Positions 1-64,000 of a stretch of 64,000 nt of DNA are shown here, in pieces. The translations under genes were made by a program, and so were the position numbers. The stretch comes from a bacterium (lineage in GTDB: Bacteria; Patescibacteriota; Patescibacteriia; UBA9934; GWF2-40-263): NCBI GenBank assembly GCA_020057555.1, contig JAGVFR010000026.1, positions 22,631 through 86,630 of the forward strand, written 5' to 3'. How positions within the stretch are numbered: position 1 is the stretch's first letter; every line of letters starts with the position of its first letter. The notes below the pieces were generated by a model that saw only the letters and a list, made by a program, of their open reading frames with translations, did not search any database and was not told where the DNA came from.

Positions 1-54
1 CGAAAAATCGGCTTCAGCTTACCATGTATTCCGCCTTCGTGGAAGAGCAAAGCC

Positions 55-963
55 GTGATATACTTTGTTGGTATGGTGGATCAGAGTTTTTTGCATGAAG
101 AAGAAAAAGAATTCAAACGTTTTTACAGCCTTTCAGTTTTTTGGGTTGAGAATCAAGTCCTCTTACGAAAAATAGGCTTTGGAATTTTTATTGCGTTTGA
201 TGGCTTTTTGTTGTTGTTTGTTTTTTGGACAATGATCGATTCGTTTGCATTAAGTTACGATAACGAAAACAGGGAAGTGGCTCAAATGGTCGCATACGGT
301 CAACAAGATTTGCGTTCGTACACAATAGCAAATTCCGCAGACCCAATTCTTCAAGAAGATGTTCGAGTGTTTCCAATCGGGAATTCTCGTTATGATTTTT
401 ATTCCCAACTTTCAAATCCTAATCCTGATTGGTGGGTTGAGTTTAAATATCAATTTTTGTTTGACGCAGGAGAGACAACACCTGAAAATGGGTTTTTACT
501 TCCTGGTCAAGAAAAGCCCGTGATTTCTCTCGCCGTTACTTCACAAGTTCCAGTGCAAGTAGCCGAGTTGAAATTAGCAGATATTGTTTGGCATAGAATA
601 AATAAAAAAGTTATTTCTGATTACGCAACTTGGCAAGACGATCGCCTTCGAATAGAAGTTAGCAACGCCACTTTTTCAAAAGAATCTGGAACAACGTTTA
701 CTGTTTTTAATAACACTGCATTTAGCTATTTTGATCCAGTTTTTTACGTGTTACTAAAACGTGGGTCATCAGTTGTCGGTGTGAGTCGCGCAACAGTTGC
801 TTCACTTAAGGCTGGTGAAAATCAGGAGATCTCGCTTTATTGGTTTGGAACACTTCCGTCAGTTGGAGAAGTTGAAGTAATTCCAGACATCCAACTTTTT
901 AATCCAGACGTTTATCAACGAGTTGAAGGAGAGCCGAGTATCGACATCCGCACTCTATTCTAG
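55..963 (+). CDS. hypothetical membrane-anchored protein
   Basis: 302-codon ORF (GTG start). Hydrophobic helix GFGIFIAFDGFLLLFVFWTMI near the N-terminus. No family recognised. Confidence 0.5.
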   Translation: MIYFVGMVDQSFLHEEEKEFKRFYSLSVFWVENQVLLRKIGFGIFIAFDGFLLLFVFWTMIDSFALSYDNENREVAQMVAYGQQDLRSYTIANSADPILQEDVRVFPIGNSRYDFYSQLSNPNPDWWVEFKYQFLFDAGETTPENGFLLPGQEKPVISLAVTSQVPVQVAELKLADIVWHRINKKVISDYATWQDDRLRIEVSNATFSKESGTTFTVFNNTAFSYFDPVFYVLLKRGSSVVGVSRATVASLKAGENQEISLYWFGTLPSVGEVEVIPDIQLFNPDVYQRVEGEPSIDIRTLF

Positions 964-979
964 TTAAGATGGCCAAGTT

Positions 980-2098
980 ATGATGTCTCTTTTTCGGCTC
1001 GCAAACTTGCGCGTTACTAAATTACGAGGCGCTGATTGGTTTATTGTACTTGCGGCGTTTGTTCTTATTTTGTTTGGACTAGCGGCTATTTATTCAGTTG
1101 ATCTTTCGCGTGGAACAGAACTTTTTAACATTAAGAAACAACTTTTAGCCATTGTTATCGCTGGAATTTTTGCTTTTTTTCTCGCAACTTCAAACTATAA
1201 ACTTCTCCGCAATTACAGTTTGATTCTTTACATTTTTGGAATAATGATTCTTGTTGCGGTTTTGTTTTTTGGAACAACCGTTCGTGGAGCGCGAGGTTGG
1301 TTTGTTTTTGATCTTGTTAGTCTTCAACCTGTTGAATACATGAAGTTTGTTTTGATACTCGCTTTGGCTTCATATTTCAGCCAGAGAGCACGCCCACTGT
1401 TTGGAATACGAGAATGTCTAGAAAGCGCTTTGATTTCTTTTCTTCCAATTATTTTGACATTACTTCAACCAGACTTTGGTTCAGCTATTATTTTGGCAGG
1501 TATATGGTTTTGTTTCGCATTGTTTGCTGGAATGCGTTTTAGGTTTATTGTTTCGCTTGCAGGAATTTTTTCAGCTCTGTTTCTATTTTCTTGGGAGTTT
1601 CTTTTTGTCGCATATCAAAAAGCTCGCATTCTAACTTTTTTTGATCCAACATTTGATCCGCTTGGACAGGGATATAATGTGAGTCAGGCAATGATCGCGA
1701 TCGGAGCTGGTGGTTGGCTTGGCCGTGGGCTTGGATTTGGATCACAAAGTCAATTGAAATTTCTTCCTGAAAGTCAGACTGATTTTATTTTCGCAGTTAT
1801 TGCTGAAGAATTGGGTTTTCTTGGAGTGGTGTTGGTGTTAGGAGCGTTTGCTTTGCTTTTTTTGAGATTCGCTTTTATTGTTCGAGCATCAAGAGATAAT
1901 TTTTCCGCATTTTTAGTGATTGGAATTGCGTGTGCTTTTTTTCTTCAAATACTTGTGAACATTGGAATGAACCTCGGTCTTTTTCCAGTGACTGGAATTG
2001 GTTTACCACTTGTGAGCTATGGTGGAAGTTCAGTTGCGTTGTTTTTGGTTTTGCTTGGGGTCATTCAAAGTGTTGTTATTCATGAAAAGAGAAGCTGA
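980..2098 (+). CDS. SEDS-family peptidoglycan glycosyltransferase (FtsW/RodA)
   Basis: 372 aa polytopic membrane protein. Family-typical segments QPDFGSAIIL and LPESQTDFIFAVIAEELGFLG. TGA stop at 2096-2098. Confidence 0.85.
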   Translation: MMSLFRLANLRVTKLRGADWFIVLAAFVLILFGLAAIYSVDLSRGTELFNIKKQLLAIVIAGIFAFFLATSNYKLLRNYSLILYIFGIMILVAVLFFGTTVRGARGWFVFDLVSLQPVEYMKFVLILALASYFSQRARPLFGIRECLESALISFLPIILTLLQPDFGSAIILAGIWFCFALFAGMRFRFIVSLAGIFSALFLFSWEFLFVAYQKARILTFFDPTFDPLGQGYNVSQAMIAIGAGGWLGRGLGFGSQSQLKFLPESQTDFIFAVIAEELGFLGVVLVLGAFALLFLRFAFIVRASRDNFSAFLVIGIACAFFLQILVNIGMNLGLFPVTGIGLPLVSYGGSSVALFLVLLGVIQSVVIHEKRS

Positions 2099-2151
2099 AT
2101 AGGCTGAAGAAGCTGGAGAAGTTGAAGGGCGTGTGATAATGTAAAGCAACT

Positions 2152-2511
2152 ATGTCATCAACATCTTCTGAACAATGGAATGAAGGACTTCGTCTTGTTT
2201 CTTTTTGCCCGGTTTGTGAGACACGCTACAAGCCTTTGTCAGCAAAGACTCTTGATGAGGACAGTCAAACACGTTTGCTTCATGTTCAATGCGGTAAGTG
2301 CAGACATTCGGTTTTGGCTTTAGTTCTTGTAAATAAAGTTGGAGCAAGCTCGATTGGTCTTTTAACCGATCTTGTCTATGATGATGTGCTTAAATTCCGA
2401 GTAAATCAACATGTAACAGTGAATGATGTTATTGAAATATACACAGCACTCGAGACCGGAATAAGCGGGCTTGACCTTTTTTGCAAGGCAAGGCATAATG
2501 CGCGCGCATAA
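2152..2511 (+). CDS. hypothetical zinc-ribbon protein
   Basis: 119 aa with CPVC...CGKC cysteine pairs (zinc-ribbon-like). No family recognised. Confidence 0.45.
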   Translation: MSSTSSEQWNEGLRLVSFCPVCETRYKPLSAKTLDEDSQTRLLHVQCGKCRHSVLALVLVNKVGASSIGLLTDLVYDDVLKFRVNQHVTVNDVIEIYTALETGISGLDLFCKARHNARA

Positions 2512-2516
2512 CATTT

Positions 2517-3221
2517 ATGTCAGAACACATCTTACAAGCCCAACATAGAAACCTTGTTGGCAGAAAATCTCGGCAATTGCGCGCAACAGGAGAAATCCCA
2601 GCGGTCGTTTATGGTTCAGGAATTCAACCATCATCGATAACGATAAATCGCAATGCTTTTTTAAAGACTTATAAACAAGCTGGAGAAAGCTCGATAGTTG
2701 AGCTTTCTGTTGGTGAGAATAAACCTCTCCATGTTTTGATACAGGATACTCAAATCGATCCACTGCTCAATGAAGTTACACATGTTGATTTCCGTTCGAT
2801 TGATATGAATAAGGAAATTGAAGCGTCAGTTCAACTTGAAGTGACTGGGGAATCTCCTGCTGTTAAGGCTCTTGGTGGAACACTTGTGCTTTCACGTAAT
2901 TACGTAACTGTTCGTTGTTTACCTGCAAAACTTGTTCGAAGCCTTGCAGTTGATATTTCTCAACTTGCAACATTTGAAGATTCAATTCGTGTTAAGGATC
3001 TAGTTATTCCTGAAGGCATGACAATAACTGACCAACCAACACTTTCCATAGCAGCTGTTGAGGCTCCTCGTTCAGAGGAAGAAATGGCAGCACTTGATAA
3101 GGCAGTTGAAGTTGATATTAGCACCGTTGAGGTAGCCGGAAAGAAAGAGGAAGAAGAAGCTGCAGCAGTTGAGGAAGGTGCTGAAAAACCAGCTGATGAA
3201 AAAGCTCAAGCTAAAGTTTAA
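2517..3221 (+). CDS. rplY: 50S ribosomal protein L25/general stress protein Ctc
   Basis: 234 aa, two-domain Ctc-type L25 pattern (RKSRQLRATGEIPAVVYG...) with an acidic/Ala-rich C-terminal tail. Confidence 0.85.
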   Translation: MSEHILQAQHRNLVGRKSRQLRATGEIPAVVYGSGIQPSSITINRNAFLKTYKQAGESSIVELSVGENKPLHVLIQDTQIDPLLNEVTHVDFRSIDMNKEIEASVQLEVTGESPAVKALGGTLVLSRNYVTVRCLPAKLVRSLAVDISQLATFEDSIRVKDLVIPEGMTITDQPTLSIAAVEAPRSEEEMAALDKAVEVDISTVEVAGKKEEEEAAAVEEGAEKPADEKAQAKV

Positions 3222-4251
3222 TACAAGAACATATTACGCAATCGGGGCAATTGCCATCGCGATTGCGTTTTTGTTTGCGGCTTTGTTACCTGGGTTTTCA
3301 GGAAAAATTCGTCCTTTACTTACGTCTTCAGATGGCAGTTCTGACAAAGCGCCGGTTGGCCGTCATCCATTAACTGGTTTTCCTATTTATGAGCAAATGG
3401 AACTGCCACAGGTTTTTGGAGTCATGATAGATAATCATGTTGATGCTTGGCCACAAGCTGGAATTGATAGGGCATTTCTTGTGGTTGAGGCTCCTGTGGA
3501 AGCTGGAATTTCACGTTTTCTCGCGTTTTATTCAGATGATCAGGATGTGGATAAGATTGGTCCAGTTCGTTCAGCGCGTCCGTATTTTTTGGATTGGAAC
3601 AATGAACTGGATGGTTTATATGTTCATGTTGGAGGATCAGATTCAGTTCTTGATCAAATCTCCTCTGGCGGCACTTTTGATTTGAATCAGTATTGGTTTG
3701 ACTCCTATTTTTGGCGCGCGTTAAATCGTTATGCACCACATAACGTTTACACTTCTACAAAGTTGTTGAAGCGTTATGTTGGTTTTAAAGAACAAGCGGG
3801 AGTTGCGCTTAAACGATTGTATGATATCTGGAAATTTAAAGATGCTGATCTGTCTGGTGATGCAGAACTAAAAAATATTTCTGTTACGTTTGATGCGCCT
3901 TCTTATGTAACACAATGGATTTTTGATTTAGAAACACATCGGTATTTGCGTTCACAAAGCGGTTCTGTTCATTTGGTTGAAGACAAAACACAAATATCAT
4001 CTGACAACATTGTTGTAATTGTTACAGATGTTGAAATTTTGGATTCGGTTGGACGTCGGAGTATTCGAACAACAGGAGAAGGGAAGGTGTTCTTGTTTCG
4101 CGACGGAAAACAGTTTGAGGGGATTTGGAAAAAGGAATCGGAGAGTAACAGGCTTAAGTTTTACGATTCGAACGGTAATGAATTTGAATTGAATGCTGGA
4201 GTAACGTGGATTGAAGTGATTGCTGATGAATCGGATCTGGAAGTTGATTAA
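3169..4251 (+). CDS. DUF3048 domain-containing protein
   Basis: MIDNHVDAWPQAGIDRAFLVVEAPVEAGISRFLAFY block is typical of DUF3048, with an N-terminal TM helix. Start is uncertain: the ORF overlaps the rplY 3' end, and ATG 3196 is an alternative. Confidence 0.7.
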   Translation: MRKVLKNQLMKKLKLKFNTRTYYAIGAIAIAIAFLFAALLPGFSGKIRPLLTSSDGSSDKAPVGRHPLTGFPIYEQMELPQVFGVMIDNHVDAWPQAGIDRAFLVVEAPVEAGISRFLAFYSDDQDVDKIGPVRSARPYFLDWNNELDGLYVHVGGSDSVLDQISSGGTFDLNQYWFDSYFWRALNRYAPHNVYTSTKLLKRYVGFKEQAGVALKRLYDIWKFKDADLSGDAELKNISVTFDAPSYVTQWIFDLETHRYLRSQSGSVHLVEDKTQISSDNIVVIVTDVEILDSVGRRSIRTTGEGKVFLFRDGKQFEGIWKKESESNRLKFYDSNGNEFELNAGVTWIEVIADESDLEVD

Positions 4252-5159
4252 AGCTCACTGATTATTACCCGATCAAGACCTTGCAGGTCTTTTTTGATTT
4301 GGGTTTTTGCGCGTGGAAATTGGTGAGATATAAGTTCAACAGCACGAGTGGTTTGTGATGGGTCGATCTCTATGAGTGTGTAAATGTATCTAGGTAAAAT
4401 ATCCCGTTTTTTATTTATTTGCTTAAACAATCGCCAATACGCCTCAAGACCGTCAGGACCTGCTTGTAATGCGTCTTTTGGTTCGTAGCGAACATCTTTT
4501 TGAAGGGCATCCATCTGGTTGTTTGTGAGATATGGGAGATTGGCGCAAATTATTAGGTATTTGAACGGATAAATTGATGAAACTTGTTGTTTTGAAGACG
4601 CACGTATTGATTCGAATAAGTCAACGATTGGCATTAATAGGTCGCCTTCTCTGAAGTCAATAAGTTCTTCTACATTATGTTTGTGAGCGTTTGTTTTTGC
4701 TACTGAAAGTGCGCGAGGGTTTATATCTACAGCCACAACCGGAATTTTTGTTTCAGATGTAAGTGTGATCGCGATTGCTCCTGACCCAGTTCCTATATCA
4801 GTAAACAGTATGTGTTCTGGATCATTAATATTTGTTGATATATCTAATGCTTCTTGAACAAGCGTTTCAGTTGCTGGACGAGGAATAAGAACAAATGAGT
4901 TAACGAAGAAATTTCTATTGTAAAATTCTTTTTCTCCGATTATGTACGCAACAGGTTCAAATGAACAACGACGTTCGATGAGCGACAATAGTCGTTCCTG
5001 TTGATGTGGTTTTAGAATGTCATTTCCATGTGCAAACAGTCGAGCGCGTGATAAATCCAAAATATACGAAAGTATAACTTCCGCATCAAGCATTGACGAC
5101 TCAACGCCAGCTTTTTTGAGCTTGTTGTTTGCCCATTGAAGAGCTTCGAGGATGGACAT
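4248..5159 (-). CDS. prmC: peptide chain release factor N5-glutamine methyltransferase
   Basis: 303 aa HemK/PrmC architecture. SAM motif DIGTGSGAIAI. Substrate motif reads NLPY instead of canonical NPPY. Confidence 0.85.
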   Translation of the reverse strand: MSILEALQWANNKLKKAGVESSMLDAEVILSYILDLSRARLFAHGNDILKPHQQERLLSLIERRCSFEPVAYIIGEKEFYNRNFFVNSFVLIPRPATETLVQEALDISTNINDPEHILFTDIGTGSGAIAITLTSETKIPVVAVDINPRALSVAKTNAHKHNVEELIDFREGDLLMPIVDLFESIRASSKQQVSSIYPFKYLIICANLPYLTNNQMDALQKDVRYEPKDALQAGPDGLEAYWRLFKQINKKRDILPRYIYTLIEIDPSQTTRAVELISHQFPRAKTQIKKDLQGLDRVIISEL

Positions 5160-5267
5160 AGTAGGGAAGGTCGAAGAGGGCCAAGAAGACCAAAAGGTCC
5201 GAGAAGTTTCAAATGACCGAAAGGTCAGAAAGGTCGAGACAAGTATAGCAGAGTGAAAAATTTATCC

Positions 5268-5306
5268 ATAAAAAGAAAAGCGGCGCCGAACATAGTTCGA
5301 GCGCCG
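5268..5306 (-). terminator. intrinsic terminator of the candidate large ncRNA
   Basis: Minus strand: CGGCGCTCGAAC-TAT-GTTCGGCGCCG stem-loop (5306-5281) followed by CTTTTCTTTTT. Confidence 0.65.
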
Positions 5307-6348
5307 TAAGAAGAGAGAGGAGAGACCGAGTTCGGACTCTCAAGATGACGTGGTTTGCCCAGTGGTAGGGAGTGGGAACGACTCTTTGCGAAACGCTGTT
5401 CAGCATTCAGGATCTCCTTACGGAGCTCACTAAACACTTCACAATATCTCACTTTAAGTCAATTTCCACTCCCGAACCACTCCTTGTCGACATGCAACGC
5501 GCTTTCGTTTGTTGCTTCGTCTAGGGAACTGTTGCTTCCACAACTGGTTTTAAGGTGATGCCCCGAAGAGCTTCTCCAAAAAACTGGTTGTTTTAGCTTG
5601 AGTTTCAGGTTTTCACCTTGACTCCAGACCTTGTAACGGTTGTCGACTTGGCTCTGCAGAGCTATCAACGCCTTTGTCACTGCTCCCTGAAGCTTGCGCT
5701 TTTAGGTAGCGGTTTGGAAGGAGAAGAAAGTCTACAGATGGACTGATCAGTGGTGAGCTTAAGCTCGTGTTTTCACTCAGGTAGAGAGTTTATCCTTTTT
5801 ACAGGACTTATCTCTATTTATTCCTTCTCATTGGTTACCCTTTGAGAACACGATCATCGTTTCACTCAAACACAGAGGTAAACTGTGTCCAAGCTTGACA
5901 ACTTTCATGGACTGATATCCTCGAGGATTAATCGAGGACCACTGGTCTTTGCCGGTTTACACCGAGTCTCAAGTTTTTGAAGCCTGCTATGTGTTTTCGA
6001 TCAGCTATCACAGCTATTTGAACTCGAGTTACCCCAAGCTCACTTCGCTCTGGTGATAAACTAACCTTGCCAGCATTTTGGCTTCGCAACTTGTCCAGCT
6101 TTGTTTACTGATTCGTAGAGCACATTCTCTTGGGAGCCCTTTCGGGTTCTTCAGAAGACGTGTCTACGACACAGTTTCCGCTGGCATGATCCGGTTTTAG
6201 ACCGGCCGGCTTTTTTAAGCCGTTTGCTTGAAGGGTTTGACCAGTTTGCACCGGTACAGCCCTTTTCGCGACCCTCCCGAAGGAGAGTTCAGCCTTCCGA
6301 AGAAGGCCTTGTCTACCAGAGCAACTTACATTGCCTTGGCTGACGGTA
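5272..6348 (-). ncRNA. candidate large (~1.08 kb) structured non-coding RNA, class unknown
   Basis: Bounded by a sigma70-like promoter and an intrinsic terminator, with no credible ORF. Three C(UUCG)G hairpins (6292-6307, 6274-6285, 5560-5571). GAAA-capped hairpin 6134-6149. Further helices at 6191-6205 and 5918-5938. Confidence 0.55.
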
Positions 6349-6354
6349 ATGTTT

Positions 6355-6383
6355 AATTTACTCTTGAAAGAAACGTGTGTCAA
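6355..6383 (-). promoter_or_regulatory. sigma70-like promoter of the candidate ncRNA
   Basis: Minus strand TTGACA (6383-6378), 17-nt spacer, TAAATT (6360-6355). Confidence 0.5.
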
Positions 6384-6419
6384 GAGCTGTAAAATCGCTG
6401 GTTTTTGAAAAACTTGTCT

Positions 6420-6444
6420 ATTTATCCACAAAGTTGTGGATAAA
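6420..6444. promoter_or_regulatory. inverted pair of perfect DnaA-box nonamers (11-bp-arm palindrome)
   Basis: TTATCCACA at 6422-6430 and TGTGGATAA at 6435-6443. The whole TTTATCCACAA-AG-TTGTGGATAAA is palindromic. It lies about 40 bp upstream of the ncRNA -35 box. Confidence 0.45.
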
Positions 6445-6453
6445 TTTAAAAAA

Positions 6454-6524
6454 GAGCGGTTGTGCTATGTCTCCGTGCCAGCGGACTCCTCGCCGCTGTT
6501 CACTTCGACATAGCACAACCGCTC
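6454..6524 (-). repeat. conserved-core hairpin element, copy 1 (acts as prfA terminator)
   Basis: Outer stem GAGCGGTTGTGCTATGTC / GACATAGCACAACCGCTC. Core AACAGCGGCGAGGAGTCCGCTGGCACGGAGACAT on the minus strand. Followed on the minus strand by TTTTTT. Confidence 0.65.
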
Positions 6525-6537
6525 TAATTAACGATCT

Positions 6538-7605
6538 TTATTGATCTAATTGCTCCGCGATTTCAGCTTCTCTTAATGCGGAAAATAATTCATCGAGGCC
6601 GCCATTCATAAAAGTGGTGATATTGTGAAAGTTTTCATTTATACGATGGTCTGTGATTCGATCTTGCGGAAAATTGTATGTTCGAATCTTTTCTGATCTG
6701 TCTCCGGTTCCGATTTGTCCTTTTCGAGCATCACCACGTTCCTTGTGGGCTTTTTCTTGTTCAAAAGCAAACACACGCGCGCGAATAATCGAAAGAGCAC
6801 GTTCTTTGTTTTGTTTTTGTGAACGTTCTTCTTGGCAAGAAGCCATTATTCCAGTTGGAATGTGTGTGATGCGTATTGCCGAGTAGGTTGTGTTTACACT
6901 CTGTCCGCCATGGCCACCTGCTGTTGTTGCCTCGATGTTTAGATCTTCCGGTTTGATTTGCACATCAATTTCTTCAACTTCAGGCAAGATCGCGACTGTT
7001 ACAGTCGATGTATGCACACGACCTTGTTTTTCCGTTTCTGGCACGCGTTGAACTCTATGAACCCCGCTTTCGTATTTGAGTCGGCTATAAACATTATGGC
7101 CTTTGATTGTCAAAATAATTTCTTTGAATCCTCCGATTTCGTTTCTGTTGGATGAAATGAGTTCTGTTTTCCATGCATGTTGTTCTGCATAAAGCATGTA
7201 CATACGCATCAGTTCTGCGGCAAAAAGCGAGGCCTCGTCTCCTCCAGCGCCGGCTCGAATTTCAACGATTGTATTTTTTTTGTCCAGAGGATCAGATGGA
7301 ATAAGCGAATGCAAGAGTTCTTTTTCAAGTAACGGGAGCTTTGCTTCCAGAGTTTCAATTTCAGTTTGCGCAAGTTCATGCATTTGTTCGTCTGTTGATT
7401 CTTTGAGTGTTTCTTTTGCTCCGTTTAAATCTACCATGACTTTTTCATATCGTTTTGCAACGTCCATGACTTCTTTTAGATCTGAATATTCTTCACTTAC
7501 TTCACGCATTTTTTTTGGATTAGAAAGAACTTCGGGTGAAGATAACTTCAATTCGAGTTCTTGGAATCGGTTTTTTGTTGATTGTAGTTTATCGAGTAAA
7601 GACAT
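6538..7605 (-). CDS. prfA: peptide chain release factor 1
   Basis: 355 aa with GGQ motif (GGHGGQSVNT). Codon-recognition tripeptide region reads RVQRVPETEKQGRVHTS (P-x-T type, RF1-like). Confidence 0.9.
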   Translation of the reverse strand: MSLLDKLQSTKNRFQELELKLSSPEVLSNPKKMREVSEEYSDLKEVMDVAKRYEKVMVDLNGAKETLKESTDEQMHELAQTEIETLEAKLPLLEKELLHSLIPSDPLDKKNTIVEIRAGAGGDEASLFAAELMRMYMLYAEQHAWKTELISSNRNEIGGFKEIILTIKGHNVYSRLKYESGVHRVQRVPETEKQGRVHTSTVTVAILPEVEEIDVQIKPEDLNIEATTAGGHGGQSVNTTYSAIRITHIPTGIMASCQEERSQKQNKERALSIIRARVFAFEQEKAHKERGDARKGQIGTGDRSEKIRTYNFPQDRITDHRINENFHNITTFMNGGLDELFSALREAEIAEQLDQ

Positions 7606-7686
7606 AATTTTTTAAGACAGTGGGCGAGTTTTTTAATCATAACATAAAAGCGCCTTCCACAAAGTGAGAGACGCTTTTTGTTTTTG

Positions 7687-7968
7687 TTAAGCTTCTTTTG
7701 CGCGTTTTGCTGTTTTTTGAGTTGCTCGTTTTTCACGCTTCACTTTCTTTCCAGTAGTTTTTGTTGTTTTTAGCGCTGAACGTGCTTTGTATTTCTCAAC
7801 ACGTCGAGCTGTGTCAATAATCTTTTGTTCTCCAGTGTAGAATGGATGGCAAGCCGCGCACAACTCAACGTCGATCTTTTGCTCTGTTGAGCCGACCTCG
7901 TAAGTGGTTCCGCATGCGCAAGTTATCTTCGCATCATCGTAAAATTCTGGGTGGATGGCTTTTTTCAT
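7687..7968 (-). CDS. rpmE: 50S ribosomal protein L31
   Basis: MKKAIHPEFYDDAKITCACG...CAACHPFYTG pattern. Start refined to ATG 7968. Lys-rich C-terminal extension. Confidence 0.85.
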   Translation of the reverse strand: MKKAIHPEFYDDAKITCACGTTYEVGSTEQKIDVELCAACHPFYTGEQKIIDTARRVEKYKARSALKTTKTTGKKVKREKRATQKTAKRAKEA

Positions 7969-8089
7969 AGGTTTTTGACACGCTTTCATACGTGCCATGC
8001 GTGCGAAGATTAACAAGCTGGGTTAACATTGTCAAGAGTTTGAGAAAATAGTAGAAAAGTAGCAAAGTAGTAGAGTAGTAAAGGGAATT

Positions 8090-9181
8090 ATGACACAAAT
8101 TACAGAATTCAATTATCATCTTCCAAGAGAGTTAATCGCACAATGCTCTGTCCAGCCTCGCGACCAATCACGGCTCATGGTTTTGGATAAACAAACAGGG
8201 AAGTTGAACCACAAGAAATTTTTTGAGATTGTTGATGAGTTGAAAACAGGTGATGTACTTGTATTTAATGATACAAAAGTTTTTAGAGCCCGGCTCAAGA
8301 CGCAAAATGGAATTGAGATATTTTTGTTGCGTGCGCGGGAAGACGATATTTGGGAAGTTTTGGCGCGTCCGGGAAAGAAGTTGCAGGTTGGACAAACACT
8401 TTGTATTGAACATGAAACAGAAAAACTTTGTGGAGAAGTGATGTCAAAACAATCAGACGGAACTGTTTTGATAAAATTTGATCGCGTACCAAATGACGTA
8501 ATCGCGTTTGCAAATATATACGGAGAGATTCCTATTCCTCCTTATGTGAAAAATATACCGGAGCGATTGGAAGATTATCAAACGATCTATGCAAAAGAGA
8601 CAGGTTCTGTTGCGGCGCCAACAGCCGGTTTTCACTTCACAGAAGATCTTATGGAAGAATTAAAATCAAAAGGCGTGCAATTCGAATTTGTAACACTTCA
8701 CGTTGGAATTGGAACTTTTCGTCCAATGAAAACAGAAACGATCGAGGAACATGAAATGCACAGCGAGTTTGTTTCTGTCTCAAAAGAGACAGCAGATCGG
8801 ATCAATCAAGCAAAAAAAGATGAGCGACGCGTGATCGCTGTTGGAACGACAACAGTTCGTACACTTGAAGGAGTCGCAAATTATCCCCTGAGCGAAGGTC
8901 AATTAGGCCTTCGACAGGCTCAGGCAATAATTGACCGAAGTCGAATGGGTAATTTTTATCTTCCAGATGGTTTTACAGGCGACGTTAATCTATTTATCAA
9001 ACCAGGCTTTGATTTCAAAATAATTGATGGGCTTATAACGAATTTTCATTTACCAAAATCAACATTACTGGTTTTGGTTTCGGCTTTTGCTGGAAGAGAA
9101 AATGTTTTGCGCGCGTATGAAGAAGCAGTTGCGCAACAGTATCGTTTTTTTTCCTTTGGCGACGCGATGTTTATTGCTTGA
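8090..9181 (+). CDS. queA: S-adenosylmethionine:tRNA ribosyltransferase-isomerase
   Basis: 363 aa with QueA blocks TAGFHFT, TLHVGIGTFRP, AVGTTTVRTLE, ITNFHLPKSTLL and YRFFSFGDAMFI. Carries an in-frame repeat-element insertion at about 8885-8950. Confidence 0.9.
   Translation: MTQITEFNYHLPRELIAQCSVQPRDQSRLMVLDKQTGKLNHKKFFEIVDELKTGDVLVFNDTKVFRARLKTQNGIEIFLLRAREDDIWEVLARPGKKLQVGQTLCIEHETEKLCGEVMSKQSDGTVLIKFDRVPNDVIAFANIYGEIPIPPYVKNIPERLEDYQTIYAKETGSVAAPTAGFHFTEDLMEELKSKGVQFEFVTLHVGIGTFRPMKTETIEEHEMHSEFVSVSKETADRINQAKKDERRVIAVGTTTVRTLEGVANYPLSEGQLGLRQAQAIIDRSRMGNFYLPDGFTGDVNLFIKPGFDFKIIDGLITNFHLPKSTLLVLVSAFAGRENVLRAYEEAVAQQYRFFSFGDAMFIA
8885..8950 (+). repeat. MITE-like palindromic element inserted in-frame in queA (copy A)
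   Basis: Arms CCTGAGCGAAGG / CCTTCGACAGGCTCAGG. The 26-mer GCCTTCGACAGGCTCAGGCAATAATT (8907-8932) is identical to 57312-57337 and 25/26 identical to 34816-34841. Confidence 0.7.
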
Positions 9182-9938
9182 TCGCGTAGCTGATGCTCAC
9201 GTGTATTGTGACTTTCTCCTGTCCTTCTTCAATCGTTGGTGCTGAGTCAGGAACACTTACCGCCTTTTCCATTGCGTAAAAGCTTACGCCACTTTCTTCT
9301 TTCCATTCAGTGTAACTTATCGGTGATCGTAGCTTGACGCCCAATTGTTCAGCAATTGTTTGAGCGCGTGATTTTGCGTCATCAAGCGCTGCGAGTCGAG
9401 CTTCATCAAGTGCAGTTTGGTCGTTTTCAATGGAAAAATTTGGTCCTGAGATATTTGTTGCGCCATTTTGTCCGATAGTTTCTAGAATCGAAGAAATTTT
9501 TTCAAGATCACGAATTGTTAAATCAATACTTTGACTAACAACCCAGCCAATTGTGTTTCCATACGTTCCTGTTTCAGGATCGTATTTTTTTTCTTCGTAA
9601 GCGTTGTAGTTGCTTGTTTGAATGTCTTTTTCATCAATATTGAGTGATTTTACTTTTTCAATCAGAGCGTTCATTTTTTCTGAATTGTTGTTTTGCGTTA
9701 GATCAAGAGTTTTTGCGCGTGACTCAACAGAGAATGTCACTTTTGCCATGTCCGGTTTTATCTCAGCTCTTCCAACACCTTCAACGCTGATTGTAAATTC
9801 ATAAGGCGTTGGTTTGCCAACCTGCATTGCCTCGCGCAATGTTTGCCAAGTTTTGAAACCAAGGAATAAAGCGAGCATGAGCAAAACTATCAGGCTCAAA
9901 ACATGGAGCCATTTATTTTCATGTATGTTTGTGATCAT
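9171..9938 (-). CDS. SIMPL/DUF541 domain-containing protein
   Basis: 255 aa with an N-terminal TM helix and a typical DUF541 layout (...ISVEGVGRAEIKPDMAKVTFSV...ALDDAKSRAQTIAEQLG...). Confidence 0.7.
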   Translation of the reverse strand: MITNIHENKWLHVLSLIVLLMLALFLGFKTWQTLREAMQVGKPTPYEFTISVEGVGRAEIKPDMAKVTFSVESRAKTLDLTQNNNSEKMNALIEKVKSLNIDEKDIQTSNYNAYEEKKYDPETGTYGNTIGWVVSQSIDLTIRDLEKISSILETIGQNGATNISGPNFSIENDQTALDEARLAALDDAKSRAQTIAEQLGVKLRSPISYTEWKEESGVSFYAMEKAVSVPDSAPTIEEGQEKVTIHVSISYAIKQ

Positions 9939-9960
9939 ATGGTGAAATTATATCAAATTC

Positions 9961-9989
9961 TTGACATATTTTGAACAAACCAATACACT
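9961..9989 (+). promoter_or_regulatory. candidate sigma70-like promoter for rpsB-tsf
   Basis: TTGACA (9961-9966), 17 nt, TACACT (9984-9989). About 95-nt leader with a GGTGGA/TCCACC helix. AAGGAG SD lies before ATG 10089. Confidence 0.4.
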
Positions 9990-10088
9990 ATCGCCATTAT
10001 TAACCAAACAGGTGGAATAAATAGGCATGCCTCCTCCCGCAAACAACGGGCACATATCTATCCACCAGTGCTTAATAAGGAGATATTT

Positions 10089-10811
10089 ATGAACAAACCT
10101 TCCATAATCGACATGCTCAAAGCGGGCATGCACTTTGGTCACAGCACTTCACGTTGGCATCCGAAAATGAAACCGTTCATTTTTAGTGAACGCAGTGGTG
10201 TGCATATTATCAATCTTGAGGAAACACAGAAACTGCTCGATCAAGCGCTTAATCAGATTAAGCAAATTGTTTCCCGTGGTGGAATTCTTCTGTTTGTTGG
10301 AACAAAAACCCAAGCCGCTCCGATTGTTCGAAAATACGCCGAAGCTTGCGGTATGCCGTTTGTAACTGAACGATGGCTTGGCGGGACACTCACTAACTTT
10401 CGACAAATCAAGGAATCAATCAAGCGTTTTAAGATGCTCAAAGATCAACGCGACAAAGGTGAACTTAAAAAGTACACAAAGAAAGAACAACTCATGATTC
10501 AGTGGGAGATTCAAGATATGGAAAAGCGTCTTGGTGGAATTGAATCACTCACAAAAGTTCCTGAAGCATTATTTGTGATTGATATCCGTCATGAGCGTAC
10601 TTCGGTTCGAGAGGCAAATGATACAGGAGCAAGAGTGTTTGCTGTTTGCGATACAAATGTAAATCCAAAAGGCGTTGATTATATCATTCCAGCCAATGAT
10701 GATTCAGTGAAAGGAATTGAACTTTTGTGCAAAGCTGTGAGTGAGGCTGTAAAGGAAGGAAAAGCAACAACTACAGTCATAGCTCCAAAAGCACAACCAA
10801 CTGAAGTTTAA
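10089..10811 (+). CDS. rpsB: 30S ribosomal protein S2
   Basis: MNKPSIIDMLKAGMHFGH... S2 signature. Start refined to ATG 10089, preceded by TAAGGAG. Confidence 0.9.
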   Translation: MNKPSIIDMLKAGMHFGHSTSRWHPKMKPFIFSERSGVHIINLEETQKLLDQALNQIKQIVSRGGILLFVGTKTQAAPIVRKYAEACGMPFVTERWLGGTLTNFRQIKESIKRFKMLKDQRDKGELKKYTKKEQLMIQWEIQDMEKRLGGIESLTKVPEALFVIDIRHERTSVREANDTGARVFAVCDTNVNPKGVDYIIPANDDSVKGIELLCKAVSEAVKEGKATTTVIAPKAQPTEV

Positions 10812-10868
10812 TTTTTTATACTTCTGGGCCCTCTCGGCCCTCTTGGTCCTCTTAGACCTTTTCTTTTT

Positions 10869-11456
10869 ATGCAAATTGATGCCAAACTTGTTGCTCAACT
10901 TCGCGCGCAAACTGGTGCGGGTATGATGGATGCCAAGACTTCTCTTGAAGAGTCTGGTGGAGATTTAGAAAAAGCCGCGGAAATATTGCGCAAAAAAGGT
11001 GTTGTGAAAGCTGGGAAAAAATCTGATCGTGAAACTCACGAAGGACGTGTTCACGCTTACATTCATTCAAACGGGAAACTCGGCGCGCTTGTGGAAGTTT
11101 TGTGTGAAACGGATTTTGTTGCGCGTAATGAAGTGTTCGTTGATTTTTGCAATGATATTGCAATGCATGTTAGCGCTTGTGATCCATTGTATGTTTCGCG
11201 CGTTGATGTTCCAGTGGAAATGGTTGAAAAAGAAAAACAAATTTATCTTGAAGAAATGACAGGGCAGTCAAAGCCGGCTGATGTGATGGAAAAAATAATT
11301 GAAGGTAAATTGAACAAATGGTTTTCAGAAATTGTTCTTTTGGAACAGCAGTTTATAAAAGATGAGGACAAAACCATTGAAGAGTATTTGAAAGAAAAGA
11401 TTGTTTCGCTTGGGGAGAATATGCAGATAAAGCGGTTTTGCAGGTTAAGTATTTAA
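10869..11456 (+). CDS. tsf: translation elongation factor Ts (short form)
   Basis: 195 aa with N-terminal UBA-like LRAQTGAGMMDAKTSL and a conserved ETDFVARN block. Confidence 0.9.
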   Translation: MQIDAKLVAQLRAQTGAGMMDAKTSLEESGGDLEKAAEILRKKGVVKAGKKSDRETHEGRVHAYIHSNGKLGALVEVLCETDFVARNEVFVDFCNDIAMHVSACDPLYVSRVDVPVEMVEKEKQIYLEEMTGQSKPADVMEKIIEGKLNKWFSEIVLLEQQFIKDEDKTIEEYLKEKIVSLGENMQIKRFCRLSI

Positions 11457-11465
11457 GATATTGAA

Positions 11466-11498
11466 AGCCGGCTGTTGACAAAACAGTCGGCTTTTGTT
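11466..11498 (+). terminator. intrinsic terminator after tsf
   Basis: 10-bp stem AGCCGGCTGT / ACAGTCGGCT, loop TGACAAA, then TTTGTT. Confidence 0.7.
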
Positions 11499-11736
11499 AT
11501 TTATAATCGTCGTTTGGCTTGGGTAATGTGCTCAAGCGTGCGGCATGTTCTTTGGTTGCTGGGATGGAAAGACGGCTGTTCATTCAGTTGTTAATCCAAA
11601 AATGACCGGCAATACGGAGGGTCGAAAATGACAAAGTACAGTTTTCCTGCATGGTTCAAGGATTTGCAGGAACGTTAACATTGATAAGACTCCAGGTGAC
11701 AAGATATTCCTTGTGAAGCATTTCAATAGGGAGATC

Positions 11737-11994
11737 ATGTCCGAAGACGTAATAGTCGAGATGGACAAGTTCGGCTATCGTCCAGCAACTCACATCGAAG
11801 CATACGAGTTCCAGAAGAAGAATCCTGATCTTCAGCGTCAGTTTCTGCTCATCGCTCTTGGTTCGTTCGTGGTGATCGACTGCGGCCGGTGCTTCACTGT
11901 GTTGGGCGGTAATTCCGGCAGGCGCGTCTTCGACAGCCTCTGGTTCGACCGCAGGTGGCTTGCCGACTGCCGCTTTCTGTTTGTCCGCAAGTAA
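11737..11994 (+). CDS. hypothetical protein (orphan, composition-atypical)
   Basis: ORF 11713..11994. Start refined to ATG 11737 behind AGGGAGA. Visibly more G+C than neighbours, with its own terminator. No family named. Confidence 0.5.
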   Translation: MSEDVIVEMDKFGYRPATHIEAYEFQKKNPDLQRQFLLIALGSFVVIDCGRCFTVLGGNSGRRVFDSLWFDRRWLADCRFLFVRK

Positions 11995-12009
11995 GGCTCT
12001 TTGTTCTCT

Positions 12010-12031
12010 GACCCGATCTCGGGTCTTTTTT
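12010..12031 (+). terminator. intrinsic terminator
   Basis: GACCCGA-TC-TCGGGTC followed by TTTTTT. Confidence 0.7.
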
Positions 12032-12103
12032 AATTCCTTGTGTTAAAATGTTATCAATGAAGAACCACGGCTAAAACCGTGGGCTACAATAATTTATTTT
12101 TTT

Positions 12104-13111
12104 ATGCTCCGCATTGCAATCAATGGCTTTGGCCGAATTGGCCGCACAACACTTAAAGTCGGTTGGAAACGAAAAAATGTTGAGTTTGTCGCGATCAATG
12201 ATTTAACAGAACCGAAAATTCTCGCGCATTTACTCAAATACGATTCAGTGTTTCGAGCGTGGACTGTTCCAGTCAAAGCAGGAAAAGATTTTTTGTTGAT
12301 TGATAAGAAAAAAATTCCAGTGTTTACGCAAACTGATCCTGCTAAAATTCCATGGGGTGCTCACAAAGTTGATGTTGTGATTGAATCAACAGGAAGATTT
12401 ACAAAAACAGAAGACGCGAAAAAACATTTGCAAGCCGGCGCAAAGCGAGTTGTCATAAGTGCGCCATCAGATGACGCGCCGACTTTTCTAATGGGCGTGA
12501 ATCACAAAGATTGTCGAAAAGATCAAACAATCATCAACAATGCTTCATGCACAACAAATTCTGTCGGACCAGTTGCCCAGATTTTGGTTGAAGCGTTTGG
12601 TGTGAAAAAAGCAATGCTTTCAACAATTCATTCTGTTACAGCAGAACAAAACATTGTTGACAGTATTCCTCCAAAACTTCATCTTGATTTGCGTAGAGCT
12701 CGAAGCGCGCTTGTTAATCTTGTTCCGACAAGCACTGGCGCGGCAAAAGCAACAACTCAAGCAATACCATCACTTAAAAATAAATTTGATGGAATAGCTA
12801 TTCGCGTTCCAACGATTGATGTTTCGCTTACGGATTTTACTTTTCTTCTTTCAAAACAAACAACCGTTGAGGAAGTGAATCAAGTATTTCGCGATGCGGC
12901 GCGCGATCAACGTTGGAAAAATATCGTCGGAGTTACAGACGAGCCTCTTGTTTCAACTGATTTCATTGGTTCAACATTTGGAACTGTTGTTGATCTTGGA
13001 ATGACACGTTTAGTTGATGGCGATCTTTTGAAAGTTCTCGCGTGGTATGACAATGAGTGGGGATATTCGGAGAGGTTGATGGATATGGTGCAGTATGTTG
13101 GGAAGTTATAA
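12104..13111 (+). CDS. gap: glyceraldehyde-3-phosphate dehydrogenase
   Basis: 335 aa with INGFGRIGR NAD-binding start and the catalytic ASCTTNS motif. Confidence 0.9.
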   Translation: MLRIAINGFGRIGRTTLKVGWKRKNVEFVAINDLTEPKILAHLLKYDSVFRAWTVPVKAGKDFLLIDKKKIPVFTQTDPAKIPWGAHKVDVVIESTGRFTKTEDAKKHLQAGAKRVVISAPSDDAPTFLMGVNHKDCRKDQTIINNASCTTNSVGPVAQILVEAFGVKKAMLSTIHSVTAEQNIVDSIPPKLHLDLRRARSALVNLVPTSTGAAKATTQAIPSLKNKFDGIAIRVPTIDVSLTDFTFLLSKQTTVEEVNQVFRDAARDQRWKNIVGVTDEPLVSTDFIGSTFGTVVDLGMTRLVDGDLLKVLAWYDNEWGYSERLMDMVQYVGKL

Positions 13112-13114
13112 ATT

Positions 13115-13990
13115 ATGGAGCTTGCTTTTGATTTCATAATTTTTTTCTATCTTATTACTGTTGGGATTTTTTTGTTACATGAGAGGCGTCATCGCGTGAT
13201 TTTTGTTTTGTTTATTTTATCTTGGATCACGATTTTTTACGGAAGTTTCATTGAGCCTCGTCTGTTGATCGTTAAGCAAACTTCAGTTGAACTTGTAGAT
13301 TCGCCAACACAAACTATTCGCGCGGTAGTTTTTTCTGATATTCACGTTGGTCCTTTTAAAAAAGCAGATTGGGTTTCACATGTTGTAAAACGCGTGCAAG
13401 AACTTCAACCCGATATCGTTTTTATTTTAGGTGATTTTGTTGTCAAATCAGCGGCTGATGTTCAATATCTTTCACCACTTTCTAAACTTAAAGCGCCATA
13501 CGGAGTTTATGCTGTAACTGGAAATCACGAATATCACGCGAACGCGTCAGACGAGGTGGTCACTGCGCTTGAATCTTATGGAATCGAAGTTATCGAAAAC
13601 GAGACGCTTAATCTCGAGATTGGAGATAAAACATTGCGTTTCGCAGGAGTATCTGATATTTGGTTTGAAGGAGACATCGGAAAAACAATGCAAAGTGTTG
13701 TTGATGAAGATACGACGATTATGTTAGCGCACAATCCAGATGTTGTTTTATATGACGCGACACGTTTGGCTGATCTTGTGCTTGCCGCTCACACACATGG
13801 AGGCCAGATTCGTCTTCCTTGGATTGGTCCAGTGCCATCACTTCCAACAAAACTCGGTCGTGCGTTTGATAAAGGTTGGTTTGAATATAATGATAAACCG
13901 CTTTTTATCACAAGCGGTGTTGGAGAAACAGGAACTCGCGCGCGATTGTTCAACTTGCCAGAGATTGTTGAAATGGAAATTGGGTTTTAA
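13115..13990 (+). CDS. membrane-anchored metallophosphoesterase
   Basis: Two N-terminal TM helices. Calcineurin-like motifs DIHVG, GDFV, GNHE and AHTHGGQ. Confidence 0.75.
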   Translation: MELAFDFIIFFYLITVGIFLLHERRHRVIFVLFILSWITIFYGSFIEPRLLIVKQTSVELVDSPTQTIRAVVFSDIHVGPFKKADWVSHVVKRVQELQPDIVFILGDFVVKSAADVQYLSPLSKLKAPYGVYAVTGNHEYHANASDEVVTALESYGIEVIENETLNLEIGDKTLRFAGVSDIWFEGDIGKTMQSVVDEDTTIMLAHNPDVVLYDATRLADLVLAAHTHGGQIRLPWIGPVPSLPTKLGRAFDKGWFEYNDKPLFITSGVGETGTRARLFNLPEIVEMEIGF

Positions 13991-14025
13991 TGAGAATCCG
14001 TTTTTGTGCTACCATAAGGCCAACT

Positions 14026-15222
14026 ATGTCCATTCGGTTGCGCAAAATTCCTCAAGATTTACCGCTTAAAGGTAAGCGTGTACTTATTCGTATTGATGGA
14101 AACGTGCCAATTGAGAAAGGGCGCGCTGTTGATGGTCCACATGGAAGAATCGCTCGCGCCGCAGTTGATATTGATTGGCTTTCTCAACACGGAGCTCGTG
14201 TTGTTGTGCTTACACATCTTGGGCGTCCAAACGGAAGACGAAAGGCAGCTTATTCTGTGGCTCCGATTGCAAAACGATTAGGGAGTTTGCTTGGAACAAA
14301 AATTGCAGTCTCACGTGATCTTTTCGGACCGCGAGCTGAACGAGCAGTTGCAAATTTGAAAGATGGCCAAGTTTTACTTTTGGAAAACATGCGTTTTGAT
14401 CCACGAGAAACAGAAAATGATTCAACTTTTGCAAAATCACTCGCACAGCTTGGCGATCTATATGTAAATGATGCTTTTTCTGTTTCGCATCGAGCACATG
14501 CATCTTTAAGCGCTCTTGCTCACGAGTTACCAGCTTTTGCAGGTCCACTTCTTGCGAATGAAATTAATGTTCTATCTCAACTTGAAAAAAATACAAAACG
14601 TCCTTTTGTTTTGTTGATGGGTGGATTGAAGATTGAAACAAAACTTCCTGTCATTGAACATCTTTCAAGTCAAACGGATTTTGTATTGTTGGGTGGAGCG
14701 CTTGCAACGACTTTTTTTGTTGCGCAAGGAAAATCTGTTGGTCGTTCAGTTTTTGATCAAGAAGGCGTTAAACTTGTTAATGCTTTGCCAAAACAACTTT
14801 TGAAAAAAATTATACTTCCTGAAGATGTTGTTGTTGCTTCCAGTTTCCGCAAAGACGCAAAAACAAAAATTGTTTTAGTCGCTGATATTGGTTCAAAAGA
14901 TCGCATTGTTGATATTGGACCAAAAACGCGTGAGCAATTTATAAAAATAATTTCACAAGCTAAAACGATTGTTTGGAACGGGCCGTTTGGATATTGTGAG
15001 ATTGGAAGTTTTTGCAGTGGAACAAGGACTGTTGCACAAGCAATCGCCAATCGTACTGGAGCCGCGATAACAATTGTCGGAGGAGGAGACACAGGCCCTG
15101 TACTTGAAAAAATGAAACTTTCTGATCAGTTTTCATTACAGTCAACTGGTGGTGGTGCGCTTCTTGAATTTTTGGCTGGCAAGACATTACCTGGTTTAGA
15201 ATACATAAGATCTCGTGATTAA
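14026..15222 (+). CDS. pgk: phosphoglycerate kinase
   Basis: LKGKRVLIRIDGNVP N-terminal motif and full-length PGK pattern. The ORF opens at 13990 (ATGA overlap with the upstream gene). ATG 14026 fits family N-termini better. Confidence 0.9.
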   Translation: MSIRLRKIPQDLPLKGKRVLIRIDGNVPIEKGRAVDGPHGRIARAAVDIDWLSQHGARVVVLTHLGRPNGRRKAAYSVAPIAKRLGSLLGTKIAVSRDLFGPRAERAVANLKDGQVLLLENMRFDPRETENDSTFAKSLAQLGDLYVNDAFSVSHRAHASLSALAHELPAFAGPLLANEINVLSQLEKNTKRPFVLLMGGLKIETKLPVIEHLSSQTDFVLLGGALATTFFVAQGKSVGRSVFDQEGVKLVNALPKQLLKKIILPEDVVVASSFRKDAKTKIVLVADIGSKDRIVDIGPKTREQFIKIISQAKTIVWNGPFGYCEIGSFCSGTRTVAQAIANRTGAAITIVGGGDTGPVLEKMKLSDQFSLQSTGGGALLEFLAGKTLPGLEYIRSRD

Positions 15223-15271
15223 AGTTATTTCATTATGCTTCCGATCGGAAGTGTAGCGAAATATGATTTTT

Positions 15272-16534
15272 ATGAAAAATTCTATTGAATCTATTCACGC
15301 TGACGAGATATTAGATTCACGCGGAAATCCAACTGTTCAAGTTTCGGTTTTGTTAAAAGATGGAACTGTTGGTTTAGCATCTGTGCCAAGCGGTGCTTCA
15401 ACAGGGTCACACGAAGCGCTCGAACTGCGAGACAATGATAAAAAAAGATACAAAGGAAAAGGTGTGTTGAAAGCAGTTCACAATGTCAATACGACGATTG
15501 CAAAAGCTCTGTACGGAATTGATGTTTCAAAACAACGACAGATCGATCAGATCATGATTGATCTTGATGGTACAAAAAACAAAAGTCGTCTTGGTGCAAA
15601 CGCAATTTTAGGTGTGTCGCTCGCGTGCGCTCATGTTGCGGCAAAAGCAAAAAAGATGCCGCTCTATTCGTATCTGCGTTTTGTGTTTGATATTTCACAT
15701 AAAAAATATCGTTTACCGATTCCAACAATGAACGTGCTAAACGGCGGTGCGCATGCAGGATGGATTTTGGATTTTCAGGAATTTATGATTGTTCCGGTTC
15801 AACATTCGTTTAAAGAGCGAATGCGTTGTGGCGCGGAAGTTTTTTATTCACTTGGAGAACTTTTGAAAAAGAAAGGTTTTACTACATTGAAAGGAGATGA
15901 GGGTGGCTACGCGGTGAAGCTGAAAAAAAATGAAGAAGCTTTGAAATTTATAATGAAAGCGATCAAGCAAGCTGGATATCAAGCTGGAAAAAATGTTTTT
16001 CTTGCGATCGATCCGGCAGTTTCAGAACTTTATAATAAAAAAGACAATCGTTATCATCTAAAAGTTGACAATAAGACTTTGACACAAAAGCAAGTGATTG
16101 CTTTGTGGAAGAGTTGGATTAAAAAATATCCGATTATTTCTTTGGAAGATGGATTGGATCAAGATGATTGGAATGGTTGGGTTGAAATGACAAAACAGAT
16201 CGGAAAGAAAGTCGCGCTTGTTGGCGATGATTTTTTTGTGACAGATGTTGAACGATTGCAAAAAGGAATAAAACTTGGCGCAGGAAATGCAATTTTAATC
16301 AAAGTGAATCAGATTGGAACTTTATCTGAAGCAATGGATGCGATTTTGCTTGCCCAACAGTTCGGGTATAAGGTTTCTGTCTCTCATCGTTCTGGAGAAA
16401 CAGAAGACACGACAATCGCTGATTTGGCTGTTGCTGTGAATGCGGATTTTATCAAAACAGGTTCTTTGTCGCGTTCAGAACGGCTTGCGAAATATAATAG
16501 GTTGTTGGAAATAGAGGAGGAAGTAGCAAAGTAG
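15272..16534 (+). CDS. eno: enolase
   Basis: EILDSRGNPTVQV and SHRSGETED motifs. Alternative start at 15263. Confidence 0.9.
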   Translation: MKNSIESIHADEILDSRGNPTVQVSVLLKDGTVGLASVPSGASTGSHEALELRDNDKKRYKGKGVLKAVHNVNTTIAKALYGIDVSKQRQIDQIMIDLDGTKNKSRLGANAILGVSLACAHVAAKAKKMPLYSYLRFVFDISHKKYRLPIPTMNVLNGGAHAGWILDFQEFMIVPVQHSFKERMRCGAEVFYSLGELLKKKGFTTLKGDEGGYAVKLKKNEEALKFIMKAIKQAGYQAGKNVFLAIDPAVSELYNKKDNRYHLKVDNKTLTQKQVIALWKSWIKKYPIISLEDGLDQDDWNGWVEMTKQIGKKVALVGDDFFVTDVERLQKGIKLGAGNAILIKVNQIGTLSEAMDAILLAQQFGYKVSVSHRSGETEDTTIADLAVAVNADFIKTGSLSRSERLAKYNRLLEIEEEVAK

Positions 16535-16571
16535 AAAGGGGAAAGGGAGAAAAGGGGTGAGTGGTAATGAA

Positions 16572-18167
16572 ATGGAAAAGCAAAATATGAATGACAAAAT
16601 CAAAAAACCATACGTGTTAGTTGTCATTGATGGATTTGGAGTTGCTCCGGACAGTGAAGGAAATGCCATAACACGCGCGAACACTCCAAACTTTGATCGT
16701 TATATCCGAACATATCCAACAATGACTTTACGAGCTTCCGGAGAAGAGGTTGGTTTGTCTTGGGGTGAGATGGGAAATTCAGAAGTCGGTCATTTGGCAA
16801 TTGGGGCCGGTCGAGTATATTATCAAATGTTTCCTCGCATCAATCGCGCGATAGCGGACAAGTCTTTTTTTAAAAATGAGGCATTCCTTCATGCCATAGA
16901 TCATGTTAAAAAAAATAATAGTCGTTTGCATTTGATTGGAATGATTAGCGCCGGACGCGTTCATTCAATGGACGAACATTGTTTCGCTCTTCTTGAATTG
17001 GCAAAAAAGAACAGGATTAAAGAAGTATTTGTTCATGCTATTTTGGATGGTCGAGACACAATTTACAATTCAGGCATTGATTTTGTTTCAACACTCGAAA
17101 AGAAAATGAAAAAACTTGGTGTTGGAAAAATCGCATCTCTTTCCGGCCGGTATTACACAATGGATCGAGATAATCGGTGGGAACGAACAAAAAAAGCTTA
17201 TGATGCAATAGTTCGCGGCAAAGGTCCAACAACAAGTGATCCAATTGAAACATTGAAAGAGTCATACACAAAAGAAAAGTACGATGAAGAATTTATCCCT
17301 ACTGTTTTAGTTGACGATGGAAAACCTATTGGAACAGTTCAATCAAACGATGCGATAATTTTTTTCAACTTTCGTCCTGATCGCATGCGTCAAATCACAA
17401 AGTCTTTTGTTCTTCAGGATTTTGACAAGTTTGAACGCTCGAATCTCAATAATCTTTTTGTTACAACAATGGCTGAGTACGAAAAAGATTTACCTGTTGA
17501 GATTGCTTTTCCTCGCATGCAAGTTGAGCATTGTCTTGCGCAGGTAATTTCTGAAAATGGATTGCGGCAATTACATATTGCAGAAACAACAAAGTATGCG
17601 CACGTGACATTTTTCTTGAACGGCACAAAGGAAGAACCGTTTAAGGGCGAAGAGAGAATTATCGTTCCTTCGAAAAATGTTTCTTCGTATGATGAAGAGC
17701 CTGAAATGAGCGCTCGAGCAATCGCGGATAATGTTGTAAAAGAGATGCGAAAAAATGAGTACGATTTTATTGCTTTGAATTTCGCTAATCCGGACATGGT
17801 TGGACATACTGGAAATGTTGAAGCAACAATTAAAGCTGTTGAAGTTGTTGATGAATGTTTGGCAAAAATTGTTGATGAAACTCTCGCGCGTAATGGAGTT
17901 GTTTTTTTAACTGCAGATCATGGAAATGCGGAAGAACGAATCAATCTCCGAACAGGAGATTTGAATAAAGAACACGCAACAAATCCTGTTCCGTTTTGTA
18001 TTATTGGAAAAAAGTTTGAAGGTCAACCGTCAATTGCAGGTGAAGTTCCAGAAGGGGATTTGTCACTTATGTCACCAGTTGGAATGTTGGCGGATGTTGC
18101 GCCAACGATTTTGACTGTGATGGGAATTGAACAGCCAGTTGAAATGAATGGGCAGTCACTTATATAA
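16572..18167 (+). CDS. gpmI: 2,3-bisphosphoglycerate-independent phosphoglycerate mutase
   Basis: VIDGFG, GNSEVGH and TADHGNAE motifs. The ORF opens at GTG 16557 and the first ATG is at 16572. Confidence 0.9.
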   Translation: MEKQNMNDKIKKPYVLVVIDGFGVAPDSEGNAITRANTPNFDRYIRTYPTMTLRASGEEVGLSWGEMGNSEVGHLAIGAGRVYYQMFPRINRAIADKSFFKNEAFLHAIDHVKKNNSRLHLIGMISAGRVHSMDEHCFALLELAKKNRIKEVFVHAILDGRDTIYNSGIDFVSTLEKKMKKLGVGKIASLSGRYYTMDRDNRWERTKKAYDAIVRGKGPTTSDPIETLKESYTKEKYDEEFIPTVLVDDGKPIGTVQSNDAIIFFNFRPDRMRQITKSFVLQDFDKFERSNLNNLFVTTMAEYEKDLPVEIAFPRMQVEHCLAQVISENGLRQLHIAETTKYAHVTFFLNGTKEEPFKGEERIIVPSKNVSSYDEEPEMSARAIADNVVKEMRKNEYDFIALNFANPDMVGHTGNVEATIKAVEVVDECLAKIVDETLARNGVVFLTADHGNAEERINLRTGDLNKEHATNPVPFCIIGKKFEGQPSIAGEVPEGDLSLMSPVGMLADVAPTILTVMGIEQPVEMNGQSLI

Positions 18168-18275
18168 AAAAGGGGGTGAGGGGGATAGGTGGAAAGTGTG
18201 AAAGGGAAGCACCCTTACCACTCGCCCCTTTTCTCCCTTACTCCCTTTCCAGTTTCCACTCACCTCATTTAATTT

Positions 18276-18992
18276 ATGCAATCGTCAATTTCGACAGTTT
18301 TCACTATTCTCTCAAAAGAGTTTCCAAATTCTGGAGCAATGGAAATTGGAAATCCATATCAAAATCTTGTTGCTGTAATATTGTCGGCACGCACGCGAGA
18401 TGAACAAGTTTTAAGATTGTTTCCAAAATTTTTGAATGCGTTTCCAACAATAAACAAACTTGCGAAATCAACTCCAAAGCGAATTGAGGGATATATTCGT
18501 TCGATTGGCATGTATAGACAAAAAGCGAAAAATTTACATAAGATGGCAGTTGAGGTTGAAAAAAGGTTTAACGGGAAGATTCCAAGCACAATGGAGGAAT
18601 TGATTATACTTCCTGGTGTTGGTCGAAAAACGGCTTCGGTTATTCTTGTAACATCATTTTCAAAACCAGCAATCGCTGTTGATACACATGTACATCGAGT
18701 TACAAACCGTCTTGTATGGGTGAAAACAAACACGCCAGAAAAAACTGAAAAGGCATTGTTGAAAATCATTCCAATATCTTCGCAACTGACAGTGAATCGA
18801 GTGTTTGTGAAATTTGGAAGATACATTTGCATCCCGGGGAAACCACGATGTTGGGCATGTCCAATACAAAAATATTGCGAATACAAAAATAAAAATTTAA
18901 TCAAACCAAAAAATTCCGAAATGATTTTGGTTGATATTGAGCGGAGAGAAAATGAACTTGAACTTCTTAGAAAGTCTGCTTGCAAAGTATGA
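18276..18992 (+). CDS. nth: endonuclease III
   Basis: HhH-GPD motif LPGVGRKTA and a C-terminal 4Fe-4S cysteine cluster C-x6-C-x2-C-x5-C (CIPGKPRCWACPIQKYC). Confidence 0.85.
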   Translation: MQSSISTVFTILSKEFPNSGAMEIGNPYQNLVAVILSARTRDEQVLRLFPKFLNAFPTINKLAKSTPKRIEGYIRSIGMYRQKAKNLHKMAVEVEKRFNGKIPSTMEELIILPGVGRKTASVILVTSFSKPAIAVDTHVHRVTNRLVWVKTNTPEKTEKALLKIIPISSQLTVNRVFVKFGRYICIPGKPRCWACPIQKYCEYKNKNLIKPKNSEMILVDIERRENELELLRKSACKV

Positions 18993-19474
18993 ACAAAGAT
19001 GCAAAAATTTCTAGAGCACTGTTTAATACTACGCGCGTTTCTCAATTGAAAACGCAAATGGCAGTTTTTTGCGCATCGTATTTACTTTGGTTAATGGTCG
19101 GAGTTGCTTTTGGGCTTCTATTTCCAAATATTCAACCATTGATTCCAGTCTTGTTATTTCCACTCGGTGTTTCATTGTTGATCTCGGAGTTTGTGCGTCG
19201 CACACGTCCGTTTCACCCTGAAGGATATAAACCACTCATACATCTTCTTATTGAAACGCCGAGTTTTCCATCTTCACATAGTACAGTTGCGTTTGCTCTT
19301 GTTGCGGCATTTCTATACAACCCTGTGGTTTGGCCAATCATGTTGGTGTTTGCGATTTTAGTATCATTAGGTCGAGTCGCTGTTGGAGTTCATTATTTAA
19401 GTGATGTGATCGTTGGAGCGATTTTGGGTTTTGTTCTTGCGTACGCAATGAGCATTGCTATTTCACTATTTTGA
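18980..19474 (+). CDS. PAP2-family phosphatase
   Basis: Polytopic membrane protein with PAP2 motifs PSSHS and GRVAVGVHYLSDV. Confidence 0.7.
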   Translation: MQSMNKDAKISRALFNTTRVSQLKTQMAVFCASYLLWLMVGVAFGLLFPNIQPLIPVLLFPLGVSLLISEFVRRTRPFHPEGYKPLIHLLIETPSFPSSHSTVAFALVAAFLYNPVVWPIMLVFAILVSLGRVAVGVHYLSDVIVGAILGFVLAYAMSIAISLF

Positions 19475-19495
19475 CTCTATTGACTTTTGTTATTT

Positions 19496-20566
19496 ATGAA
19501 AGCAATCATTCTTGCAGGAGGAGTTGGCACAAGACTTTGGCCAATGTCTCGCCAGAAAAAACCAAAACAATTTTTTGAAATTGTAAATGATGTTCCTCTA
19601 ATAAAAGAAACTTACAATCGTCTTCTTAGATTGTTGCCGTCTGAAAAAATATTTTTTTCCATTTCTCCTTCGTTTGACAATCTTTTACACGAGATACTTC
19701 CAGAAATTTCAAACGATCATATTTTGATTGAACCTGAAAAACGAGACACCGGTCCTGCAATGGGTTACGTTGCCGCGTTAATGGAACTTTATGATTCTGA
19801 TGAACCGATAGTATTTATCCCATCCGATCATAATATTAAAGATGAAGAAATGTTTTTGCGTACACTTGAGGTAGGAGACATGCTTGTAAGAAAAACAGGA
19901 AAACTTCTTGACATAGCTGTGACTCCGACTTTTCCAAGCACTGTTCTTGGATACACTAGGATTGGTGAATTGTATGACACAATAAACGACGTCAAGGTTT
20001 ATCGTTTCGCTGGTCACACAGAAAAACCTCCATACGAAGTTGCAAAACAATATCTTGAAAAAGGATCATATTTGTGGCATGCAAATTATTACATGTGGAC
20101 ACCGCGCAAGTTTATGGAAGCGTTTGAAACATACGCGCCAGAGATTGGAAAAGTGTTGAGAGAAATTCAACATACAACCCTTCGACAGGCTCAGGGTATA
20201 GATGTTTTCTTCAGATCGCTTCCCAAAATATCTTTTGATTATTCTGTTACAGAAAAAATGGATCCACAAGAAGTTCTAATAATGAAAGGAAATTTTGGTT
20301 GGAGCGATATTGGTGCATGGGATACTTTGTGCGATCATCTTTCAGATAAAGGACAAAATGTTACAAAAGGAAAGTGTTTAATGATAGATACAAAAGGATC
20401 TTTGGTGTATGCGCCTGAAAATAAACTTGTTGCAGTATTAGGCATGGAAGATGTTATCATTGTTGATACTGGTGACGCCTTGCTTGTGTGTCCAAAATCA
20501 CGCGCACAAGAAGTTAAAAAAATTGTAGAAAAACTTCTGGAAAGTGGAGACGATAAACTAATATAA
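19496..20566 (+). CDS. mannose-1-phosphate guanylyltransferase-like sugar nucleotidyltransferase
   Basis: ILAGGVGTRLWPMSR nucleotidyltransferase motif. Contains a 19-nt partial copy of the CTTCGACAGGCTCAGG repeat at 20178-20196. Confidence 0.75.
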   Translation: MKAIILAGGVGTRLWPMSRQKKPKQFFEIVNDVPLIKETYNRLLRLLPSEKIFFSISPSFDNLLHEILPEISNDHILIEPEKRDTGPAMGYVAALMELYDSDEPIVFIPSDHNIKDEEMFLRTLEVGDMLVRKTGKLLDIAVTPTFPSTVLGYTRIGELYDTINDVKVYRFAGHTEKPPYEVAKQYLEKGSYLWHANYYMWTPRKFMEAFETYAPEIGKVLREIQHTTLRQAQGIDVFFRSLPKISFDYSVTEKMDPQEVLIMKGNFGWSDIGAWDTLCDHLSDKGQNVTKGKCLMIDTKGSLVYAPENKLVAVLGMEDVIIVDTGDALLVCPKSRAQEVKKIVEKLLESGDDKLI

Positions 20567-20568
20567 TT

Positions 20569-21594
20569 ATGCTTCGAATAATTGGGATAGTTATAGGAAT
20601 CGGAATTTTGGTCGGCATTGTGCTTTCTGGTTCTTATGTTTGGGATTCATACTTTCTATCTCCTGATCGCAACGCAAGTGAAGTGAGGATTGAAATTCCA
20701 GATGGTTCATCTTTAGATTCAATTTCTAAACTTTTGAAAGAGCAAGACGTTATTTCAAGTCGTTTCTTTTTTAAGATTTACAGCAAGTTTACGAACGCCC
20801 AATCTTCACTTCAAGCAGGAGTATTTGTGTTAAAGCCAAAAATGTCGTTTAGAACTATTGTGGCCGCACTCACCAATGCTCAAGCGCAAGAAATTCAAAT
20901 TACGATTCCAGAAGGATTTACACTTCAACAAACAGGCCAAGAGATTGCGAAAAATTTTTTACAAATTTCAGTAGCGGATTGGGATTCAGTTAATGGTTCT
21001 CCAAGTGATTTTACTGAACAGCAAGATATTCTTTCTGGAATTCCATCAGGTCAAGGTCTTGAAGGATATCTTTTTCCAGACACATATCGTTTTCGAAAAG
21101 ATGCTGATGCAAAAACAATTGCCGAAACAATGATCATAACTCTAAAGCGACGGTTGGCTGAAAATAATATCATTGTTCCAGATCATCTGATGATGCAAAA
21201 TGGGATGACATTTCATCAAGTGTTAACGCTAGCTTCGATTGTTGAGCGAGAAGTTAGATCAAAAGAAGACATGGCGCATGTTGCGGGAATTTTTCTAACT
21301 AGACTTAAGATTGGCATGGCACTTCAAGCAGACTCAACAGTAAATTTTGTAACTGGAAAACAAGAAGCCTCTGTTTCAATTACTGACAGTAAAGTTGATT
21401 CACCATATAACACGTACAAGTTTCTCGGCCTTCCGCCAGGACCAATCAGTAATCCTGGTATGAACGCGATTCAGGCAGTGCTCAATCCTGTTGCATCAAA
21501 TGACTTGTATTTTTTAACAACTCCAGCAGGACAGGTTATTTACTCAAAAACGTTTGATGATCATGTTGCAAATAAATATAAATATTTGAAATAA
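20569..21594 (+). CDS. mltG: endolytic murein transglycosylase MltG (YceG-like)
   Basis: N-terminal TM and YceG blocks LEGYLFPDTY, LASIVEREV and SPYNTYKFLGLPPGPISNPG. Confidence 0.85.
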   Translation: MLRIIGIVIGIGILVGIVLSGSYVWDSYFLSPDRNASEVRIEIPDGSSLDSISKLLKEQDVISSRFFFKIYSKFTNAQSSLQAGVFVLKPKMSFRTIVAALTNAQAQEIQITIPEGFTLQQTGQEIAKNFLQISVADWDSVNGSPSDFTEQQDILSGIPSGQGLEGYLFPDTYRFRKDADAKTIAETMIITLKRRLAENNIIVPDHLMMQNGMTFHQVLTLASIVEREVRSKEDMAHVAGIFLTRLKIGMALQADSTVNFVTGKQEASVSITDSKVDSPYNTYKFLGLPPGPISNPGMNAIQAVLNPVASNDLYFLTTPAGQVIYSKTFDDHVANKYKYLK

Positions 21595-21674
21595 TAAATT
21601 GACTCCATTGACTTTTTTGACTCCTTTGACTATGGTACTTTTACCGATCAATTTGGGATTCGTGTGAGGGAAAG

Positions 21675-22946
21675 ATGGATTATTTTGAAACAGGAGTTGC
21701 TTGGCCGGATGTGAAATGTCCGGTCATAGCAGAACGGCCGTTAAGAGTCGCAAACGGACGTTCAGATGGACACACAGTGATCTCATCTCTCAAAGTTGTC
21801 GTACTTGTTAATGGTTGTTTGTATGCCGTTCTTGAGGATGGTCATGGATTGCGAGCAGGTGACATACTTTCTCGCAACTTTGATCTAACTCGAAAAAAAG
21901 GATGTGATACAACAGAACCAACTGAGCAAGTTTTCGTTCGTTACAAGAGTATATTTGACGCACGTCGTGGAATAGGGCGCGTTTATGGCCGATATCGGGA
22001 AATCGAAATTCCTGAATTGGCTCGCTGGAAAATGGATACAGATTGGTTGTTTCGAACTTCGTGGACGCTACATCGCGCAACAAAGGAGCAAGAAGAGCAA
22101 TTCGTCTGGCAAGCCGAGCGTTGTATCAAGAAGCACGAGAAAGACACATCCGAAATCAAACTTGACGCGCTCCGTCGGTTATTAAAGATTCAGACAATGA
22201 CGGACTCACTCGGCCGACGAAACACAACTATGATTCCTATGTTGTGCTGTGCTATTGACCGATCACTTGAAGCTCGCACACAGCAAGTTCGCGGAATTGG
22301 AAGACGAATGGATTGGCGTGCAATGGTGCTTGAGCACGTCATTGATCAGATACAAGCCGAATGTCGGGCTATCCGTCGAGCCGCGTTGGACGTTCTTCAA
22401 GCAAATGATATCTTCGGAGAAGCGCGTACGCCAAGAACATTGCGCGGTCGCGCGAATCGAATAAGCGACTACGCGGAATTCCTCAAAATAGTTCAAGTTC
22501 GGACCTTCACACGCGTGTTTGCGCACGTTGTTAGTGAACTCAAAGAGGTCGCTGAACTTTTTCATGACGCGGCTAGTAAGCGTGACAGTGGACATCTTGA
22601 ACGTGCTCGTCTGCTTCTTGGCAAGATATATCGTTCAATGATTTTACTTGAACAGCACTGGCGGCTTGAAGAGGTTTTGGTAGTTGTCAGTTCACACGTT
22701 CACAACGGTGAAGTCCTATCTGCTTATCAGATTCGTCTTTTCACAGACGAACTTGATGAAGTGCATCGCACATTGACCAATCCAGACCCTGTTACTGGAG
22801 TCCACATTGATACGGACTTTGAGACAGATGTGTTGCCAATCGTTGTTGGCAATGTGCTTTCTTGTCTGACTAATCTTCGAGGTGAAGACGACGTATTTCT
22901 TCCGTCGTTGTATGACGACTTGAAGATCGCGTGCAAACCTCTCTGA
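21675..22946 (+). CDS. hypothetical protein (orphan, composition-atypical, Arg-rich helical)
   Basis: 423-codon ORF behind GAGGGAAAG. No family recognised. Own terminator. Confidence 0.55.
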   Translation: MDYFETGVAWPDVKCPVIAERPLRVANGRSDGHTVISSLKVVVLVNGCLYAVLEDGHGLRAGDILSRNFDLTRKKGCDTTEPTEQVFVRYKSIFDARRGIGRVYGRYREIEIPELARWKMDTDWLFRTSWTLHRATKEQEEQFVWQAERCIKKHEKDTSEIKLDALRRLLKIQTMTDSLGRRNTTMIPMLCCAIDRSLEARTQQVRGIGRRMDWRAMVLEHVIDQIQAECRAIRRAALDVLQANDIFGEARTPRTLRGRANRISDYAEFLKIVQVRTFTRVFAHVVSELKEVAELFHDAASKRDSGHLERARLLLGKIYRSMILLEQHWRLEEVLVVVSSHVHNGEVLSAYQIRLFTDELDEVHRTLTNPDPVTGVHIDTDFETDVLPIVVGNVLSCLTNLRGEDDVFLPSLYDDLKIACKPL

Positions 22947-22969
22947 CCCCAAAAACGGGGTCTTTTTTT
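22945..22969 (+). terminator. intrinsic terminator
   Basis: GACCCC-AAAAA-CGGGGTC followed by TTTTTTT. Shares the TCTCTGACCC...GGGTCTTTTT design with 12004-12031. Confidence 0.7.
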
Positions 22970-22993
22970 GATGTGATACAATGGCATTGCTTT

Positions 22994-24994
22994 ATGTCCG
23001 CGCTTATTGATTACGAAAAGGATTTAAATAAACATCAACTCGAGGTTGTACTTCATGGAGATGGGCCTGTTTTGGTTTTGGCAGGCGCTGGTTCTGGAAA
23101 AACTCGCACAATTACATATCGGGTTGCGTATTTACTTGAACAAGGAGTTTTGCCACAACAGATTTTGCTTTTAACTTTTACAAATAAGGCGGCACGCGAG
23201 ATGTTGTCTCGAGTTGCAAAATTGGCTGGGAAAGATTTGAGAGGTTTGTGGGGCGGAACTTTTCACTCGATCGCAAATCGGATGTTACGTTTATATGCGC
23301 ATAAAATTGGTTATACACAGAATTTTACGATTCTTGATCAAGAGGATACTAACTCGTTAATTAAAACGTGTTTGAAAGAAATGAATGTTGATACAAAGGA
23401 ACGACGTTTTCCATCACCCGCAAACATTGCGTCGATTTTAAGCTATGCGCGTAATGCGTCTGTTCCTGTGAGATCTGTTCTAGAAGATCGAAATTCCAAT
23501 TTTTTTTCTCTGTATTCTATTTTTGATCGGCTTGTTGAAGTTTACGCGCAACACAAACGCAATGCAGACGCAATGGATTTTGATGACTTGTTATTAAATC
23601 TCCAGAGACTACTTGTTGAAAACCCTGACATCTGTGAACAATTTTCTAATCAATTCAGATATGTGCTTGTTGATGAATATCAAGACACAAATGTAATTCA
23701 GGCTAATCTTGTGAGATTGTTAAGCGCGACACATAAAAATATTCTTGTTGTTGGAGATGACGCCCAATCAATATATTCTTTTCGCGCAGCATGTATTCGG
23801 AACATTTTGGATTTTTCAAAAATGTATCCCAGCGCGAAAACATTTCGTTTGACAACGAATTATCGTTCAACGCCTGAAATTTTGGATATCGCAAATTGTT
23901 CAATCGGAAATAATTACGATCAATTCAAAAAAGACCTCAAGTCATTTTGTCCATCACTTGAAAAACCTCGAGTTGCTGGGCTTGCAAATGGAACAAAAGA
24001 AGCTCAATACATAACAAAAGAAATTAGTAAGTTGATAAAAGACGGGATACCTTTAAGAGAGATTGCTGTGCTGTTTCGTGCCGCGTTTCACTCCCAGGCG
24101 CTTGAGTTTGAATTAATGAAGCGCTGTATTTCGTATGAGTATAGAGGAGGTCTAAGATTTTTTGCACGCGCTCATGTGAAAGATGTGCTCGCATATTTAC
24201 GTTTGAAAGCAAATCCAAAAGACGAGGCGGCATGGCTGCGTGTTCTTGGGCACCAACCAGGAATTGGGATCGTGACTGCGCAAAAGATAATTTTCAATAT
24301 TCAATCAGTTGGAGATCTTTCGCAGGTTTGTTCAATGGATATTTCACTTCCAAAAAGAGCTTTTTCAGCTTGGTCATCTTTGATTGGTATTTTGCGGAAA
24401 TTGATTTCACAATCACTTCCTTCAGATCTGATTCGTGTTGTTATGGAGGGCGATTATCGTTCTTACATAGAAACAGAATATCCTGATTTCAAAGAACGTT
24501 TAGATGATTTGGAACAGTTTGCATTGTTTGCTGAAGAGTCGTCCGAGTTAACAAAGTTTTTATCTGAATTATCATTGACTGATGAGTATGGAGTTTCAAA
24601 AAATGATTCCGGTAATACGAATCAAGAGCAGATTGTATTATCAACGATTCATCAAGCTAAAGGATTGGAGTGGGATGCCGTATTTGTAATTCATGTTGTT
24701 GATGGAAAATTTCCTAGTCCGCGTTCTATGAATGAGGACGGCGGCATTGAAGAAGAACGTCGTTTGTTTTATGTTGCGACAACGCGCGCGCGAAAAAAAC
24801 TTTATTATACTTATCCGATGACAAGTGGAGGTGAATCGTATTTTATTCAGCAACCATCGTTGTTTTTGCAAGAGTTACCCAAGAAATTGTTTGAGCAAGC
24901 AAACCAAATTCAGACTGAACCAGAAGAGGCGACAATCGTGTATGATGAAATTGGTGAGCGGAAAAGTTTTTTAAGAAGTGTTGATGAATTATGA
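22994..24994 (+). CDS. ATP-dependent DNA helicase PcrA/UvrD family
   Basis: Walker A AGAGSGKT, DEYQDTN, and SF1 helicase motifs through TIHQAKGLEW and YVATTRAR. Start refined to ATG 22994. Confidence 0.9.
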   Translation: MSALIDYEKDLNKHQLEVVLHGDGPVLVLAGAGSGKTRTITYRVAYLLEQGVLPQQILLLTFTNKAAREMLSRVAKLAGKDLRGLWGGTFHSIANRMLRLYAHKIGYTQNFTILDQEDTNSLIKTCLKEMNVDTKERRFPSPANIASILSYARNASVPVRSVLEDRNSNFFSLYSIFDRLVEVYAQHKRNADAMDFDDLLLNLQRLLVENPDICEQFSNQFRYVLVDEYQDTNVIQANLVRLLSATHKNILVVGDDAQSIYSFRAACIRNILDFSKMYPSAKTFRLTTNYRSTPEILDIANCSIGNNYDQFKKDLKSFCPSLEKPRVAGLANGTKEAQYITKEISKLIKDGIPLREIAVLFRAAFHSQALEFELMKRCISYEYRGGLRFFARAHVKDVLAYLRLKANPKDEAAWLRVLGHQPGIGIVTAQKIIFNIQSVGDLSQVCSMDISLPKRAFSAWSSLIGILRKLISQSLPSDLIRVVMEGDYRSYIETEYPDFKERLDDLEQFALFAEESSELTKFLSELSLTDEYGVSKNDSGNTNQEQIVLSTIHQAKGLEWDAVFVIHVVDGKFPSPRSMNEDGGIEEERRLFYVATTRARKKLYYTYPMTSGGESYFIQQPSLFLQELPKKLFEQANQIQTEPEEATIVYDEIGERKSFLRSVDEL

Positions 24995-25500
24995 AAACAG
25001 GAATTATAATTATTGCACTTGTAATTTTGTTTGTTGTTTCGGTTGTTTGGTTTAGACAGCCAAAAGAAACAGTCGAAAATCGGATAGATTCGATCGCTGA
25101 TGTATTAATACCCGATCCAATTTCTCAAGCTGTTATTAGCGGGGCCATTGATACGGAGTCCAAAACAGGACAACTATTTCTGGTTTCGACATCGGAGGAT
25201 GTTGGACAGGCACTAAGGGGTTTGAAGGATGATCGTTATTTTTTTGAAATAAAATCTCGGCTTCCGGAGATTGATCGTGAGGTATTTTATTATAATGTTT
25301 GGCTTGTACGGCAAATTCCATATGGTTATTTTTCTTTAGGTGAGATGATTACAAATGATGATGGTGATTTTGTTTTGGTTTGGGAGTCACAAGATAACAA
25401 TAATTATTTTGGTTATACAGAAATTGTAATTACGCGTCAGGAGTTTAGTGGGAGTAAAGATCCATCAATTCACATTGTTGAAGGGGAATTCGGAGAATGA
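24991..25500 (+). CDS. hypothetical membrane-anchored protein
   Basis: 169 aa with an N-terminal TM helix. ATGA overlap with the helicase gene. No family recognised. Confidence 0.5.
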   Translation: MKTGIIIIALVILFVVSVVWFRQPKETVENRIDSIADVLIPDPISQAVISGAIDTESKTGQLFLVSTSEDVGQALRGLKDDRYFFEIKSRLPEIDREVFYYNVWLVRQIPYGYFSLGEMITNDDGDFVLVWESQDNNNYFGYTEIVITRQEFSGSKDPSIHIVEGEFGE

Positions 25501-26687
25501 AATCCGCTTGATCTTTCTTTGAAATGGACATCAATTAATGATGCGCGAGTCCAAGCATTTGACCCGTATCGATTTTGAATTTCATCAAGTGTTTTTTGAA
25601 GTGAATGTACCTTACGTTCTTTTTTGAATAGTGATTGATGCTCATTTCCTCTTGAAAGGGTTGTAGCAGAAATACCTAACAAGCGTACTGGTTTTGATTC
25701 GTCCAACCATTGATCAATCATTTGCCACGCAATTTTAAAAAGCGTTAAGCCATTTGAAGTTGGTTCTGTAAATTTTTGCTGTTGCGTCATTTCATTGAAA
25801 TCTGCATATCGAACAACTACATGTACACATCTTGCGACAAGACATTCTTTTCGAAGACGCCCTGCAACACGGTCAGAAAGTCCGAGCAAACAATATTTCA
25901 TTTCTTTTTTATTATCTGTATTTTCCGAAAGCGTATATGAGTGACCAATTGATTTTGGTTCTTCATATGTATTTATCACTGGAGAATCATCGCGCCCATG
26001 AGCGGCTTCATACAACCAGTATCCGTACGATTTGAATTCATTTACAAGTTTTTCCAATGAAAATTTTCTTAATTGTTCAAATGTGTTTATTCCAAGAGCG
26101 TTGAGTCGGTTTTCTATCTTTGTTCCAATTCCACACAAGTCTTTTAATTTACAAGTATCAAGGAATTTTAATATATTTTGTTGATTGACTGTTGTGATAC
26201 CGTTTGGCTTTACTTGTTCTGAACACAACTTTGCCATTAGTTTATTTGGAGCGATTCCAATTGAACATGTAATTTGTTCCCCGCATGTTTCCTTGATGCG
26301 TTCTCTTATTATTTGCGCAAGAACAATTGCTTCGAGATAATCAGTAGCAGTTTTACTTACATCCAAAAAACATTCATCAATGCTAAATTGTTCAACACAA
26401 TCTGTATATTCATTAAATATAGAATTAAATTGACATGTAATGTAAGAATATTTTTCCGGGTCACCTGGATATAGAATCATTGACGGACAGATACGCTTTG
26501 CTTCCCATGTTGACATTGCTGTTTTTACACCGAGTTTTTTTGCCTCAATCGATGCTGTTGCAATAACTGAACGTTCTTGGTGTTTTCCGGTTATGCCAAT
26601 TGGTTTACCGCGCAAAAACGGGTTAGCTTGTTGTTCGACTGAAGCGAAATACGAATTCATGTCAATGTGAATAATAATTCTGGACAT
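25470..26687 (-). CDS. dinB: DNA polymerase IV (Y-family)
   Basis: IIHIDMNSYFASVEQ start motif and full Y-family layout. Confidence 0.9.
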   Translation of the reverse strand: MSRIIIHIDMNSYFASVEQQANPFLRGKPIGITGKHQERSVIATASIEAKKLGVKTAMSTWEAKRICPSMILYPGDPEKYSYITCQFNSIFNEYTDCVEQFSIDECFLDVSKTATDYLEAIVLAQIIRERIKETCGEQITCSIGIAPNKLMAKLCSEQVKPNGITTVNQQNILKFLDTCKLKDLCGIGTKIENRLNALGINTFEQLRKFSLEKLVNEFKSYGYWLYEAAHGRDDSPVINTYEEPKSIGHSYTLSENTDNKKEMKYCLLGLSDRVAGRLRKECLVARCVHVVVRYADFNEMTQQQKFTEPTSNGLTLFKIAWQMIDQWLDESKPVRLLGISATTLSRGNEHQSLFKKERKVHSLQKTLDEIQNRYGSNAWTRASLIDVHFKERSSGFHSPNSPSTM

Positions 26688-26700
26688 GCGTGTTTAAGTT

Positions 26701-26943
26701 TTAGTTATATAGCTCTACTAAATGCCACTCAAGGTATTCAGGATCGAGTTTTAGTTTGAAGTAATTTGTATTATCAGAAACAGAGAAATAGAAAATTCGT
26801 TTTTGACCTTCTCTTGCAGTATGTACGAGATTTACATTTGAAATATCATAGTCACGTTCATTCCAACGGATTCGTTTTGGTATAACGCGGTTTTGGCAGA
26901 ATGAAGCGATTACATCAATTTGATCGTTTAGAAATTCATGCAT
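26701..26943 (-). CDS. hypothetical protein co-transcribed with dinB
   Basis: 80-codon ORF ending 13 nt before the dinB start, on the same strand downstream of lexA. No family recognised. Confidence 0.45.
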   Translation of the reverse strand: MHEFLNDQIDVIASFCQNRVIPKRIRWNERDYDISNVNLVHTAREGQKRIFYFSVSDNTNYFKLKLDPEYLEWHLVELYN

Positions 26944-27062
26944 AGGAGAGAAGTTGGAGAAGTTAGAGAAGCTGGAGAGGCTGAAGTACGTGATGTCTTT
27001 AAGTTGAGATATAGTGACGTAATATCTGTTTCAAACGTCTTCGACTTGTTAGAATACGTATT

Positions 27063-27077
27063 GTTCTGACACAGTTC
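27063..27077. promoter_or_regulatory. candidate LexA operator (GTTC-N7-GTTC)
   Basis: GTTCTGACACAGTTC, upstream of the orf80-dinB pair. Confidence 0.3.
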
Positions 27078-27246
27078 AGAACTTTTCTGTCTCTACGTGT
27101 TGGAAGAAAAGACAGTGTTAGGTTATGGTACCGAAGAGTTGTGGCAGACATAGAGGTATGGTTTTTTATAAATTGATTAGCAATTCTAAAACTGTCACAC
27201 GTGAGGTAATTTTCCTGTTACGTGCCGAAAATGTTTATAGTGATTT

Positions 27247-27861
27247 TTATACTGGTCTAAATTGTCGGATAACTGCGCGAACTACGCCCTGAATAATACA
27301 ATCTTTTACGTATATAGGATTCATTGTGCTGTTTGCAGGTTGAAGACGTATACGCCTTTGCTCTCGATAAAATCGTTTCAATGTTGCATAAGCATTATCA
27401 AGCAAAGCAACAACCACTTCGCCGTTTTTTGGTGATGGATTGCGTTCAATGACAACATAATCACCATCTAGAATTCCGTCTTCAATCATTGAACGTCCTT
27501 TTACACGAAGAACAAATGAATTTGCTCCATCAAGCACGAAAGTTGCTGGCACAGCCATTGTTTCTCGATCTTCAACAGCCTCGATTGGCTCTCCTGCCGT
27601 GATCAAACCAAGCATTGGCAGAAGAACTGAAGGTTCATCCTGTTCCGACGATACAAGTTCGATTGATCTTGCTTCTCCTTCATCACCGACTGTTATTTCT
27701 CCTTTTTCAACAAGAGTTTGAATATGAGTATAAACAGTGGCAGGGGATGAAAGTCCAAAGTGTTCACCGATCTCTCTGTATGATGGTGCGTAACCTCGAT
27801 TTTTTATGTGTGTACGAATGTGGGCGAGAATTTCTGCTTGTTTTTTTGTAAGAGGAGGCAT
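27247..27861 (-). CDS. lexA: LexA repressor
   Basis: N-terminal wHTH (YREIGEHFGLSSPATVYTHIQTL). S24 peptidase domain with VKGRSMIEDGI and downstream Lys (LKR). Confidence 0.9.
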   Translation of the reverse strand: MPPLTKKQAEILAHIRTHIKNRGYAPSYREIGEHFGLSSPATVYTHIQTLVEKGEITVGDEGEARSIELVSSEQDEPSVLLPMLGLITAGEPIEAVEDRETMAVPATFVLDGANSFVLRVKGRSMIEDGILDGDYVVIERNPSPKNGEVVVALLDNAYATLKRFYREQRRIRLQPANSTMNPIYVKDCIIQGVVRAVIRQFRPV

Positions 27862-27879
27862 ATTTTGAAAGTTTTAGTT

Positions 27880-27921
27880 GTTCGTCTTATGTTCGTATGA
27901 TATATCGAACAAAAAACGAAC
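27880..27921. promoter_or_regulatory. candidate LexA operators: two GTTC-N7-GTTC units in inverted orientation
   Basis: GTTCGTCTTATGTTC (27880-27894) and GAACAAAAAACGAAC (27907-27921), 19-60 bp upstream of the lexA start. Confidence 0.4.
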
Positions 27922-28067
27922 GCAAGAGGCAGATTGTGGATAAGTATGGGAGAGTAGATAAGTAGTAGAGTAGCAAAGTAGAAAAGGGAATTGATTGGTG
28001 ATTTTACTGCAAATTTTTCAACCCTCTGCTACTATGCTACTCTTCTACTCTGCTACTTTTTTATCCT

Positions 28068-29117
28068 ATGTTCAAAACAGTTGAATCAGTAACAATGGGC
28101 CAACCTGACAAAGTCTGCGATCAAATCGCTGAAGCTATTGTTGATGAGTATTTACGTCGTGATACACATGCAAATGTTGATATTCATGTTTTTGGAGCAC
28201 ACGGAATGTTAATGGTCGGTGGCGAGGTAAATTCAAGCGCTGATTTTGATATTGGAGCGCTTGCCAAAAAAGTCTATCAGGAAATTGGTTATCCAGATGA
28301 CATTGAAGTTTTTGTGAATATAGAAACACCATCTGAAGAAATGAAGCATGTTAAAAACGGTGTGCGCGATACAATTGTAATAAACGGATACGCAACAAAT
28401 GAAACACGCGAACGTTTACCAAGAGCTGTTGTTTTCGCACATACGCTAGCGCGAAGACTTGATGATTTGCGCAAAACCGATCCTAAGTTTTCATGGATGA
28501 AACCAGATGGAAAAGTTCAAATTTCAATGCAAGGCGATCGTGTGCAAGCCGTAACAGTTTTAGCCTCGCATCACGTCAGCATTGAAGCGAGAGATGTAAA
28601 AACAGCATTGCTTGAACGTCTTGTCATGCCAGCGATTGGCGAAGACGCTGTGCAGATTTTTATCAATCCTATTGGGGAATTTACTGTTGCAGGATTTCGA
28701 GGTGATTCAGGCGCGAGCGGTAGGAAAATTTGTGTTGATACATACGGCGGTCTTATTCCTCATGGCGACAAGTCGTTTGTTGGAAAAGATCCATTGCGCG
28801 CAGAACGAGCCGGCTCATTCATGGCAAGATATGTTGCTCGTGATCTTGTTGAGCAAGGATTGGCCGCTTCAGTTTTGGTGAACGTTGTTTATACGATCGG
28901 AAAAGCAGAGCCGATTTATATCAACGCAACAGGTGTGTGTGGAAAATCTCAAGGCGGAAAAATTGATTTGACTGATGTTGTAAAACAGAAATTCGATTTT
29001 CGTCCTGAAGCAATTGTTGAACGTTTGCAACTTTGTCAGCCAATATATCAGAGAATGGCAGTGTATGGATATTTTGGTCGAGAAGGTGCACCTTGGGAAT
29101 TAAAAGTGATACAATAG
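28068..29117 (+). CDS. metK: S-adenosylmethionine synthetase
   Basis: ESVTMGQPDKVCDQIAEAIVDEY (variant of the GHPDK motif), DSGASGRK and DTYGG blocks. Shorter than typical MetK. Confidence 0.85.
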   Translation: MFKTVESVTMGQPDKVCDQIAEAIVDEYLRRDTHANVDIHVFGAHGMLMVGGEVNSSADFDIGALAKKVYQEIGYPDDIEVFVNIETPSEEMKHVKNGVRDTIVINGYATNETRERLPRAVVFAHTLARRLDDLRKTDPKFSWMKPDGKVQISMQGDRVQAVTVLASHHVSIEARDVKTALLERLVMPAIGEDAVQIFINPIGEFTVAGFRGDSGASGRKICVDTYGGLIPHGDKSFVGKDPLRAERAGSFMARYVARDLVEQGLAASVLVNVVYTIGKAEPIYINATGVCGKSQGGKIDLTDVVKQKFDFRPEAIVERLQLCQPIYQRMAVYGYFGREGAPWELKVIQ

Positions 29118-29123
29118 ACAAAT

Positions 29124-29555
29124 ATGCTTCGTGTACTTGTTATCATTCTTGTTTTTGTTGGCGCGTTTTTTGTTTTTGTTTCAAGACAACCAGAGCAAGT
29201 TTTCACAAAATCATCAGACGGAGTTGTTGAGGTGAAAGGTCTTTCACGCAGTGTTCGTTCTGTAACAATAGAGCCAACAAAAGAATTTGGTTCGATTTTA
29301 GAAAAACGCGTGAGTTCTTATTATTTGTTGGTTCCAAATCCAGCCGGAGTTCCGTTTTCTGCTGACGTGAGTATCAAAGTGTTAGAACAATGGAAACAAA
29401 TTCAGCCAGATTTGACTGAACTGGCAATTTATAAATGGAATGAGTTCAATTCAAAGTGGGAAGTTCTTCCAACAGTAATAGACTTATCAAATGAAACTCT
29501 TGAAGTTAGAACTGAATTGCAGGAGCCGACTTGGATAGCTGTTGGTGTGTTATAA
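29124..29555 (+). CDS. hypothetical membrane-anchored protein
   Basis: 143 aa with an N-terminal TM helix. No family recognised. Confidence 0.5.
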   Translation: MLRVLVIILVFVGAFFVFVSRQPEQVFTKSSDGVVEVKGLSRSVRSVTIEPTKEFGSILEKRVSSYYLLVPNPAGVPFSADVSIKVLEQWKQIQPDLTELAIYKWNEFNSKWEVLPTVIDLSNETLEVRTELQEPTWIAVGVL

Positions 29556-29584
29556 TAGTTTCAATAATTTTTAAGTTCTTATGT

Positions 29585-30178
29585 ATGCGAAAGTATTTCT
29601 TTGTCATTGCTGGATTATTGATTCTACTTGGCGCCGGATGCGCGTCTAAACCATCTGAAGAAAATTTAAATATAACTTTTGACGAACCTGTGACAGACAC
29701 AAAAACACAAATATGGGAATTTCCCGGCGTGCTTTCTTCAGAAGAAATTTCAAATAAATTAATTCGCATTAAGACCGCAAAGGGCGATATTGTGTTTGAA
29801 TTGTTTGCCGATACCGCGCCAAAGACTGTTTCGAATTTTGTGTATTTAACAAAAGGTGGATATTTCAATGGACTTACATTTCATCGTCGTGAAGAAGGGT
29901 TTGTCATTCAGGGTGGCGACCCAAGTGGAAACGGAACAGGCGGCCCTGGTTATGAATTTGAAGATGAAGTTACTGACTCGTATCAGTACGAACGCGGAAT
30001 TGTTGCAATGGCAAATCGCGGTCCAAACACAAACGGTTCACAGTTTTTTGTAATGTTGGGTGATGTTCCACTTCCAAAAGCTTATTCAATTTTTGGACGC
30101 GTGATCGAAGGAATGGAAGTTGTGGATCAAATCCAAGTTGGAGATGTGATGGAATCAGTCGCGGTTGAAGCAAAATAA
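29585..30178 (+). CDS. cyclophilin-type peptidyl-prolyl cis-trans isomerase, lipoprotein
   Basis: Lipobox LLGAGC. FHRREEGFVIQGGDPSGNGTGGPGY and GSQFFV motifs. Start refined to ATG 29585. Confidence 0.85.
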   Translation: MRKYFFVIAGLLILLGAGCASKPSEENLNITFDEPVTDTKTQIWEFPGVLSSEEISNKLIRIKTAKGDIVFELFADTAPKTVSNFVYLTKGGYFNGLTFHRREEGFVIQGGDPSGNGTGGPGYEFEDEVTDSYQYERGIVAMANRGPNTNGSQFFVMLGDVPLPKAYSIFGRVIEGMEVVDQIQVGDVMESVAVEAK

Positions 30179-30179
30179 T

Positions 30180-31334
30180 ATGTCAAAGAAACACTGGCTG
30201 ATTATTTTATCGCTCGTGTTTTTGATTGGAATCATTATCATTCTGAAGCCGTCCTTTTGGACGGATGAAGAATCTCGCGGGATCCTTCGTTTAACTCAAG
30301 ATGACAAAGGAGGACAGAGGACGACAGAGAATGAGGTGGTCGCACACATTCCTCTTCCAGACGAAGTTCGTGGATTATATTGGACAGCTTCAACTGCCGG
30401 TTCTGAACGATCTGACGAGTTGCTTTCATATATGAATGATCATGGACTCAATGCAGTTGTGATTGATCTTAAGATGGATAATGGTCAAATTGCGTTTATT
30501 ACAAAAGATGAAGCATTGAGTGTTTATCAACAAACAGAATCAGCGATTGGTGATTTAGATGGTCTTCTCACGAAACTTTATGATAGTGGAATTTATAGGA
30601 TTGCTCGTATTGCTATTATGCGCGACAAAAAGTTTGGAGAAATACATCCTGAATTTGCGATGAAACAATCAAATGGCAATTTTTGGACAGATAAAATTGG
30701 TTCAGTTTGGGTTGATCCTGCCGCCCCAGAAGTCGCGCAATATGCGATTGCGCTTGCGCGTGAAGCTTATGCACGTGGGTTTGATGAAGTTCAATTTGAT
30801 TATGTTCGTTTTGCTTCAGATGGATCAATAAACTCGATCGTCTATCCTGTTTATAGTGGAGAAAAAAGTAAGGTTGAAGTAATGCAGAGTTTTTTCAAAA
30901 CAGTTGGAGAAACAATGCAGAAAGAAAAAATTCCTGTTTCGTTTGACGTTTTTGGTATGACTTTTTGGTCGTTTGATGATTTCAACATTGGCCAGCGACT
31001 TATTGATGTGTTGCCTTATGCTGACTTTGTTTCACCAATGGTTTATCCGTCTCATTATGTTGACGGGTTTGAAGGTTTTGCGAACCCGGCTGAATTTCCG
31101 TATGAGATAGTTAAGCGTTCGCTTAATGAAGGAACGAGAATAATTCACGGTTTTTACGCTGATTCAGATGTTGAACTTCGCGCGCATTGGAGGCCGTGGC
31201 TTCAGGATTTTGATATTGGCGCAGTGTATACATCTGATTTGGTTGAAGCGCAGATAAAAGCGACTCGCGATGCTGGCGCTTCTGGTTGGATACTTTGGAA
31301 CGCTCGCAATGTGTACGAACCCGCGGATTATTAA
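30180..31334 (+). CDS. putative glycoside hydrolase (DUF4015-like)
   Basis: N-terminal TM. TIM-barrel-like blocks NAVVIDLK and GFDEVQFDYVRF. Start refined to ATG 30180. Confidence 0.6.
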   Translation: MSKKHWLIILSLVFLIGIIIILKPSFWTDEESRGILRLTQDDKGGQRTTENEVVAHIPLPDEVRGLYWTASTAGSERSDELLSYMNDHGLNAVVIDLKMDNGQIAFITKDEALSVYQQTESAIGDLDGLLTKLYDSGIYRIARIAIMRDKKFGEIHPEFAMKQSNGNFWTDKIGSVWVDPAAPEVAQYAIALAREAYARGFDEVQFDYVRFASDGSINSIVYPVYSGEKSKVEVMQSFFKTVGETMQKEKIPVSFDVFGMTFWSFDDFNIGQRLIDVLPYADFVSPMVYPSHYVDGFEGFANPAEFPYEIVKRSLNEGTRIIHGFYADSDVELRAHWRPWLQDFDIGAVYTSDLVEAQIKATRDAGASGWILWNARNVYEPADY

Positions 31335-31336
31335 AG

Positions 31337-31405
31337 GAGCGTGGAGCTGTGTCGCAGGGAACAGCGGCGAAGAGTCCGCTGGCCCGGAGACATAGCTCCA
31401 CGCTC
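31337..31405 (+). repeat. conserved-core hairpin element, copy 2 (between convergent genes)
   Basis: Outer stem GAGCGTGGAGCTGTGTC / GACATAGCTCCACGCTC. Core AACAGCGGCGAAGAGTCCGCTGGCCCGGAGACAT. T-rich tract follows. Confidence 0.65.
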
Positions 31406-31423
31406 ATTTAATTTATTTTTTGT

Positions 31424-32359
31424 CTACTCTCCAACCTCTTCCACTTCTTCAGCCTCTTCAGTTTCACCTGCTTCTTCAGCCGCCGCTCTTCGTCGTTTTT
31501 CAAGTTCAATCTTATCTTCCAATTCTTTTTGCATCATTTCTCTTCGTCTTTTAATCAACTCTTTTGCTTCCTCAACTTTTTGCTTAACCATTTCGCGTCG
31601 TCTTTCTTCAAGCTGTTTTAATTCCTCTTCTGCTTTTTCTTCTCCTTGCGCAACACGCTCGCGAAGAGCTTTAGCCGCTTCAATGTGTTCACGGATCTCC
31701 AGCGCATGAGCTTCGATTCTGTCTTTTACGTCTTGAAGATGGTCTCGGATTTCTTCTGGAATTTTTTCATTATTGATTGCGTTTTCAAGTCTTCTGGCTC
31801 GGAGTGCCATTTCTTCTCTTAACTCGAGAATCTCATTTTTTGTTTCGTCTGTTGCTTTTTCTTCCAACCGATCCATAATGCGGCGATGTCGTTCTAATTG
31901 TTTTGCGCGATTTCTCAACAAGCGTTCTGTTTCTTCATTTGGGTTTTCAAGCGCGGCATCTTCTTTGTTTTCAGATTCGTCCATCATGTTATTTGCAATC
32001 TCGAGCATTCGTCTGGCTCGTAGTCGCAATTTTTCTCCATCACTTTTTTCGTACATTTTTTCTGCAATAAGCATTCGTTCTTCCGCGTATTTTATTGCGC
32101 GTTCTGCTTTGAGATTATTATTAAATGTCAAAGCAAGTGCCAAGCGTTCTCGAATGGATCTTATAAAAAGTCCAAACTCTGAAGGAAGTTCAGTCTGTTC
32201 ATCAACAACAATTCCCTCATATTCTGTGTCTTCTGTGGCGATTGATGTATCATTTACACTGGTCGTGTTGCTTATACTATCTGTTTGAGCCAAGGCTGGC
32301 GTTACGAAAAGAAAGAGCGATGTGACTAAAATTGGAAACATGTAATGTTTATTGCGCAT
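31424..32359 (-). CDS. secreted coiled-coil protein, Glu/Arg-rich
   Basis: Signal-peptide-like N-terminus (LFLFVTPALAQ), long E/R/K heptad-like region and an acidic tail. Possibly DUF5667-like (weak recollection). Confidence 0.55.
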   Translation of the reverse strand: MRNKHYMFPILVTSLFLFVTPALAQTDSISNTTSVNDTSIATEDTEYEGIVVDEQTELPSEFGLFIRSIRERLALALTFNNNLKAERAIKYAEERMLIAEKMYEKSDGEKLRLRARRMLEIANNMMDESENKEDAALENPNEETERLLRNRAKQLERHRRIMDRLEEKATDETKNEILELREEMALRARRLENAINNEKIPEEIRDHLQDVKDRIEAHALEIREHIEAAKALRERVAQGEEKAEEELKQLEERRREMVKQKVEEAKELIKRRREMMQKELEDKIELEKRRRAAAEEAGETEEAEEVEEVGE

Positions 32360-32378
32360 ATACTATAATAGTATCACT

Positions 32379-33056
32379 ATGTGGAAAATTCCGAAACTCG
32401 TGCTTTTGGATTTTGACGGAGTTGTTGTAAAAGGTTCAAATGAAGCCTATTTTGATTGTTATCATAAAGCGCTTGAGTCTGTTGATGCAAAGCTTGCACC
32501 AGAGATCGAACACGAACGTATTTTGGAAGGATGGGGAAGCGGGCATGTTGAACAGTTGACAATTTTATTACGTGAACGTCAAGAGCTTGTTAATCAAGCT
32601 GGAAAAACTTGGGTTGCGTGTGTTGACGAACCAAAGTTTTGGGAAAATATTGAACTTGTCCCAAATGCGGACAAGGCGATCCATCTGATAGAACAAAAGA
32701 TGAGCGTCGCGATTGTGAGTGGTTCACGAAAAGATCACATCGAAAAATTGTTAAGTCGTTTTGGAATTGATGGCGAGCGGATGATTTTTTCATCATACGA
32801 TGTTGCTGATCCGTCTTTGCGAAAACCAAATCCATACACACTTCGACTTGCGCTTGAACGCTTTAATTGTTCTTCAAGTGAAGCAATTTATGTTGGTGAC
32901 ATGCCAAACGATATTGTGATGGCGCGAGCGGCAGGAATCGAACCAGTTGTTGTGCTTACAGGCGAACTTGATGAAAAGCGCGCGAAAGAATTTGGGGTTT
33001 CGCGGATTGAACAAGATCTGTATTCACTTGCCAAAAAATATGTTAAATCAACTTAA
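32379..33056 (+). CDS. HAD-superfamily hydrolase
   Basis: LLDFDGVV motif I, SGS motif II and GDMPNDI motif IV. Start refined to ATG 32379. TATAAT at 32364-32369. Confidence 0.75.
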   Translation: MWKIPKLVLLDFDGVVVKGSNEAYFDCYHKALESVDAKLAPEIEHERILEGWGSGHVEQLTILLRERQELVNQAGKTWVACVDEPKFWENIELVPNADKAIHLIEQKMSVAIVSGSRKDHIEKLLSRFGIDGERMIFSSYDVADPSLRKPNPYTLRLALERFNCSSSEAIYVGDMPNDIVMARAAGIEPVVVLTGELDEKRAKEFGVSRIEQDLYSLAKKYVKST

Positions 33057-33618
33057 ATATCTCAACAACGTTTCTTGGCAAGAAGTTTTTGATGTTTGGA
33101 AAGAAAATGAAGGCTCTGATCCTGTTTGGCAGACGTTTGCGAAAACCGAAAAAGGTTGGGATACATGGGAACAGTGGCGCGGATATCAATCTTCGATTTT
33201 GGGAGCGGATGAACGAGAGTGGAAATTGTATGAGATACCTGATCCAAACCAAACAGTGCCCAAGTTTTTGATTGGTCCGTTTCCTGGTTGGCAAAAACTT
33301 TTTGAAGAAAAGAACGTGCACACGTTTGAAGATATAGTTCGCGATAAAACAGAATGGGTAAAAGAAAACATTGGAATCAAAACAAGACGCGAGAATTTTC
33401 CACAATCAACGCAATTCATTGGTTTGTATCTTGAAGATAAACAAAAGATTGTTATGTATGAAGGGCATCATCGCTCGGCCGCGATTTCACTGGCTGTTTT
33501 TGAAAACTATCCGATTGTTTTTACATCAAGCCCGACGATTGCTCTTACAACTATTACTGGTGATTCGTCTAAACTTTTAGATCATTTGCTTGCAACAAAA
33601 GCAAACAAACCCGTTTAA
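33040..33618 (+). CDS. hypothetical protein (possible ParB/Srx-fold, weak)
   Basis: ORF 32947.. overlaps the HAD gene, so the start is refined to ATG 33040. The EGHHRSAAISLA segment resembles the ParB-like GxxR/HHR region. Low confidence. Confidence 0.45.
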   Translation: MLNQLKYLNNVSWQEVFDVWKENEGSDPVWQTFAKTEKGWDTWEQWRGYQSSILGADEREWKLYEIPDPNQTVPKFLIGPFPGWQKLFEEKNVHTFEDIVRDKTEWVKENIGIKTRRENFPQSTQFIGLYLEDKQKIVMYEGHHRSAAISLAVFENYPIVFTSSPTIALTTITGDSSKLLDHLLATKANKPV

Positions 33619-34118
33619 CTTATTTTTGAAATAGTATAGATCACATCTCCTTGGAGTGTTTTTACAGTAACAGCGTCGCCGACAGTTTTGTTCATAAGTG
33701 CTGATCCGAGTGGTGAAACATTTGAGATTCTTCCGTGTACAGGATTTGCTTCATGCTGACCAACGATTTCGAATGTCTTTTTATTTTTTTCAACTTCAAC
33801 AACAACTGTTGAACCAAGCTGAACTGTTTGTACTTGGCTTTTTTCAATGAGTACAGAGCGTTTGATTTGTTCTTCAAGTTTCATTACACGATTGTGTAAT
33901 CGTCGCATTCGTCCTTTTGCTTCTTGATATTCTGCATTTTCTGAAAAATCTCCAAACTCGGCTGTACGTTTAACATCCTCAATTGCTTGGGGGAGTTGAC
34001 GCGATTTTATATCGGCAAGTTCGTCTTTGATTTTTTGAAGGCCGACCGGTGTTATGTGCAAAGGCCCCTCATCTTGGTGGATTTTTAGTCGTTCTGATTT
34101 TCGAATAGGTAGACGCAT
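33615..34118 (-). CDS. greA: transcription elongation factor GreA
   Basis: EFGDFSENAEYQEAK coiled-coil motif and a C-terminal FKBP-like domain. Confidence 0.85.
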   Translation of the reverse strand: MRLPIRKSERLKIHQDEGPLHITPVGLQKIKDELADIKSRQLPQAIEDVKRTAEFGDFSENAEYQEAKGRMRRLHNRVMKLEEQIKRSVLIEKSQVQTVQLGSTVVVEVEKNKKTFEIVGQHEANPVHGRISNVSPLGSALMNKTVGDAVTVKTLQGDVIYTISKIS

Positions 34119-34172
34119 AGGTGGAGATAGTAGTTAGTAGCAGAGTAGCATAGTAGCGGAAGGTTGAAAAAT

Positions 34173-34208
34173 TAAACAAAAAACCACCCAGCTTTACGAG
34201 GAGGGTGG
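34173..34208 (-). terminator. intrinsic terminator after the 186-aa orphan
   Basis: Minus strand CCACCC-N13-GGGTGG followed by TTTTTGTTT. Confidence 0.55.
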
Positions 34209-34219
34209 CAGATGAGAGA

Positions 34220-34780
34220 TCAAGCAATGCCTGGCAAAGGATCGCGTTTTTCAACTCCAGAGCATGCGACCAGAAGATCCCAGGAAGGACAGTCGCGCGT
34301 TGTGCACCAATCTCGGTCTGATGAAATTCTTTCTCCACATTCTGGACATTGCCAGCATGAGGAAGTCTTTTTAGTGCTTTGCTTTTTTCGAGCGCGAGCA
34401 ACAGTGAGAATGTACAAGTACTCGATCCACCAGAGCGTTAGTTCAAGACTCTCTTGGTGCGCGATTGAGTTTCGCGTTCGAAACACATGTAGACTCTCTT
34501 TTGGTTGCACGACTTTCAGTTCGTGCGGGTCCATTAGATCGAAGAGCGCTCGTGGAATATTGCATTTGCGCAATACTCCAACAAGTGGCGATAAGCGACG
34601 GCGTAGTGGTTGTGGAAGATCTTGCAGAGTGAAGGTAGCACGAATCGTGTGCAGATGTGCCCATGACACATTGACCCGATCAGGAACGATGATCAACCGT
34701 TGTGGAGGTTTTTGGTGGTCCTCCTCAATATCAGGTCCAACGGCTGACTGTTGCGAAGCACCATGAAAAAAGTCTTCCAT
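34220..34780 (-). CDS. hypothetical protein with C-terminal zinc ribbon (orphan, composition-atypical)
   Basis: ORF 34220..34807. Start refined to ATG 34780 behind GGAGGG. C-terminal CWQCPECG...CTTRDC. Confidence 0.5.
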   Translation of the reverse strand: MEDFFHGASQQSAVGPDIEEDHQKPPQRLIIVPDRVNVSWAHLHTIRATFTLQDLPQPLRRRLSPLVGVLRKCNIPRALFDLMDPHELKVVQPKESLHVFRTRNSIAHQESLELTLWWIEYLYILTVARARKKQSTKKTSSCWQCPECGERISSDRDWCTTRDCPSWDLLVACSGVEKRDPLPGIA

Positions 34781-34815
34781 GTTTCCCTCCGAAGATAAAC
34801 ATATCATTGTAGTTT

Positions 34816-34841
34816 GCCTTCGACAAGCTCAGGCAATAATT
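34816..34841 (+). repeat. MITE-like element right arm (copy C)
   Basis: GCCTTCGACAAGCTCAGGCAATAATT, 25/26 identical to copies at 8907-8932 and 57312-57337. Lies in the 74-bp divergent region. Confidence 0.6.
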
Positions 34842-34854
34842 CTATAATGTCTTC

Positions 34855-36252
34855 ATGCTTTCTCGAATTACTGAAAAAACTTTCTATCAATACATCAAAT
34901 GCCCGAATTGGGTTTACTTTGATGTGCATGCATTTGAAAAACGAGTTCGTGATCCTCTTATGGATCGCTTGATTGATGATGGGCTTCTTGATGAAAAACA
35001 GCGTGAGATCATTTCTGATCGCACTGACATGGTAGAAGTTACATCTGAAGATCCTGATGAAGCGTTTCGACAAACACTTGAGTTTATGCGCGAAGGTCGT
35101 CAAACGATTTTTCACTCTGTACTCATTGATAAAAATTTTGTTGGACATCCTGATGTGCTTGAAAAAGTTGAAGGGCGTTCGAAGCTTGGTGATTTTTATT
35201 ATGTTGCGGTTGATCTTAAACGTTCACGTTTTTTACGCGACGATCATAAATTTCAAGGATGTTTTTATGCTGAACTTCTTGAACGAATTCAAGATGTGAA
35301 GCCTGTTCAAGGTTACATCATCACACCTGACAAAATTGTTTTGCCATATTTGATTAGTGAGTTTGAAGGAGAATTCACTCTTACACTTTCAGAGATTGAA
35401 AAGATTATTGTTGGCACACAGCCAGTTCATTTTGTAACTTCAGGATGTAAACAATCACCATGGTTCAAAGAATGTCGTGGTGAATCCGAAACGTGCGATG
35501 ATTTGTCGTTATTGAATCGAGTTTGGCGTCAAGAAGTTGCTCGTTTGTTAAAAGCAGGAGTCAACACAATATCGGAACTTTCGCTAAAATCTTTGGTTGA
35601 TCTTGAGCGTTTGGCTCCTGATGTTAGTTCATCTCGGCTTGAGATTATGCGCGATCAAGCAATTGCGATAAAGGAGCATCGGCATATTTTTCGTGGAACG
35701 GTTGAACTTCCTGTTGCAAAGATCGAAGTTTTTTTTGATATTGAAAGTGATCCGCTTCGAGATTTTGATTATCTTTTTGGAGTGCTTGTAGTTGAAAATC
35801 GCAGTGAATCGTATCAATCGTTTTTTGCGGTAACTCCAGCGCAAGAAAAAGACGCGTGGGATGAGTTTGTCGCTTTTGTTGAAGGACATTTGGACGCGCC
35901 GATTTATCACTTTGGTCAGTTTGAAGTTGAAGTTGTTAATCGTTTTAGCGCGCGATATGGGATTTCTGCGATTGCGCGAGAAGCGCTTGAACGTAACATG
36001 ATTGATTTGCTTGAAGTGATTCGTCCTGCTGTAATTTTTCCTTTGTCATTTTATTCGCTCAAAGATATTGCCGCTTATTTGGGTTTTGAGTGGCGTGCTT
36101 CTGACGCATCTGGTGCGAATTCTGTTTTGTGGTTTGAAGAATGGTTGAAGAAAAAAAATCAAAAGTTGTTGCAAAAAATTCTTGAGTATAATGAAGATGA
36201 CGTGCGCGCAACTGCTCATGTAAAAAAATGGTTATGTGAAAATGCAATATGA
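34855..36252 (+). CDS. TM0106-family RecB-like nuclease
   Basis: N-terminal ITEKTFYQYIKCPNWVYF (PD-(D/E)xK/Cas4-like region), DIESDP exonuclease-like block and C-terminal YNEDDVRAT, typical of the family. Confidence 0.7.
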   Translation: MLSRITEKTFYQYIKCPNWVYFDVHAFEKRVRDPLMDRLIDDGLLDEKQREIISDRTDMVEVTSEDPDEAFRQTLEFMREGRQTIFHSVLIDKNFVGHPDVLEKVEGRSKLGDFYYVAVDLKRSRFLRDDHKFQGCFYAELLERIQDVKPVQGYIITPDKIVLPYLISEFEGEFTLTLSEIEKIIVGTQPVHFVTSGCKQSPWFKECRGESETCDDLSLLNRVWRQEVARLLKAGVNTISELSLKSLVDLERLAPDVSSSRLEIMRDQAIAIKEHRHIFRGTVELPVAKIEVFFDIESDPLRDFDYLFGVLVVENRSESYQSFFAVTPAQEKDAWDEFVAFVEGHLDAPIYHFGQFEVEVVNRFSARYGISAIAREALERNMIDLLEVIRPAVIFPLSFYSLKDIAAYLGFEWRASDASGANSVLWFEEWLKKKNQKLLQKILEYNEDDVRATAHVKKWLCENAI

Positions 36253-37139
36253 AAACAAGTTGGTTTCGAAATTGTGCGGAGTTAATTATCTTGATCGCTA
36301 TCATTGCCACGGTTTACACACAACGCGTGGGGATTTCGCAGTGGTTTCGAGAAATGATGGAGCCGTCTGTGCCAGAGGCAGTGGAGTTTGAAAAAATAAC
36401 AGAGGAAAAGGAAGAAGGTAGTCGCGGGCTTCAGCCCGCGCAAGCGCCAGTCATCCCGAGTGCCGTCGATGGATCTGAAGAAAAAATATTGCCTGAACCT
36501 GTTGAAGGCAGTATAGATGATGTAGTTGTCACTTCGACAAGCTCAGTGGATAAAATTTTGCCTGTTGAAATCAATCTCGCTGTTCCTTTTACATCTCAAG
36601 CTCCGCACGCGAATTGGGATTTACCATATAAAGAAACATGCGAAGAAGCATCGCTCTATATGGTTGATGTTTATTATAAAGGAGTAAAAGCGGGGAAGAT
36701 TGCGGCTGATACTGCGGACGAGGAGATTAAAAAAATTATAGAATTTGAAAAAGAAATTTTTGGATATTATGAAGACACAACCGCAGAACAAGTTGGAATT
36801 CTTGCGGAAATGATGTATGGTCACGAAAAAATTGAACTGATCGAAAATCCAACTGTTGAACAAATTAAAAAACATGTTGCTGAAGGACATCCGGTTATTG
36901 TTCCTGCGGCAGGACGAGAACTTGGTAATCCGAATTTCACAGCGCCTGGTCCGATATATCACATGTTAGTGATTCGCGGATACACAAAAGATGGTAAATT
37001 CATCACAAATGATCCGGGCACAAAAAACGGCGAAGCATATGTTTACGATTTTGACACAGTTATGAACGCGATGCATGATTGGAACAATGGTGACGAGATC
37101 ACGGAAGGAAAAAAGGTAGTACTAATTGTTTATCCATAA
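36249..37139 (+). CDS. C39-like peptidase domain protein, membrane-anchored
   Basis: N-terminal TM and a low-complexity linker. VPFTSQAPHANWDLPYKETCEEASLYM matches the Peptidase_C39_2-type N-terminus. Confidence 0.6.
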   Translation: MKTSWFRNCAELIILIAIIATVYTQRVGISQWFREMMEPSVPEAVEFEKITEEKEEGSRGLQPAQAPVIPSAVDGSEEKILPEPVEGSIDDVVVTSTSSVDKILPVEINLAVPFTSQAPHANWDLPYKETCEEASLYMVDVYYKGVKAGKIAADTADEEIKKIIEFEKEIFGYYEDTTAEQVGILAEMMYGHEKIELIENPTVEQIKKHVAEGHPVIVPAAGRELGNPNFTAPGPIYHMLVIRGYTKDGKFITNDPGTKNGEAYVYDFDTVMNAMHDWNNGDEITEGKKVVLIVYP

Positions 37140-37189
37140 TTCCAATCTTCCTTTCCCTTACCACTCGCCCCTTATCCCCCTTTCTCTAT

Positions 37190-37663
37190 ATGGACTACAT
37201 TCTTGGTGGATCACTTGGTGCAATTGTCGCTTTCATTTTCGCAATTCCCGCGATCGTTCTTGAGATCAAGCAAAAAGGTGAAGCGACTGATGCTCCGCTA
37301 ATTGTTGATGCGCGAAAAATTTTCGGTCGTCGTCTAAAAAAGCAAGAAGCATTTTTGGTTGGCTTGCTCATCCATATTATTTTTGGATTCTTGTTTGGAT
37401 TGATTTACGTTTTATTTGTTTTGCAAGGATGGCTGTTTGTCACGCACGCGCCATACACATTTTTGTCTTTAATTGTTTATGCGTTATTAAGTTGGATTGT
37501 CGCAGGAGTTGTTATTTATCCCGCGCTTGGTATGGGATTGTTTGCACGTCGTGAAGGAAAACACGTTTGGATTGAAACTCTCACGTCGCATTTGATTCTT
37601 GGAATTTGTTTGTGGCTTCTTGTTCAATATTATCAGCCACAGTTTTTTATTATTCCAATTTAA
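37190..37663 (+). CDS. hypothetical polytopic membrane protein
   Basis: 157 aa with about 4 hydrophobic helices. No family recognised. Confidence 0.5.
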   Translation: MDYILGGSLGAIVAFIFAIPAIVLEIKQKGEATDAPLIVDARKIFGRRLKKQEAFLVGLLIHIIFGFLFGLIYVLFVLQGWLFVTHAPYTFLSLIVYALLSWIVAGVVIYPALGMGLFARREGKHVWIETLTSHLILGICLWLLVQYYQPQFFIIPI

Positions 37664-37668
37664 ACTAG

Positions 37669-37841
37669 TCGTTGCGAAGCCGAACCATGTCTCCGGGCCA
37701 ACGGACTTTTCGCCGTTTGTGTTGTCCGGTCTGGCTTTCAGACAGACATCGGCCAACCCGTTTCGGAGGTACGAAGCCAAGCAGTTGGCTTCTTTACTCC
37801 TCCTCTACTCCCTTCGACATGGTTCGAGCTTCGCAACGACA
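37669..37841 (-). repeat. conserved-core hairpin element, copy 4 (expanded, 173 nt)
   Basis: 24-25-nt outer stem GTCGTTGCGAAGCCGAACCATGTC / GACATGGTTCGAGCTTCGCAACGAC. Core on the minus strand AAACGGCGAAAAGTCCGTTGGCCCGGAGACATG. Inner hairpin GAAGCCAA-GCAG-TTGGCTTC. Confidence 0.6.
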
Positions 37842-37846
37842 GAAAT

Positions 37847-39040
37847 GTGAATACTCTCCGCACAATTTCAGTTGCAGAATTTATCAAGCTTGTAAACGAA
37901 ACTCTGCGACTTATTCCGTCGCAGGAGTTTGTTGTTGAAGGTGAAATTTCCGATTTTCGAATTGCGCAAGATAAGTGGATCAGCTTTGATTTGAAAGATG
38001 AAAATGGAGAAGCAGTGCTTAAGTGTTTCATGACAACTTGGCAATTGCGTGTACAGATAGAAGATGGAATGCGTGTGCAAGTCCGTGGAACTCCAAAAGT
38101 TTATGAGCGATACGGGCAGTTCAAAATGAATGTTCAGGAAGTCGAGCCTGTTGGAGAAGGAGCTCTTAAACGCGCGTACGAACTTTTGAAAAAGAAACTT
38201 GAGCAAGAAGGTTTGTTTGATGTTTCGCGCAAACGTTCTTTGCCGCGTTTTCCAAAACGAATCGGTCTTATCACTTCTCGCGATGCGGCCGCGTACGGCG
38301 ACTTTCTTCAAATTCTAAACAACCGTTGGGGAGGCGTTTCAGTTTTTCATTTGAATGTTCATGTTCAAGGCAGGGAAGCAGTATCAGATTTACTCGGAGC
38401 GTTTGAGTATTTCAATGAGTTGTCTGATACAGAGCGTCCCGATGTCTTGGTTCTTACTCGTGGTGGTGGAGGGTTGGAAGATTTACACGCATTTAACGAC
38501 GAGAGTGTTGCGCGCGCAGTATTCGGTTCAAAAATTCCAGTTGTGTGTGGAGTCGGACATGAACGTGACGAATCGCTTTGTGATTTTGTTGCTGATGTTC
38601 GCGCGTCAACTCCATCAAACGCGGCAGAAAGAGTTGTTCCAAACAGAGAAGAAGTTCGTTATGAAATTGAGATGATGTGTCAACATTCTGAAGAGCGTTT
38701 GCTTAACCAGTTGAGTCAGAAATCATTGATTGTTGAACGCGCAACAAATGTGATAGGGCGAATCATTAGTCAACAAAATGAACGGCTGAAGCATTTGCGT
38801 CAGAGATTTTTTGACGTGACTCATGTTTGGGCGCCAGCGCTTTTTGATCAAATAGATGGATTTGAAAAGATTTTGCGACAACTTGATCCAAAACGTGTGC
38901 TTGCTCGCGGCTACGGAATTGTTACGATAAACGGCCAAGTCTTAAAGGATGTTTCATCACTTGAAATCGGAGCTTCTGTTGGAGTACAATTGGCAAAAGG
39001 CTCATTTGAATCTTATGTCACAAAAAAAGAAAACAATTGA
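37847..39040 (+). CDS. xseA: exodeoxyribonuclease VII large subunit
   Basis: 397 aa (GTG start). OB-fold N-terminus and a conserved GLITSRDAAAYGDF...RGGGGLEDL block. Confidence 0.9.
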   Translation: MNTLRTISVAEFIKLVNETLRLIPSQEFVVEGEISDFRIAQDKWISFDLKDENGEAVLKCFMTTWQLRVQIEDGMRVQVRGTPKVYERYGQFKMNVQEVEPVGEGALKRAYELLKKKLEQEGLFDVSRKRSLPRFPKRIGLITSRDAAAYGDFLQILNNRWGGVSVFHLNVHVQGREAVSDLLGAFEYFNELSDTERPDVLVLTRGGGGLEDLHAFNDESVARAVFGSKIPVVCGVGHERDESLCDFVADVRASTPSNAAERVVPNREEVRYEIEMMCQHSEERLLNQLSQKSLIVERATNVIGRIISQQNERLKHLRQRFFDVTHVWAPALFDQIDGFEKILRQLDPKRVLARGYGIVTINGQVLKDVSSLEIGASVGVQLAKGSFESYVTKKENN

Positions 39041-39221
39041 TTTTGCGTCATCTTTTGAAGAGTTGGAAAAGATTACACAATGGTTTGATTCTGAAGAGAA
39101 TGTTGATGTTGAAGTTGGTTTGAAAAAGTTTGAGCGCGGGCTTGAACTCGCGAGCGAGCTCAAAAAGAAATTGTCTGAAGTTGAAAATAAAGTCGAAGAG
39201 ATAAAGAAAAAATTTACTTAA
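39015..39221 (+). CDS. xseB: exodeoxyribonuclease VII small subunit
   Basis: FEELEKITQWFDSEENVDVEVGLKKFERGLELA pattern. Start refined to ATG 39015. Confidence 0.8.
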   Translation: MSQKKKTIDFASSFEELEKITQWFDSEENVDVEVGLKKFERGLELASELKKKLSEVENKVEEIKKKFT

Positions 39222-39222
39222 T

Positions 39223-39576
39223 ATGTCTTATCTAATTTTTCGCTGGATTATCAATGCGATCGCGCTTTTGCTTGTTGCGTATTTGGTTCCGGGTTTTGTT
39301 GTTGTTAGTTTGTACAACGCGCTGATAGCCGCATTAGTGCTTGGACTTGTGAACGCGCTCATTCGTCCTCTGTTGTTCATCTTGACGCTTCCGATAACGA
39401 TTCTTACACTTGGACTTTTCACTTTTGTCATCAACGCGCTCATGATTTGGTTTGTCTCAACAGTTGTTGATGGATTTGATGTCGCAGGTTTCACTCCGGC
39501 TTTGCTCGCGGCAATTATTTTGTGGGTGATAAGTATGGTGACGAATTGGATGATAGATCAAGCAAAGGAAACGTAA
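39223..39576 (+). CDS. phage-holin-family (superfamily IV, PF04020-like) membrane protein
   Basis: 117 aa with 4 TM. N-terminus FRWIINAIALLLVAYLVPGF is typical of the family. Confidence 0.6.
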   Translation: MSYLIFRWIINAIALLLVAYLVPGFVVVSLYNALIAALVLGLVNALIRPLLFILTLPITILTLGLFTFVINALMIWFVSTVVDGFDVAGFTPALLAAIILWVISMVTNWMIDQAKET

Positions 39577-39711
39577 CCGCTCCAAAACTCGCGATCTTTA
39601 GTTTTACGGGCACCCAGGCGTCTCTTCGACGTACGTTTCAGTACGTCTTCAGAGTCGCCAGCCCGTTCAACTAAATCTCATCGAGTTTTGAAACGGTTTG
39701 CCAACTATTTT

Positions 39712-40431
39712 ATGCTACACAAAAATTCTCTCGAACCTTCAACGCTCGTCATTTCAGTTGGCGGATCACTTGTTGTTCCAAACGGCGGAATCGACACAGT
39801 GTTTCTCAAAGATTTCAAAAAATTAATTTCCAATCACATCAAAAGTGGTTGGCGTTTTGTAATTGTTGTTGGTGGGGGTGGAACCGCTCGGCAGTATCAA
39901 TCCGCGGCTCGCGCGATTGGAAAGATCACACCGGAAGATATTGATTGGATCGGTATTCATTCAACAAGATTGAACGGCCATCTAATGCGTACAATTTTTC
40001 GAGACATCGCGCATCCTGTTATGATCAAAGACCCAACTCGTCCTTTATCAAAATGGACCGGACCTGTTTTAATAGCGGCCGGATGGAAACCCGGATGGTC
40101 AACCGATTATGTTGCAACGCGTTTGGCAAAACGTTTCAAAGCAAAAGTCGTTGTGAATTTGTCCAACGTTGATTATGTGTATGACAAAGATCCAAACAAA
40201 CATTCTGATGCAACAGCGATTTGTGAAATGAGTTGGAAGGATTTTCGAAAAATAGTCGGCAACAAATGGGATCCCGGAATGAATGTTCCGTTTGATCCAA
40301 TCGCGTCACGCTTAGCGCATCAATCCGGAATTTCTGTGGCGCTTCTTAATGGAAAAAACATCAAAAATTTGAATGACTTTTTGTCTGGCCGAAAGTTTAT
40401 TGGAAGTGTAATCGGCGGTCACAGCGCTTGA
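39712..40431 (+). CDS. pyrH: UMP kinase, archaeal-type
   Basis: VISVGGSLV and VIVVGGGGTARQY amino-acid-kinase motifs. The ORF opens at 39688 and ATG is at 39712. Confidence 0.7.
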   Translation: MLHKNSLEPSTLVISVGGSLVVPNGGIDTVFLKDFKKLISNHIKSGWRFVIVVGGGGTARQYQSAARAIGKITPEDIDWIGIHSTRLNGHLMRTIFRDIAHPVMIKDPTRPLSKWTGPVLIAAGWKPGWSTDYVATRLAKRFKAKVVVNLSNVDYVYDKDPNKHSDATAICEMSWKDFRKIVGNKWDPGMNVPFDPIASRLAHQSGISVALLNGKNIKNLNDFLSGRKFIGSVIGGHSA

Positions 40432-40496
40432 CTTTTTGTTGTTAAAATGATGAAATAGGTCGTCCATGCATGAAATGCATAGGAAAGGAGAAAGGG

Positions 40497-41057
40497 ATGA
40501 GGTTTTTCGTTGTAGTTCTGTTCGTTCTCACAGGGTTCGTTCCGATGGCCTATGCGCAAGAGGAATGTCCTGAAAGTCAGATCATTTCTGATAGTGTCGA
40601 AGCCGAGGTCTGCAAGCTCGATCCAAAAGACAGAGCAGTCGTTGACAAGATCAAGGACGTTCTCTCGCGAGCGAACGAGAAGGAACTCGACAGACTTCGA
40701 ACAAAGATCAAGAACGATCCTGCGTGGAAGATCGCGAACGAAACGCAGAGAGCGTTTTGGCAAGAAGTTATCAACATCGCTTTCATCCATCTCTGGCAAG
40801 ACGACTGTCTTACTCTCTATCTCATGCTCGGTTATTACAGTCGCGCGAATCATACGAAGGTGGATGAGGAATGTGCACGGAACATAGAAAGGCTTGTGTC
40901 AACACTTATAGACACGAAGTCGCCGTTTCCTTCTCCGCACGAAGATTGCCGCAAGGATGATCCAGTGGCTGTTGCGCGGTTCGATCAAGCGCTGGCTTAT
41001 TTTTACATAGTGTATCGCGTGAAGTACAAGTGTCATTGCGATACGGAAGGATACTGA
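40497..41057 (+). CDS. secreted cysteine-rich hypothetical protein (orphan, composition-atypical)
   Basis: Start refined to ATG 40497 behind AGGAGA. Signal peptide MRFFVVVLFVLTGFVPMAYA with 8 Cys in the mature part. Own terminator. Confidence 0.5.
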   Translation: MRFFVVVLFVLTGFVPMAYAQEECPESQIISDSVEAEVCKLDPKDRAVVDKIKDVLSRANEKELDRLRTKIKNDPAWKIANETQRAFWQEVINIAFIHLWQDDCLTLYLMLGYYSRANHTKVDEECARNIERLVSTLIDTKSPFPSPHEDCRKDDPVAVARFDQALAYFYIVYRVKYKCHCDTEGY

Positions 41058-41141
41058 CGTGGTTTACATTTTCATTTCTTTGTTCGTCGTGTTCATCGCG
41101 TCAATGGTGATGAAAATGGCAATACTCTGATCATGTCTATG

Positions 41142-41171
41142 CCTGTTCGCAACTCGCGAGCAGGTTTTTTT
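41142..41171 (+). terminator. intrinsic terminator
   Basis: CCTGTTCGC-AACTC-GCGAGCAGG followed by TTTTTTT. Confidence 0.65.
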
Positions 41172-41182
41172 GTACCGTTACC

Positions 41183-41211
41183 TTGACACTTGTTTCCAGA
41201 TTTATTAGTAT
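41183..41211 (+). promoter_or_regulatory. candidate promoter of rplJL
   Basis: TTGACA (41183-41188), 17 nt, TAGTAT (41206-41211). Confidence 0.4.
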
Positions 41212-41217
41212 ATCTTC

Positions 41218-41428
41218 GAACTAGAGATTCGCCGTAGAAAACGGGTTCCGAAAGGATAAATCCCGTCGAGGTGAAAGAAAAACGTTTGGCGTTTTTCGAT
41301 CAACTTGCGGTGTGAATCGCAGGTTCTTTTATTAAAGGTCGAAAAATAAATAGCCATTAGCCGTTAGCCACTAGCCTTTAGGAAGGCAGTTAATCGAGCT
41401 AATAGCTAAAGGCTAACAGCTTTCCCTT
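41218..41428 (+). promoter_or_regulatory. structured rplJ leader (possible L10-type autoregulatory leader)
   Basis: About 210-nt leader. 9-bp hairpin CGAAAAACG/CGTTTTTCG. Terminator-like CTTGCG-N8-CGCAGG + TTCTTTTA. TAGCC/GGCTA word hairpin before the ATG. Confidence 0.3.
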
Positions 41429-41956
41429 ATGCCAAAAACACGTTCACAAAAAGAAACAATAGTCGCGGAGCTTGCAGATAAACTCTCGCGCATCAAATCA
41501 GCAGTTTTTACATCCATTTCAGGATACACAATGGATGATGCAAACGCTTTGCGCTCGAAAGGTCGTGCACAAGGTGTTGAAGCAGTAGTTGCAAAAAAAA
41601 CTTTGCTTGTCAAAGCGCTTGAGAAAAGTAATTTATCAGTTATTGCTGATGAACTTCAAGGAAGCATTTTGACAACAATGGGATATAACGACGAAGTCTC
41701 GGCCGTCAAACTCATCGCTGGTCTTATCAAAGATCGCGAAGGCATCAAGATTATTGGCGGGATTCTAGAAGGACGTTATGTAAACGCTGATGCAATCAAA
41801 CAACTTGCCACTTTGCCAAGCAAAGAAGAGTTGTACGCGAAAGTTGTTGGATCGATCAACGCGCCAATTTCTGGATTCGTCAATGCACTTGCAGGCAATT
41901 TGCGAAATCTCGTTTACGTTTTGAATGCAGTTAAAGATTCAAAACCTAACTCATAA
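41429..41956 (+). CDS. rplJ: 50S ribosomal protein L10
   Basis: 175 aa with the L10 pattern ([12 protein letters not shown]...), immediately upstream of rplL. Confidence 0.9.
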
Positions 41957-41997
41957 TTCATTCAGATGGAACGCTAAAGCGTTCCGCTACAATTACT

Positions 41998-42402
41998 ATG
42001 TCAGATGAAACAACAGTGGTCGAGGTTCCTGCAAAGTTTCAGGATCTCGTTACAAAGATCGAGCAAATGTCCGTTTTAGACCTTGCAGAACTTGTAAAAA
42101 TTCTTGAAAAGAAATTCGGCGTGAGTGCCGCGGCTCCAGCAATGATGATGGCAGGAGGCGCAGGAGCAGGTGCGGCAGTAGTTGAAGAGAAAACATCATT
42201 CGATGTTGAATTCACAGCCGCCGGCGAAAACAAGATCGGTTCGATCAAAGTTGTCCGCGCGATCACAGGCCTTGGACTTAAAGAGGCAAAGGATCTCGTT
42301 GACGGAGCTCCAAAGATGGTGAAGGAAGGAGTCACAAAAGAGCAAGCAGAAGATATGAAGAAACAGCTCGAGGAAGCTGGAGCAAAAGTCACAATCAAGT
42401 AA
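41998..42402 (+). CDS. rplL: 50S ribosomal protein L7/L12
   Basis: 134 aa. Ala/Gly hinge and C-terminal domain [27 protein letters not shown]. Confidence 0.9.
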
Positions 42403-42405
42403 TTC

Positions 42406-42430
42406 AAAAACAGGCGCAAGCCTGTTTTTT
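42406..42430 (+). terminator. intrinsic terminator after rplL
   Basis: AAAAA-CAGGC-GCAA-GCCTG-TTTTTT. Confidence 0.7.
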
Positions 42431-42730
42431 CTTACTCTTTTTTCTAGTTTGTTGTGCAAGTATTTAGATCGTCCGTATCCTCTGTTCTTGATCGTTGTCG
42501 TGAGTCGAAGAGGATAACCAACGTAAGTGGCGGTGGCTTATTTCTCGACGGCGTGGATCGACGTAGATGACCAAACGATTTTACTTTTAGTCTCAATACA
42601 TTCAATAAACTACACAAGAGACAGTTACGGGACATTTTTTCTGCCGTTGGTTCTGTATGAAGGCCAAGAAAAAGGAGTTCCGTCTGTCTCCACTGGAACA
42701 AACGATGGTTGAAGGTGGATAAAAAACAGA

Positions 42731-44881
42731 CTATCTCGCAACATGACTCGGGGCGATGGAGTAAAGTTTTGAGCCGGAGAGAAGATAGATTGTGTATCCC
42801 GATTCATCAACAATTACATCTGTCATGTTTTGGAATGCGTCGGAATGATACTGCACAACAAACGCTCCTGTCTCTTTGTTGAAAACAACCAAACGTTTTG
42901 TGTCCGGTTCAAGTACATACAAATACGCGCTGTCAGTGTCAGTCCAGATGTCGGTTGCGTTTGTGATCGGTGGATCAACAACTCCTGTTTCCCATCCGAC
43001 TTCGCTTCCACTTACAAATCGCGTGATTTTTCCATTTTTCATTAAGACAAAAACCGTTCCATCAATAGTGAATGAACGTGCGTCTTTAAGCGCTGTTGTT
43101 TTTGAAGCAATCCATTTTGCAGGCGCGCCAAATCCATCTCCACTTCTACCATAGCGATAAACTTGTCCGTCAGTTTCTGTTTGCGTCAAAATGTATAGTC
43201 GGTTTGCATACGCAAGCAGATCAATCCATTTTCCTTCTATCTGTTCTAGGCTGATTGGTTTTTGTGCTGACTCATCTTTTATGAATTGAGAAACAACGTT
43301 GTTGTCGGTTAATGAGTAGACCTTATCTTTGTCAGCGCTTGCTGAAAGTGAAACTCGCGCGTTTGTTTCTTGAACACTTGCTGGTTTGAATACTTTTTGT
43401 GTTCGATCAAGTTGGTATACACGACCGTCTGTTGCAAAGACATAAATATCAGAACCGACTTTCACAAATGATTGTCCAAACACTCCATCAGTCACAGATG
43501 CCAGATCTCCGAGCAATGCTGGATTTGGAACGTTCACCAAATGTCGAATATCATCCATTGATTTTTGCATTTCAAGTCTTAGATCTTCTGTCTTTTGAAT
43601 TCGCTCCTCTGTATTTGTCGGAAGTTGATCGATAAGGTTTGCAGCATTCACAAATAAACTTCGAGCTTGATTTTCGTCCTTGTAAATAATTGCTCCTGTT
43701 GCGCGCTCCATTAGATCTGTGATCGCATCGATTTTTTGTTGATAGGCTTGTTCATCTTGTGATCGCGCTCGGCTTGATGAGAAAAGTGAAATGCTTACAA
43801 TCAAAACTACAACAACAGCGGCAATGCCACCTAAAAGATATTTCTTGGATCGATCCATGTGTGTGAACGATCTAACAAGCCTTTGGAAGTTTCCTTGAAA
43901 TTCCAGTCGTCCCTCTTTTGTCATTAAGTGTTGTGTAGTTTTAACGGATTTTCTGGTTGCACGTCGAATCCAACGCCAAATAAGCTTCCAAATCTCCTTT
44001 TCAACAAATTTTTTAGTGCGAACTTTAAGTGTTTCAATTAAGGTATTAAGCTTCGGTGTTTGATCAGCAAGTAATTCTTGTGTTTCATCTTCTTGGTTTT
44101 TGAAATGCTGAACCGAGACATTTGTTTTAAGAGTTGCGTGTTGTTCACCCTTATTTTGAGCTGATATGTCTTGAGCTTTAATGACCACCAACAACAGAGC
44201 GGTTTTAAGTGGAAAATATTGTCGAATTTTTTCCGTGGCTCCAGAAGGCGGAAGTGTTGTGAGAACAGTGTTGAGTTCATCAGCAGCCAAAGCTCTTTGT
44301 AAGTCAACGTTTGAAATTGTAAAAACATCACCCTCGTGCAAGTCACCATCAAGAACAACAGCAAATGCTTTTTCCCAAGTTGGAAATGATTGTTCTGATT
44401 GAATGCTGTGAAACAGATTGAAGACTTGATAGCGCTGTGAAGGTCTGCGGTGAAGAAACAGTGCAGTTAAATCTCCAGTTCCTGACAAAAACATTTGATG
44501 TTCACATGCAATACCAAGCACTGCGTCAAATTGTTCAATTGGAACATTCCATCGCCCGTCTCTAACATTTTGCGCGAGTGTTTCGTTTAGTGCACCAAGA
44601 AATTGTTCAAAGCGATGCTGTGCGTTTGCTTCAGAGCCGAAAGAGTCTGCAAGCCTGTGGATTTGATCTGACAAAAGTTGGGAAAGCATTTCAGCATCCT
44701 GGGTTTGTTTCTGGCATCGAGCAACCAAAAATACCCAACCACTTCTTTCTTGTAGCGGTAAAAGCACGCAAATGCCTTCAATTCGTTCTTCTGGGGATCG
44801 TGGGCAGTATTCAGCTGCCTTAAGGTTTAGAGTCATACTTTTGATGTTTCCATTTGCCCTCCTGTTACCATTTGTGTACAT
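42731..44881 (-). CDS. large hypothetical membrane protein
   Basis: 716-codon ORF with a central TM helix (LLGGIAAVVVVLIVSISLF) and a beta-rich C-terminal half. No family recognised. Start uncertain (44881 or 44836). Confidence 0.55.
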   Translation of the reverse strand: MYTNGNRRANGNIKSMTLNLKAAEYCPRSPEERIEGICVLLPLQERSGWVFLVARCQKQTQDAEMLSQLLSDQIHRLADSFGSEANAQHRFEQFLGALNETLAQNVRDGRWNVPIEQFDAVLGIACEHQMFLSGTGDLTALFLHRRPSQRYQVFNLFHSIQSEQSFPTWEKAFAVVLDGDLHEGDVFTISNVDLQRALAADELNTVLTTLPPSGATEKIRQYFPLKTALLLVVIKAQDISAQNKGEQHATLKTNVSVQHFKNQEDETQELLADQTPKLNTLIETLKVRTKKFVEKEIWKLIWRWIRRATRKSVKTTQHLMTKEGRLEFQGNFQRLVRSFTHMDRSKKYLLGGIAAVVVVLIVSISLFSSSRARSQDEQAYQQKIDAITDLMERATGAIIYKDENQARSLFVNAANLIDQLPTNTEERIQKTEDLRLEMQKSMDDIRHLVNVPNPALLGDLASVTDGVFGQSFVKVGSDIYVFATDGRVYQLDRTQKVFKPASVQETNARVSLSASADKDKVYSLTDNNVVSQFIKDESAQKPISLEQIEGKWIDLLAYANRLYILTQTETDGQVYRYGRSGDGFGAPAKWIASKTTALKDARSFTIDGTVFVLMKNGKITRFVSGSEVGWETGVVDPPITNATDIWTDTDSAYLYVLEPDTKRLVVFNKETGAFVVQYHSDAFQNMTDVIVDESGYTIYLLSGSKLYSIAPSHVAR

Positions 44882-44915
44882 TATACCTGTACAGATTCTT
44901 GACGCAAACGTCAGT

Positions 44916-45524
44916 ATGATGACAAAAGGTTTTCAGCTTGAACAGATGTTTGGTTCAAAGACACGAGCAAGGCTCATGGCTCTTTTTTTACAATATCCAA
45001 AGGAAGCTTTTTTTGTCCGTGAGCTTACGAGAAGAATCGATGCGCAACTAAATTCCGTGCGTCGTGAACTCAAAAATCTCATTGAACTTGGTCTTATTGT
45101 TGAGAAGCAAGCAGAAAATAGAAAGAAAGGGAAGTCTCTTGCGGAAAAGAAAAAGTATTATATTGCGAACTCAAATTTTATTTTATTTGATGATCTTCGA
45201 GGTGTTTTTCAAAAAGTTCAGATTCTCTTGAAACAAAATTTTGTGCAAGAGATGGATGCGAACGGTGAAATTTTATATCTTGCGTTCACAGGGCGATTTG
45301 TTGACGCAAAAGATATTCCAACTGATTTGTTTATTGTTGGATCAATTAAACAAGCGGCTTTAGAAAAATTGATTGCAAAGTTTGAGCATGAATTGTCCTA
45401 TGAGGTGAATTACACTCTAATGCCAAAGGATGAATTTTTGGATCGCAAGCAAATCGCGGATCGTTTTCTTCTTACAATTTTGAATGGAGATAAGATTGTG
45501 ATGATAAACCGACTTTCAGTATGA
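44916..45524 (+). CDS. winged-helix transcriptional regulator-like protein
   Basis: Start refined to ATG 44916. N-terminal wHTH-like FGSKTRARLMALFLQYPKEAFFVRELTRRIDAQLNSVRRELKNLIELGLI. Confidence 0.5.
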   Translation: MMTKGFQLEQMFGSKTRARLMALFLQYPKEAFFVRELTRRIDAQLNSVRRELKNLIELGLIVEKQAENRKKGKSLAEKKKYYIANSNFILFDDLRGVFQKVQILLKQNFVQEMDANGEILYLAFTGRFVDAKDIPTDLFIVGSIKQAALEKLIAKFEHELSYEVNYTLMPKDEFLDRKQIADRFLLTILNGDKIVMINRLSV

Positions 45525-45910
45525 TTGTGTTTATATGCGCTCAAGACCTTGGTTTTTTTTGGCTGGGTTTGATTCAAGACCAATCGTTTATTACATTGGA
45601 AAAAATTGATGGTTCGCCAGAAGATATTCTAAAAGAGCTTGATGACTTTATAATCACTAACAAAATTGACTGCAATAAACTTGACGGAATCTCAATTGTC
45701 AGTGGACCAGGGTCGTTTACAGCCAGCCGTTTGAGTCTGATGATCGCAAATGGGCTTTATTTCACAAAATCAATCCCAATTTTTGTACTGGAAAATCCAT
45801 CCAAACTCGAGCCGGAAGTGCTTATCAAAGAAAATGGCATAGGAAAATTAGCGCTCGGTTATGTTGTTCCAGCTTATGATCGACCTCCGCACATAACAGC
45901 CAAACATTGA
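45521..45910 (+). CDS. TsaB (YeaZ)-like protein, short form
   Basis: 129 aa. The SGPGSFTASRLSLMIANGL block matches the TsaB GPGSFTGLRIG region. Only about half the usual length. Confidence 0.5.
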   Translation: MIVFICAQDLGFFWLGLIQDQSFITLEKIDGSPEDILKELDDFIITNKIDCNKLDGISIVSGPGSFTASRLSLMIANGLYFTKSIPIFVLENPSKLEPEVLIKENGIGKLALGYVVPAYDRPPHITAKH

Positions 45911-45982
45911 ATAGTTTTGATAAAAATGTTAAGTTTTAATTAAGTTCATCTAACTACTAATCTAATTATTTAATTATTCCTT

Positions 45983-46660
45983 ATGGATTTTACCAATGTT
46001 CTTCAAGGACCAGTCCTTGAAATGTGGGACATTGTTTTGGCTTATTTGCCAAATCTATTGGGTGCAGTCATCGTGTTTTTGATTGGCGTTATCGTGGCTC
46101 TTGTTCTAAGAAGCGTTGTCGAGCAAGTGATCAAGCTTTTGCGCATTGATGATCTTGCGCAGAAACTTGAGATCCGATCGCAGTTTGAGCGTTTCGGAGT
46201 AAGTCTTCACATTGGTCACCTTTTGGGTTGGATTGTGAAGTGGTTCTTCGTTATCGTTGCTTTGATCGCGGCAACAGACATCTTGGGCTGGGAACAGTTG
46301 ACATCCTATCTTCAAGAGATCGTTCTATTTATTCCAAACGTAGTAATTGCTGTTATCATTTTGCTTGCAGGAATTTTGCTTGCTAACTTTGTACAGCGCG
46401 TTGTGAAGTCTGCAGTTGAAGCCGCGAAACTTACGTCAGCAAGTTTTCTATCAGGAGTTGCAAAATGGGCAATCTTGATTTTCAGCTTTATGGCAGCGTT
46501 AGTGCAGTTGGAAATCGCACCAGATTTGATCCGTGTTCTGTTTACAGGTCTTGTATTTATGATTGCACTTGCAGGCGGACTTGCATTTGGTCTTGGTGGA
46601 CGCGAACAAGCAGGGAAACTTCTTGAACGTCTTCGCAAAGATATTTCTTCAGACAGATAA
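45983..46660 (+). CDS. hypothetical polytopic membrane protein
   Basis: 225 aa with repeated TM helices, possibly a conserved-TM-helix repeat type. No firm family call. Confidence 0.5.
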   Translation: MDFTNVLQGPVLEMWDIVLAYLPNLLGAVIVFLIGVIVALVLRSVVEQVIKLLRIDDLAQKLEIRSQFERFGVSLHIGHLLGWIVKWFFVIVALIAATDILGWEQLTSYLQEIVLFIPNVVIAVIILLAGILLANFVQRVVKSAVEAAKLTSASFLSGVAKWAILIFSFMAALVQLEIAPDLIRVLFTGLVFMIALAGGLAFGLGGREQAGKLLERLRKDISSDR

Positions 46661-48144
46661 TGGTTACTTATAAGTACGGTAAAATGAGATTTTGGGAAAT
46701 GTTCCCCGGCCTTCTGGTTTGGGGAACTTTTTCACTTGCAATTGTTTTTTCATTTTTTCAACCGCTTTGGGTTATCATCGTAATTATTGTTTTTGATCTT
46801 TTGTGGTTGTTTAGGGTTATATATTTCAACATTTTCATTATTGCCGCATGGGTAAAATATCGTCGCACAAAAAAAATTGATTGGGCTAAACAGTTAGAGA
46901 CGCTTCCGTGCCCAAACGAAACATATCATTTGATTTTTCTTCCAACATATCAGGAAGAATATGACATTATTCATGGTACGCTTCGATCTTTGGGTGAAAA
47001 TACGTACGACAATAAGCGAATGATTATTGTGCTTTGTGGTGAAGAGGCTGATCGTGTTCGGTTTGAAAATGTGAGTGCACAAGCTTTGACAGAGTTTGGT
47101 TCAGTGTTTAAAAAACTCTATACAACAATTCATCCACGCGGTTTATTTGATGAAATTCCTGGTAAAGGTTCAAATTTACATTTTGCTGGAAACGAGATTG
47201 CTAAACGTTTAGCAATAGATTTTTCTGAAATTAAAGACGAGCATATTGTTGTCTCCGCGTTTGACATTGATACGATCGCTCATCCTCAATATTTTTCATT
47301 ACTCACATATCTTTATTGTACTATTGAAAATCCTACACATTCGTCATATCAACCAGTAACGCTTTTTTCAAATAACATTTGGACAGCTTCAGCTCCTGTT
47401 CGAATTGGTGCTTTTGGAACAACGTTTTGGTTGTTTGCAGAATTGGCTCGTCCAGAGCGACTTTGGACTTTCTCGTCTCATTCAATGCCGTGGAAGATGC
47501 TGAAAGATGTTGGATTTTGGCAAAAAGATATTGTTAGTGAAGATTCACGAATTTTTATGCAAGCATTCATGCATTACCACGGCGACTATCGTGTGACACC
47601 AGTTTTTTTACCGGTTTCAATGGATGCGGTTTTTGGAAAAACTTATTTTGAATCATTAAAAGCTCTTTACGTTCAAATGCGGAGATGGGCTTGGGGGATT
47701 GAGCATCTTCCGTATCTCATAGATGGTTTTCGAAATGATCCGCTCATTCCACTTCGCACAAAAATAAAATATGTGTTCAACCATATAGAAGGGATGTTCA
47801 CATGGGCGACAGCACCTCTTATCATGTTTGTTTTGGGATGGCTTCCGCTTTGGCTTGCAAAAGGAGAGTCAAATGCAATTGTCCAAGCGGCTCCGTTTAC
47901 ACTTGAACAGCTTATGCAATCTGCAATGATTGGAGTGCTTGTTTCTGCGGCCCTTGCTTTAACATTGTTGCCACGCCGTCCAGATAGTGTTCATAAACAC
48001 ACATGGATCGTAATGATATTACAGTGGATTCTTCTCCCGATCACTTTTATTTTATTTGGATCAATTCCAGCGATCGACGCACAAACGCGGTTGATGTTGG
48101 GAAAGTATTTAGGGTTTAAGGTTACGAAAAAAGTTCGCGCATAA
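46660..48144 (+). CDS. membrane glycosyltransferase, GT2-like (processive-synthase-like)
   Basis: N- and C-terminal TM clusters around a cytosolic domain with acidic motifs (AFDIDT, SEDSRIF) and QMRRWAWG (QxxRW-like). Confidence 0.5.
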   Translation: MVTYKYGKMRFWEMFPGLLVWGTFSLAIVFSFFQPLWVIIVIIVFDLLWLFRVIYFNIFIIAAWVKYRRTKKIDWAKQLETLPCPNETYHLIFLPTYQEEYDIIHGTLRSLGENTYDNKRMIIVLCGEEADRVRFENVSAQALTEFGSVFKKLYTTIHPRGLFDEIPGKGSNLHFAGNEIAKRLAIDFSEIKDEHIVVSAFDIDTIAHPQYFSLLTYLYCTIENPTHSSYQPVTLFSNNIWTASAPVRIGAFGTTFWLFAELARPERLWTFSSHSMPWKMLKDVGFWQKDIVSEDSRIFMQAFMHYHGDYRVTPVFLPVSMDAVFGKTYFESLKALYVQMRRWAWGIEHLPYLIDGFRNDPLIPLRTKIKYVFNHIEGMFTWATAPLIMFVLGWLPLWLAKGESNAIVQAAPFTLEQLMQSAMIGVLVSAALALTLLPRRPDSVHKHTWIVMILQWILLPITFILFGSIPAIDAQTRLMLGKYLGFKVTKKVRA

Positions 48145-48234
48145 AATCACTTTCATAGGATGGTTGTTTTCTTGTGGCGTATTGCTTAACATACTCGATA
48201 GCGTGATCTATCCGCACTAACATAGTTAACCGAG

Positions 48235-48307
48235 GATCAGTTTGCATCATGTCGTAAGGAACAACGGCGAAGAGTCCGTTGGCCCGGAGATATGGTGCAA
48301 ACTGATC
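48235..48307 (+). repeat. conserved-core hairpin element, copy 3
   Basis: Outer stem GATCAGTTTGCATCATGTC / GATATGGTGCAAACTGATC. Core AACAACGGCGAAGAGTCCGTTGGCCCGGAGATATG with compensatory CAACGG/CCGTTG. Confidence 0.65.
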
Positions 48308-48314
48308 CTAGATT

Positions 48315-49364
48315 ATGTACCCACCTCTTTCAATTCACATAGTTGCATGGAACTCCATGCGTTTTCTGCCTGATTTATTTAAAAGTTTGTCTAATCAGAC
48401 ATACCGAGATTTCAATATTCTTGTAATTGATAATGGTTCAACCGATGGCGTGGAAGCTTACATACGTGAACATTATCCGGAAATTACAATTTTACGCAAT
48501 GCCCGCAATCTAGGTTTTTCAGGTGCACACAATCAGGGAATTCGTTACGCACTCGAACATTGGGAACCGTCTAGCTATAAAGATAATTTTGTTTTGGTTA
48601 CAAATCCGGATTTGATTTTACCACCTAATTTTGTTGAAACGCTCATGCGTGATGTTTCATCTCATCCAACAGTTGGAGCATTTGGTGGAAAATTGCGCCG
48701 CGCGTTTGGTGAGAATCTTACTGACGAAGCGCTTCAGGAAACAATTCAATCTGATCTAATTGATTCAACAGGTTTGCATGCTCACAAAAATAGATCATTT
48801 ACGGATCGTGGAGCAGGTGAAATGGACAAAGGTCAATACGACGAGTCGCGTGATGTGTTTGGAATTTCAGGAGCGCTTGTTTTGTATCGTGCCGCGGCAC
48901 TTGACGATATTCGTTTCGAAGATGAATTTTTTGATGAAGATTTTTTTGCGTACAAAGAAGATGTTGATCTTGCTTGGCGGCTTCAGCGATTTGGATGGGA
49001 TGCACGTTTTGTGTCAGAAGCGGTTGCATTTCATTATCGCGGAATGTACGCGCCTGAAAAAATTGGCATTGTTGCGCGAATCAAAAATCGTCGAAACAAG
49101 TCAAAGCTACGCAGTTATTATTCAAACCGAAATCAATGGTTGCTTCTCGCGAAAGATCTTCCATTTATTGATTTTCTGTTCGCTTGCGTTTGGATAGTTC
49201 CATCGGAAATTGGAAGATTCATTTTTACTTTATTGTTTGAGACGAGGAATACACTAGCTTTCATTGATGCTGTCAAACTTTTTCCGCGTATGTTTAGGAA
49301 ACGTTTATGGATTAAGAAACATCAAAAGCGATCTTCAAAAGAACTTCGTCGATGGTTCAAATAG
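48315..49364 (+). CDS. glycosyltransferase family 2
   Basis: VAWNS...LVIDNGSTDG N-terminal GT2 pattern and a DVDLAWR block. Confidence 0.8.
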   Translation: MYPPLSIHIVAWNSMRFLPDLFKSLSNQTYRDFNILVIDNGSTDGVEAYIREHYPEITILRNARNLGFSGAHNQGIRYALEHWEPSSYKDNFVLVTNPDLILPPNFVETLMRDVSSHPTVGAFGGKLRRAFGENLTDEALQETIQSDLIDSTGLHAHKNRSFTDRGAGEMDKGQYDESRDVFGISGALVLYRAAALDDIRFEDEFFDEDFFAYKEDVDLAWRLQRFGWDARFVSEAVAFHYRGMYAPEKIGIVARIKNRRNKSKLRSYYSNRNQWLLLAKDLPFIDFLFACVWIVPSEIGRFIFTLLFETRNTLAFIDAVKLFPRMFRKRLWIKKHQKRSSKELRRWFK

Positions 49365-49369
49365 AATAT

Positions 49370-50209
49370 ATGAAAAAAGATTTGTCAATTTTGATCGTGC
49401 ATTACAATACTCCTGGACTTTTGCGTCAAACGCTCAAGGGAATTTTTACTTCAAAAATAAATATCAGCTTTGAAGTTATTGTTGTTGATAATAATCCAAA
49501 AATTCGTGTGCGCGACTGGGTGCAAAAAGAATTTCCATTTGTGAATGTTGTGATGAGTGATAAAAACATCGGCTTTGGAAATGGAATGAATTTAGCAATG
49601 CAACATACTAATGCGCGATACTATCTTGTGTTTAATCCTGACATTGCGGTTTTTGATGGAGTGTTTGATTCAATGGTTGCATACATGGACGCGCATCCTG
49701 ATATTGGAATGTTAGGACCAAAACTTTTGAACCCGGATCGTACACTACAATACAGTTGTTACAGATTTATGGGACCGTCGATTATTTTATATAGAAGAAT
49801 TCCGATTTTGCGTTCGCTCGGTTTTGCAAAACGCGCTGACAGTGAATATCAAATGAAGGATTGGGATCATAACCAAGTTCAAGACGTTGATTATCTTCTT
49901 GGCGCGGCAATGCTTGTTAGAAAAGAAGCGGTTGATAAAGTTGGAGGATTTGATCCTGAATATTTTATTTATTTTGAAGATCAAGATTGGTGTCGCAGAT
50001 TTTGGCTTGCTGAATGGCGAGTTGTTTATAATCCAAACATTCAATTTGTGCACTATCATCGTCGCGAAACAGCTGAAGGATCGTTCTTGGAGCAAATTCG
50101 AAATCCACTTACACGCCTTCAAGCAAAAAGTGCGATATACTATTATCAGAAATATAAAGGTTCGATAAATCCAAGACATGCATACTCCGTCAGCAATTCA
50201 TCAAAGTGA
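49370..50209 (+). CDS. glycosyltransferase family 2
   Basis: LSILIVHYNT...VVDNNP GT2 pattern and an EDQDWCRR block. Alternative start at 49352. Confidence 0.8.
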   Translation: MKKDLSILIVHYNTPGLLRQTLKGIFTSKINISFEVIVVDNNPKIRVRDWVQKEFPFVNVVMSDKNIGFGNGMNLAMQHTNARYYLVFNPDIAVFDGVFDSMVAYMDAHPDIGMLGPKLLNPDRTLQYSCYRFMGPSIILYRRIPILRSLGFAKRADSEYQMKDWDHNQVQDVDYLLGAAMLVRKEAVDKVGGFDPEYFIYFEDQDWCRRFWLAEWRVVYNPNIQFVHYHRRETAEGSFLEQIRNPLTRLQAKSAIYYYQKYKGSINPRHAYSVSNSSK

Positions 50210-52091
50210 ACCTTCGATCATTCACCGTCGCCATCGTCGTCGGCAATTTTTTCGTGCATTCATTGTTGTACTTGTGGTTTTGTTGGCAGGTTGGTTTATT
50301 ATGCTTCTTCTTGTACTGGGTCAAGCCGCGGCGGCAACTCTTGATACTCGCGATGCGATTTCTGATACTGCAAAAAACGTTAAGTCACTTCATTTTTCAG
50401 AAGCACAAAAAAATCTTGCACGAGCGGCTCAATCAATCAAAGAAGCAGAACAAAGTGTATTTTTGCTTGAGCGTGTTTGGTTTCTTCCAGGTCTCAAAGA
50501 TGAGTTTTCAAATTTGAAAGGAACTTTTATTTCAAGCGGGCAATTGGTTGACTCATTATCAAATGTTATTTCGTTAGGACAAGATGTAACTCAATTAGCA
50601 GGACTTGGAAACACATCAGTAACTTTTGATGCCCTTTCTCCATCTACAAAACTTGTTATTCTTGAAAGATTAAGCACAGCATCAAATGACTTTGATCTTC
50701 TATCATCAAGACTTCAAATTACAAAAGAAGAATTGACTTTACTAAAAGACAGTCGTTTTGCTTCTCCATTTCTTGGAGTTCTAAATCCAGTTGTTGATCA
50801 GATGGATCAAGTTGAAGATCAACTTAAAGTTGCGTCTGTTCTGGCGCATTTGTTGCCTGAATTTTCTGGTTTTGGAAAACAAAAAAATCATTTGTTGTTG
50901 TTTTTGAATAATGATGAGCTCCGTCCGGGTGGTGGATTTATTGGAACGTATGGTGTGATGAATGTTTCAAACGGAGAAGTTTTGCAAACAAAAACAGCAG
51001 ATGTTTACGCGCTTGATGATTCGTCTAAAAATTTTGTAACTGCTGTTCCGCCAGTTCCTTTGCAAAAATATAACGCAACTTCAAAATGGTATTTTAGAGA
51101 TTCAAATTGGAGTCCTGATTTTGCTGTTAGCTCAAAAGAATCAATCAAGGCTTTTGAATATGAATCAAACATCAACATTGATTCCGTAATTGGATTTACT
51201 CCAACGTTTGCTTCAGCGCTTTTAGGCGAGCTTGGACCAATTGAAGTTGATGGTCAAACTTTTACATCAAAAAATGTTCCTGATTTGATTGAGTTTCAAG
51301 TTGAGAAAGGTTTTTGGGAAAGCGGTATTCCAGTTGATCAACGAAAGGAAGTATTGGCTGATTTAGTTAAGGAAGTTCAGTCGCGTTTAATAGCTTTGCC
51401 GTTTTCTAAATGGGGCAATATTTTCACAATTGTTGATGAAGAATTGAAATCAAAACAGCTTGCAGTATTCAGCGAAAACGAGCAGGTTCAACAAACGCTT
51501 GTTAATGTTGGTTGGGCTGGAGTTTCCTCATTTTCAACACCAGATGTTCAATGGTTTGTTGATGCGAATCTTGCGAGTTTGAAATCAGATCCAGTTGTAA
51601 ATCGTTCGATTCGATATTCGTTTTTTAGAAATGAAAGTGGTTCATGGATTGGTCGAACATCAGTAACATATGACCATGTTGGACAATTTGATTGGCGAAC
51701 AACCCGCTATCGAAGTTACACACGGCTTTTTGTGCCACTTGGAACAACTTTTATTCGTGCGCAAGGTCTAAATGAAGGTCCGGAAGTTTTTGAAGAACTT
51801 GGAATGAGTGTGTTTGGTGGTTTTGTTTCAGTTGAACCTGGAGAAGAGAAAACGATTACATACGAATATGAACTTTCTGATACAGTTGTAAAAGCAATCG
51901 CGCAACAGACGTACAGCCTAACCGTTTTAAAACAGATGGGCGCTCGTGACTATGCATTGACGCTTGATCTAGATTTTGATAAGAATATCTTGCACGCGGT
52001 TCCAGCAGAGAATCGAAACGAGTGGGGGGATGATCGCTATCGTTTGAATACAAAATTGAGTCAGGATGTTGATATAGCCGTCAGCCTCTAG
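50178..52091 (+). CDS. DUF4012 domain-containing protein
   Basis: N-terminal TM. Hallmark LLLFLNNDELRPGGGFIGTYG block. Confidence 0.7.
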   Translation: MHTPSAIHQSEPSIIHRRHRRRQFFRAFIVVLVVLLAGWFIMLLLVLGQAAAATLDTRDAISDTAKNVKSLHFSEAQKNLARAAQSIKEAEQSVFLLERVWFLPGLKDEFSNLKGTFISSGQLVDSLSNVISLGQDVTQLAGLGNTSVTFDALSPSTKLVILERLSTASNDFDLLSSRLQITKEELTLLKDSRFASPFLGVLNPVVDQMDQVEDQLKVASVLAHLLPEFSGFGKQKNHLLLFLNNDELRPGGGFIGTYGVMNVSNGEVLQTKTADVYALDDSSKNFVTAVPPVPLQKYNATSKWYFRDSNWSPDFAVSSKESIKAFEYESNINIDSVIGFTPTFASALLGELGPIEVDGQTFTSKNVPDLIEFQVEKGFWESGIPVDQRKEVLADLVKEVQSRLIALPFSKWGNIFTIVDEELKSKQLAVFSENEQVQQTLVNVGWAGVSSFSTPDVQWFVDANLASLKSDPVVNRSIRYSFFRNESGSWIGRTSVTYDHVGQFDWRTTRYRSYTRLFVPLGTTFIRAQGLNEGPEVFEELGMSVFGGFVSVEPGEEKTITYEYELSDTVVKAIAQQTYSLTVLKQMGARDYALTLDLDFDKNILHAVPAENRNEWGDDRYRLNTKLSQDVDIAVSL

Positions 52092-52165
52092 CTATTAGCC
52101 GTTAGTATAAATAAGTGAAGCCAAAGCCTAAAGGCTAATGGCTAACAGCTAATGGCCACGCTCCT

Positions 52166-53170
52166 ATGTTTCAAAAAAAAATTGGAATTGATCTTGGAAC
52201 AACCACTGTCCTCGTTTATGTTCCTAAACGAGGCATTATTATAAATGAGCCATCTGTTGTTGCTGTTTCATATATTGATAAAAAAGTTTTGGCTGTTGGA
52301 AAAGAAGCAAAGGACATGCTTGGACGAACACCAGATACGATTGTCGCGCGACGTCCACTTAAAGATGGAGTGATTGCCGACTATCGAACAACCGAAGCAA
52401 TGCTTCGATATTTTATAAACAAAGCTCTTGGTGGTTTTCGTTTATTTCGTCCAGAAGTTATGGTTGCTGTTCCAGGAGGAATTACTTCAACAGAACGTCG
52501 TGCTGTTATTGACGCGACTCTCGCGGCAGGAGCAAAAGCGGCATACATCATCAAAGAACCGATCGTTGCCGCGATTGGCGCAAACATTCCAATTGGTTCT
52601 CCATCTGGTCATATGATAATTGATATTGGAGGAGGAACTTCGGAAATGGCCGTGATTTCACTTGGAGGAATTGTTGCTTCAGAGTCAGTTCGAATTGGTG
52701 GAGTGAAGTTTGACCTTGCGATTTCGGAATATATTCGCCGAAAGTATGGTCTTGCAATTGGTGAACGAACTTCCGAAGACATCAAGATTCAGATTGGCGC
52801 GGCAATGTATCTTCCTGATAAATTATCAATGGAAGTAAAAGGACGCGACATGATCACAGGACTTCCTAAAATAATTGAAGTTACTTCTGATGATGTTACA
52901 GTTGCTATTCAAAGTGAGCTTGAAGGAATCATCTCGACAGTTAAAGAAGTTTTACACAAAACACCTCCTGAACTTTCAGCTGATGTGATGGACAAAGGGA
53001 TTATGCTTTCTGGCGGATCCGCGCAACTTCGCAGTTTAGACACTCTTATCGCTGAAGCAACCGGTGTTCCAACTTTTGTGGCAGAAGATCCACAGCAATG
53101 TGTTGCCAAAGGAACAGGAATCGCGCTTGAAAATCTTGATGCTTATAAGCGAAGTATTTTTACGAGTTAA
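52166..53170 (+). CDS. mreB: rod shape-determining protein MreB
   Basis: IGIDLGTTTVLVY actin-fold phosphate-1 motif and DIGGGTSE. Full-length MreB pattern. Confidence 0.9.
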   Translation: MFQKKIGIDLGTTTVLVYVPKRGIIINEPSVVAVSYIDKKVLAVGKEAKDMLGRTPDTIVARRPLKDGVIADYRTTEAMLRYFINKALGGFRLFRPEVMVAVPGGITSTERRAVIDATLAAGAKAAYIIKEPIVAAIGANIPIGSPSGHMIIDIGGGTSEMAVISLGGIVASESVRIGGVKFDLAISEYIRRKYGLAIGERTSEDIKIQIGAAMYLPDKLSMEVKGRDMITGLPKIIEVTSDDVTVAIQSELEGIISTVKEVLHKTPPELSADVMDKGIMLSGGSAQLRSLDTLIAEATGVPTFVAEDPQQCVAKGTGIALENLDAYKRSIFTS

Positions 53171-53174
53171 AATT

Positions 53175-54341
53175 ATGGAAAAGGAGGTTAACTTTTTACA
53201 CGATTCTCATTCAGCAATTTTTGCGATTGATGCTTCTTCGGCTAATAAAGATAAACGAACAGGAGTTGAGAATTACGCGTTTCATTTGATTGAAGCAATG
53301 AAAAAAGAACCGCTCAAGGTGGGAGAGCGTGTTGTTTTATTTTCACCAACTCCTTTGCAAGGAACACTTGCACAAATGCCAAGCAGTTGGGAATCACGTG
53401 TTCTTGGTTGGAAATTGAAGCGCGGATGGATGCAATTGCGTGTGAGCTGGGAATTGCTACGACGTCGGTCGTCAGTTTTTTTTGTACCGGCGCAAGGAAT
53501 TCCAAATTTTTCATTTCGTGTTTTAATTGTCACAACGATTCATGACATTGCTTTTCGTCGTATTGGAAATTTATATAGTTCGTCAGTTCGAAAACGTGTC
53601 GCGTCTGCAACATCACGCGCAATAAAAAAAGCAGAGCATCTTATTAGTGTTTCTCAATTTACAAAAGAAGAATTGAAAACCGTTTACAATGTTTCTGAAA
53701 CAAAAATTACAGTCACTCCACTTTCTGCGGCAACAGAAATATACAAACGTTTAGACGCGAAAGCGATCGAATTGGTTTTACAAAAATACCGTTTGGGTCA
53801 TAATTTTTTCTTGTTTGTCGGACGATTGGAAAAAAAGAAAAGCGTTTCAACAATTATTCGAGCGTTTGAGTTGTTCAAACAGAATCGCGGAATGGGAGAT
53901 CCCTTTGAGCTTGTGCTTGTTGGTGAGCAAGGATTTGGGTATGAGGAAATTAGAACGTGCGTTGAACGTTCACCACAACGAACACTGATTCGCGAAGTCG
54001 GTTATCTTTCTGATCAAGAAGTTTCTGCACTGATGAATGTCTCGACCGCATTATTGTTTCCATCATTATATGAAGGATTTGGAATTCCAAACCTTGAAGC
54101 AATGGCTTGCGGAACAGTTTTGTTAACATCGGATATTCCAGTTCATCACGAAGTCGCAGGCCCTGCCGCGATTTATATTTCACCCAAAGACCCAGAGTTG
54201 TGGGCAAAGCAAATGACTCGACTGGTAGCTGATCCACTGCTCCGCGAACGATTGATTGAAAATGGAAGTATTCGTGTTGCAGAATTTTCTTGGGAGAAAA
54301 CCGCAAAACAGACATGGGAAGTTCTGCGTAGTTTGGTATAA
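53175..54341 (+). CDS. glycosyltransferase family 4 (GT-B)
   Basis: Start refined to ATG 53175. C-terminal EGFGIPNLEAMACG motif. Confidence 0.8.
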   Translation: MEKEVNFLHDSHSAIFAIDASSANKDKRTGVENYAFHLIEAMKKEPLKVGERVVLFSPTPLQGTLAQMPSSWESRVLGWKLKRGWMQLRVSWELLRRRSSVFFVPAQGIPNFSFRVLIVTTIHDIAFRRIGNLYSSSVRKRVASATSRAIKKAEHLISVSQFTKEELKTVYNVSETKITVTPLSAATEIYKRLDAKAIELVLQKYRLGHNFFLFVGRLEKKKSVSTIIRAFELFKQNRGMGDPFELVLVGEQGFGYEEIRTCVERSPQRTLIREVGYLSDQEVSALMNVSTALLFPSLYEGFGIPNLEAMACGTVLLTSDIPVHHEVAGPAAIYISPKDPELWAKQMTRLVADPLLRERLIENGSIRVAEFSWEKTAKQTWEVLRSLV

Positions 54342-54371
54342 TCACTCCATTACTCCATCACTTTTTAATCT

Positions 54372-55148
54372 ATGGACGAATTAATGAACGAACTCAAGCA
54401 TTTAGGTTTATCTGACAAAGAGGCGTCTGTTTATCTTGCATCGCTTGAACTTGGCCCAGCTTCTGTGCAAGACATATCGCACAAAGCAAAAATAAATCGC
54501 GCGACAACATACGTGATGATAGAGGTATTGTCAGGACGTGGACTTCTTTCAACTTTTGTAAAAGGGAAGAAACGTTTTTACGCGCCAGAAAGTCCTGATC
54601 GATTGATTTCCATTTTACGCGTGCAACAGAAAGAACTTGAAGAAAAAGAAAAAGAGTTTGCAAAGTCGCTTCCATTGTTGCTCGCGCTTTATAATGCTGA
54701 AGGAGCAAAGCCGCAGATTCGATATTTGGAAGGGCCAGAAGGATTGCGATCTTTGCGTCAGACTTTTGAAAAATTGAATGGGGAATTTGTTCAGATTCTT
54801 TCGATTGACGATGCGTTGGCAACAAGAGAACTAATGGAAGAAAGTCCGAAACATGTTTCCGCTCTTCGACAAGCAAGCACTTCTTATAGAATTTTGGCAG
54901 TTTTAGATAAGAAGGAACCAAAAGATATTCCGGAGATGGGAACAGGCGAAATTAGAATGGTTCCGTTTTTGGAGTTTCCAATGCACGGTGAGATTACCGT
55001 GCGAGGAAATCATGTGTTTTTGTTTTCATATCGTTCAGCAGTTTTGGCTGTTGTGATTGTAAGTAAAGAGGTCGCTGATGCGGCTCGGGCATTGTTTGAG
55101 CTTGCTTGGAAAGGAGCAAAAGATTTTCAATCAAGAATGGATAAATAA
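54372..55148 (+). CDS. TrmB-family transcriptional regulator
   Basis: N-terminal LGLSDKEASVYLASLELGPASVQDISHKAKINRATTYVMIEVL wHTH, typical of TrmB. Confidence 0.7.
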   Translation: MDELMNELKHLGLSDKEASVYLASLELGPASVQDISHKAKINRATTYVMIEVLSGRGLLSTFVKGKKRFYAPESPDRLISILRVQQKELEEKEKEFAKSLPLLLALYNAEGAKPQIRYLEGPEGLRSLRQTFEKLNGEFVQILSIDDALATRELMEESPKHVSALRQASTSYRILAVLDKKEPKDIPEMGTGEIRMVPFLEFPMHGEITVRGNHVFLFSYRSAVLAVVIVSKEVADAARALFELAWKGAKDFQSRMDK

Positions 55149-55526
55149 CAAAATAGGACCGAGTGTGGTCCGTTGTTGAGAGAGATAAGATATGAGAGAA
55201 GCGCAACAATGTGCGCGAGAGCTTTTTTATGTGAAGCTAGAAAAGGAGCTACGATCCGAGAGCACAATGCATGTGCGGTTGGAGAAACGCCGGATTGAAC
55301 CGACGCGGGTTGAGTTCGTTTGCGTACGTTTTGAGAACCATTCCTGCTTCCATTTTATTACCTCGGACTTTGCCGGCTTGGCCTGCCGGCCAGGCATCTC
55401 ATCCAAAACTTTTAGGATGAGAATATACTCTAGCAATTTTTGTTGATTTTGTCAAGCCAATTGGACTGACTAAGAAGAATTTGGAGAATTTGTTGATATT
55501 TATTAACATATTTTGTCCTGTGACCA

Positions 55527-55555
55527 TTGACAAGCAAAAGATTATTTGATAGTTT
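55527..55555 (+). promoter_or_regulatory. candidate promoter of a small RNA
   Basis: TTGACA (55527-55532), 17 nt, TAGTTT (55550-55555). Confidence 0.35.
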
Positions 55556-55561
55556 GGTCGG

Positions 55562-55707
55562 TTCACTCAAGAAGTGGGCAATGAGGAAGAGAGGACATAA
55601 AACCGACCAACTCCCAATGGCCGGTTTTATCTTAGTCGAAACATGGTACATGGGTTCATGTGTGTGATAAACAAAAAGACGTCCTGTAAACAGGGCGTCT
55701 TTTTTTT
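55562..55707 (+). ncRNA. candidate ~145-nt small RNA, class unknown
   Basis: Lies between the candidate promoter and the terminator at 55678-55707. 5' helix GGTCGGTT / AACCGACC. No ORF. Confidence 0.3.
55673..55707. terminator. bidirectional intrinsic terminator
   Basis: AAAAA-GACGTCCTG-TAAA-CAGGGCGTC-TTTTTTTT (9-bp stem with one G-U). Confidence 0.65.
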
Positions 55708-55717
55708 GGGAAAGAGC

Positions 55718-55837
55718 TATAGCCATCACATTATAAAATGGGACTTTAGACGACTTACCTGTGGATGGGATGCGAAGGACAAGCAGACCGCCACAGGAAA
55801 GGATGGATAAATCCTATTTCATAATGTGATGGCTATA
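55718..55837. repeat. 120-nt hairpin/MITE-like element with 17-bp perfect terminal inverted repeat
   Basis: TATAGCCATCACATTAT (55718-55734) / ATAATGTGATGGCTATA (55821-55837). Inner helices CCTGTGG/CCACAGG (55758-55764/55791-55797) and AGGAT/ATCCT. Confidence 0.6.
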
Positions 55838-55861
55838 CAGTCTTGCGACCGCGCGGTCGTT

Positions 55862-55957
55862 GGACATTACATTATGATTCCGTACTTATAAAGATGAAAA
55901 ACAAGCAGGTTGCCATTTTTAATTTTTTATGGAGTATGGAACCATAATGTAATGTCC
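55862..55957. repeat. 96-nt hairpin/MITE-like element with 20-bp terminal inverted repeat (1 mismatch)
   Basis: GGACATTACATTATGATTCC (55862-55881) / GGAACCATAATGTAATGTCC (55938-55957). Shares CAT(C/T)ACATTAT with the neighbouring element. Confidence 0.6.
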
Positions 55958-56186
55958 ACATTCCTCTCACAGGTCTTCATTGCAAGCATGGAGCAATGGA
56001 AAACTGTGATTGGAGGGCGACGTTGGAAAGATATCCTTCGTCGCCCAAGAGTTTGCCTTCTCGGCTGGAGGCTCTGCTTCCTCTTGGCTCACCGTTTTAG
56101 GAAGGTGACTCCTTTTTGTCGCGTGTTTCAGATTGTAGTGGAATGTGTTAACTCACTTTGCCCTCCTAAATGTTTGGTTTTTTTGG

Positions 56187-57176
56187 CTACGAGAGCATGG
56201 CCTGGAGCTTGAGCTCGGCCATACGGATCACGCCAGGAACCGTCCAGTTCTTGATCGCACGGACGTCCGCGGCGGTCAGACCAGAGTTGCGAATTTTGAT
56301 AGCCGCGCGACCGAGTTGACGGTACTCGTCCTTGCTCACGCCCGGGACGATCTTGCCCTGAACGCGGCGTGGCGGACGAACCAGACCTAGACCGCATGCG
56401 AGCAAACTTCCGTCGCGCAGGGTTTCGACGTGCGAGCGAGTTTCGGCGATTCTTGCGTCAACGCGTTCTTCGGCCTCGCGCTGAAGCCGTGCTTCCTCGG
56501 TCGCTCTCTCGTCCGCGAACATATTCTCGATTGCCGCCATTGCCTCGGGCACGGTCTGCGATCCGAGCGGCAGAACGGTCTGTGCGCACTTGGGGCAGAA
56601 CGACTTCTGAAGGAGACCATGAACGGTCACCTCCTCGAGCCTCTTGACCCCGATAGCGCGCATGATTGTGCTGAACACGACCGCGACCCTTGCCTCGTTC
56701 ATCGGAACGAGTCGCAGACACTGTCCGAACTTTCCCTGACAGACCACGTGGTCCACGCCGTCCTTCGCAATGACGAGTCCCGGGGTGAACCTGACCTCGG
56801 GCTCGAGAACGGGCTCGGGCGCTGGAGCGGGTGCGGCGGGAGCCTTCTTGGTCTCGGCCTTGTGGACCTTGACCTTCGCCGGCTTCGGTGTCTCGACCTT
56901 CGGAGCCGGGGACGGGTTGGCCTCGGTCTTGGGCGAGACGATCTCCTTGGCCATGATTTCGACAGCCTCGATCGAGGAGCAATCCCTCCAGTTCTGGCCC
57001 GTGACCTCGATGATGTGCATGGCGCGACCGAGCTCGACGTGGGATGCGAGGAAGTTGATCGAGCCCTCGAAGTGACGCTCAACCACACGGCCGAGCTCTT
57101 CGAGTTCGCCAGGGAGACCGGGGCGGGAGTCGTCCTGCGGGATGATCTGAAGTCCGGGAGCCATCTGCGCGACCAT
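56187..57176 (-). CDS. hypothetical protein, very GC-rich orphan (Pro/Ala-rich linker)
   Basis: ORF 56187..57197. Start refined to ATG 57176 behind GGAGG. Strong G/C preference at third codon positions. Linker PSPAPKVETPKPAKVKVHKAETKKAPAAPAPAPEP. No family recognised. Confidence 0.6.
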   Translation of the reverse strand: MVAQMAPGLQIIPQDDSRPGLPGELEELGRVVERHFEGSINFLASHVELGRAMHIIEVTGQNWRDCSSIEAVEIMAKEIVSPKTEANPSPAPKVETPKPAKVKVHKAETKKAPAAPAPAPEPVLEPEVRFTPGLVIAKDGVDHVVCQGKFGQCLRLVPMNEARVAVVFSTIMRAIGVKRLEEVTVHGLLQKSFCPKCAQTVLPLGSQTVPEAMAAIENMFADERATEEARLQREAEERVDARIAETRSHVETLRDGSLLACGLGLVRPPRRVQGKIVPGVSKDEYRQLGRAAIKIRNSGLTAADVRAIKNWTVPGVIRMAELKLQAMLS

Positions 57177-57289
57177 GCGTAACCTCCAAAAAAGCATGTG
57201 TCCTGGGTCCCGAACCTACACCACGTAGGAACGGATCAATTTATAGAACCTATCGGTCCTACGACCTTAGCAGTTTGGAAATTGTTATA

Positions 57290-57338
57290 CCTTGAGCGAA
57301 GGAAAATTACTGCCTTCGACAGGCTCAGGCAATAATTT
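57290..57338 (+). repeat. MITE-like palindromic element (copy E) between the two GC-rich genes
   Basis: CCTTGAGCGAAGG...GCCTTCGACAGGCTCAGGCAATAATT. The 26-mer is identical to the copy inside queA. Confidence 0.7.
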
Positions 57339-57463
57339 GCCGGAGTCGGAGGGTTAGATTCAATTTCTAAACTATTAAGATCGTTCCGGGTGGCGTGTTC
57401 AGGGAAAGAAATCCCTTTACACACCACCCGGAAGATATAGAGCGGAGAGAGCGGAAAGAACTA

Positions 57464-58003
57464 CTAGCCGTTGGCGACCTTGCGGGCCTTGCCCTTGACG
57501 GTCACGATCGGCGTCTCGACGGCGGCGGGAGCCTCGGCGGGCGTGGAGACCGGAGCCGGTGTCACGGCGACCGCGGCCTTGAGCTCGGCCACAACCTGCG
57601 GGCCGACCTGCTCACCGATCGGGGTCGAGGCGAGAGCAGGCTTGGCGGGTGCGGAAGCGGCGGGCTTGGGCGTGAGCTTCGGCGCGGGCTTCTCGGACTT
57701 GGACTTCGGGAAGTAGGACATCGTGTTGACCATGTCCTTGAAGTCCAGGAGCGGTGCGAGGGCCGAGTTCTGCCCCATGCCGTGCTCGATGTTGTCGATG
57801 GCCTTCGTGAGAAGGGCCTTTCCGACGTCTTCGATGCAGCGCATGGTGTAGTACTCGGTGCCGACGTAGTCGTCGCGCTTCTCCGGGTCGAGGCCGAGCA
57901 CCTCGCACGCCTTCGCGAAGATCTTGTCGCGCAACTCCCTTTCGAAGATGCGTCCGTAGAGCGGGGAGGGATCGGTCGAGGGGGCCTGGAAGCTGGTCTT
58001 CAT
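57464..58003 (-). CDS. hypothetical protein, very GC-rich orphan (Pro/Ala-rich C-terminal half)
   Basis: 179-codon ORF behind AAGGAGA. Codon third positions are almost all G/C near the 3' end. 45/60 G+C hand-counted at 57481-57540. No family recognised. Confidence 0.6.
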   Translation of the reverse strand: MKTSFQAPSTDPSPLYGRIFERELRDKIFAKACEVLGLDPEKRDDYVGTEYYTMRCIEDVGKALLTKAIDNIEHGMGQNSALAPLLDFKDMVNTMSYFPKSKSEKPAPKLTPKPAASAPAKPALASTPIGEQVGPQVVAELKAAVAVTPAPVSTPAEAPAAVETPIVTVKGKARKVANG

Positions 58004-58464
58004 TGAAATTCTCCTTTTCGATGGCCTGCCTCCAGCCGAACCTGACCCCTGTGGTCAAATCCGCTTTCAGCTCGATGACGGCAAATGTTGTCACCATTGA
58101 GCTGAATCGGATTTTCCCAGAAATACGGAGGTAAAGTGTGACCCATTGACCTGCCCGAAGGCTGGTGTAGATCGTGAGTCTCTTGCGTATGAATTCAGTC
58201 AGCCTAGGCCGAATGAACACATTTGAGACTCTCTGCCAATGTCGTCTTGTAAGACTCGATTGGACAGCTTTACTCTCTCCTCCGTGTTTCTGGGTCGGTT
58301 TTTAACAAAAAACCGGTTGTCGTATATATCTGATCTTTTTGGCAAGAGTCAGACGTACACAACAACCGGTTCTTTTATTCAAAGAATGGCTATTGACTAC
58401 CTTTATACCGTGGGTAGTGCACGGACTCTCTCCCAAAAGTCCTATTTGTAAGAATCATCTTAAC
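58004..58464 (-). promoter_or_regulatory. ~460-nt structured 5' leader of the GC-rich gene pair
   Basis: 16-bp helix 58279-58294 / 58116-58131 (one mismatch) encloses 147 nt. Adjacent hairpin 58057-58114. Internal C(UUCG)G-type loop. Upstream terminator-like hairpin 58311-58371. Confidence 0.4.
58304..58371 (-). terminator. terminator/attenuator-like long hairpin inside the leader
   Basis: AACCGGTTGT (58362-58371, read on the minus strand) pairs with ACAACCGGTT (58311-58320), followed on the minus strand by TTTTTGTT. Confidence 0.45.
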
Positions 58465-58470
58465 GGTCAT

Positions 58471-58499
58471 ACTATATCATATTCTGTCAAAACTGTCAA
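58471..58499 (-). promoter_or_regulatory. sigma70-like promoter for the island transcript
   Basis: Minus strand TTGACA (58499-58494), 17 nt, TATAGT (58476-58471). Confidence 0.5.
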
Positions 58500-58573
58500 G
58501 ACCCGTATGTCGGTGAGGTTAGAATTTTAGCTAAAATTAGACAAAAGCTACTGTCAGGATTTTTTAGACTTAT

Positions 58574-58618
58574 CACTCCGTCACTTCTTCACTCCGTCAC
58601 TTCTTCACTCCGTCACTT
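58574..58618 (+). repeat. 16-bp tandem repeat, 2.8 copies
   Basis: CACTCCGTCACTTCTT x2 plus CACTCCGTCACTT, ending 21 nt before the holB start. Confidence 0.85.
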
Positions 58619-58639
58619 TGTGTTACACTAAAATCTGTT

Positions 58640-59563
58640 ATGGAACCTTTTTCTAAGACGATCGGCCACAAAACGGCACGACAAGTGTTTTTGCGCATGA
58701 TAGAAAACAACCAGCTTCCGCATGCGATTCTTTTTGTTGGTCCAAAACATGTTGGGAAAACTCATCTTGTCACAGAATTGATCCAGCATCTTTTTCATAC
58801 AATACGTCATCCATCGCTCATTTCCGATGTTAGTCTTTTAGCAAGAGAAGTTGATCCAAAAACAGGCAAGAAAAAATTCGCTATTTCTGTTAAACAAGTT
58901 CGTGCTCTTGTTGAACGTCTTTCAATGACTCCAATGGAAGGAAATTGGAAAATCGCGTTCATTCAAGAAGCTGATCGGCTTTCGATCGGAGCCGCGAATG
59001 CGCTTCTCAAAACACTTGAAGAACCAAAAGGAAACGCTCTTATAATTTTACGCGCGCCAAGTGTTGAATCTGTTTTGCAAACAATCGCGTCTCGTTGTCA
59101 GATTTTTCGACTGTCGCCTGTTGCCAAATCAGAAATTATTCCAGCGCTTCAAAAACGTGGGCTTTCAAAAACAGAAGCAGATGAAATTTCAGAGCGATCT
59201 TTTGGTTGTCCGGGAATTGCGATTCGATATATTCAAGATAGTGAAATGCGCGCGCGCAAAGAAACAGCGATCGCGCAAGTCGAAACTTTAATGAACGCGT
59301 CGCTTCCAGAGCAATTTAGATTAGTTTTTGATCTCATTCCAAAAACAGAAATTGACAAGTCTATTGCACTTTCTCATTTGCTCGATGATTGGTCAGAAGT
59401 GTTGCGCGCGAATTTATTAAAAACAGTCGCTGAAAAGCAAACAGCAACCGTGAATAAAACCGCTCGCGTTCTAAATTGTATTCAAACTGTTCGTAGCGCG
59501 ATTTCTCACAACATAAATCCTCATTTATCTTTAGAACATATTTTTTTATCAACACATGTATGA
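58640..59563 (+). CDS. holB: DNA polymerase III subunit delta prime
   Basis: HAILFVGPKHVGKT P-loop-like region and AANALLKTLEEP motif. Confidence 0.8.
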   Translation: MEPFSKTIGHKTARQVFLRMIENNQLPHAILFVGPKHVGKTHLVTELIQHLFHTIRHPSLISDVSLLAREVDPKTGKKKFAISVKQVRALVERLSMTPMEGNWKIAFIQEADRLSIGAANALLKTLEEPKGNALIILRAPSVESVLQTIASRCQIFRLSPVAKSEIIPALQKRGLSKTEADEISERSFGCPGIAIRYIQDSEMRARKETAIAQVETLMNASLPEQFRLVFDLIPKTEIDKSIALSHLLDDWSEVLRANLLKTVAEKQTATVNKTARVLNCIQTVRSAISHNINPHLSLEHIFLSTHV

Positions 59564-60627
59564 AAAAATCTTTTTACCCAATTCTTTCAGTTGTACTTTT
59601 ACTTATTCTTCTTGGCGCTGGTTGTTCTGGGATTGGCGGAAAAGGAAGTAAAGCTCCAGACGGCGGTGTGTTCAAAACATCAGACGCTGGAAAAACTTGG
59701 GTTACAGCAAACATTGTTCCGACTGCTCAAGGAATTGGAACACTTGCCACAACAAATGTTATTAGCATGGAAGTAGACCCACAAGATAACGGTGTATTTT
59801 TTCTTGGTTCTCGCGAAAGCGGAGTGTTGTACAGTGATGATGCAACAGCTTCATGGAAACTTCCTCGTCAAGCAGTTTTGAAAGAAGGCTCTGTTTACGC
59901 GGTTGAAGTTGATCCATTTGACCGTTGCACTGTTTACATTGCTAAAGGTTCGCGACTTTATAAATCAACGGATTGTTTGCGAACGATTGATGATGAAACT
60001 TATGTTGAAACACGTTCTGGAGTTTCAGTTGTCAGACTTGCGCTTGATTGGTACACACAAGGAACGATTTGGATTGGTTTGAACAATGGTGATGTGCTTA
60101 AAAGCACTGATGCTGGAAAAACTTGGAAATCTGTGTTGAAGCTTGGAAAGGAAGTTTCTCAAATCATCATTAGCAACAAAGACAGTCGACAAATAATTAT
60201 TACGTCGTACGCACTTGGATTTCAACGCACATCAGATGGTGGAGACAACTGGGAAAAAGTCGGTGGCGATGCAATAAAATTGAATGGCGCACAGCAAGTT
60301 TATTCACTTATACAAAATTCGGATGCATCTGTTGTGTTGGCCGCGACAAAGTATGGAATTTTGCGCAGTAAGGATTTTGGTTTGAATTGGGAAGCGCTTA
60401 AACTTCTGACATCGCCAGGACAAGTTGTAATTCGCGCTTTAGGAATTTCACCAAAAGATGCAAACACAATTTATTACGCTGTTAATTCAACATTCTTTCA
60501 TTCAACAGATGGAGGGCAAACATGGCAAACACAAAAATTTCCGAGTTTGCGTGTGCCGCGAACTCTGATAATTGATCCTAAAGATTCTGCGGTGGTATAT
60601 GTGGGAGTCGCGGAGGCAACCGAATAA
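59560..60627 (+). CDS. BNR/Asp-box repeat beta-propeller lipoprotein
   Basis: Lipobox LLGAGCSG. Five S/TxDxGxxW boxes (TSDAGKTW, STDAGKTW, TSDGGDNW, SKDFGLNW, STDGGQTW). Confidence 0.65.
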   Translation: MKKSFYPILSVVLLLILLGAGCSGIGGKGSKAPDGGVFKTSDAGKTWVTANIVPTAQGIGTLATTNVISMEVDPQDNGVFFLGSRESGVLYSDDATASWKLPRQAVLKEGSVYAVEVDPFDRCTVYIAKGSRLYKSTDCLRTIDDETYVETRSGVSVVRLALDWYTQGTIWIGLNNGDVLKSTDAGKTWKSVLKLGKEVSQIIISNKDSRQIIITSYALGFQRTSDGGDNWEKVGGDAIKLNGAQQVYSLIQNSDASVVLAATKYGILRSKDFGLNWEALKLLTSPGQVVIRALGISPKDANTIYYAVNSTFFHSTDGGQTWQTQKFPSLRVPRTLIIDPKDSAVVYVGVAEATE

Positions 60628-60628
60628 T

Positions 60629-61183
60629 ATGCATGCGTATCTAAATTCAAAAAAACCAGAGTTTCAAATCACGATCGAACATTTGCAAAAGGAGCTAGGG
60701 TCTTTGCGCACTGGTCGCGCAACTCCTGCGCTTGTTGAAGATATAAAAGTGAGCGCTTATGGATCGATTATGGAAATTCGCGGTCTCGCCTCACTTAATG
60801 TTCCAGATTCAAAAACAGTTGTGATTGATCCGTGGGACAAAAGCTTAATTCAAAACATTGAAAAAGGAATTCGAGACGCCGGTGTTGGTTTGAGTCCGGT
60901 CGTTGATGGAAATGTTTTGCGCATCATGGTTCCACAAATGACTGAAGAAAATCGAAAGCAAATTGTAAAAATCATGAAAGAAAAACTCGAAGAGTCACGA
61001 ATTCGCACGCGTGGAATTCGCGAGGAAATTCGTGAAGAAATAATGAAGAAGGAAAAAGAAAAAGAATTTTCTGAAGATGAAAAGTTCAAGCTGTTTGATG
61101 AATTGGAAAAGCTAACAAAAGATTATAACGAGCAGGTCACACAAATGGGAGAAAATAAAGAGGAAGAAATAATGACTGTATGA
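60629..61183 (+). CDS. frr: ribosome recycling factor
   Basis: LQKELGSLRTGRATPALVEDIKV and LNVPDSKTVVIDPWD pattern. Start refined to ATG 60629. Confidence 0.9.
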   Translation: MHAYLNSKKPEFQITIEHLQKELGSLRTGRATPALVEDIKVSAYGSIMEIRGLASLNVPDSKTVVIDPWDKSLIQNIEKGIRDAGVGLSPVVDGNVLRIMVPQMTEENRKQIVKIMKEKLEESRIRTRGIREEIREEIMKKEKEKEFSEDEKFKLFDELEKLTKDYNEQVTQMGENKEEEIMTV

Positions 61184-62505
61184 GCAATAACGTGACAATG
61201 GAAAAATTAACTGCGCTTGCGAAGTCGCGAGGGTTTGTGTATCCGGGTTCGGAAATCTATGGAGGACTTGCGAATTCTTGGGATTATGGTCCGCTTGGAG
61301 TTGAGTTAAAACGAAATATCGTTGAAGCATGGTGGAAAAGATTTGTAACATCGCGCAAAGACATGGTTGGAATTGATGCGGCGATTATCATGAATCCAAA
61401 AGTTTGGGATGCGTCAGGTCACACATCTGAATTCACAGATCCACTTGTTGAGTGCAAAAAATGTCACACGCGTTTTCGTGCTGATCAAATTGATATTGCT
61501 TCAACATGTACGAATTGTGGCGCAAAGGATGAATTTACTCAATCCAAAAATTTTAATCTGATGTTCAAAACATTCTTGGGTTCAACAGAAGACGATTCAT
61601 CTGTTGCGTATTTGCGCGGTGAGCTCGCTCAAGGAATGTTTGTTGATTTTCCACTTGTTGTTCAAACTTCTCGCAAACGTGTTCCATTTGGAATCGCGCA
61701 AATTGGAAAATGTTTTCGAAACGAGATCACGCCTGGAAATTTTATTTTTCGCACGCGCGAATTTAATTTGATGGAGTTTGAATATTTTGTGAATCCATCA
61801 GAATGGGAAAAATGGTTTGAGTATTGGCTTAATGAAATGAAATCATGGCTTTTATTTTTAGGTGTGAAGGAAGATCAATTTGTTCTGACTGAAATTCCAG
61901 ATGGTGAACGCGCGCATTATTCAAAACGAACTGTTGATATCGAATATCATTATCCATTTGGACAAAAAGAATTATACGGAATCGCTTATCGAACAGATTT
62001 TGATTTGAAAAATCACATGGAAAAATCCGGAAAAGACATGCGATATATGGATCCGATGAATAACGAAAAATATATTCCGCATGTGATTGAACCAACATTT
62101 GGAATTGATCGATCAGTGCTTGTCACGCTTTTGTCAGCTTACACCGAAGAGGAAGCTCCGACTGCGGAAGAAGGTGAAACTGATAGCCGAATAGTTTTGA
62201 AACTTCCAAAAGCGCTTGCGCCGTTCAAGATCGCGATTCTTCCTCTTTCCAAAAAACCAGAATTGAATGCTGTTGCGGAGCCGATCGCTGAAAAGTTGCG
62301 TGCAAGATGGTCGGTTGATTATGACGAAACACAGTCGATCGGGAAACGATATCGTCGACAAGATGAAATCGGGACGCCGTATTGTGTGACAGTTGATTTT
62401 GATTCGCTTAACGATCACGCTGTCACGATTCGCGATCGTGATTCAATGAAACAAGTTCGGATAAAAATTGACGAGTTGGAACAGTGGTTTGGAGCGAATT
62501 TATAA
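61180..62505 (+). CDS. glyQS: glycine--tRNA ligase (dimeric class II type)
   Basis: FVYPGSEIYGGLANSWDYGPLG N-terminus. FRNEITPGNFIFRTREFNLMEFEYF motif 2 region. Confidence 0.9.
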   Translation: MSNNVTMEKLTALAKSRGFVYPGSEIYGGLANSWDYGPLGVELKRNIVEAWWKRFVTSRKDMVGIDAAIIMNPKVWDASGHTSEFTDPLVECKKCHTRFRADQIDIASTCTNCGAKDEFTQSKNFNLMFKTFLGSTEDDSSVAYLRGELAQGMFVDFPLVVQTSRKRVPFGIAQIGKCFRNEITPGNFIFRTREFNLMEFEYFVNPSEWEKWFEYWLNEMKSWLLFLGVKEDQFVLTEIPDGERAHYSKRTVDIEYHYPFGQKELYGIAYRTDFDLKNHMEKSGKDMRYMDPMNNEKYIPHVIEPTFGIDRSVLVTLLSAYTEEEAPTAEEGETDSRIVLKLPKALAPFKIAILPLSKKPELNAVAEPIAEKLRARWSVDYDETQSIGKRYRRQDEIGTPYCVTVDFDSLNDHAVTIRDRDSMKQVRIKIDELEQWFGANL

Positions 62506-62508
62506 ATT

Positions 62509-63783
62509 ATGAGATCCATCATTCTTAAAAATGGTTTACGTGTTTTGTTGAACCCGATCAAAGGCACAGACACCGTGACTGCTCTTATTTTTGTTCGCAT
62601 CGGATCGCGTTATGAGCCGCCTTCAATGAATGGTGTTTCGCATTTTGTAGAGCACCTCATGTTCAAAGGAACACAACGTCGTCCGAACACACAAAAAATT
62701 ACACGCGCTCTTGATGCGATTGGCGCAGAGTTCAACGCGTTCACTTCAAAATGCGTTACTGGTTATTACGTAAAATCCGATCGCAAAGCCCTTCCACTTT
62801 CACTTGATATTTTGTCAGACATGCTTTTTAATTCGAAATTTGATGAAAAAGAAATCAATCGTGAGCGAGGAGTTGTGAGTGAGGAGATTAACTTGTATCG
62901 AGAGAATCCAATACATCATGTTGAGGATTTGATTGAGGAGGCGCTTTTTGACGGTCATGTTCTTGGAAGAAATGTTGTTGGAACGCACAAAACAATTACA
63001 GAAATGTCACGTGAAGAAATTTATAAATACTATAAAACAAATTATTCTCCTTCAAACATGATTTTGGTTGTGTCAGGAAATATAGATTCTCACGCGCGAG
63101 CATTGATTGACAAATGTTTTGGGAGAAAAAAGTCAGAGAAAGATCGTCAAGCAAAGTTTGAGCCGTTTGTTGATCGCAAAGATTCAAAATTAGCTCCACA
63201 CGTTAGCTTGCAAAACAAAAAAACAAAACAGATTCAAATTACAATTGGTTTTTCGTCGTATGGAATTGATGATGATCGCAACACTGCATTAAGCTTGCTT
63301 TCGATTGTTCTTGGTGGAAATATGAGTTCGAGATTATTCATTCAAGTTCGCGAACGAAGAGGGTTGGCGTATCGAGTTGGAACAGATATGGAAGCTTATG
63401 AAGATGTTGGGTATTTTATTGTGCGAGCCGGACTTGATCAAAAACGTCTTCCACTTGCAATGAAAACAATCATGAACGAATTGCGTTCAGTCGCACGATT
63501 GGGAATTACAAACGAAGAATTGAAAGATGCAAAAACATTTTTGCACGGGCAAGTCGCGATTCAGATGGAGGATTCATTTCATCAAGCTGAATGGTATGCA
63601 AAACAACAGATGTTTCATCGTCGCATGAAATCTCCACACGCGTTTTTGAAACAGATCGATTCGCAAACAGCTTCGGATATAAAACGTGTTGCAAAAGAAG
63701 TGATAAATTTTTCGAGAATGGGAATTGGTGTTGTAGGTCCGTATAAAAATCGAGAGGATTTTTTGAAACAAGCAGGAATATGA
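62509..63783 (+). CDS. M16-family (pitrilysin-like) zinc peptidase
   Basis: HFVEHLMFKGT inverted zinc-binding motif (HxxEH). Confidence 0.8.
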   Translation: MRSIILKNGLRVLLNPIKGTDTVTALIFVRIGSRYEPPSMNGVSHFVEHLMFKGTQRRPNTQKITRALDAIGAEFNAFTSKCVTGYYVKSDRKALPLSLDILSDMLFNSKFDEKEINRERGVVSEEINLYRENPIHHVEDLIEEALFDGHVLGRNVVGTHKTITEMSREEIYKYYKTNYSPSNMILVVSGNIDSHARALIDKCFGRKKSEKDRQAKFEPFVDRKDSKLAPHVSLQNKKTKQIQITIGFSSYGIDDDRNTALSLLSIVLGGNMSSRLFIQVRERRGLAYRVGTDMEAYEDVGYFIVRAGLDQKRLPLAMKTIMNELRSVARLGITNEELKDAKTFLHGQVAIQMEDSFHQAEWYAKQQMFHRRMKSPHAFLKQIDSQTASDIKRVAKEVINFSRMGIGVVGPYKNREDFLKQAGI

Positions 63784-64000
63784 AAACCATCATCGCAAAT
63801 TGGAAAATGAATGTTGGAGTTCGAGAAAGTGTTGCGCTCGCGCGCGGCACGCTTTTGGCTTTGCGTGGACGCAGGATATTGCCTGAAGTTGTAATTTGTC
63901 CTCCGTTTATCGCTTTGTCAGAAGTTCACAAAGTTGTCGCGCGAAGCGTTGTTTTTTTAGGTGCGCAAAATTTGTTTTGGGAAGATCATGGAGCATACAC
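63780..64000 (+). CDS. tpiA: triosephosphate isomerase, 5' part (runs off the window)
   Basis: ATGA overlap with the peptidase stop. Translates MKTIIANWKMNVG... (ANWKMN hallmark). Not in the ORF track because it is open-ended. Confidence 0.8.
   Translation, partial: MKTIIANWKMNVGVRESVALARGTLLALRGRRILPEVVICPPFIALSEVHKVVARSVVFLGAQNLFWEDHGAY

Follow-up and report, generated by a model that had tools for sequence, protein, structure and literature searches.

A promoter-to-terminator unit between prfA and prmC

The window analyzed here, a 64-kb stretch of DNA from a member of the Uhrbacteria (Candidate Phyla Radiation), carries on its minus strand an RNA gene of 1,083 nt (5268..6350, taking the putative transcription start as one end and the last U of the U-tract as the other), which lies between prfA and prmC in the order prfA, RNA, prmC, all on one strand. 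The genes around it are all translation-related (rpmE, prfA, prmC, rplY, rpsB-tsf, and queA). Upstream, the unit is bounded by the intrinsic terminator of prfA (6453..6525, minus strand), a 19-bp perfect inverted repeat followed by a T-run. Its own sigma-70-type promoter (6355..6383, minus strand) consists of a -35 box, TTGACA, at 6383-6378, a 17-nt spacer, and a -10 box, TAAATT, at 6360-6355, and the unit ends in an intrinsic terminator (5268..5306, minus strand) whose stem, 5306-5281, is followed by CUUUUCUUUUU. Both signals had been reported in a first-pass annotation of this DNA, and their coordinates were reproduced. The promoter match by itself is not significant (7 sites found versus 6.3 expected); its position is conserved at all 13 loci described below, and a terminator hairpin with a T-run closes the RNA of every complete member.

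Downstream of the RNA terminator, the sequence TGCTATACT at 5242..5250 (minus strand) could serve prmC as an extended -10 promoter. An imperfect DnaA box, TTATCCATA (5262..5270, plus strand), lies just past the terminator, in the region that forms one copy of a 13-nt direct repeat flanking the unit; the second copy is at 6420-6432. Neither the repeat nor a post-terminator box was seen in other members, and such a box is probably not a general feature of the family.

The G+C content of the element is 47.5%, compared with 39-41% for the flanking genes and the 64-kb window, and it is patchy inside the element; the hand counts of the first-pass annotation, 36/60 at 6241-6300 and 21/60 at 5761-5820, were exact. 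The 64-kb window holds no second copy of the element and, by ARAGORN, no tRNA or tmRNA. Since prfA and prmC are only 10 nt apart in L055, a relative without the RNA, we regard the RNA as an insertion into an otherwise adjacent gene pair. This agrees with the earlier proposal of an autonomous unit inserted into a conserved pair, as does the retention of promoter and terminator around the element in all complete members.

Homologues in other Uhrbacteria

The first-pass annotation had suggested a search for homologues in related MAGs. The element was found between prfA and prmC at 12 other Uhrbacteria loci, giving 13 with the window, in units of 680-1,150 nt, with L056 (~680 nt) as an example of a short member, and four relatives (L005, L052, L054, and L055) lack it. 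The range of the family is thus narrow, a subset of Uhrbacteria with patchy presence. With the window RNA as query, nhmmer matched distant members over their first 140-190 nt only, mostly promoter, so that a sequence search alone under-detects the family. A covariance model built from three close relatives found one distant member, through the 3' domain of L032 (E ~1e-5), and missed L014 even with filters off; its other matches were reverse-strand hairpins. Since L032 was its only distant find and L014 was missed, the case for deep homology in the central region depends on shared motifs and architecture. One metagenome scan with a pattern combining the promoter and the 5' motif yielded 32 loci, just 4 of them genuine; this pattern overlooks members whose -10 sequence differs, among them L051 and L056. 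A prfA identical to that of the window occurs in the sequencing run SRR6489368. Among the viral contigs scanned there was no copy of the RNA, only 4 chance matches.

The RNA unit is non-coding

The longest open reading frame in the unit has 108 aa (6105..6431, minus strand), and its start lies 5' of the -35 box, as had been reported when the unit was described as holding no credible ORF. Each of the three minus-strand frames contains 17-20 stop codons. The organism uses the standard code, given that each of the three stop codons terminates long ORFs in other parts of the window; a hidden coding sequence under genetic code 4 or 25, a possibility that the first-pass annotation had flagged for checking, was rejected in any case, as 7-13 TAA or TAG stops per minus-strand frame remain when TGA is read as sense. 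Substituted columns show no 3-nt periodicity (87/78/90), indels are not multiples of three, stop-free stretches have no protein similarity between clades, and a Pfam search of the element gave no domain. Also rejected were ORFs of 113-244 aa on the antisense strand of homologues with a higher G+C content, as they share no similarity; they arise because the sense strand of the RNA, which is A-rich, is U-poor. The RNA unit is non-coding.

Predicted fold and compensatory base changes

The RNA begins with a conserved 5' motif, AUUACCGUCAG (6340..6350, minus strand), with the family consensus RUUACSNUCAG, to which all members conform except L051, whose variant is UAAUACCGCUAG. The predicted first hairpin (6311..6344, minus strand) has the form GUC.GCCA..GCAAU-GUAA-GUUGC..UGGU.GAC with a GNRA loop; an alternative would pair UCAGCC (6343-6338) with GGCUGA (6294-6289), and the 3' partner in the window clade is ambiguous. 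It is followed by two adjacent C(UUCG)G-capped hairpins (6270..6307, minus strand), in which one compensatory change, U-A to C-G, occurs in L002. These two hairpins (6292-6307 and 6274-6285), together with a third C(UUCG)G hairpin at 5560-5571, a GAAA hairpin at 6134-6149, and helices at 6191-6205 and 5918-5938, had all been listed in the first-pass annotation, and every one was recovered. Its two duplicated motifs, ATGGACTGAT and TTTCACTCA, are likewise present where they had been placed. They had been read as signs of a modular or pseudo-symmetric architecture, and this reading did not hold: in the predicted fold they are strands of different helices, and by that model the duplications alone are no sign of either kind of symmetry.

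Toward the 3' end, a junction domain (5482..5651, minus strand) is formed by CCAA-GUCGACA ... UGUCGAC-AAGG around a multi-branched subdomain and a small hairpin, and its UCGAC/GUCGA strands are invariant in 8/8 long-type members. Next comes a long irregular arm with a variable tip (5361..5481, minus strand), closed by the helices AGUGG/CCACU and GGGAGUGG/CCACUCCC, the family form of the second being CGGGAG/CUCCCG. The arm carries compensatory changes in L053, L051, L004, L046, and L056 and is present in each member's own minimum free energy (MFE) fold; indeed, the 3' architecture of junction and arm is identical when each member is folded alone. Members share a CU-rich tail ahead of the terminator. 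In the window this tail has a small hairpin, GAGAG...CUCUC (5320..5341, minus strand), and a hairpin of other sequence occupies the equivalent position in L002, L014, L015, L017, L032, L051, L053, and L046.

The first-pass annotation had proposed a structured RNA, and covariation, folding energies, and loop composition all support this. Among three close relatives (81-86% identical), 26 of 317 predicted pairs were changed on both sides, compared with 2-3 in slid controls and 11.8 +/- 2.4 in shuffles, none of 500 of which reached 26; the structure was derived from the same alignment used to test it, which favors the structure. Several long-range helices never vary among these relatives, and the global fold is a prediction. 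In a five-helix skeleton covering 11 sequences, aligned by hand and thus also favoring the structure, 97% of cells were paired and 14/25 pairs were doubly changed; slid controls gave 0-1, and 0/500 shuffles reached the observed value. Unguided alignment of 12 arms with MAFFT, followed by RNAalifold, recovered the outer helix of the arm, AGUGG/CCACU, with 4/5 pairs doubly changed. On full-length RNAs or distant 3' domains, MAFFT mis-aligned the variable helices, and RNAalifold kept only 15 and 5 pairs. The MFE z-score of the 3' half was -7.1 and that of the 5' half -10.4; 0/100 shuffles were equally stable. Among the predicted hairpin loops of the sense strand, 90 of 197 were GNRA (58) or UNCG (32), compared with 1 of 189 on the antisense strand. 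Taken together, the compensatory changes and strand-specific tetraloops show that selection acts on the RNA.

DnaA boxes upstream of the promoter

Members keep CTTGAC, a 15-17 nt spacer, a (G)TAnnnT -10 element, and a fixed distance to the 5' motif, and they have in common one or two DnaA boxes 5' of the TTGACA -35 and TAnnnT -10 elements. The boxes, which form part of the conserved promoter region, had been missed in the first-pass annotation. In the window they form an inverted pair of exact matches, TTATCCACA-n4-TGTGGATAA (6422..6443), located 39-60 nt 5' of the -35 box. At least one box with at most one mismatch lies within 150 nt 5' of the -35 box at 12/12 loci tested. These loci together hold 18 boxes in 1,800 nt, or 10 per kb, against a background of 0.39 per kb, an enrichment of about 25-fold. 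L056, outside the 12 loci counted, also has one box upstream, spotted by eye. There were no DnaA boxes in the prfA-prmC spacers of relatives lacking the RNA. Between the boxes and the -35 box lies a further conserved upstream element, TTTTTCAAAAACC (6400..6412, minus strand), which also occurs in L004, L017, L039, and L048 and as a variant in L015.

Judged by these boxes, the RNA promoter would be a putative member of the DnaA regulon. Because the upstream region holds them, we propose that DnaA probably modulates the activity of the RNA promoter. The arrangement resembles that of DnaA-regulated promoters such as dnaA and sda in model bacteria, where 9-mer TTATCCACA boxes lie directly 5' of a sigma-70-type promoter. 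Unlike at those promoters, the putative DnaA-regulated product here is a large non-coding RNA, for which we know of no precedent.

Comparison with known RNA families

A search of the window and of eight homologous loci against Rfam 15 gave no match, in line with the first-pass annotation, which had recognized no known class and had proposed this search. Even at E<=5, none of the eight loci had a family match within the element; overlapping it there were just weak matches to two microRNA/lncRNA models, both in L046, and no family recurred at a consistent position across the loci. RNase P RNA, tmRNA, SRP RNA, and 6S RNA had no Rfam match in the window at permissive thresholds, no group I or group II intron model matched, the OLE model matched neither at the gathering threshold nor at E<=10, and the GOLLD and ROOL models did not match the RNA element. 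HEARO and omega-RNA likewise had no Rfam match, and no locus contains an IscB or TnpB gene. A full-text search of the literature found no description of such an RNA. A string in L053 resembling P4 of RNase P RNA, GAGGAAAGUCC, was rejected because it forms a local hairpin that other members lack.

The RNA exceeds 500 nt, is non-coding, and has a structure with compensatory changes, which places it among the large structured bacterial ncRNAs. To our knowledge, the bacterial ncRNAs above 500 nt without known function are just OLE, GOLLD, ROOL, HEARO, and raiA. GOLLD (RF01998) is ~800 nt long and ROOL (RF03087) ~580 nt. Three of the five form RNA-only assemblies (PMC12286853). OLE (RF01071) and the RNA described here are both large, stand-alone, intricately folded bacterial RNAs, with conserved blocks between variable helices, confinement to one lineage, and a biochemical function that is not established. 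OLE is ~600 nt long, occurs in Bacillota, and is linked to oap genes (PMC9723947, PMC11332333), whereas the present RNA is 680-1,150 nt long and lies in Uhrbacteria with prfA and prmC as neighbors. With GOLLD and ROOL it shares a comparable size (theirs is equal or smaller), an ornate multi-domain fold with many tetraloops, and an orphan function. GOLLD and ROOL are often prophage-borne and tRNA-adjacent and assemble into homo-oligomeric cages (PMC12286853); the present RNA differs in its fixed chromosomal site in a tRNA-free window and in having no viral-contig copy. Like RNase P RNA and group I and group II introns, it combines a conserved junction core with peripheral helices that vary and end in GNRA or UUCG loops, and as in RNase P RNA and large ribozymes its length varies by gain or loss of whole helices. 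However, the conserved sequence cores of RNase P RNA and the introns were not detected in it, and it is two to three times the size of RNase P RNA.

Discussion

We conclude, with a probability of roughly 85%, that the locus encodes a highly structured, non-coding RNA that stands alone and belongs to a family absent from existing catalogues. From the sequence we infer that the RNA is transcribed and stable, with discrete ends. RNA polymerase would start near 6350 from the sigma-70-type promoter, downstream of the region with the DnaA boxes. The transcript would then fold into several domains: a 5' domain that begins with RUUACSNUCAG and has many hairpins with GNRA or UUCG caps, a central region that varies, and a 3' domain made up of the UCGAC/GUCGA-closed junction and the long arm closed by AGUGG/CCACU and CGGGAG/CUCCCG. 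Transcription would stop at the intrinsic terminator past the CU-rich tail, and prmC would be expressed from its own downstream promoter. By analogy with proposals for further large orphan RNAs of bacteria, we consider a role in trans most likely, either as the stable scaffold of an RNP or as a ribozyme, with synthesis from a DnaA-modulated promoter.

An alternative, which we consider unlikely, is that the RNA acts in cis, as a giant 5' leader of prmC whose terminal hairpin is a regulated attenuator, with read-through setting prmC expression. The invariable position of the RNA, directly 5' of prmC on the same strand at 13/13 loci, is what such a leader would show, and any extra genes lie on the prfA side of the RNA and never between it and prmC; in L046, the ATG of prmC comes just ~27 nt after the U-tract. 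However, the spacers between the RNA terminator and prmC are variable (60-350 nt) and not conserved, and TGnTAnnnT sequences resembling an extended -10 occur past the terminator not only in the window but also in L002, L014, L017, L046, and L053. The terminators are strong, a non-systematic look revealed no conserved alternative pairing, prmC is expressed in relatives lacking the element, and we know of no leader near this size or complexity. Nor do we favor a highly diverged GOLLD, ROOL, OLE, RNase P RNA, group I or group II intron, or omega-RNA for which the Rfam models are too narrow, a reading that we judge very unlikely. Covariance models do lose sensitivity on lineages as divergent as the Candidate Phyla Radiation, and our own three-sequence model missed members of its own family. 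Against this stand the empty Rfam search at E<=5 and the isolated nature of the two weak matches in L046, the lack of any tRNA or tmRNA in the window and of viral-contig copies, and the finding that no IscB, TnpB, reverse-transcriptase, or OapA-like gene adjoins the RNA. An intron would need an interrupted host gene, whereas the unit has its own promoter and terminator and sits between complete genes, with no flanking exons or intron-encoded protein.

It is highly improbable that the functional element is instead a DNA-level DnaA-box locus, serving in DnaA titration or resembling an origin, with an incidental transcript. Every member keeps upstream boxes, and the window has one imperfect box past the terminator as well, yet there are only one or two boxes per locus, and the region is richer in G+C than its flanks rather than A+T-rich. 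GC skew is positive throughout the 64 kb, and because it keeps its sign at the RNA locus we rejected a replication origin there. The compensatory base changes and strand-specific tetraloops, moreover, reflect selection on the RNA. The same helices, kept by compensatory change as would not be expected of decaying sequence, make a decayed gene or a mobile-element remnant scarcely credible. That reading draws on the presence of the element in some Uhrbacteria and its absence from others, on assemblies that break at or near it (several do), and on the 13-nt direct repeat around the unit. But the repeat is a DnaA box seen in the window only, for which reason we rejected it as a mobile-element terminal repeat; the element is always at the same site, with no second copy in the window, and it has no conserved ORF, substitution periodicity, or cross-clade protein similarity.

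With a stand-alone structured RNA as the preferred reading, this RNA ranks among the largest bacterial ncRNAs, its size being at least that of OLE, GOLLD, ROOL, HEARO, and raiA, each of which led to unexpected biology. The family is experimentally tractable, with a fixed genomic address and a defined promoter and terminator, and its natural length variants, from 680 to 1,150 nt, point to a minimal core that could be transcribed in vitro, probed chemically, and imaged by cryo-EM. A bolder and rather doubtful view is that it represents the first class of giant RNAs restricted to the Candidate Phyla Radiation, a ribozyme or self-assembling RNA machine of up to ~1.15 kb whose synthesis would be tied to the replication initiator DnaA and whose partner would be the ribosome or the translation-termination machinery of a minimal-genome organism. 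The conserved DnaA boxes suggest a link, directly testable, between replication status and a structured RNA, for which we know of no precedent. A kilobase of non-coding sequence is a high cost for ultra-small bacteria whose genomes are reduced, and the RNA therefore probably matters to the cell.

A conserved promoter-to-terminator unit between prfA and prmC

We analyzed the 1.38-kb gap that separates prfA (7605..6538) from prmC (5159..4248), both on the minus strand of the window. The genes around the element run in the order rplY, DUF3048, prmC, element, prfA, rpmE, queA, a translation-related neighborhood, and the prfA relatives place the window in Candidatus Uhrbacteria (Candidate Phyla Radiation). 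As the first-pass annotation had described, a sigma-70-like promoter (−35 TTGACA at 6383-6378, 17-nt spacer, −10 TAAATT at 6360-6355) and an intrinsic terminator (stem 5306-5281, then CUUUUCUUUUU) lie on the minus strand, and the UUCG and GAAA hairpins, two duplicated motifs, and hand-counted G+C values it reported were all reproduced on re-checking. Transcription would be expected to yield a discrete, stable RNA of ∼1.08 kb. The G+C content of the element is 47.5%, versus 39-41% in its surroundings. Elsewhere in the window lies a G+C-rich island at 54000-60000 (0.51 versus 0.40). Two minus-strand ORFs in it (56187-57197 and 57464-58003) match no Pfam domain and contain Pro/Ala/Lys-rich linkers, and spurious ORFs overlap on the two strands; the island resembles foreign DNA rather than an RNA gene.

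The earlier claim that the unit holds no credible ORF stood: the longest, of 108 aa, starts upstream of the −35, and each minus-strand frame contains 17-20 stops. A hidden coding sequence reading TGA as sense was rejected, since 7-13 stops per frame would persist and the genome elsewhere uses all three stops. Across the three close relatives, which are 81-86% identical, substituted columns were spread 87/78/90 over the codon phases, and indel lengths included 53, 38, 19, 5, 2, and 1. A Pfam search of the element gave no domain match, and BLASTP between clades, with stop-free stretches of at least 50 aa from both strands of all members, found no similarity. Because the sense strand is U-poor (17-23% U), the G+C-richer members have longer antisense stop-free stretches, which are not conserved.

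The proposal that the RNA belongs to no known class was likewise borne out. Rfam 15 gave no match at gathering thresholds over the entire 64-kb window, nothing better than chance-level matches in 5000-6700 at E ≤ 10, and no recurring family among eight homologous loci at E ≤ 5, and ARAGORN found no tRNA or tmRNA in the window. The viral contigs scanned held no copy of the element, and the full-text literature covered, a nonexhaustive set with subscription journals mostly outside it, contains no account of a large RNA from Uhrbacteria or Patescibacteria, nor of one at the prfA-prmC locus.

Distribution and synteny in Uhrbacteria

Homologous loci were gathered via prfA and one DNA-pattern scan of metagenomes. 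The element was found in 13 distinct loci including the window, always between prfA and prmC and on the same strand. The others are, by prfA identity, L002, L039, and L048 (92-94%), L014 (76%), L032, L053, L015/L016, L051, and L017/L018 (70-73%), L056 (68%), and L004 (66%), together with L046. Its length is ∼680-745 nt in L056, L046, L051, and L004 and 900-1,154 nt in the remaining members. Four Uhrbacteria loci lack it: prfA and prmC are 10 nt apart in L055 and separated by a 200-nt spacer in L052, an NTP-transferase gene followed by prmC leaves no room in L054, and a 217-aa ORF occupies that same site in L005.

Several relatives, some carrying the RNA and some not, have an NTP-transferase gene in the prfA-prmC interval (L015 5071-5775, L054 4579-5235, L056 1737-2396), so the spacer is a recurrent insertion site. 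In L053, an ORF of 256 aa with no Pfam domain (4638-5408, minus) sits between prfA and the RNA, flanked on both sides by DnaA boxes. L002 carries an insert of ∼270 nt (8420-8690) between the RNA terminator and prmC, with a long inverted repeat at its ends (tattatcaaatat ... atatttgataata); this insert may be a miniature mobile element or a further structured element. The prmC 5′ region of the window (5165-5235, minus) contains four GACCUU(U/C) copies (cgaccttt, tgaccttt, ggaccttt, cgaccttc) within a CU-rich stretch. Another motif, AAAACGGCGATCTTTCGTCTCATGGGGCC, recurs 5′ of prmC in L051 (5385-5420 and 5500-5535), L032 (reverse strand, ∼2935-2965), and L052 (4585-4615), the last without the large RNA. 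Six independent assemblies (L001, L003, L012, L013, L039, L048) break within the RNA gene or immediately next to it (e.g., 22-84 nt past prfA or 230 nt inside the RNA), which fits strain-level variation in helix insertions or uneven coverage.

Folding, covariation, and conserved anatomy

The two halves of the element were far more stable than dinucleotide shuffles (z = −7.1 and −10.4). From an unambiguous three-sequence alignment of the close relatives, RNAalifold predicted 317 pairs with 95.9% of cells paired, a fraction that is inflated (the double changes much less so) because the structure was derived from the alignment on which it was tested. Double-sided changes occurred in 26 of these pairs, compared to 2-3 when the partner was slid by 1-3 columns and 11.8 ± 2.4 in shuffles (0/500 reached 26). 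In a deeper comparison of five helices extracted by hand from 11 members, 97.3% of cells were paired and 14 of 25 pairs were doubly changed, versus 0-1 in slid controls, and again no shuffle of 500 reached the observed count. In L053, AGUGG/CCACU is replaced by AAUGG/CCAUU and in L051 by GGUGC/GCACU; L004 has CAGGAG/CUCCUG in place of CGGGAG/CUCCCG; and UCAG/CUGA reads CUAG/CUAG in L051, UCGG/CCGG in L004. An unguided MAFFT alignment of 12 arms recovered AGUGG/CCACU with 4/5 pairs doubly changed. The invariant UCGAC/GUCGA speaks neither for nor against pairing. Folding scores and covariation in both the close and the deep alignment uphold the claim of a structured RNA. Minimum free energy folds of the members' sense strand placed 58 GNRA and 32 UNCG tetraloops among 197 hairpin loops, versus one such tetraloop among 189 on the antisense strand, and this strand is also indicated by the abundance of G-U pairs and by the promoter and terminator.

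Members share a 5′ motif, RUUACSNUCAG, that begins 4-5 nt past the −10 (variant UAAUACCGCUAG in L051); in the window clade its UCAG segment can pair with either 6311-6318 or 6289-6294 but not with both. In the long type, CCAAnUCGACA pairs with GUCGA ∼140-200 nt further 3′, surrounding a multibranched subdomain and a small hairpin. Both types carry an irregular arm of 60-125 nt, opened by GGAGUGG-n-CGGGAG and closed by CUCCCG-n-CCAYUGG, followed by a CU-rich tail with a small hairpin and, as the end, the terminator hairpin and U-tract. Junction and arm were reproduced when members were folded individually.

DnaA boxes at the RNA promoter

The members' promoters consist of CTTGAC, a 15-17-nt spacer, and a −10 of the form (G)TAnnnT. 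Within 150 nt 5′ of the −35, each member has either one DnaA box or two (TTATCCACA or the complementary sequence). This amounts to 18 boxes in 1,800 nt over 12 loci, or 10 per kb, versus 0.39 per kb over the same loci overall; L056 likewise has a box, and the prfA-prmC spacers of relatives without the RNA contain none. The 64 kb hold four exact 9-mers versus ∼0.5 expected: two in inverted orientation beside the promoter of the RNA (6422-6443), one inside the gene neighboring prmC (3546-3554), and one (27935-27943) between lexA (27247-27873, minus) and metK (28002-29117, plus). An imperfect box lies past the RNA terminator (5262-5270). Between the promoter boxes and the −35, TTTTTCAAAAACC (6400-6412), kept in L004, L017, L039, and L048 and missing from L002 and L014, may be a binding site or UP-like element. 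Since GC skew is positive across the entire window, the locus is not a replication origin; from the boxes next to it we infer that DnaA probably modulates the RNA's promoter.

Possible roles of the RNA

The element is conserved, noncoding, strand specific, and constrained by base pairing; its 5′ side is marked by a conserved promoter region containing DnaA boxes, and its 3′ side by a terminator. The first-pass annotation's overall reading, a large structured RNA gene between prfA and prmC, was a real finding whose interpretation is supported. The combination of a conserved core, variable peripheral helices, and abundant tetraloops is characteristic of large ribozymes and RNP scaffolds. We tentatively favor an RNP scaffold, with a probability of about 0.45; a ribozyme is a considerably weaker candidate, some other role is less probable again, and an RNA-only assembly is improbable.

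Control of prmC in cis also appears improbable. In its favor, extra genes (L015, L053, L056) fall between prfA and the element and in no case between the element and prmC. Against it, just 3′ of the terminator prmC has its own candidate extended −10, TGCTATACT (window 5250-5242), from which it would be driven, and five further members have similar extended −10-like elements.

The RNA would probably act in trans, and its translation-gene neighborhood is the sole hint at function. By all tests applied to these sequences, the element represents a new family of large structured RNA, so far confined to part of Uhrbacteria.

Follow-up and report, generated by a model that had tools for sequence, protein, structure and literature searches.

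The window analyzed here is a 64-kb stretch of DNA with low GC content (~40%) and densely packed genes, which can be assigned to Candidatus Uhrbacteria (CPR/Patescibacteria) because the best homologues of its QueA and guanylyltransferase proteins bear that name. The queA gene lies within the gene order prfA-rpmE-queA-SIMPL-rpsB-tsf that is kept in relatives. A match to Pfam PF02547 (E = 3.9e-127) indicates that the encoded protein is intact and full length, and the protein further matches the solved QueA structures 1vky (E = 9e-102), 1yy3 and 1wdi. A preliminary description of the window reported a palindrome within queA across which the reading frame stays open. The quoted string is located at 8887-8936, the queA frame is open throughout and the translation reads YPLSEGQLGLRQAQAIIDRSRMG. 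The features of queA, of the insert and of the related loci in the window are as follows:

8090-9181, + strand: queA, encoding tRNA preQ1(34) S-adenosylmethionine ribosyltransferase-isomerase (363 amino acids), the host gene of the insert
8882-8950, + strand: net insertion of 69 nt (23 codons, residues 265-287, read as YPLSEGQLGLRQAQAIIDRSRMG), provisionally a composite three-tier hairpin
8886-8896, + strand: outer unit, 5' half, consisting of the stem CCCT and the junction GAGCGAA; identical parse in four copies
8897-8905, + strand: middle stem, 5' arm GGTCAATTA, complementary at 9/9 positions to 8928-8936
8907-8925, + strand: apex unit GCCT-TCGACAGGCTC-AGGC, the family core, with a 4-bp stem and a conserved 11-nt loop; exact copies at 20179 and 57313
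8928-8936, + strand: middle stem, 3' arm TAATTGACC, pairing with 8897-8905
8937-8948, + strand: outer unit, 3' half, consisting of the junction GAAGTCGA and the stem ATGG, with one mismatch to CCCT
20179-20195, + strand: single apex-type unit (exact 17-mer) in a mannose-1-phosphate guanylyltransferase-like gene (19487-20566), read as TLRQAQG
34816-34841, + strand: single intergenic unit (25/26) just upstream of the gene at 34855
36484-36552, + strand: diverged inverted unit pair in a C39-like peptidase gene (36249-37139), read as LPEPVEG...TSTSSV
57272-57283, + strand: host hairpin, left arm, pairing with 57361-57373; contigs L130 and L131 have this stem as well
57284-57360, + strand: second full composite (77 nt), intergenic, inserted in the apex of the pre-existing hairpin
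57361-57373, + strand: host hairpin, right arm, pairing with 57272-57283

An in-frame insertion in queA and its copies in the window

The distance between the TLE and LFI motifs is 16 residues in Thermotoga maritima QueA and 40 residues in the QueA of the window; the preliminary description had given about 16 residues for Bacillus and E. coli QueA and about 41 for the window protein. A HMMER alignment pairs residues 3-273 and 294-362 of the query with residues 14-281 and 278-346 of the T. maritima protein, leaving ~20-24 query residues that have no counterpart in 1vky. Among 39 aligned Uhrbacteria-type QueA proteins, the same loop is 17 residues long in the closest orthologues (P0003 and P0005-P0008), which carry GIASVCGELCDFTGDVN where the window QueA carries GVANYPLSEGQLGLRQAQAIIDRSRMGNFYLPDGFTGDVN; P0003 is 84% identical to the window protein over the alignment (79% by BLASTP). 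The site is also empty at the DNA level, as seen in the queA orthologues of contigs L001 and L008. The length difference equals 23 codons, the interval 8882-8950 is consistent with the region alignable to the intergenic copy at 57284-57360 (referred to as the island copy), and the GC content of the insert is 51% compared with 40% for queA. This confirms that a palindromic repeat was copied in-frame into queA and that the extra residues are not ancestral. The composite is free of stop codons in only two out of six frames, one of which is used by queA, and the intact frame suggests that the insert is translated and not removed.

An exact repeat of the 26-mer at 8907-8932 is found at 57312-57337 and one with 25 out of 26 matches at 34816-34841, as had been described, and a further copy (23/26) is located at 36484-36509 on the minus strand; 0.00 such matches are expected in shuffled sequences. 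The 17-mer core (CCTTCGACAGGCTCAGG) is present without changes at 20179-20195 and in a diverged form at 36531-36547, and the left arm TGAGCGAAGG is found at 57293-57302. Overall, the density is ~6 units per 64 kb and three out of five loci in the window are intragenic. The island composite is identical to the queA composite at 60 out of 72 positions, including 26/26 in the core. The unit at 20179 replaces an ancestral segment of equal length and adds no length, which fits patch-like conversion better than simple insertion. A close relative (L224) carries four tandem 40-nt copies at the locus corresponding to 34816.

Architecture and landing sites of the composite element

Only four full composites were found, in queA, in the island and in the contigs L164 and L189, and all of them parse alike from the outside in: outer stem, junction, middle stem and apex unit. 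The outer unit has a 4-bp stem (CCCT/AGGG) and the junctions GAGCGAA on the 5' side and GRAGTCGR on the 3' side. One or two unpaired bases separate the 5' arm of the middle stem from the apex stem (GCCT/AGGC), which closes the 11-nt loop TCGACARGCTC and is followed by AA and the other arm of the middle stem. The middle stem (9-10 bp) differs between the copies:

queA copy: 5' arm GGTCAATTA, 3' arm TAATTGACC
L164 copy: 5' arm GGCAAAGTTA, 3' arm TAACTTTGCC
L189 copy: 5' arm GGCAAGTTA, 3' arm TAACTTGCC
Island copy: 5' arm GGAAAATTA, 3' arm TAATTTGCC

Counted by script over the four copies, 36 out of 37 middle-stem pairs hold and compensating changes occur at three positions, and the nested three-tier hairpin is proposed provisionally from this covariation in four copies. 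Energy-based folding gives a different picture in that both the minimum-energy fold and RNAalifold pair the outer arm with the apex core, the RNAalifold fold being made up of invariant pairs with no covariation. The element folds better than shuffled sequences, with z = -3.4 for the queA copy (0 out of 200 shuffles as good) and z = -5.4 for the island copy. The two pairs of complementary arms named in the preliminary description both exist but are mutually exclusive and cannot form together. A more fitting description of the element is that of two small REP-like hairpin units, inverted and nested as a dimer. It is 69-77 nt long, is bounded by the terminal inverted repeats TTATCCCC...GGGTAA and has no coding capacity of its own. 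The L164 and L189 composites are intergenic, making the in-frame location the exception (one out of four composites). Two composites are in sense and two in antisense orientation relative to transcription, and the occurrence of both orientations favours a DNA-level over an RNA-level element. A hammerhead or kink-turn reading of the CUGAGCGA...GAGUCGAAGG junction was considered and rejected since, judged by eye, the core does not fit.

The island copy is located between two orphan genes (56187-57197 and 57464-58003, both on the minus strand) that separate a TrmB-like from a holB-like gene. The orphan genes, in which no Pfam or PHROG domain was detected, are GC-rich (61-62%), syntenic and found as a pair at the same place in a handful of related contigs, where their GC content is high as well. 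The element had been said to have a twin in a GC-rich island; the copy is indeed intergenic and flanked by genes of about 60-65% GC, but the spacer that contains it has a GC content of 46-50%. In two related contigs (L130 and L131) the spacer is empty, forming a plain hairpin with the loop AAAAAA that is replaced by the 77-nt composite in the window, and a third contig (L129) carries another repeat (GTCATTCTGAGC...CTCAGGATGAC) at the same apex. The idea that the island is recent foreign DNA that delivered the element was rejected because the orphan genes are conserved and syntenic and the spacer is empty in L130 and L131.

The element is shown to be mobile by the orthologous sites of queA and of the island spacer, each of which is filled in the window and vacant in relatives. 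New copies recurrently, though not universally, land in hairpin apexes and thereby give nested insertions. In the guanylyltransferase gene of contig L252, for example, the counterpart of the unit at 20179 has its 11-nt loop interrupted by a 72-nt GC-rich hairpin cluster (CCTTCGAC, 72 nt, AGGCTCAGGG). A strong locus-specific flanking stem was found for 13 out of 112 apex units compared with 3 out of 109 mismatched controls; this modest enrichment is no rule, and the notion that every apex unit sits on top of an extended locus-specific stem was abandoned. In a survey of the fetched loci, the two halves of the unit were mostly 2 nt apart and otherwise fell into separation classes of 10-13, 20-27, 47-49 and 72-74 nt, many of the wider separations being small hairpins that arise from a constant GAGCGA / GAGTCGA junction.

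No clear target-site duplication was identified at the queA insertion junctions, where the only candidates (TA, AAT or AATT) are indistinguishable from the AT-rich context or the inverted ends. A Pfam scan of 43 of the ORFs in the window did not detect any transposase, integrase or HUH domain; part of the remaining ORFs were assigned through synteny with relatives. When E. coli RayT was used as a tblastn query against 2.9 Mb of locus sequence, one genuine RAYT (NF047646, 88 bits) was identified in contig L022, close to a copy of the core but flanked by its own, different hairpins. It was judged to be a coincidental neighbor, and these loci lend no support to an association of the element with RAYT. 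A 2.2-kb segment between inverted cores in contig L122 proved to be a gene for a membrane protein.

The QueA loop and the distribution of the repeat family

The QueA structure was modelled with AlphaFold2 based on the 39-sequence alignment (mean pLDDT 86, pTM 0.86) and the model matches solved QueA structures in Foldseek (E = 1.5e-31). The insert is modelled as a low-confidence excursion (pLDDT 69, 59 and 61 for the three 10-residue blocks over residues 261-290) with a tentative helix at residues 274-285, flanked by a confident helix (residues 253-264) and a confident strand (residues 295-299). The loop bearing the insert probably lies on the protein surface. Tryptic peptides expected from the translated insert include TLEGVANYPLSEGQLGLR and QAQAIIDR.

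The length of the loop ranges from 12 to 56 residues among 118 related QueA proteins, with 21 residues or fewer in 58 of them, and about half of the loops are expanded by many unrelated peptides derived from repeats. The peptides in the longer loops include CHPEPFDFAQGKLREGS, HPACPPKPWRRRERSEGS, CHPEGAKRPKDL...SFADAQDDK, SPSPFEGEGRGEV and PPPFQGGVRGG, several of which we take to resemble known repeat translations. The apex core itself is present in the same loop of two relatives, in either orientation (LSLRQAQGI in P0009 and LSPEPVEG in P0012), and the queA inserts of contigs L003 and L004 have a common outer part (GTCATCCTG...GAAGGATCT) and different interiors. The QueA loop is a permissive insertion hot spot. 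Since the points of insertion are shifted by a few codons among the relatives and the reading frames vary as well, the hot spot is best explained by tolerance of the loop and not by a precise target site.

The repeat extends far beyond the window. The more specific 24-mer GCCTTCGACARGCTCAGGCAATAA was found in at least 120 metagenome contigs, mostly of the low GC content that is typical of CPR. A scan with CCTTCGACARGCTCAGG of a 596-Gb collection (one genome per species) returned at least 120 loci, and the matches listed place the 17-mer core in at least 16 phyla, including cultured Microbacterium, Sphingomonas, Novosphingobium and Pedobacter. By estimate, about 140 matches would be expected by chance over 596 Gb and the count alone proves nothing. 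The bases before and after the 17-mer are complementary in 112 out of 135 genome copies compared with ~58 in shuffled sequences, an inverted core lies within 60 nt in 41 out of 135 copies, several loci hold two to five copies, and recurrent motifs such as GCGAACGG are located downstream of genome copies. The 11-nt loop and the junction motifs are conserved among copies while the stems covary. The core is furthermore present in at least 120 viral contigs.

Among 112 non-redundant copies in CPR-type metagenome contigs, 43 (~38%) are located in stop-free frames of at least 150 amino acids, and the same number (43/112) are preceded by an inverted partner, an outer-type unit no more than 80 nt upstream. 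The intragenic copies occur in both orientations and always in one of four open frames (PSTSSGN, LRQAQAI, LLPELVEG and YCLSLSKA). No match to Rfam 15 was found at gathering thresholds over the 64 kb, and a search at permissive thresholds with the element and a canonical proteobacterial copy returned only microRNA-like hairpin noise. Literature searches by peptide motif, nucleotide string and topic returned only primers and unrelated papers and no description of the element, nor did they yield an account of in-frame palindromic repeats in CPR/Patescibacteria. The core is also absent from the supplements of a REP survey (PMC3733652).

Origin of the insert and comparison with known repeats

The reading that we favour, with a probability of roughly 80%, is that a small non-coding palindromic repeat was copied into the region of queA that encodes a variable loop, where it is apparently translated through and adds 23 residues, and that it is probably a selfish or neutral passenger. 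The repeat would have been copied at the DNA level into the position between the helix 253-264 and the strand 295-299, and the queA copy probably owes its survival to the tolerance of this loop for insertions and to its arrival in one of only two stop-free frames. Movement would most plausibly involve either a single-strand hairpin intermediate and a trans-acting enzyme or templated repair at hairpin tips.

The second of these routes leads to the main rival explanation, in which the repeat spreads without any transposase: breaks or replication stalls at hairpin tips are repaired from another hairpin repeat (by template switching or patch gene conversion), giving rise to nested palindromes. We consider this explanation less likely than not. 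It agrees with insertions at hairpin apexes in three independent places, with the occupation of the same site by different families (in the queA relatives and in the island spacer), with the equal-length replacement at 20179 and with the unclear target duplication and the lack of a transposase among the 43 ORFs scanned. The right arm of the island hairpin also seems, by eye, to have been re-templated from the left arm (12/13 positions paired compared with 10 Watson-Crick pairs and one G-T pair in the empty relatives). Repair would have to account, however, for an empty queA site that by eye contains no obvious hairpin, apex landing is no rule according to the comparison with mismatched controls, and the conservation of the 17-mer across phyla is hard to explain by repair alone.

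A selected function of the hairpin in place, as an mRNA structure for translation pausing or processing, as a protein-binding hairpin or as an intervening sequence that is removed, is considered improbable. The conservation of the 11-nt loop and the junctions on covarying stems, the variable inner hairpins that emerge from the constant GAGCGA / GAGTCGA junction and the significant folding z-scores are all features expected of such an element, but permissive thresholds also gave no Rfam match, the nearest queA orthologues do without the insert, and neither the two sense and two antisense composites nor the intragenic copies in both orientations fit a role in RNA. The intragenic copies are moreover always stop-free, which would be needless if they were removed.

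CPR bacteria probably depend on taking up DNA, and in Neisseria and Haemophilus the uptake sequences can form inverted pairs and lie inside genes. By analogy, the units might be motifs similar to DNA uptake signals that are enriched by competence drive and tolerated in genes, but this is very improbable given that known uptake signals are lineage-specific, in contrast to a 17-mer that spans no fewer than 16 phyla as well as viral contigs, that the density of ~6 units per 64 kb is modest and that a nested architecture is not expected of them. Even less credence is given to an assembly artefact: the contig derives from a metagenome and repeats can cause misjoins, but the queA frame and its conserved motifs carry on at either side, the length of the insertion corresponds to 23 codons exactly and comparable in-frame inserts are present in independent NCBI, ENA, JGI and Logan assemblies. 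The least credible reading, that the extra residues are ancestral and resemble other loci by coincidence or convergence, draws on the variability of the loop in the family and the long versions that some clades have in common, and is refuted by an exact 26-mer 48 kb away at an expectation of 0.00, by the empty sites of the short-loop orthologues and by the same composite in intergenic DNA of other contigs.

The passenger reading can be extended to a broader but speculative one, which we regard as doubtful in its entirety. The queA insert would then exemplify a superfamily of modular hairpins, so far undescribed and spread across phyla, defined by the loop TCGACARGCTC or the split GAGCGA / GAGTCGA motif on variable stems, that moves through a hairpin intermediate, prefers hairpin tips (including those of other members), is virus-borne and has supplied CPR proteins with a large share of their lineage-specific loop insertions. 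Palindromic repeats are known to have colonized genes in-frame in Rickettsia and in a small number of other bacteria, and CPR proteins have been noted for unexplained insertions. In QueA, a single enzyme loop displays dozens of different repeat-derived insertions across relatives. The aspects of greatest interest are the cross-phylum loop, the nested insertion at hairpin tips and the scale of protein-loop remodelling in CPR. If nested spread by apex targeting were general, it would provide a testable mechanism for the origin of new protein loops in small genomes and would represent a novel class of very small mobile DNA.

The Rickettsia palindromic elements (RPEs), reportedly described by Ogata et al. 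in 2000, are ~100-150 nt long and form the consensus families RPE-1 to RPE-8 in Rickettsia genomes. The preliminary description compared the behavior of the queA insert to that of RPEs, and the likeness holds: the element is palindromic, sits in-frame in a housekeeping gene, appears to be read through, occupies a variable (probably surface) loop and belongs to a family with both intergenic and intragenic copies. It is set apart by a length of 69 nt and by its CPR host, as well as by its nested units of 19-25 nt, its conserved loop and a core shared across many phyla. The comparison holds for behavior and not for membership. The queA insert is RPE-like in behavior and falls outside both the RPE and the classical REP families.

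The stems of classical REPs are conserved, whereas in the queA family the loop is conserved and the stem varies. The two groups are otherwise alike in consisting of small hairpin units (19-25 nt in the queA family) that often form inverted pairs (41/135 genome and 43/112 metagenome copies) and are mostly located between genes, although the intragenic fraction is much higher in the queA family (43/112 copies and three out of five loci in the window). In addition, no cognate RAYT was found among the window ORFs scanned or in the 2.9 Mb of loci. The closest described behavior is that of intragenic REP dimers, which encode 20-30 residues inside genes, and the finding of different REPs at about the same site of recB in two Xanthomonas species resembles the QueA hot spot (PMC3733652). 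In the surveyed REP units, a GTAG or CGTC tag is conserved at one of the termini (PMC3733652, which also mentions RPE-1, RPE-4 and RPE-6). Neither tag nor its complement is present in the queA or the island composite, and GTAG precedes only a minority of the single units.

A conserved loop on a variable stem is also characteristic of the hairpin origins and nick sites of HUH (Rep/relaxase) enzymes. The conserved 11-nt loop, the covarying stem and the presence in viral contigs are reminiscent of such origins, a pure analogy with no HUH gene linked to the element. Lastly, bacterial MITEs such as the Correia elements of Neisseria add peptides to proteins, and the QMITEs of Coxiella do likewise (PMC5896051). 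The label "MITE-like" originally given to the queA insert is apt as far as the element is non-autonomous, has terminal inverted repeats, displays presence/absence polymorphism and is occasionally inserted in-frame, but does not extend to a clear target-site duplication or a parent insertion sequence and its transposase. The units of the queA family are furthermore far smaller than MITEs, modular and nested by self-insertion.

Copy number of the hairpin unit and in-frame passengers in relatives

The small hairpin repeat of the queA insertion's family is present as one unit at window 34816-34841 (+), compared with four at the orthologous site in L224, a metagenome contig from a close relative, where the units are arranged in tandem and are 40 nt each (TGTAGTTTGCCTTCGACAAGCTCAGGCAATAATTCTAAAT), indicating that the unit varies in copy number too. 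This copy-number-variable unit adjoins a promoter-like TATAAT. Within related Uhrbacteria, the alignment of QueA orthologues (A1) displays at least three additional insertion hot spots (A1 columns about 185-217, 230-260, and 283-296), which hold repeat-like peptides (e.g., DPSPGQATFALVPSD and GTSSSARPSLSNKRLTLGDAERRP). In a single related contig (L006 1-2018), gyrB contains an intein (Pfam Intein_splicing), which is an in-frame passenger of a different type within the same neighbourhood.

A second repeat family

Four copies of a repeat family that is distinct from the queA repeat were identified in the window:

6459-6519 (-), second repeat family, copy
31341-31401 (+), second repeat family, copy
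37682-37717 (-), second repeat family, copy
48250-48296 (+), second repeat family, copy

The core, ATGTCGnAGGGAAC-ArCGGCGAAGAGTCCGyTGGCCCGGAGACAT, is conserved across the copies and is flanked by outer stems that vary in sequence from copy to copy while their complementarity is kept. A comparison of the family with Rfam gave no match. It could represent either a small structured RNA or a further mobile hairpin element.

The GC-rich orphan module and its surroundings

The module of two orphan genes at window 56187-58003 has a GC content of 60-65%, compared with 40% for the genome, and contains no Pfam or PHROG domain; a search of 5.8 billion proteins found only five homologues. Each of the three homologous loci that were examined is just as GC-rich, and synteny was found in both of those with flanking genes (two out of three); the compositional anomaly is conserved. 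Two long near-perfect hairpins, which have ACATTATAA / TTATAATGT in common, occupy a stretch just left of the module that lacks convincing genes. A perfect tandem repeat is located directly 5' of a holB-like gene at 58640:

55718-55837, long hairpin, arms of 29 nt
55861-55958, long hairpin, arms of 26 nt
58573-58618, 16-nt tandem repeat, TCACTCCGTCACTTCT x 2.9

Octamer arrays and other content of the window

Short arrays of an AGTAGnAA octamer are located immediately 5' of start codons, the one of queA among them, and may represent a motif that this lineage has in its leaders or promoter regions; a complementary array is found near them:

8050-8083, AGTAGnAA array
16522-16543, AGTAGnAA array
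27951-27986, AGTAGnAA array
34136-34161, AGTAGnAA array
28024-28057, complementary array, CTCTGCTA

No tRNA genes were found across the 64 kb window, and a genome-maintenance gene cluster (UvrD-like helicase, DinB-type Y-family polymerase, and LexA) is located at 22931-27861. A 7-nt periodic sequence (TAGCCAT / GCCATTAGCCGTTAGCCACTAGCC) forms an inverted pair at 41351-41381 and 52127-52156, the two members being 93% complementary and separated by 10.7 kb.

Follow-up and report, generated by a model that had tools for sequence, protein, structure and literature searches.

A family of palindromic hairpin repeats with a conserved apical module and variable stems in Candidatus Uhrbacteria

Rickettsia palindromic elements (RPEs), which occur as in-frame insertions in genes of that genus (PMC10969869), and REP hairpins, which are bound strand-specifically by TnpA(REP) as folded single-stranded DNA (ssDNA) and need their bulges and loops for this interaction (PMC8266576), are the described systems closest to a hairpin family that has four copies in the stretch of bacterial DNA analysed here (64 kb, hereafter the window). 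As in RPEs, its members are short palindromes of small, host-dependent genomes, lie both between genes and in frame within conserved genes (here queA in locus L047 and tgt in loci L017 and L048) and keep their secondary structure (PMC10969869). RPEs, however, measure about 100–150 bp and are conserved over their full length, together with the peptide that they encode, whereas in the Uhrbacteria element only the apex is conserved and the arms vary; the two families share no sequence similarity, belong to different phyla, and the reading frame differs between the two tgt copies. Neither homology to RPEs nor a conserved encoded peptide was found, and no similarity was detected outside Uhrbacteria in our searches.

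The likeness to REPs and REPINs, whose biology offers a further precedent (PMC3116915), is that of high-copy extragenic palindromes, often at gene 3′ ends, in either orientation and without target-site duplication (PMC8266576, PMC3116915). REPs are nevertheless 20–40 nt long, their stem is conserved and preceded by an unpaired GTAG, and REPINs are inverted pairs of REPs, whereas in the Uhrbacteria element the stem is variable and a three-helix apex is conserved. No 20–40-nt palindrome with conserved stem and GTAG is present in the family, which has only a GNAG, with variable N, in its internal loop, and no RAYT gene occurs among the annotated neighbours (8–21-kb samples). SPRITE has been described as a terminator-like MITE, and SPRITE, BOX, Correia/NEMIS and ERIC are all small and non-autonomous and form stable hairpins in transcripts, some of them terminators or processing sites, with modularity in BOX and nested insertion as further points of likeness (PMC10969869). 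MITEs differ in having terminal inverted repeats that match a parent IS, and target-site duplications, both of which the Uhrbacteria element lacks.

Other hairpins resemble the element in single respects. Intrinsic terminators are likewise stable hairpins at gene ends, and copy 1 of the window and its orthologue in the genome JACPHT are followed by T6, but the element has stems of 17–25 bp and a conserved 35-nt apex, about 75% of its copies have no T-run, and many are antisense or intragenic. Integron attC sites are gene 3′-end hairpins conserved in structure, variable in sequence and recognised on one strand, with a terminal structure of varying size; conservation there lies, however, in boxes (R″/L″...L′/R′, GTTRRRY) at the hairpin base, with a variable apex, opposite to the Uhrbacteria element. 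Neither R″/R′ boxes (RYYYAAC...GTTRRRY) nor a cassette context was found here, the stem base being variable and the neighbours housekeeping genes. The boxB of lambda and P22 is a 15-nt hairpin in the nut site, bound by the N protein. The C-G-closed GANNA pentaloop of our element (GAAGA, GACAA), which alternates with GACA/GAUA, resembles the GNRA-fold pentaloop of boxB as a structural analogy only, and nothing in the element suggests antitermination.

The four window copies and their common fold

A degenerate core of 26 nt, CGGCGARRAGTCCGYTGGCMCGGAGA, has exactly four matches in the window and none in any of 100 dinucleotide-preserving shuffles of it (Table 1), which bears out the four copies with a shared core of the preliminary description. 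Each of the three short copies folds into one hairpin, with minimum free energies of -53.4, -52.5 and -48.0 kcal/mol (z-scores of -8.7, -10.9 and -9.8), and the long copy 4 reaches -92 kcal/mol (z-score of -8.5). An unfiltered covariance model scan retrieved no further copies in the window, the next-best matches being ordinary hairpins of at most 20 bits; the density is about one copy per 15 kb (4 in 64 kb); the same model did recover further, divergent copies in related Uhrbacteria loci.

Table 1. Positions of the copies, of their parts and of selected copies in related genomes
Feature	Sequence or form	Position	Strand	Basis or remark
Copy 1	short form	6453..6525	-	covariance model, 94.9 bits
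Core match, copy 1		6470-6495	-	pattern search
Copy 2 (focal)	short form	31337..31405	+	covariance model, 92.5 bits
Copy 2, outer stem 5′ arm	GAGCGTGGAGCTGTGTC	31337..31353	+	17 bp; pairs with 31389-31405
Copy 2, 3x3 loop 5′ side, P2 5′ strand, bulge	GCA (consensus GNA), GGG, AA	31354..31361	+	fold, alignment
Copy 2, inner hairpin	CAGCGG-C-GAAGA-G-U-CCGCUG	31362..31381	+	fold
Core match, copy 2		31365-31390	+	pattern search
Copy 2, unpaired base, P2 3′ strand, 3x3 loop 3′ side	G, CCC, GGA	31382..31388	+	fold
Copy 2, outer stem 3′ arm	GACATAGCTCCACGCTC	31389..31405	+	fold
Copy 4	long form	37667..37843	-	fold and core match
Core match, copy 4		37690-37715	-	pattern search
Copy 3	short form	48234..48308	+	covariance model, 84.8 bits
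Core match, copy 3		48265-48290	+	pattern search
Copy in JACPHT, L015	long form	167-327
Copy in JACPHT, L021	long form
Copy in JACPHT, L022	long form
Downstream of prfA, window	short form
Downstream of prfA, JACPHT (L043)	short form, GACA-tetraloop subfamily	11103-11186		followed by T6
Downstream of prfA, L041 (closest relative, prfA 96% identical)	long form			contig ends inside the copy
Downstream of prfA, L047	mini form, UGUC/GACA closure, 11-nt loop GAGAGCUCGCA			after an extra NTP-transferase gene that follows prfA
Downstream of prfA, L044	unrelated long hairpin
Element inside queA, L047		6402-6485	+ (queA on -)	alignment

In copy 2, taken as reference, the outer stem leads into a symmetric 3x3 internal loop (GCA versus GGA), a 3-bp helix (P2, GGG/CCC), an AA bulge that faces a single G, and an inner hairpin composed of a 6-bp helix with a bulged U, a C-G closing pair and a GANNA pentaloop (GAAGA). 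This apical module is kept throughout the family: a purine 3x3 loop (GNA/GGA), a 3-bp helix, the AA bulge, a helix of 6–7 bp with bulged U, and a loop that we regard as GNRA-type, since GACA or GAUA tetraloops replace the pentaloop in some copies (other copies have GAGGA, GAUGA, GACGA, GAAAA, GACAA or GACCA). The conserved unpaired bases are all purines on the element's own strand. The outer stem is 13–25 bp long and of nearly arbitrary sequence, closed by YUGUC/GACAR, its last four pairs, UGUC/GACA, being nearly invariant. Across its forms the whole element measures 45–175 nt, and the short form 70–80 nt, of which the apical module takes 35 nt.

Several known motifs were compared with this module. 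A kink-turn was rejected, as the 3x3 loop is symmetric and the AUGUC/GACAU stem would be disrupted in the register needed. SECIS, SRP domain IV, RNase P CR-I and the sarcin-ricin loop did not fit, nor did the cores of the hammerhead, twister, hairpin and pistol ribozymes, and none of them gave a match in Rfam.

Each window copy lies close to genes. Copy 1 starts 12 nt past the prfA stop codon (6538-6540), with TTTTTT (6453-6448) directly 3′ of it, and is plausibly the intrinsic terminator of prfA, as had been proposed, since hairpin and T-run are both kept at the JACPHT orthologue. A DUF4015 glycosyl-hydrolase gene (30165-31334, +) has its stop codon 2 nt ahead of copy 2, which itself ends 18 nt ahead of the stop codon of the next gene (31424-32359, -); copy 2 is thus located between convergent genes, in agreement with the initial reading. 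That three copies directly follow a stop codon in the sense of the upstream gene did not hold throughout: copy 3 is 90 nt past the stop of a GT2 gene (46660-48144) and only 7 nt ahead of the ATG of the next glycosyltransferase gene (48315), and copy 4 is antisense to both of its neighbours, a gene at 37190-37663 (+) and xseA (37847-39040, +).

Compensatory change, strand-specific constraint and apical variants

Pairing was assessed in an alignment (A6) of 38 copies of the short form, drawn from about ten assemblies of related Candidatus Uhrbacteria (CPR), and in a smaller set of 27 ungapped copies. In A6, 96.5% of the stem cells pair, versus 72.6% after shuffling and 33–41% with slid partners, 22 of the 30 pairs show double changes, and the covariation score is 0.651, versus 0.173 in the shuffles. 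The corresponding values for the ungapped copies are 95.6%, 72.7% and 33–40%, with double changes in 20 of 30 pairs and a score of 0.614 versus 0.166; in neither alignment did any shuffle attain the observed pairing or covariation. The fold is thus kept by compensatory change, also inside the conserved module, where pairs 31/57 (GC/UA), 30/58 (GC/AU), 37/52 (AU/GC) and 38/51 (CG/GC) covary. The covariation of the inner helix noticed before (CAGCGG/CCGCTG versus CAACGG/CCGTTG) is real, and P2 is a second covarying helix (GGG/CCC, GUG/CAC and AGG/CCU).

The outer stems had been called completely different in sequence yet complementary in every copy. Complementarity was confirmed; difference holds for the family but not for window copies 1–3, whose stems fit a consensus, GAGCGGTT(T)GTGCCATGTC, common to the sister genome JACPHT. 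Stems in JACRJU, VGKU, L017 and L047–L049 are unrelated to this consensus and to one another. Since the core is conserved while changing stems still pair, in both alignments, a folded nucleic-acid structure is constrained and the family is more than a set of generic terminators, as the preliminary description had argued.

On the element strand, G·U (or U·G) exceeds A·C (or C·A) in the outer stems, by 25:8 or, in a second tally, 24:5. This bias is present in sense copies (6:0), antisense copies (13:2) and convergent copies (5:1), and tracks the element's own polarity, not that of the host mRNA. G·T is the best-tolerated mismatch in DNA hairpins. The wobble test thus indicates strand specificity but does not distinguish RNA from ssDNA, because G·T is also tolerated in DNA hairpins.

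The apical module occurs in three sizes: mini (an 11-nt loop), short (35 nt) and long, the latter with two extra arms and four known copies (copy 4 and the three of JACPHT in Table 1). In the long form, P2 and the inner hairpin are separated by an insert of about 100 nt that is 95% conserved across the four copies; both are retained, as are the outer stem and the 3x3 loop, the consensus fold is a four-way junction, and P2 covaries across the insert (GUG/CAC in L015). A module resembling arm A, without the core, was also observed in a different structured element (L043 12458-12675). Downstream of prfA, the form differs from genome to genome (Table 1), and two mini copies of L047 have an outer context, TCCTGAYAGAC...GTCCACCAA, in common with the short form of L049. 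We conclude that the apical module is exchangeable on a persistent hairpin, since different forms occur at one site and mini and short forms share their outer context.

Distribution, gene context and turnover

When 185,579 species genomes were searched with the core pattern, 33 loci matched, of which 26 are real copies, in the Candidatus Uhrbacteria MAGs JACPHT, JACRJU and JACQXU, in the syntenic Parcubacteria MAG VGKU and in one contig labelled Gammaproteobacteria. The remaining seven, all in high-GC genomes, match by chance and form no hairpin. More divergent copies were found with the covariance model in those loci and in contigs fetched through prfA and tgt homologues, the genomes of relatives being read as samples of 8–21 kb each. 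The sister genomes JBGGHI, JBFOMN and JACPHU gave no copy in 21 kb. A gammaproteobacterial host was ruled out for the labelled contig (L017), which we assign to the CPR because its tgt is closest to Parcubacteria and Uhrbacteria tgt genes. The window and JACPHT contig 8 share 80–88% nucleotide identity over syntenic genes, so that the window genome is taken as that of a sister species of JACPHT.

No match to Rfam 15 was obtained over the whole window at gathering thresholds, and the E-value mode returned only chance matches to miRNA precursors (about 20 bits against thresholds of 45–100). With a relaxed pattern, IMG/VR viral sequences gave no match and JGI metagenomes seven, all by chance and none with the hairpin. 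A blastn search against phages and plasmids and a full-text literature search for the core sequence and for Uhrbacteria repeats were equally without match. ARAGORN and the Rfam tRNA and tmRNA models detected no tRNA or tmRNA in the window, and the long form is not tRNA-like. From these searches, the family appears to be confined to a clade of Candidatus Uhrbacteria (CPR/Patescibacteria) and to be previously undescribed.

By simple ORF calls, 10 of 31 copies are sense to their flanking genes, 14 antisense, 5 convergent, 1 divergent and 1 (L017) intragenic, and covariance model scores did not differ between the orientation classes. An adjoining T-run (at least 5 T) was found in only about 8 of 34 copies (copy 1, L043, copy 2, L009b, L012, L023, L032 and L002, about 26 being without) and, if there, mostly follows the direction of the host gene, whichever way the core faces. 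A minority of copies would, from these positions, be well placed to act as terminators. The proposal of a gene 3′-end signal in the sense of the upstream gene fails for the family, as shown by the occurrence of sense and antisense copies alike, the scarcity of T-runs, the intragenic copies and the turnover of sites. Association with particular genes was also rejected, because the neighbours are unrelated housekeeping genes only (prfA, xseA, smpB, queA, recO and genes for peroxiredoxin, glycosyl hydrolases and glycosyltransferases, L9 and an aminoacyl-tRNA synthetase). Several spurious N-terminal ORF extensions pass through copies.

Copies can also lie in frame inside conserved genes. The QueA of L047 has an insert of 33 amino acids between conserved blocks that is absent from four orthologues, among them those of the window, L045 and L044. 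In L017 the element is inside tgt, whose Pfam TGT domain spans residues 10–386, and forms an extra loop (residues 171–199 in the alignment to solved TGT structures). The tgt of L048, 85% identical to that of L017, has an element in the same loop, with different stems and in another reading frame; the two insert peptides (...DEGSSGDKSAGPESRS... and ...MPEGTTATSPLARRHD...) are unrelated and the core nucleotides are kept. This difference in frame between the tgt copies shows that it is the nucleic acid, and not the peptide, that is constrained.

The repeat unit of the long form is the hairpin alone. Neither a target-site duplication nor a conserved target was found beside the copies, no box at a fixed distance that might indicate an element-borne promoter was seen in the upstream flanks inspected, and among the annotated neighbours (8–21-kb samples) there is no candidate for a transposase or other mobilising gene and no Y1 transposase. 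A nearby IS481-like element (L043 4657-5636) was considered as source and rejected, its 43-nt inverted repeats being unrelated. Orientation is uniform within contigs, and a simple lagging-strand ssDNA model was not confirmed, because JACPHT and JACRJU show opposite relations of orientation to GC skew.

Copies turn over fast between sister genomes, by gain and loss, inversion, decay to relics and swapping of apical modules. The two flanks of copy 2 match L028 (JACPHT) in reverse complement, but the core matches it in the forward sense, which indicates that the core is inverted at an orthologous convergent-gene site. Copy 3 is absent from the orthologous JACPHT spacer (L005 1456-1584). In place of copy 4, the shorter orthologous spacers of JACPHT and JACQXU contain no more than a decayed relic (CCCTTCGAC...GTCGAAGG, ...TTCGCAATGAC) that resembles the element ends. 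A copy in JACPHT and JACQXU splits, in antisense, a gene pair that overlaps by ATGA in the window (36249-36252), another JACPHT copy has no counterpart at 42494-42732 of the window, and a truncated 3′ half-core directly adjoins the L029 copy as a relic. Two hairpins at separate loci, L010 of JACRJU and L029 of JACQXU, differ very little, whereas gene identity between these genomes is only about 65–73%. At sites that are shared (the prfA 3′ end, copy 2/L028, L001/L029 and the tgt loop), the core is intact, the stems are paired and the adjacent neutral spacer is unalignable.

Mobile repeat, host RNA module and other explanations

We infer a mobile or concertedly evolving palindromic repeat, the conserved module of which would be recognised on one folded strand by a trans factor. 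The copies behave as a small mobile element and not as a dedicated gene-end signal, since they are scattered, even inside protein-coding genes. On balance we favour, with modest confidence, a new REP/RPE-like, structure-dependent, non-autonomous mobile palindromic repeat, some copies of which were co-opted as terminators. During spread or homogenisation, one strand would fold as a single-stranded nucleic acid, its conserved apical module and paired stem jointly serving as the recognition site of a trans-acting enzyme; by analogy with REP/TnpA(REP) and with IS200/IS605 ends, ssDNA seems likelier than RNA as the folded intermediate. Once inserted, the long hairpin could become usable by the host, and it may serve as an intrinsic terminator at sites with a T-run downstream in the sense of the adjacent gene, such as copy 1 after prfA. 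One condition named beforehand as refuting the initial reading, that the core is part of a known mobile element, comes close to what was observed: no known element was matched, yet the behaviour is that of a mobile palindromic repeat.

Several observations stand against the mobile reading. Shared sites keep intact copies, which purifying selection in place, or a host function, fits at least as well, and the GNRA-type loop, the sheared-GA-like 3x3 loop, the A bulge and the bulged U are typical of RNA, not DNA. The failure to find an enzyme among the neighbours or target-site duplications beside the copies also counts against a reading as purely selfish DNA. For these reasons, a host RNA module with a binding protein is the main rival. 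It would be a cis-acting module of 3′-UTRs or intercistronic regions, acting in termination, in RNase III-type processing or in shielding from exonucleases, its apex bound by a dedicated Uhrbacteria RNA-binding protein, and with copies retained by site-by-site selection, their spread being incidental. That a hairpin with T-run persists downstream of prfA in at least three species agrees with this proposal, and between copy 1 and L043 the stems differ by four compensated double transitions, in addition to GUG/CAC versus GGG/CCC. The GNRA-type loop and purine internal loops, the excess of G·U over A·C and the T-runs that follow host genes can be read in the same way. Nevertheless, of 24 copies flanked by co-directional genes, 14 run antisense to the mRNA and still show the G·U bias on the element strand (13:2), about three quarters of the copies have no T-run, and others interrupt the queA and tgt reading frames or split, in antisense, an overlapping gene pair. 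Presence/absence differences and decayed relics between sister species, and a repeat unit that has no promoter and in the long form is the hairpin alone, likewise argue against it, and we consider a host RNA module rather unlikely.

The mobile reading can be taken further. The purine-rich three-helix module might be the core of a new CPR mobility system, either as the site of a recombinase acting on folded ssDNA (HUH-like or other) or as a retrocopied, self-processing RNA, a proposal that we judge unlikely but that, if true, would explain why constraint is strand-specific, why copies insert into genes and hairpins and why near-identical copies occur in different species.

Gene conversion alone, that is, concerted evolution among dispersed terminator hairpins without recognition of the core and without transposition, appears improbable. 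It would account for the swapping of apical modules at fixed sites and for the prfA copy of JACPHT, which shares two derived characters, its GACA tetraloop and an A at position 51, with paralogues of its own genome and not with the window orthologue, but it leaves unexplained the new sites inside genes and at an operon junction, the strand-specific wobble bias and the invariance of the same roughly 25 positions across at least ten assemblies whose stems are unrelated. Free-standing small RNA genes or self-processing RNAs (a ribozyme or protein sponge, the long form being complete, the short form minimal, and both spread in multiple copies) are very improbable: about 12 unpaired nucleotides that are conserved, a junction with optional arms like that of twister or hammerhead variants, a strand-specific constraint independent of neighbouring genes and an absence from Rfam that would make them new speak for them, but no conserved promoter was found at a fixed distance, the unit ends at the hairpin, copies are intragenic or within 2–40 nt of coding sequence, and no cleavage-site signature was recognised in the sequence.

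In kind, the Uhrbacteria element would thus belong to the small interspersed palindromic repeats, and what seems new is a conserved structured centre with free arms and three exchangeable apices. This is the reverse of the arrangement in REPs and MITEs and provides a clean natural data set of compensatory evolution. To our knowledge, repeats and non-coding elements are little known in the tiny, tightly packed genomes of CPR/Patescibacteria. Here the family reaches essential genes, breaks assemblies (as in the L041 contig) and supplies ready-made terminator hairpins, and annotation with its covariance model would prevent false ORF extensions and flag in-frame insertions. The architecture points to a recognition system, of protein or RNA, and identifying its partner would reveal how reduced symbiont genomes come to retain selfish DNA.

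A putative structured RNA between prfA and prmC

We identified a gene-free stretch between prfA, with copy 1 of the palindromic element at its 3' side, and prmC. This stretch is preceded by a promoter-like sequence and ends in a terminator hairpin with a T-run (see table). Its counterpart in the sister species JACPHT (L043 11252-12400) is 85-90% identical, and the stretch holds many hairpins, capped by GNRA or UUCG loops, that show compensated changes (for example, CUCUCC-UUCG-GGAGGG versus CCCCCC-UUCG-GGGGAG). The equivalent slot is also present in three contigs retrieved through homologues (L044, L045 and L047), where it has an identical promoter together with a start motif, (G/A)TTACNNTCAG. 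No match to this stretch was found in Rfam, and we regard it as a candidate large structured non-coding RNA.

A perfect inverted pair with the DnaA-box consensus lies beside copy 1. This pair is kept in L043, L044 and L045 as TTATCCAC-N6-GTGGATAA, and the fuller form, TTATCCACN-N4-NGTGGATAA, holds in the window, L044 and L045. Since GC skew does not change sign at this position, an operator seems a likelier identity for the pair than a replication origin.

Features of the prfA-prmC region and in-frame inserts in queA and tgt
Feature	Sequence	Location	Strand	Remarks
Gene-free stretch		window 5271-6345	-	~1.07 kb; flanked by prfA/copy 1 and prmC
Promoter-like sequence	CTCTTGACA-N17-TAAATT	window 6386-6351	-	would serve the gene-free stretch
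Terminator hairpin and T-run		window 5307-5271	-	end of the gene-free stretch
DnaA-box inverted pair	TTATCCACAACTTTGTGGATAA	window 6422-6443		between copy 1 T-run and promoter of the ~1-kb region
Window QueA insert	PLSEGQLGLRQAQAIIDRSRMGNFYLPDG	queA 8090-9181		protein columns ~328-360, alignment A4
JACPHT QueA insert	...HPEPFDFAQGKLREGSFI	L043 queA
TGT insert	...VREIASVGTELPRNDS...	protein P0123

Other modular repeats, motifs and inserts

A separate structured element of ~200 nt, missing from the window, was observed 5' of prmC in JACPHT (L043 12458-12675). It shares arm A of the long form (…GAGAAGCCAACTGCTTGGCTTCGAACCTCTGAGACGGG…) and lacks the conserved core, which suggests that structured repeats of modular build form a larger set here. 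Several short motifs also recur beside the copies, namely CTTCGCTCATGG(T/A)A(A/T)AAC, (C/T)(A/C)GGATGACA, located 23-27 nt 5' of the hairpin, and ACTTTCGTAATTCA (sites at L001 3100-3200 and 4560-4660, and in the upstream flanks of L003, L004 and L006). Some of them resemble degenerate half-copies of older elements, and ACTTTCGTAATTCA may be the promoter of the downstream gene. Besides the palindromic element, queA and tgt contain further lineage-specific in-frame inserts (see table), and these peptides may be encoded by repeats of other families.

Orientation of the elements and likely consequences for assembly and annotation

Element orientation is uniform along each long contig, despite adjoining genes facing both directions: all nine elements of JACPHT contig 8 (L001, L005, L012, L015, L021, L028 and L043) and all five of JACRJU contig 13 (L004, L008, L010 and L033) are on the plus strand. 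In JACPHT and JACQXU the elements are carried by the C-rich strand, and in JACRJU most of them are on the G-rich strand; those of the window are split 2:2 between strands.

In the closest relative (L041, ERZ27249422 k141_229385), the 3' end of the contig, at 11215, falls within the long-form element 3' of prfA, and thus the repeat probably breaks metagenome assemblies. Mechanically called open reading frames run through the element (L007 5747-7180, L020 1425-1973 and L030 152-1222), giving a class II aminoacyl-tRNA synthetase, L9 and RecO spurious N-terminal extensions of 25-100 residues. Several reading frames are often open across the element, and gene callers can therefore be misled.
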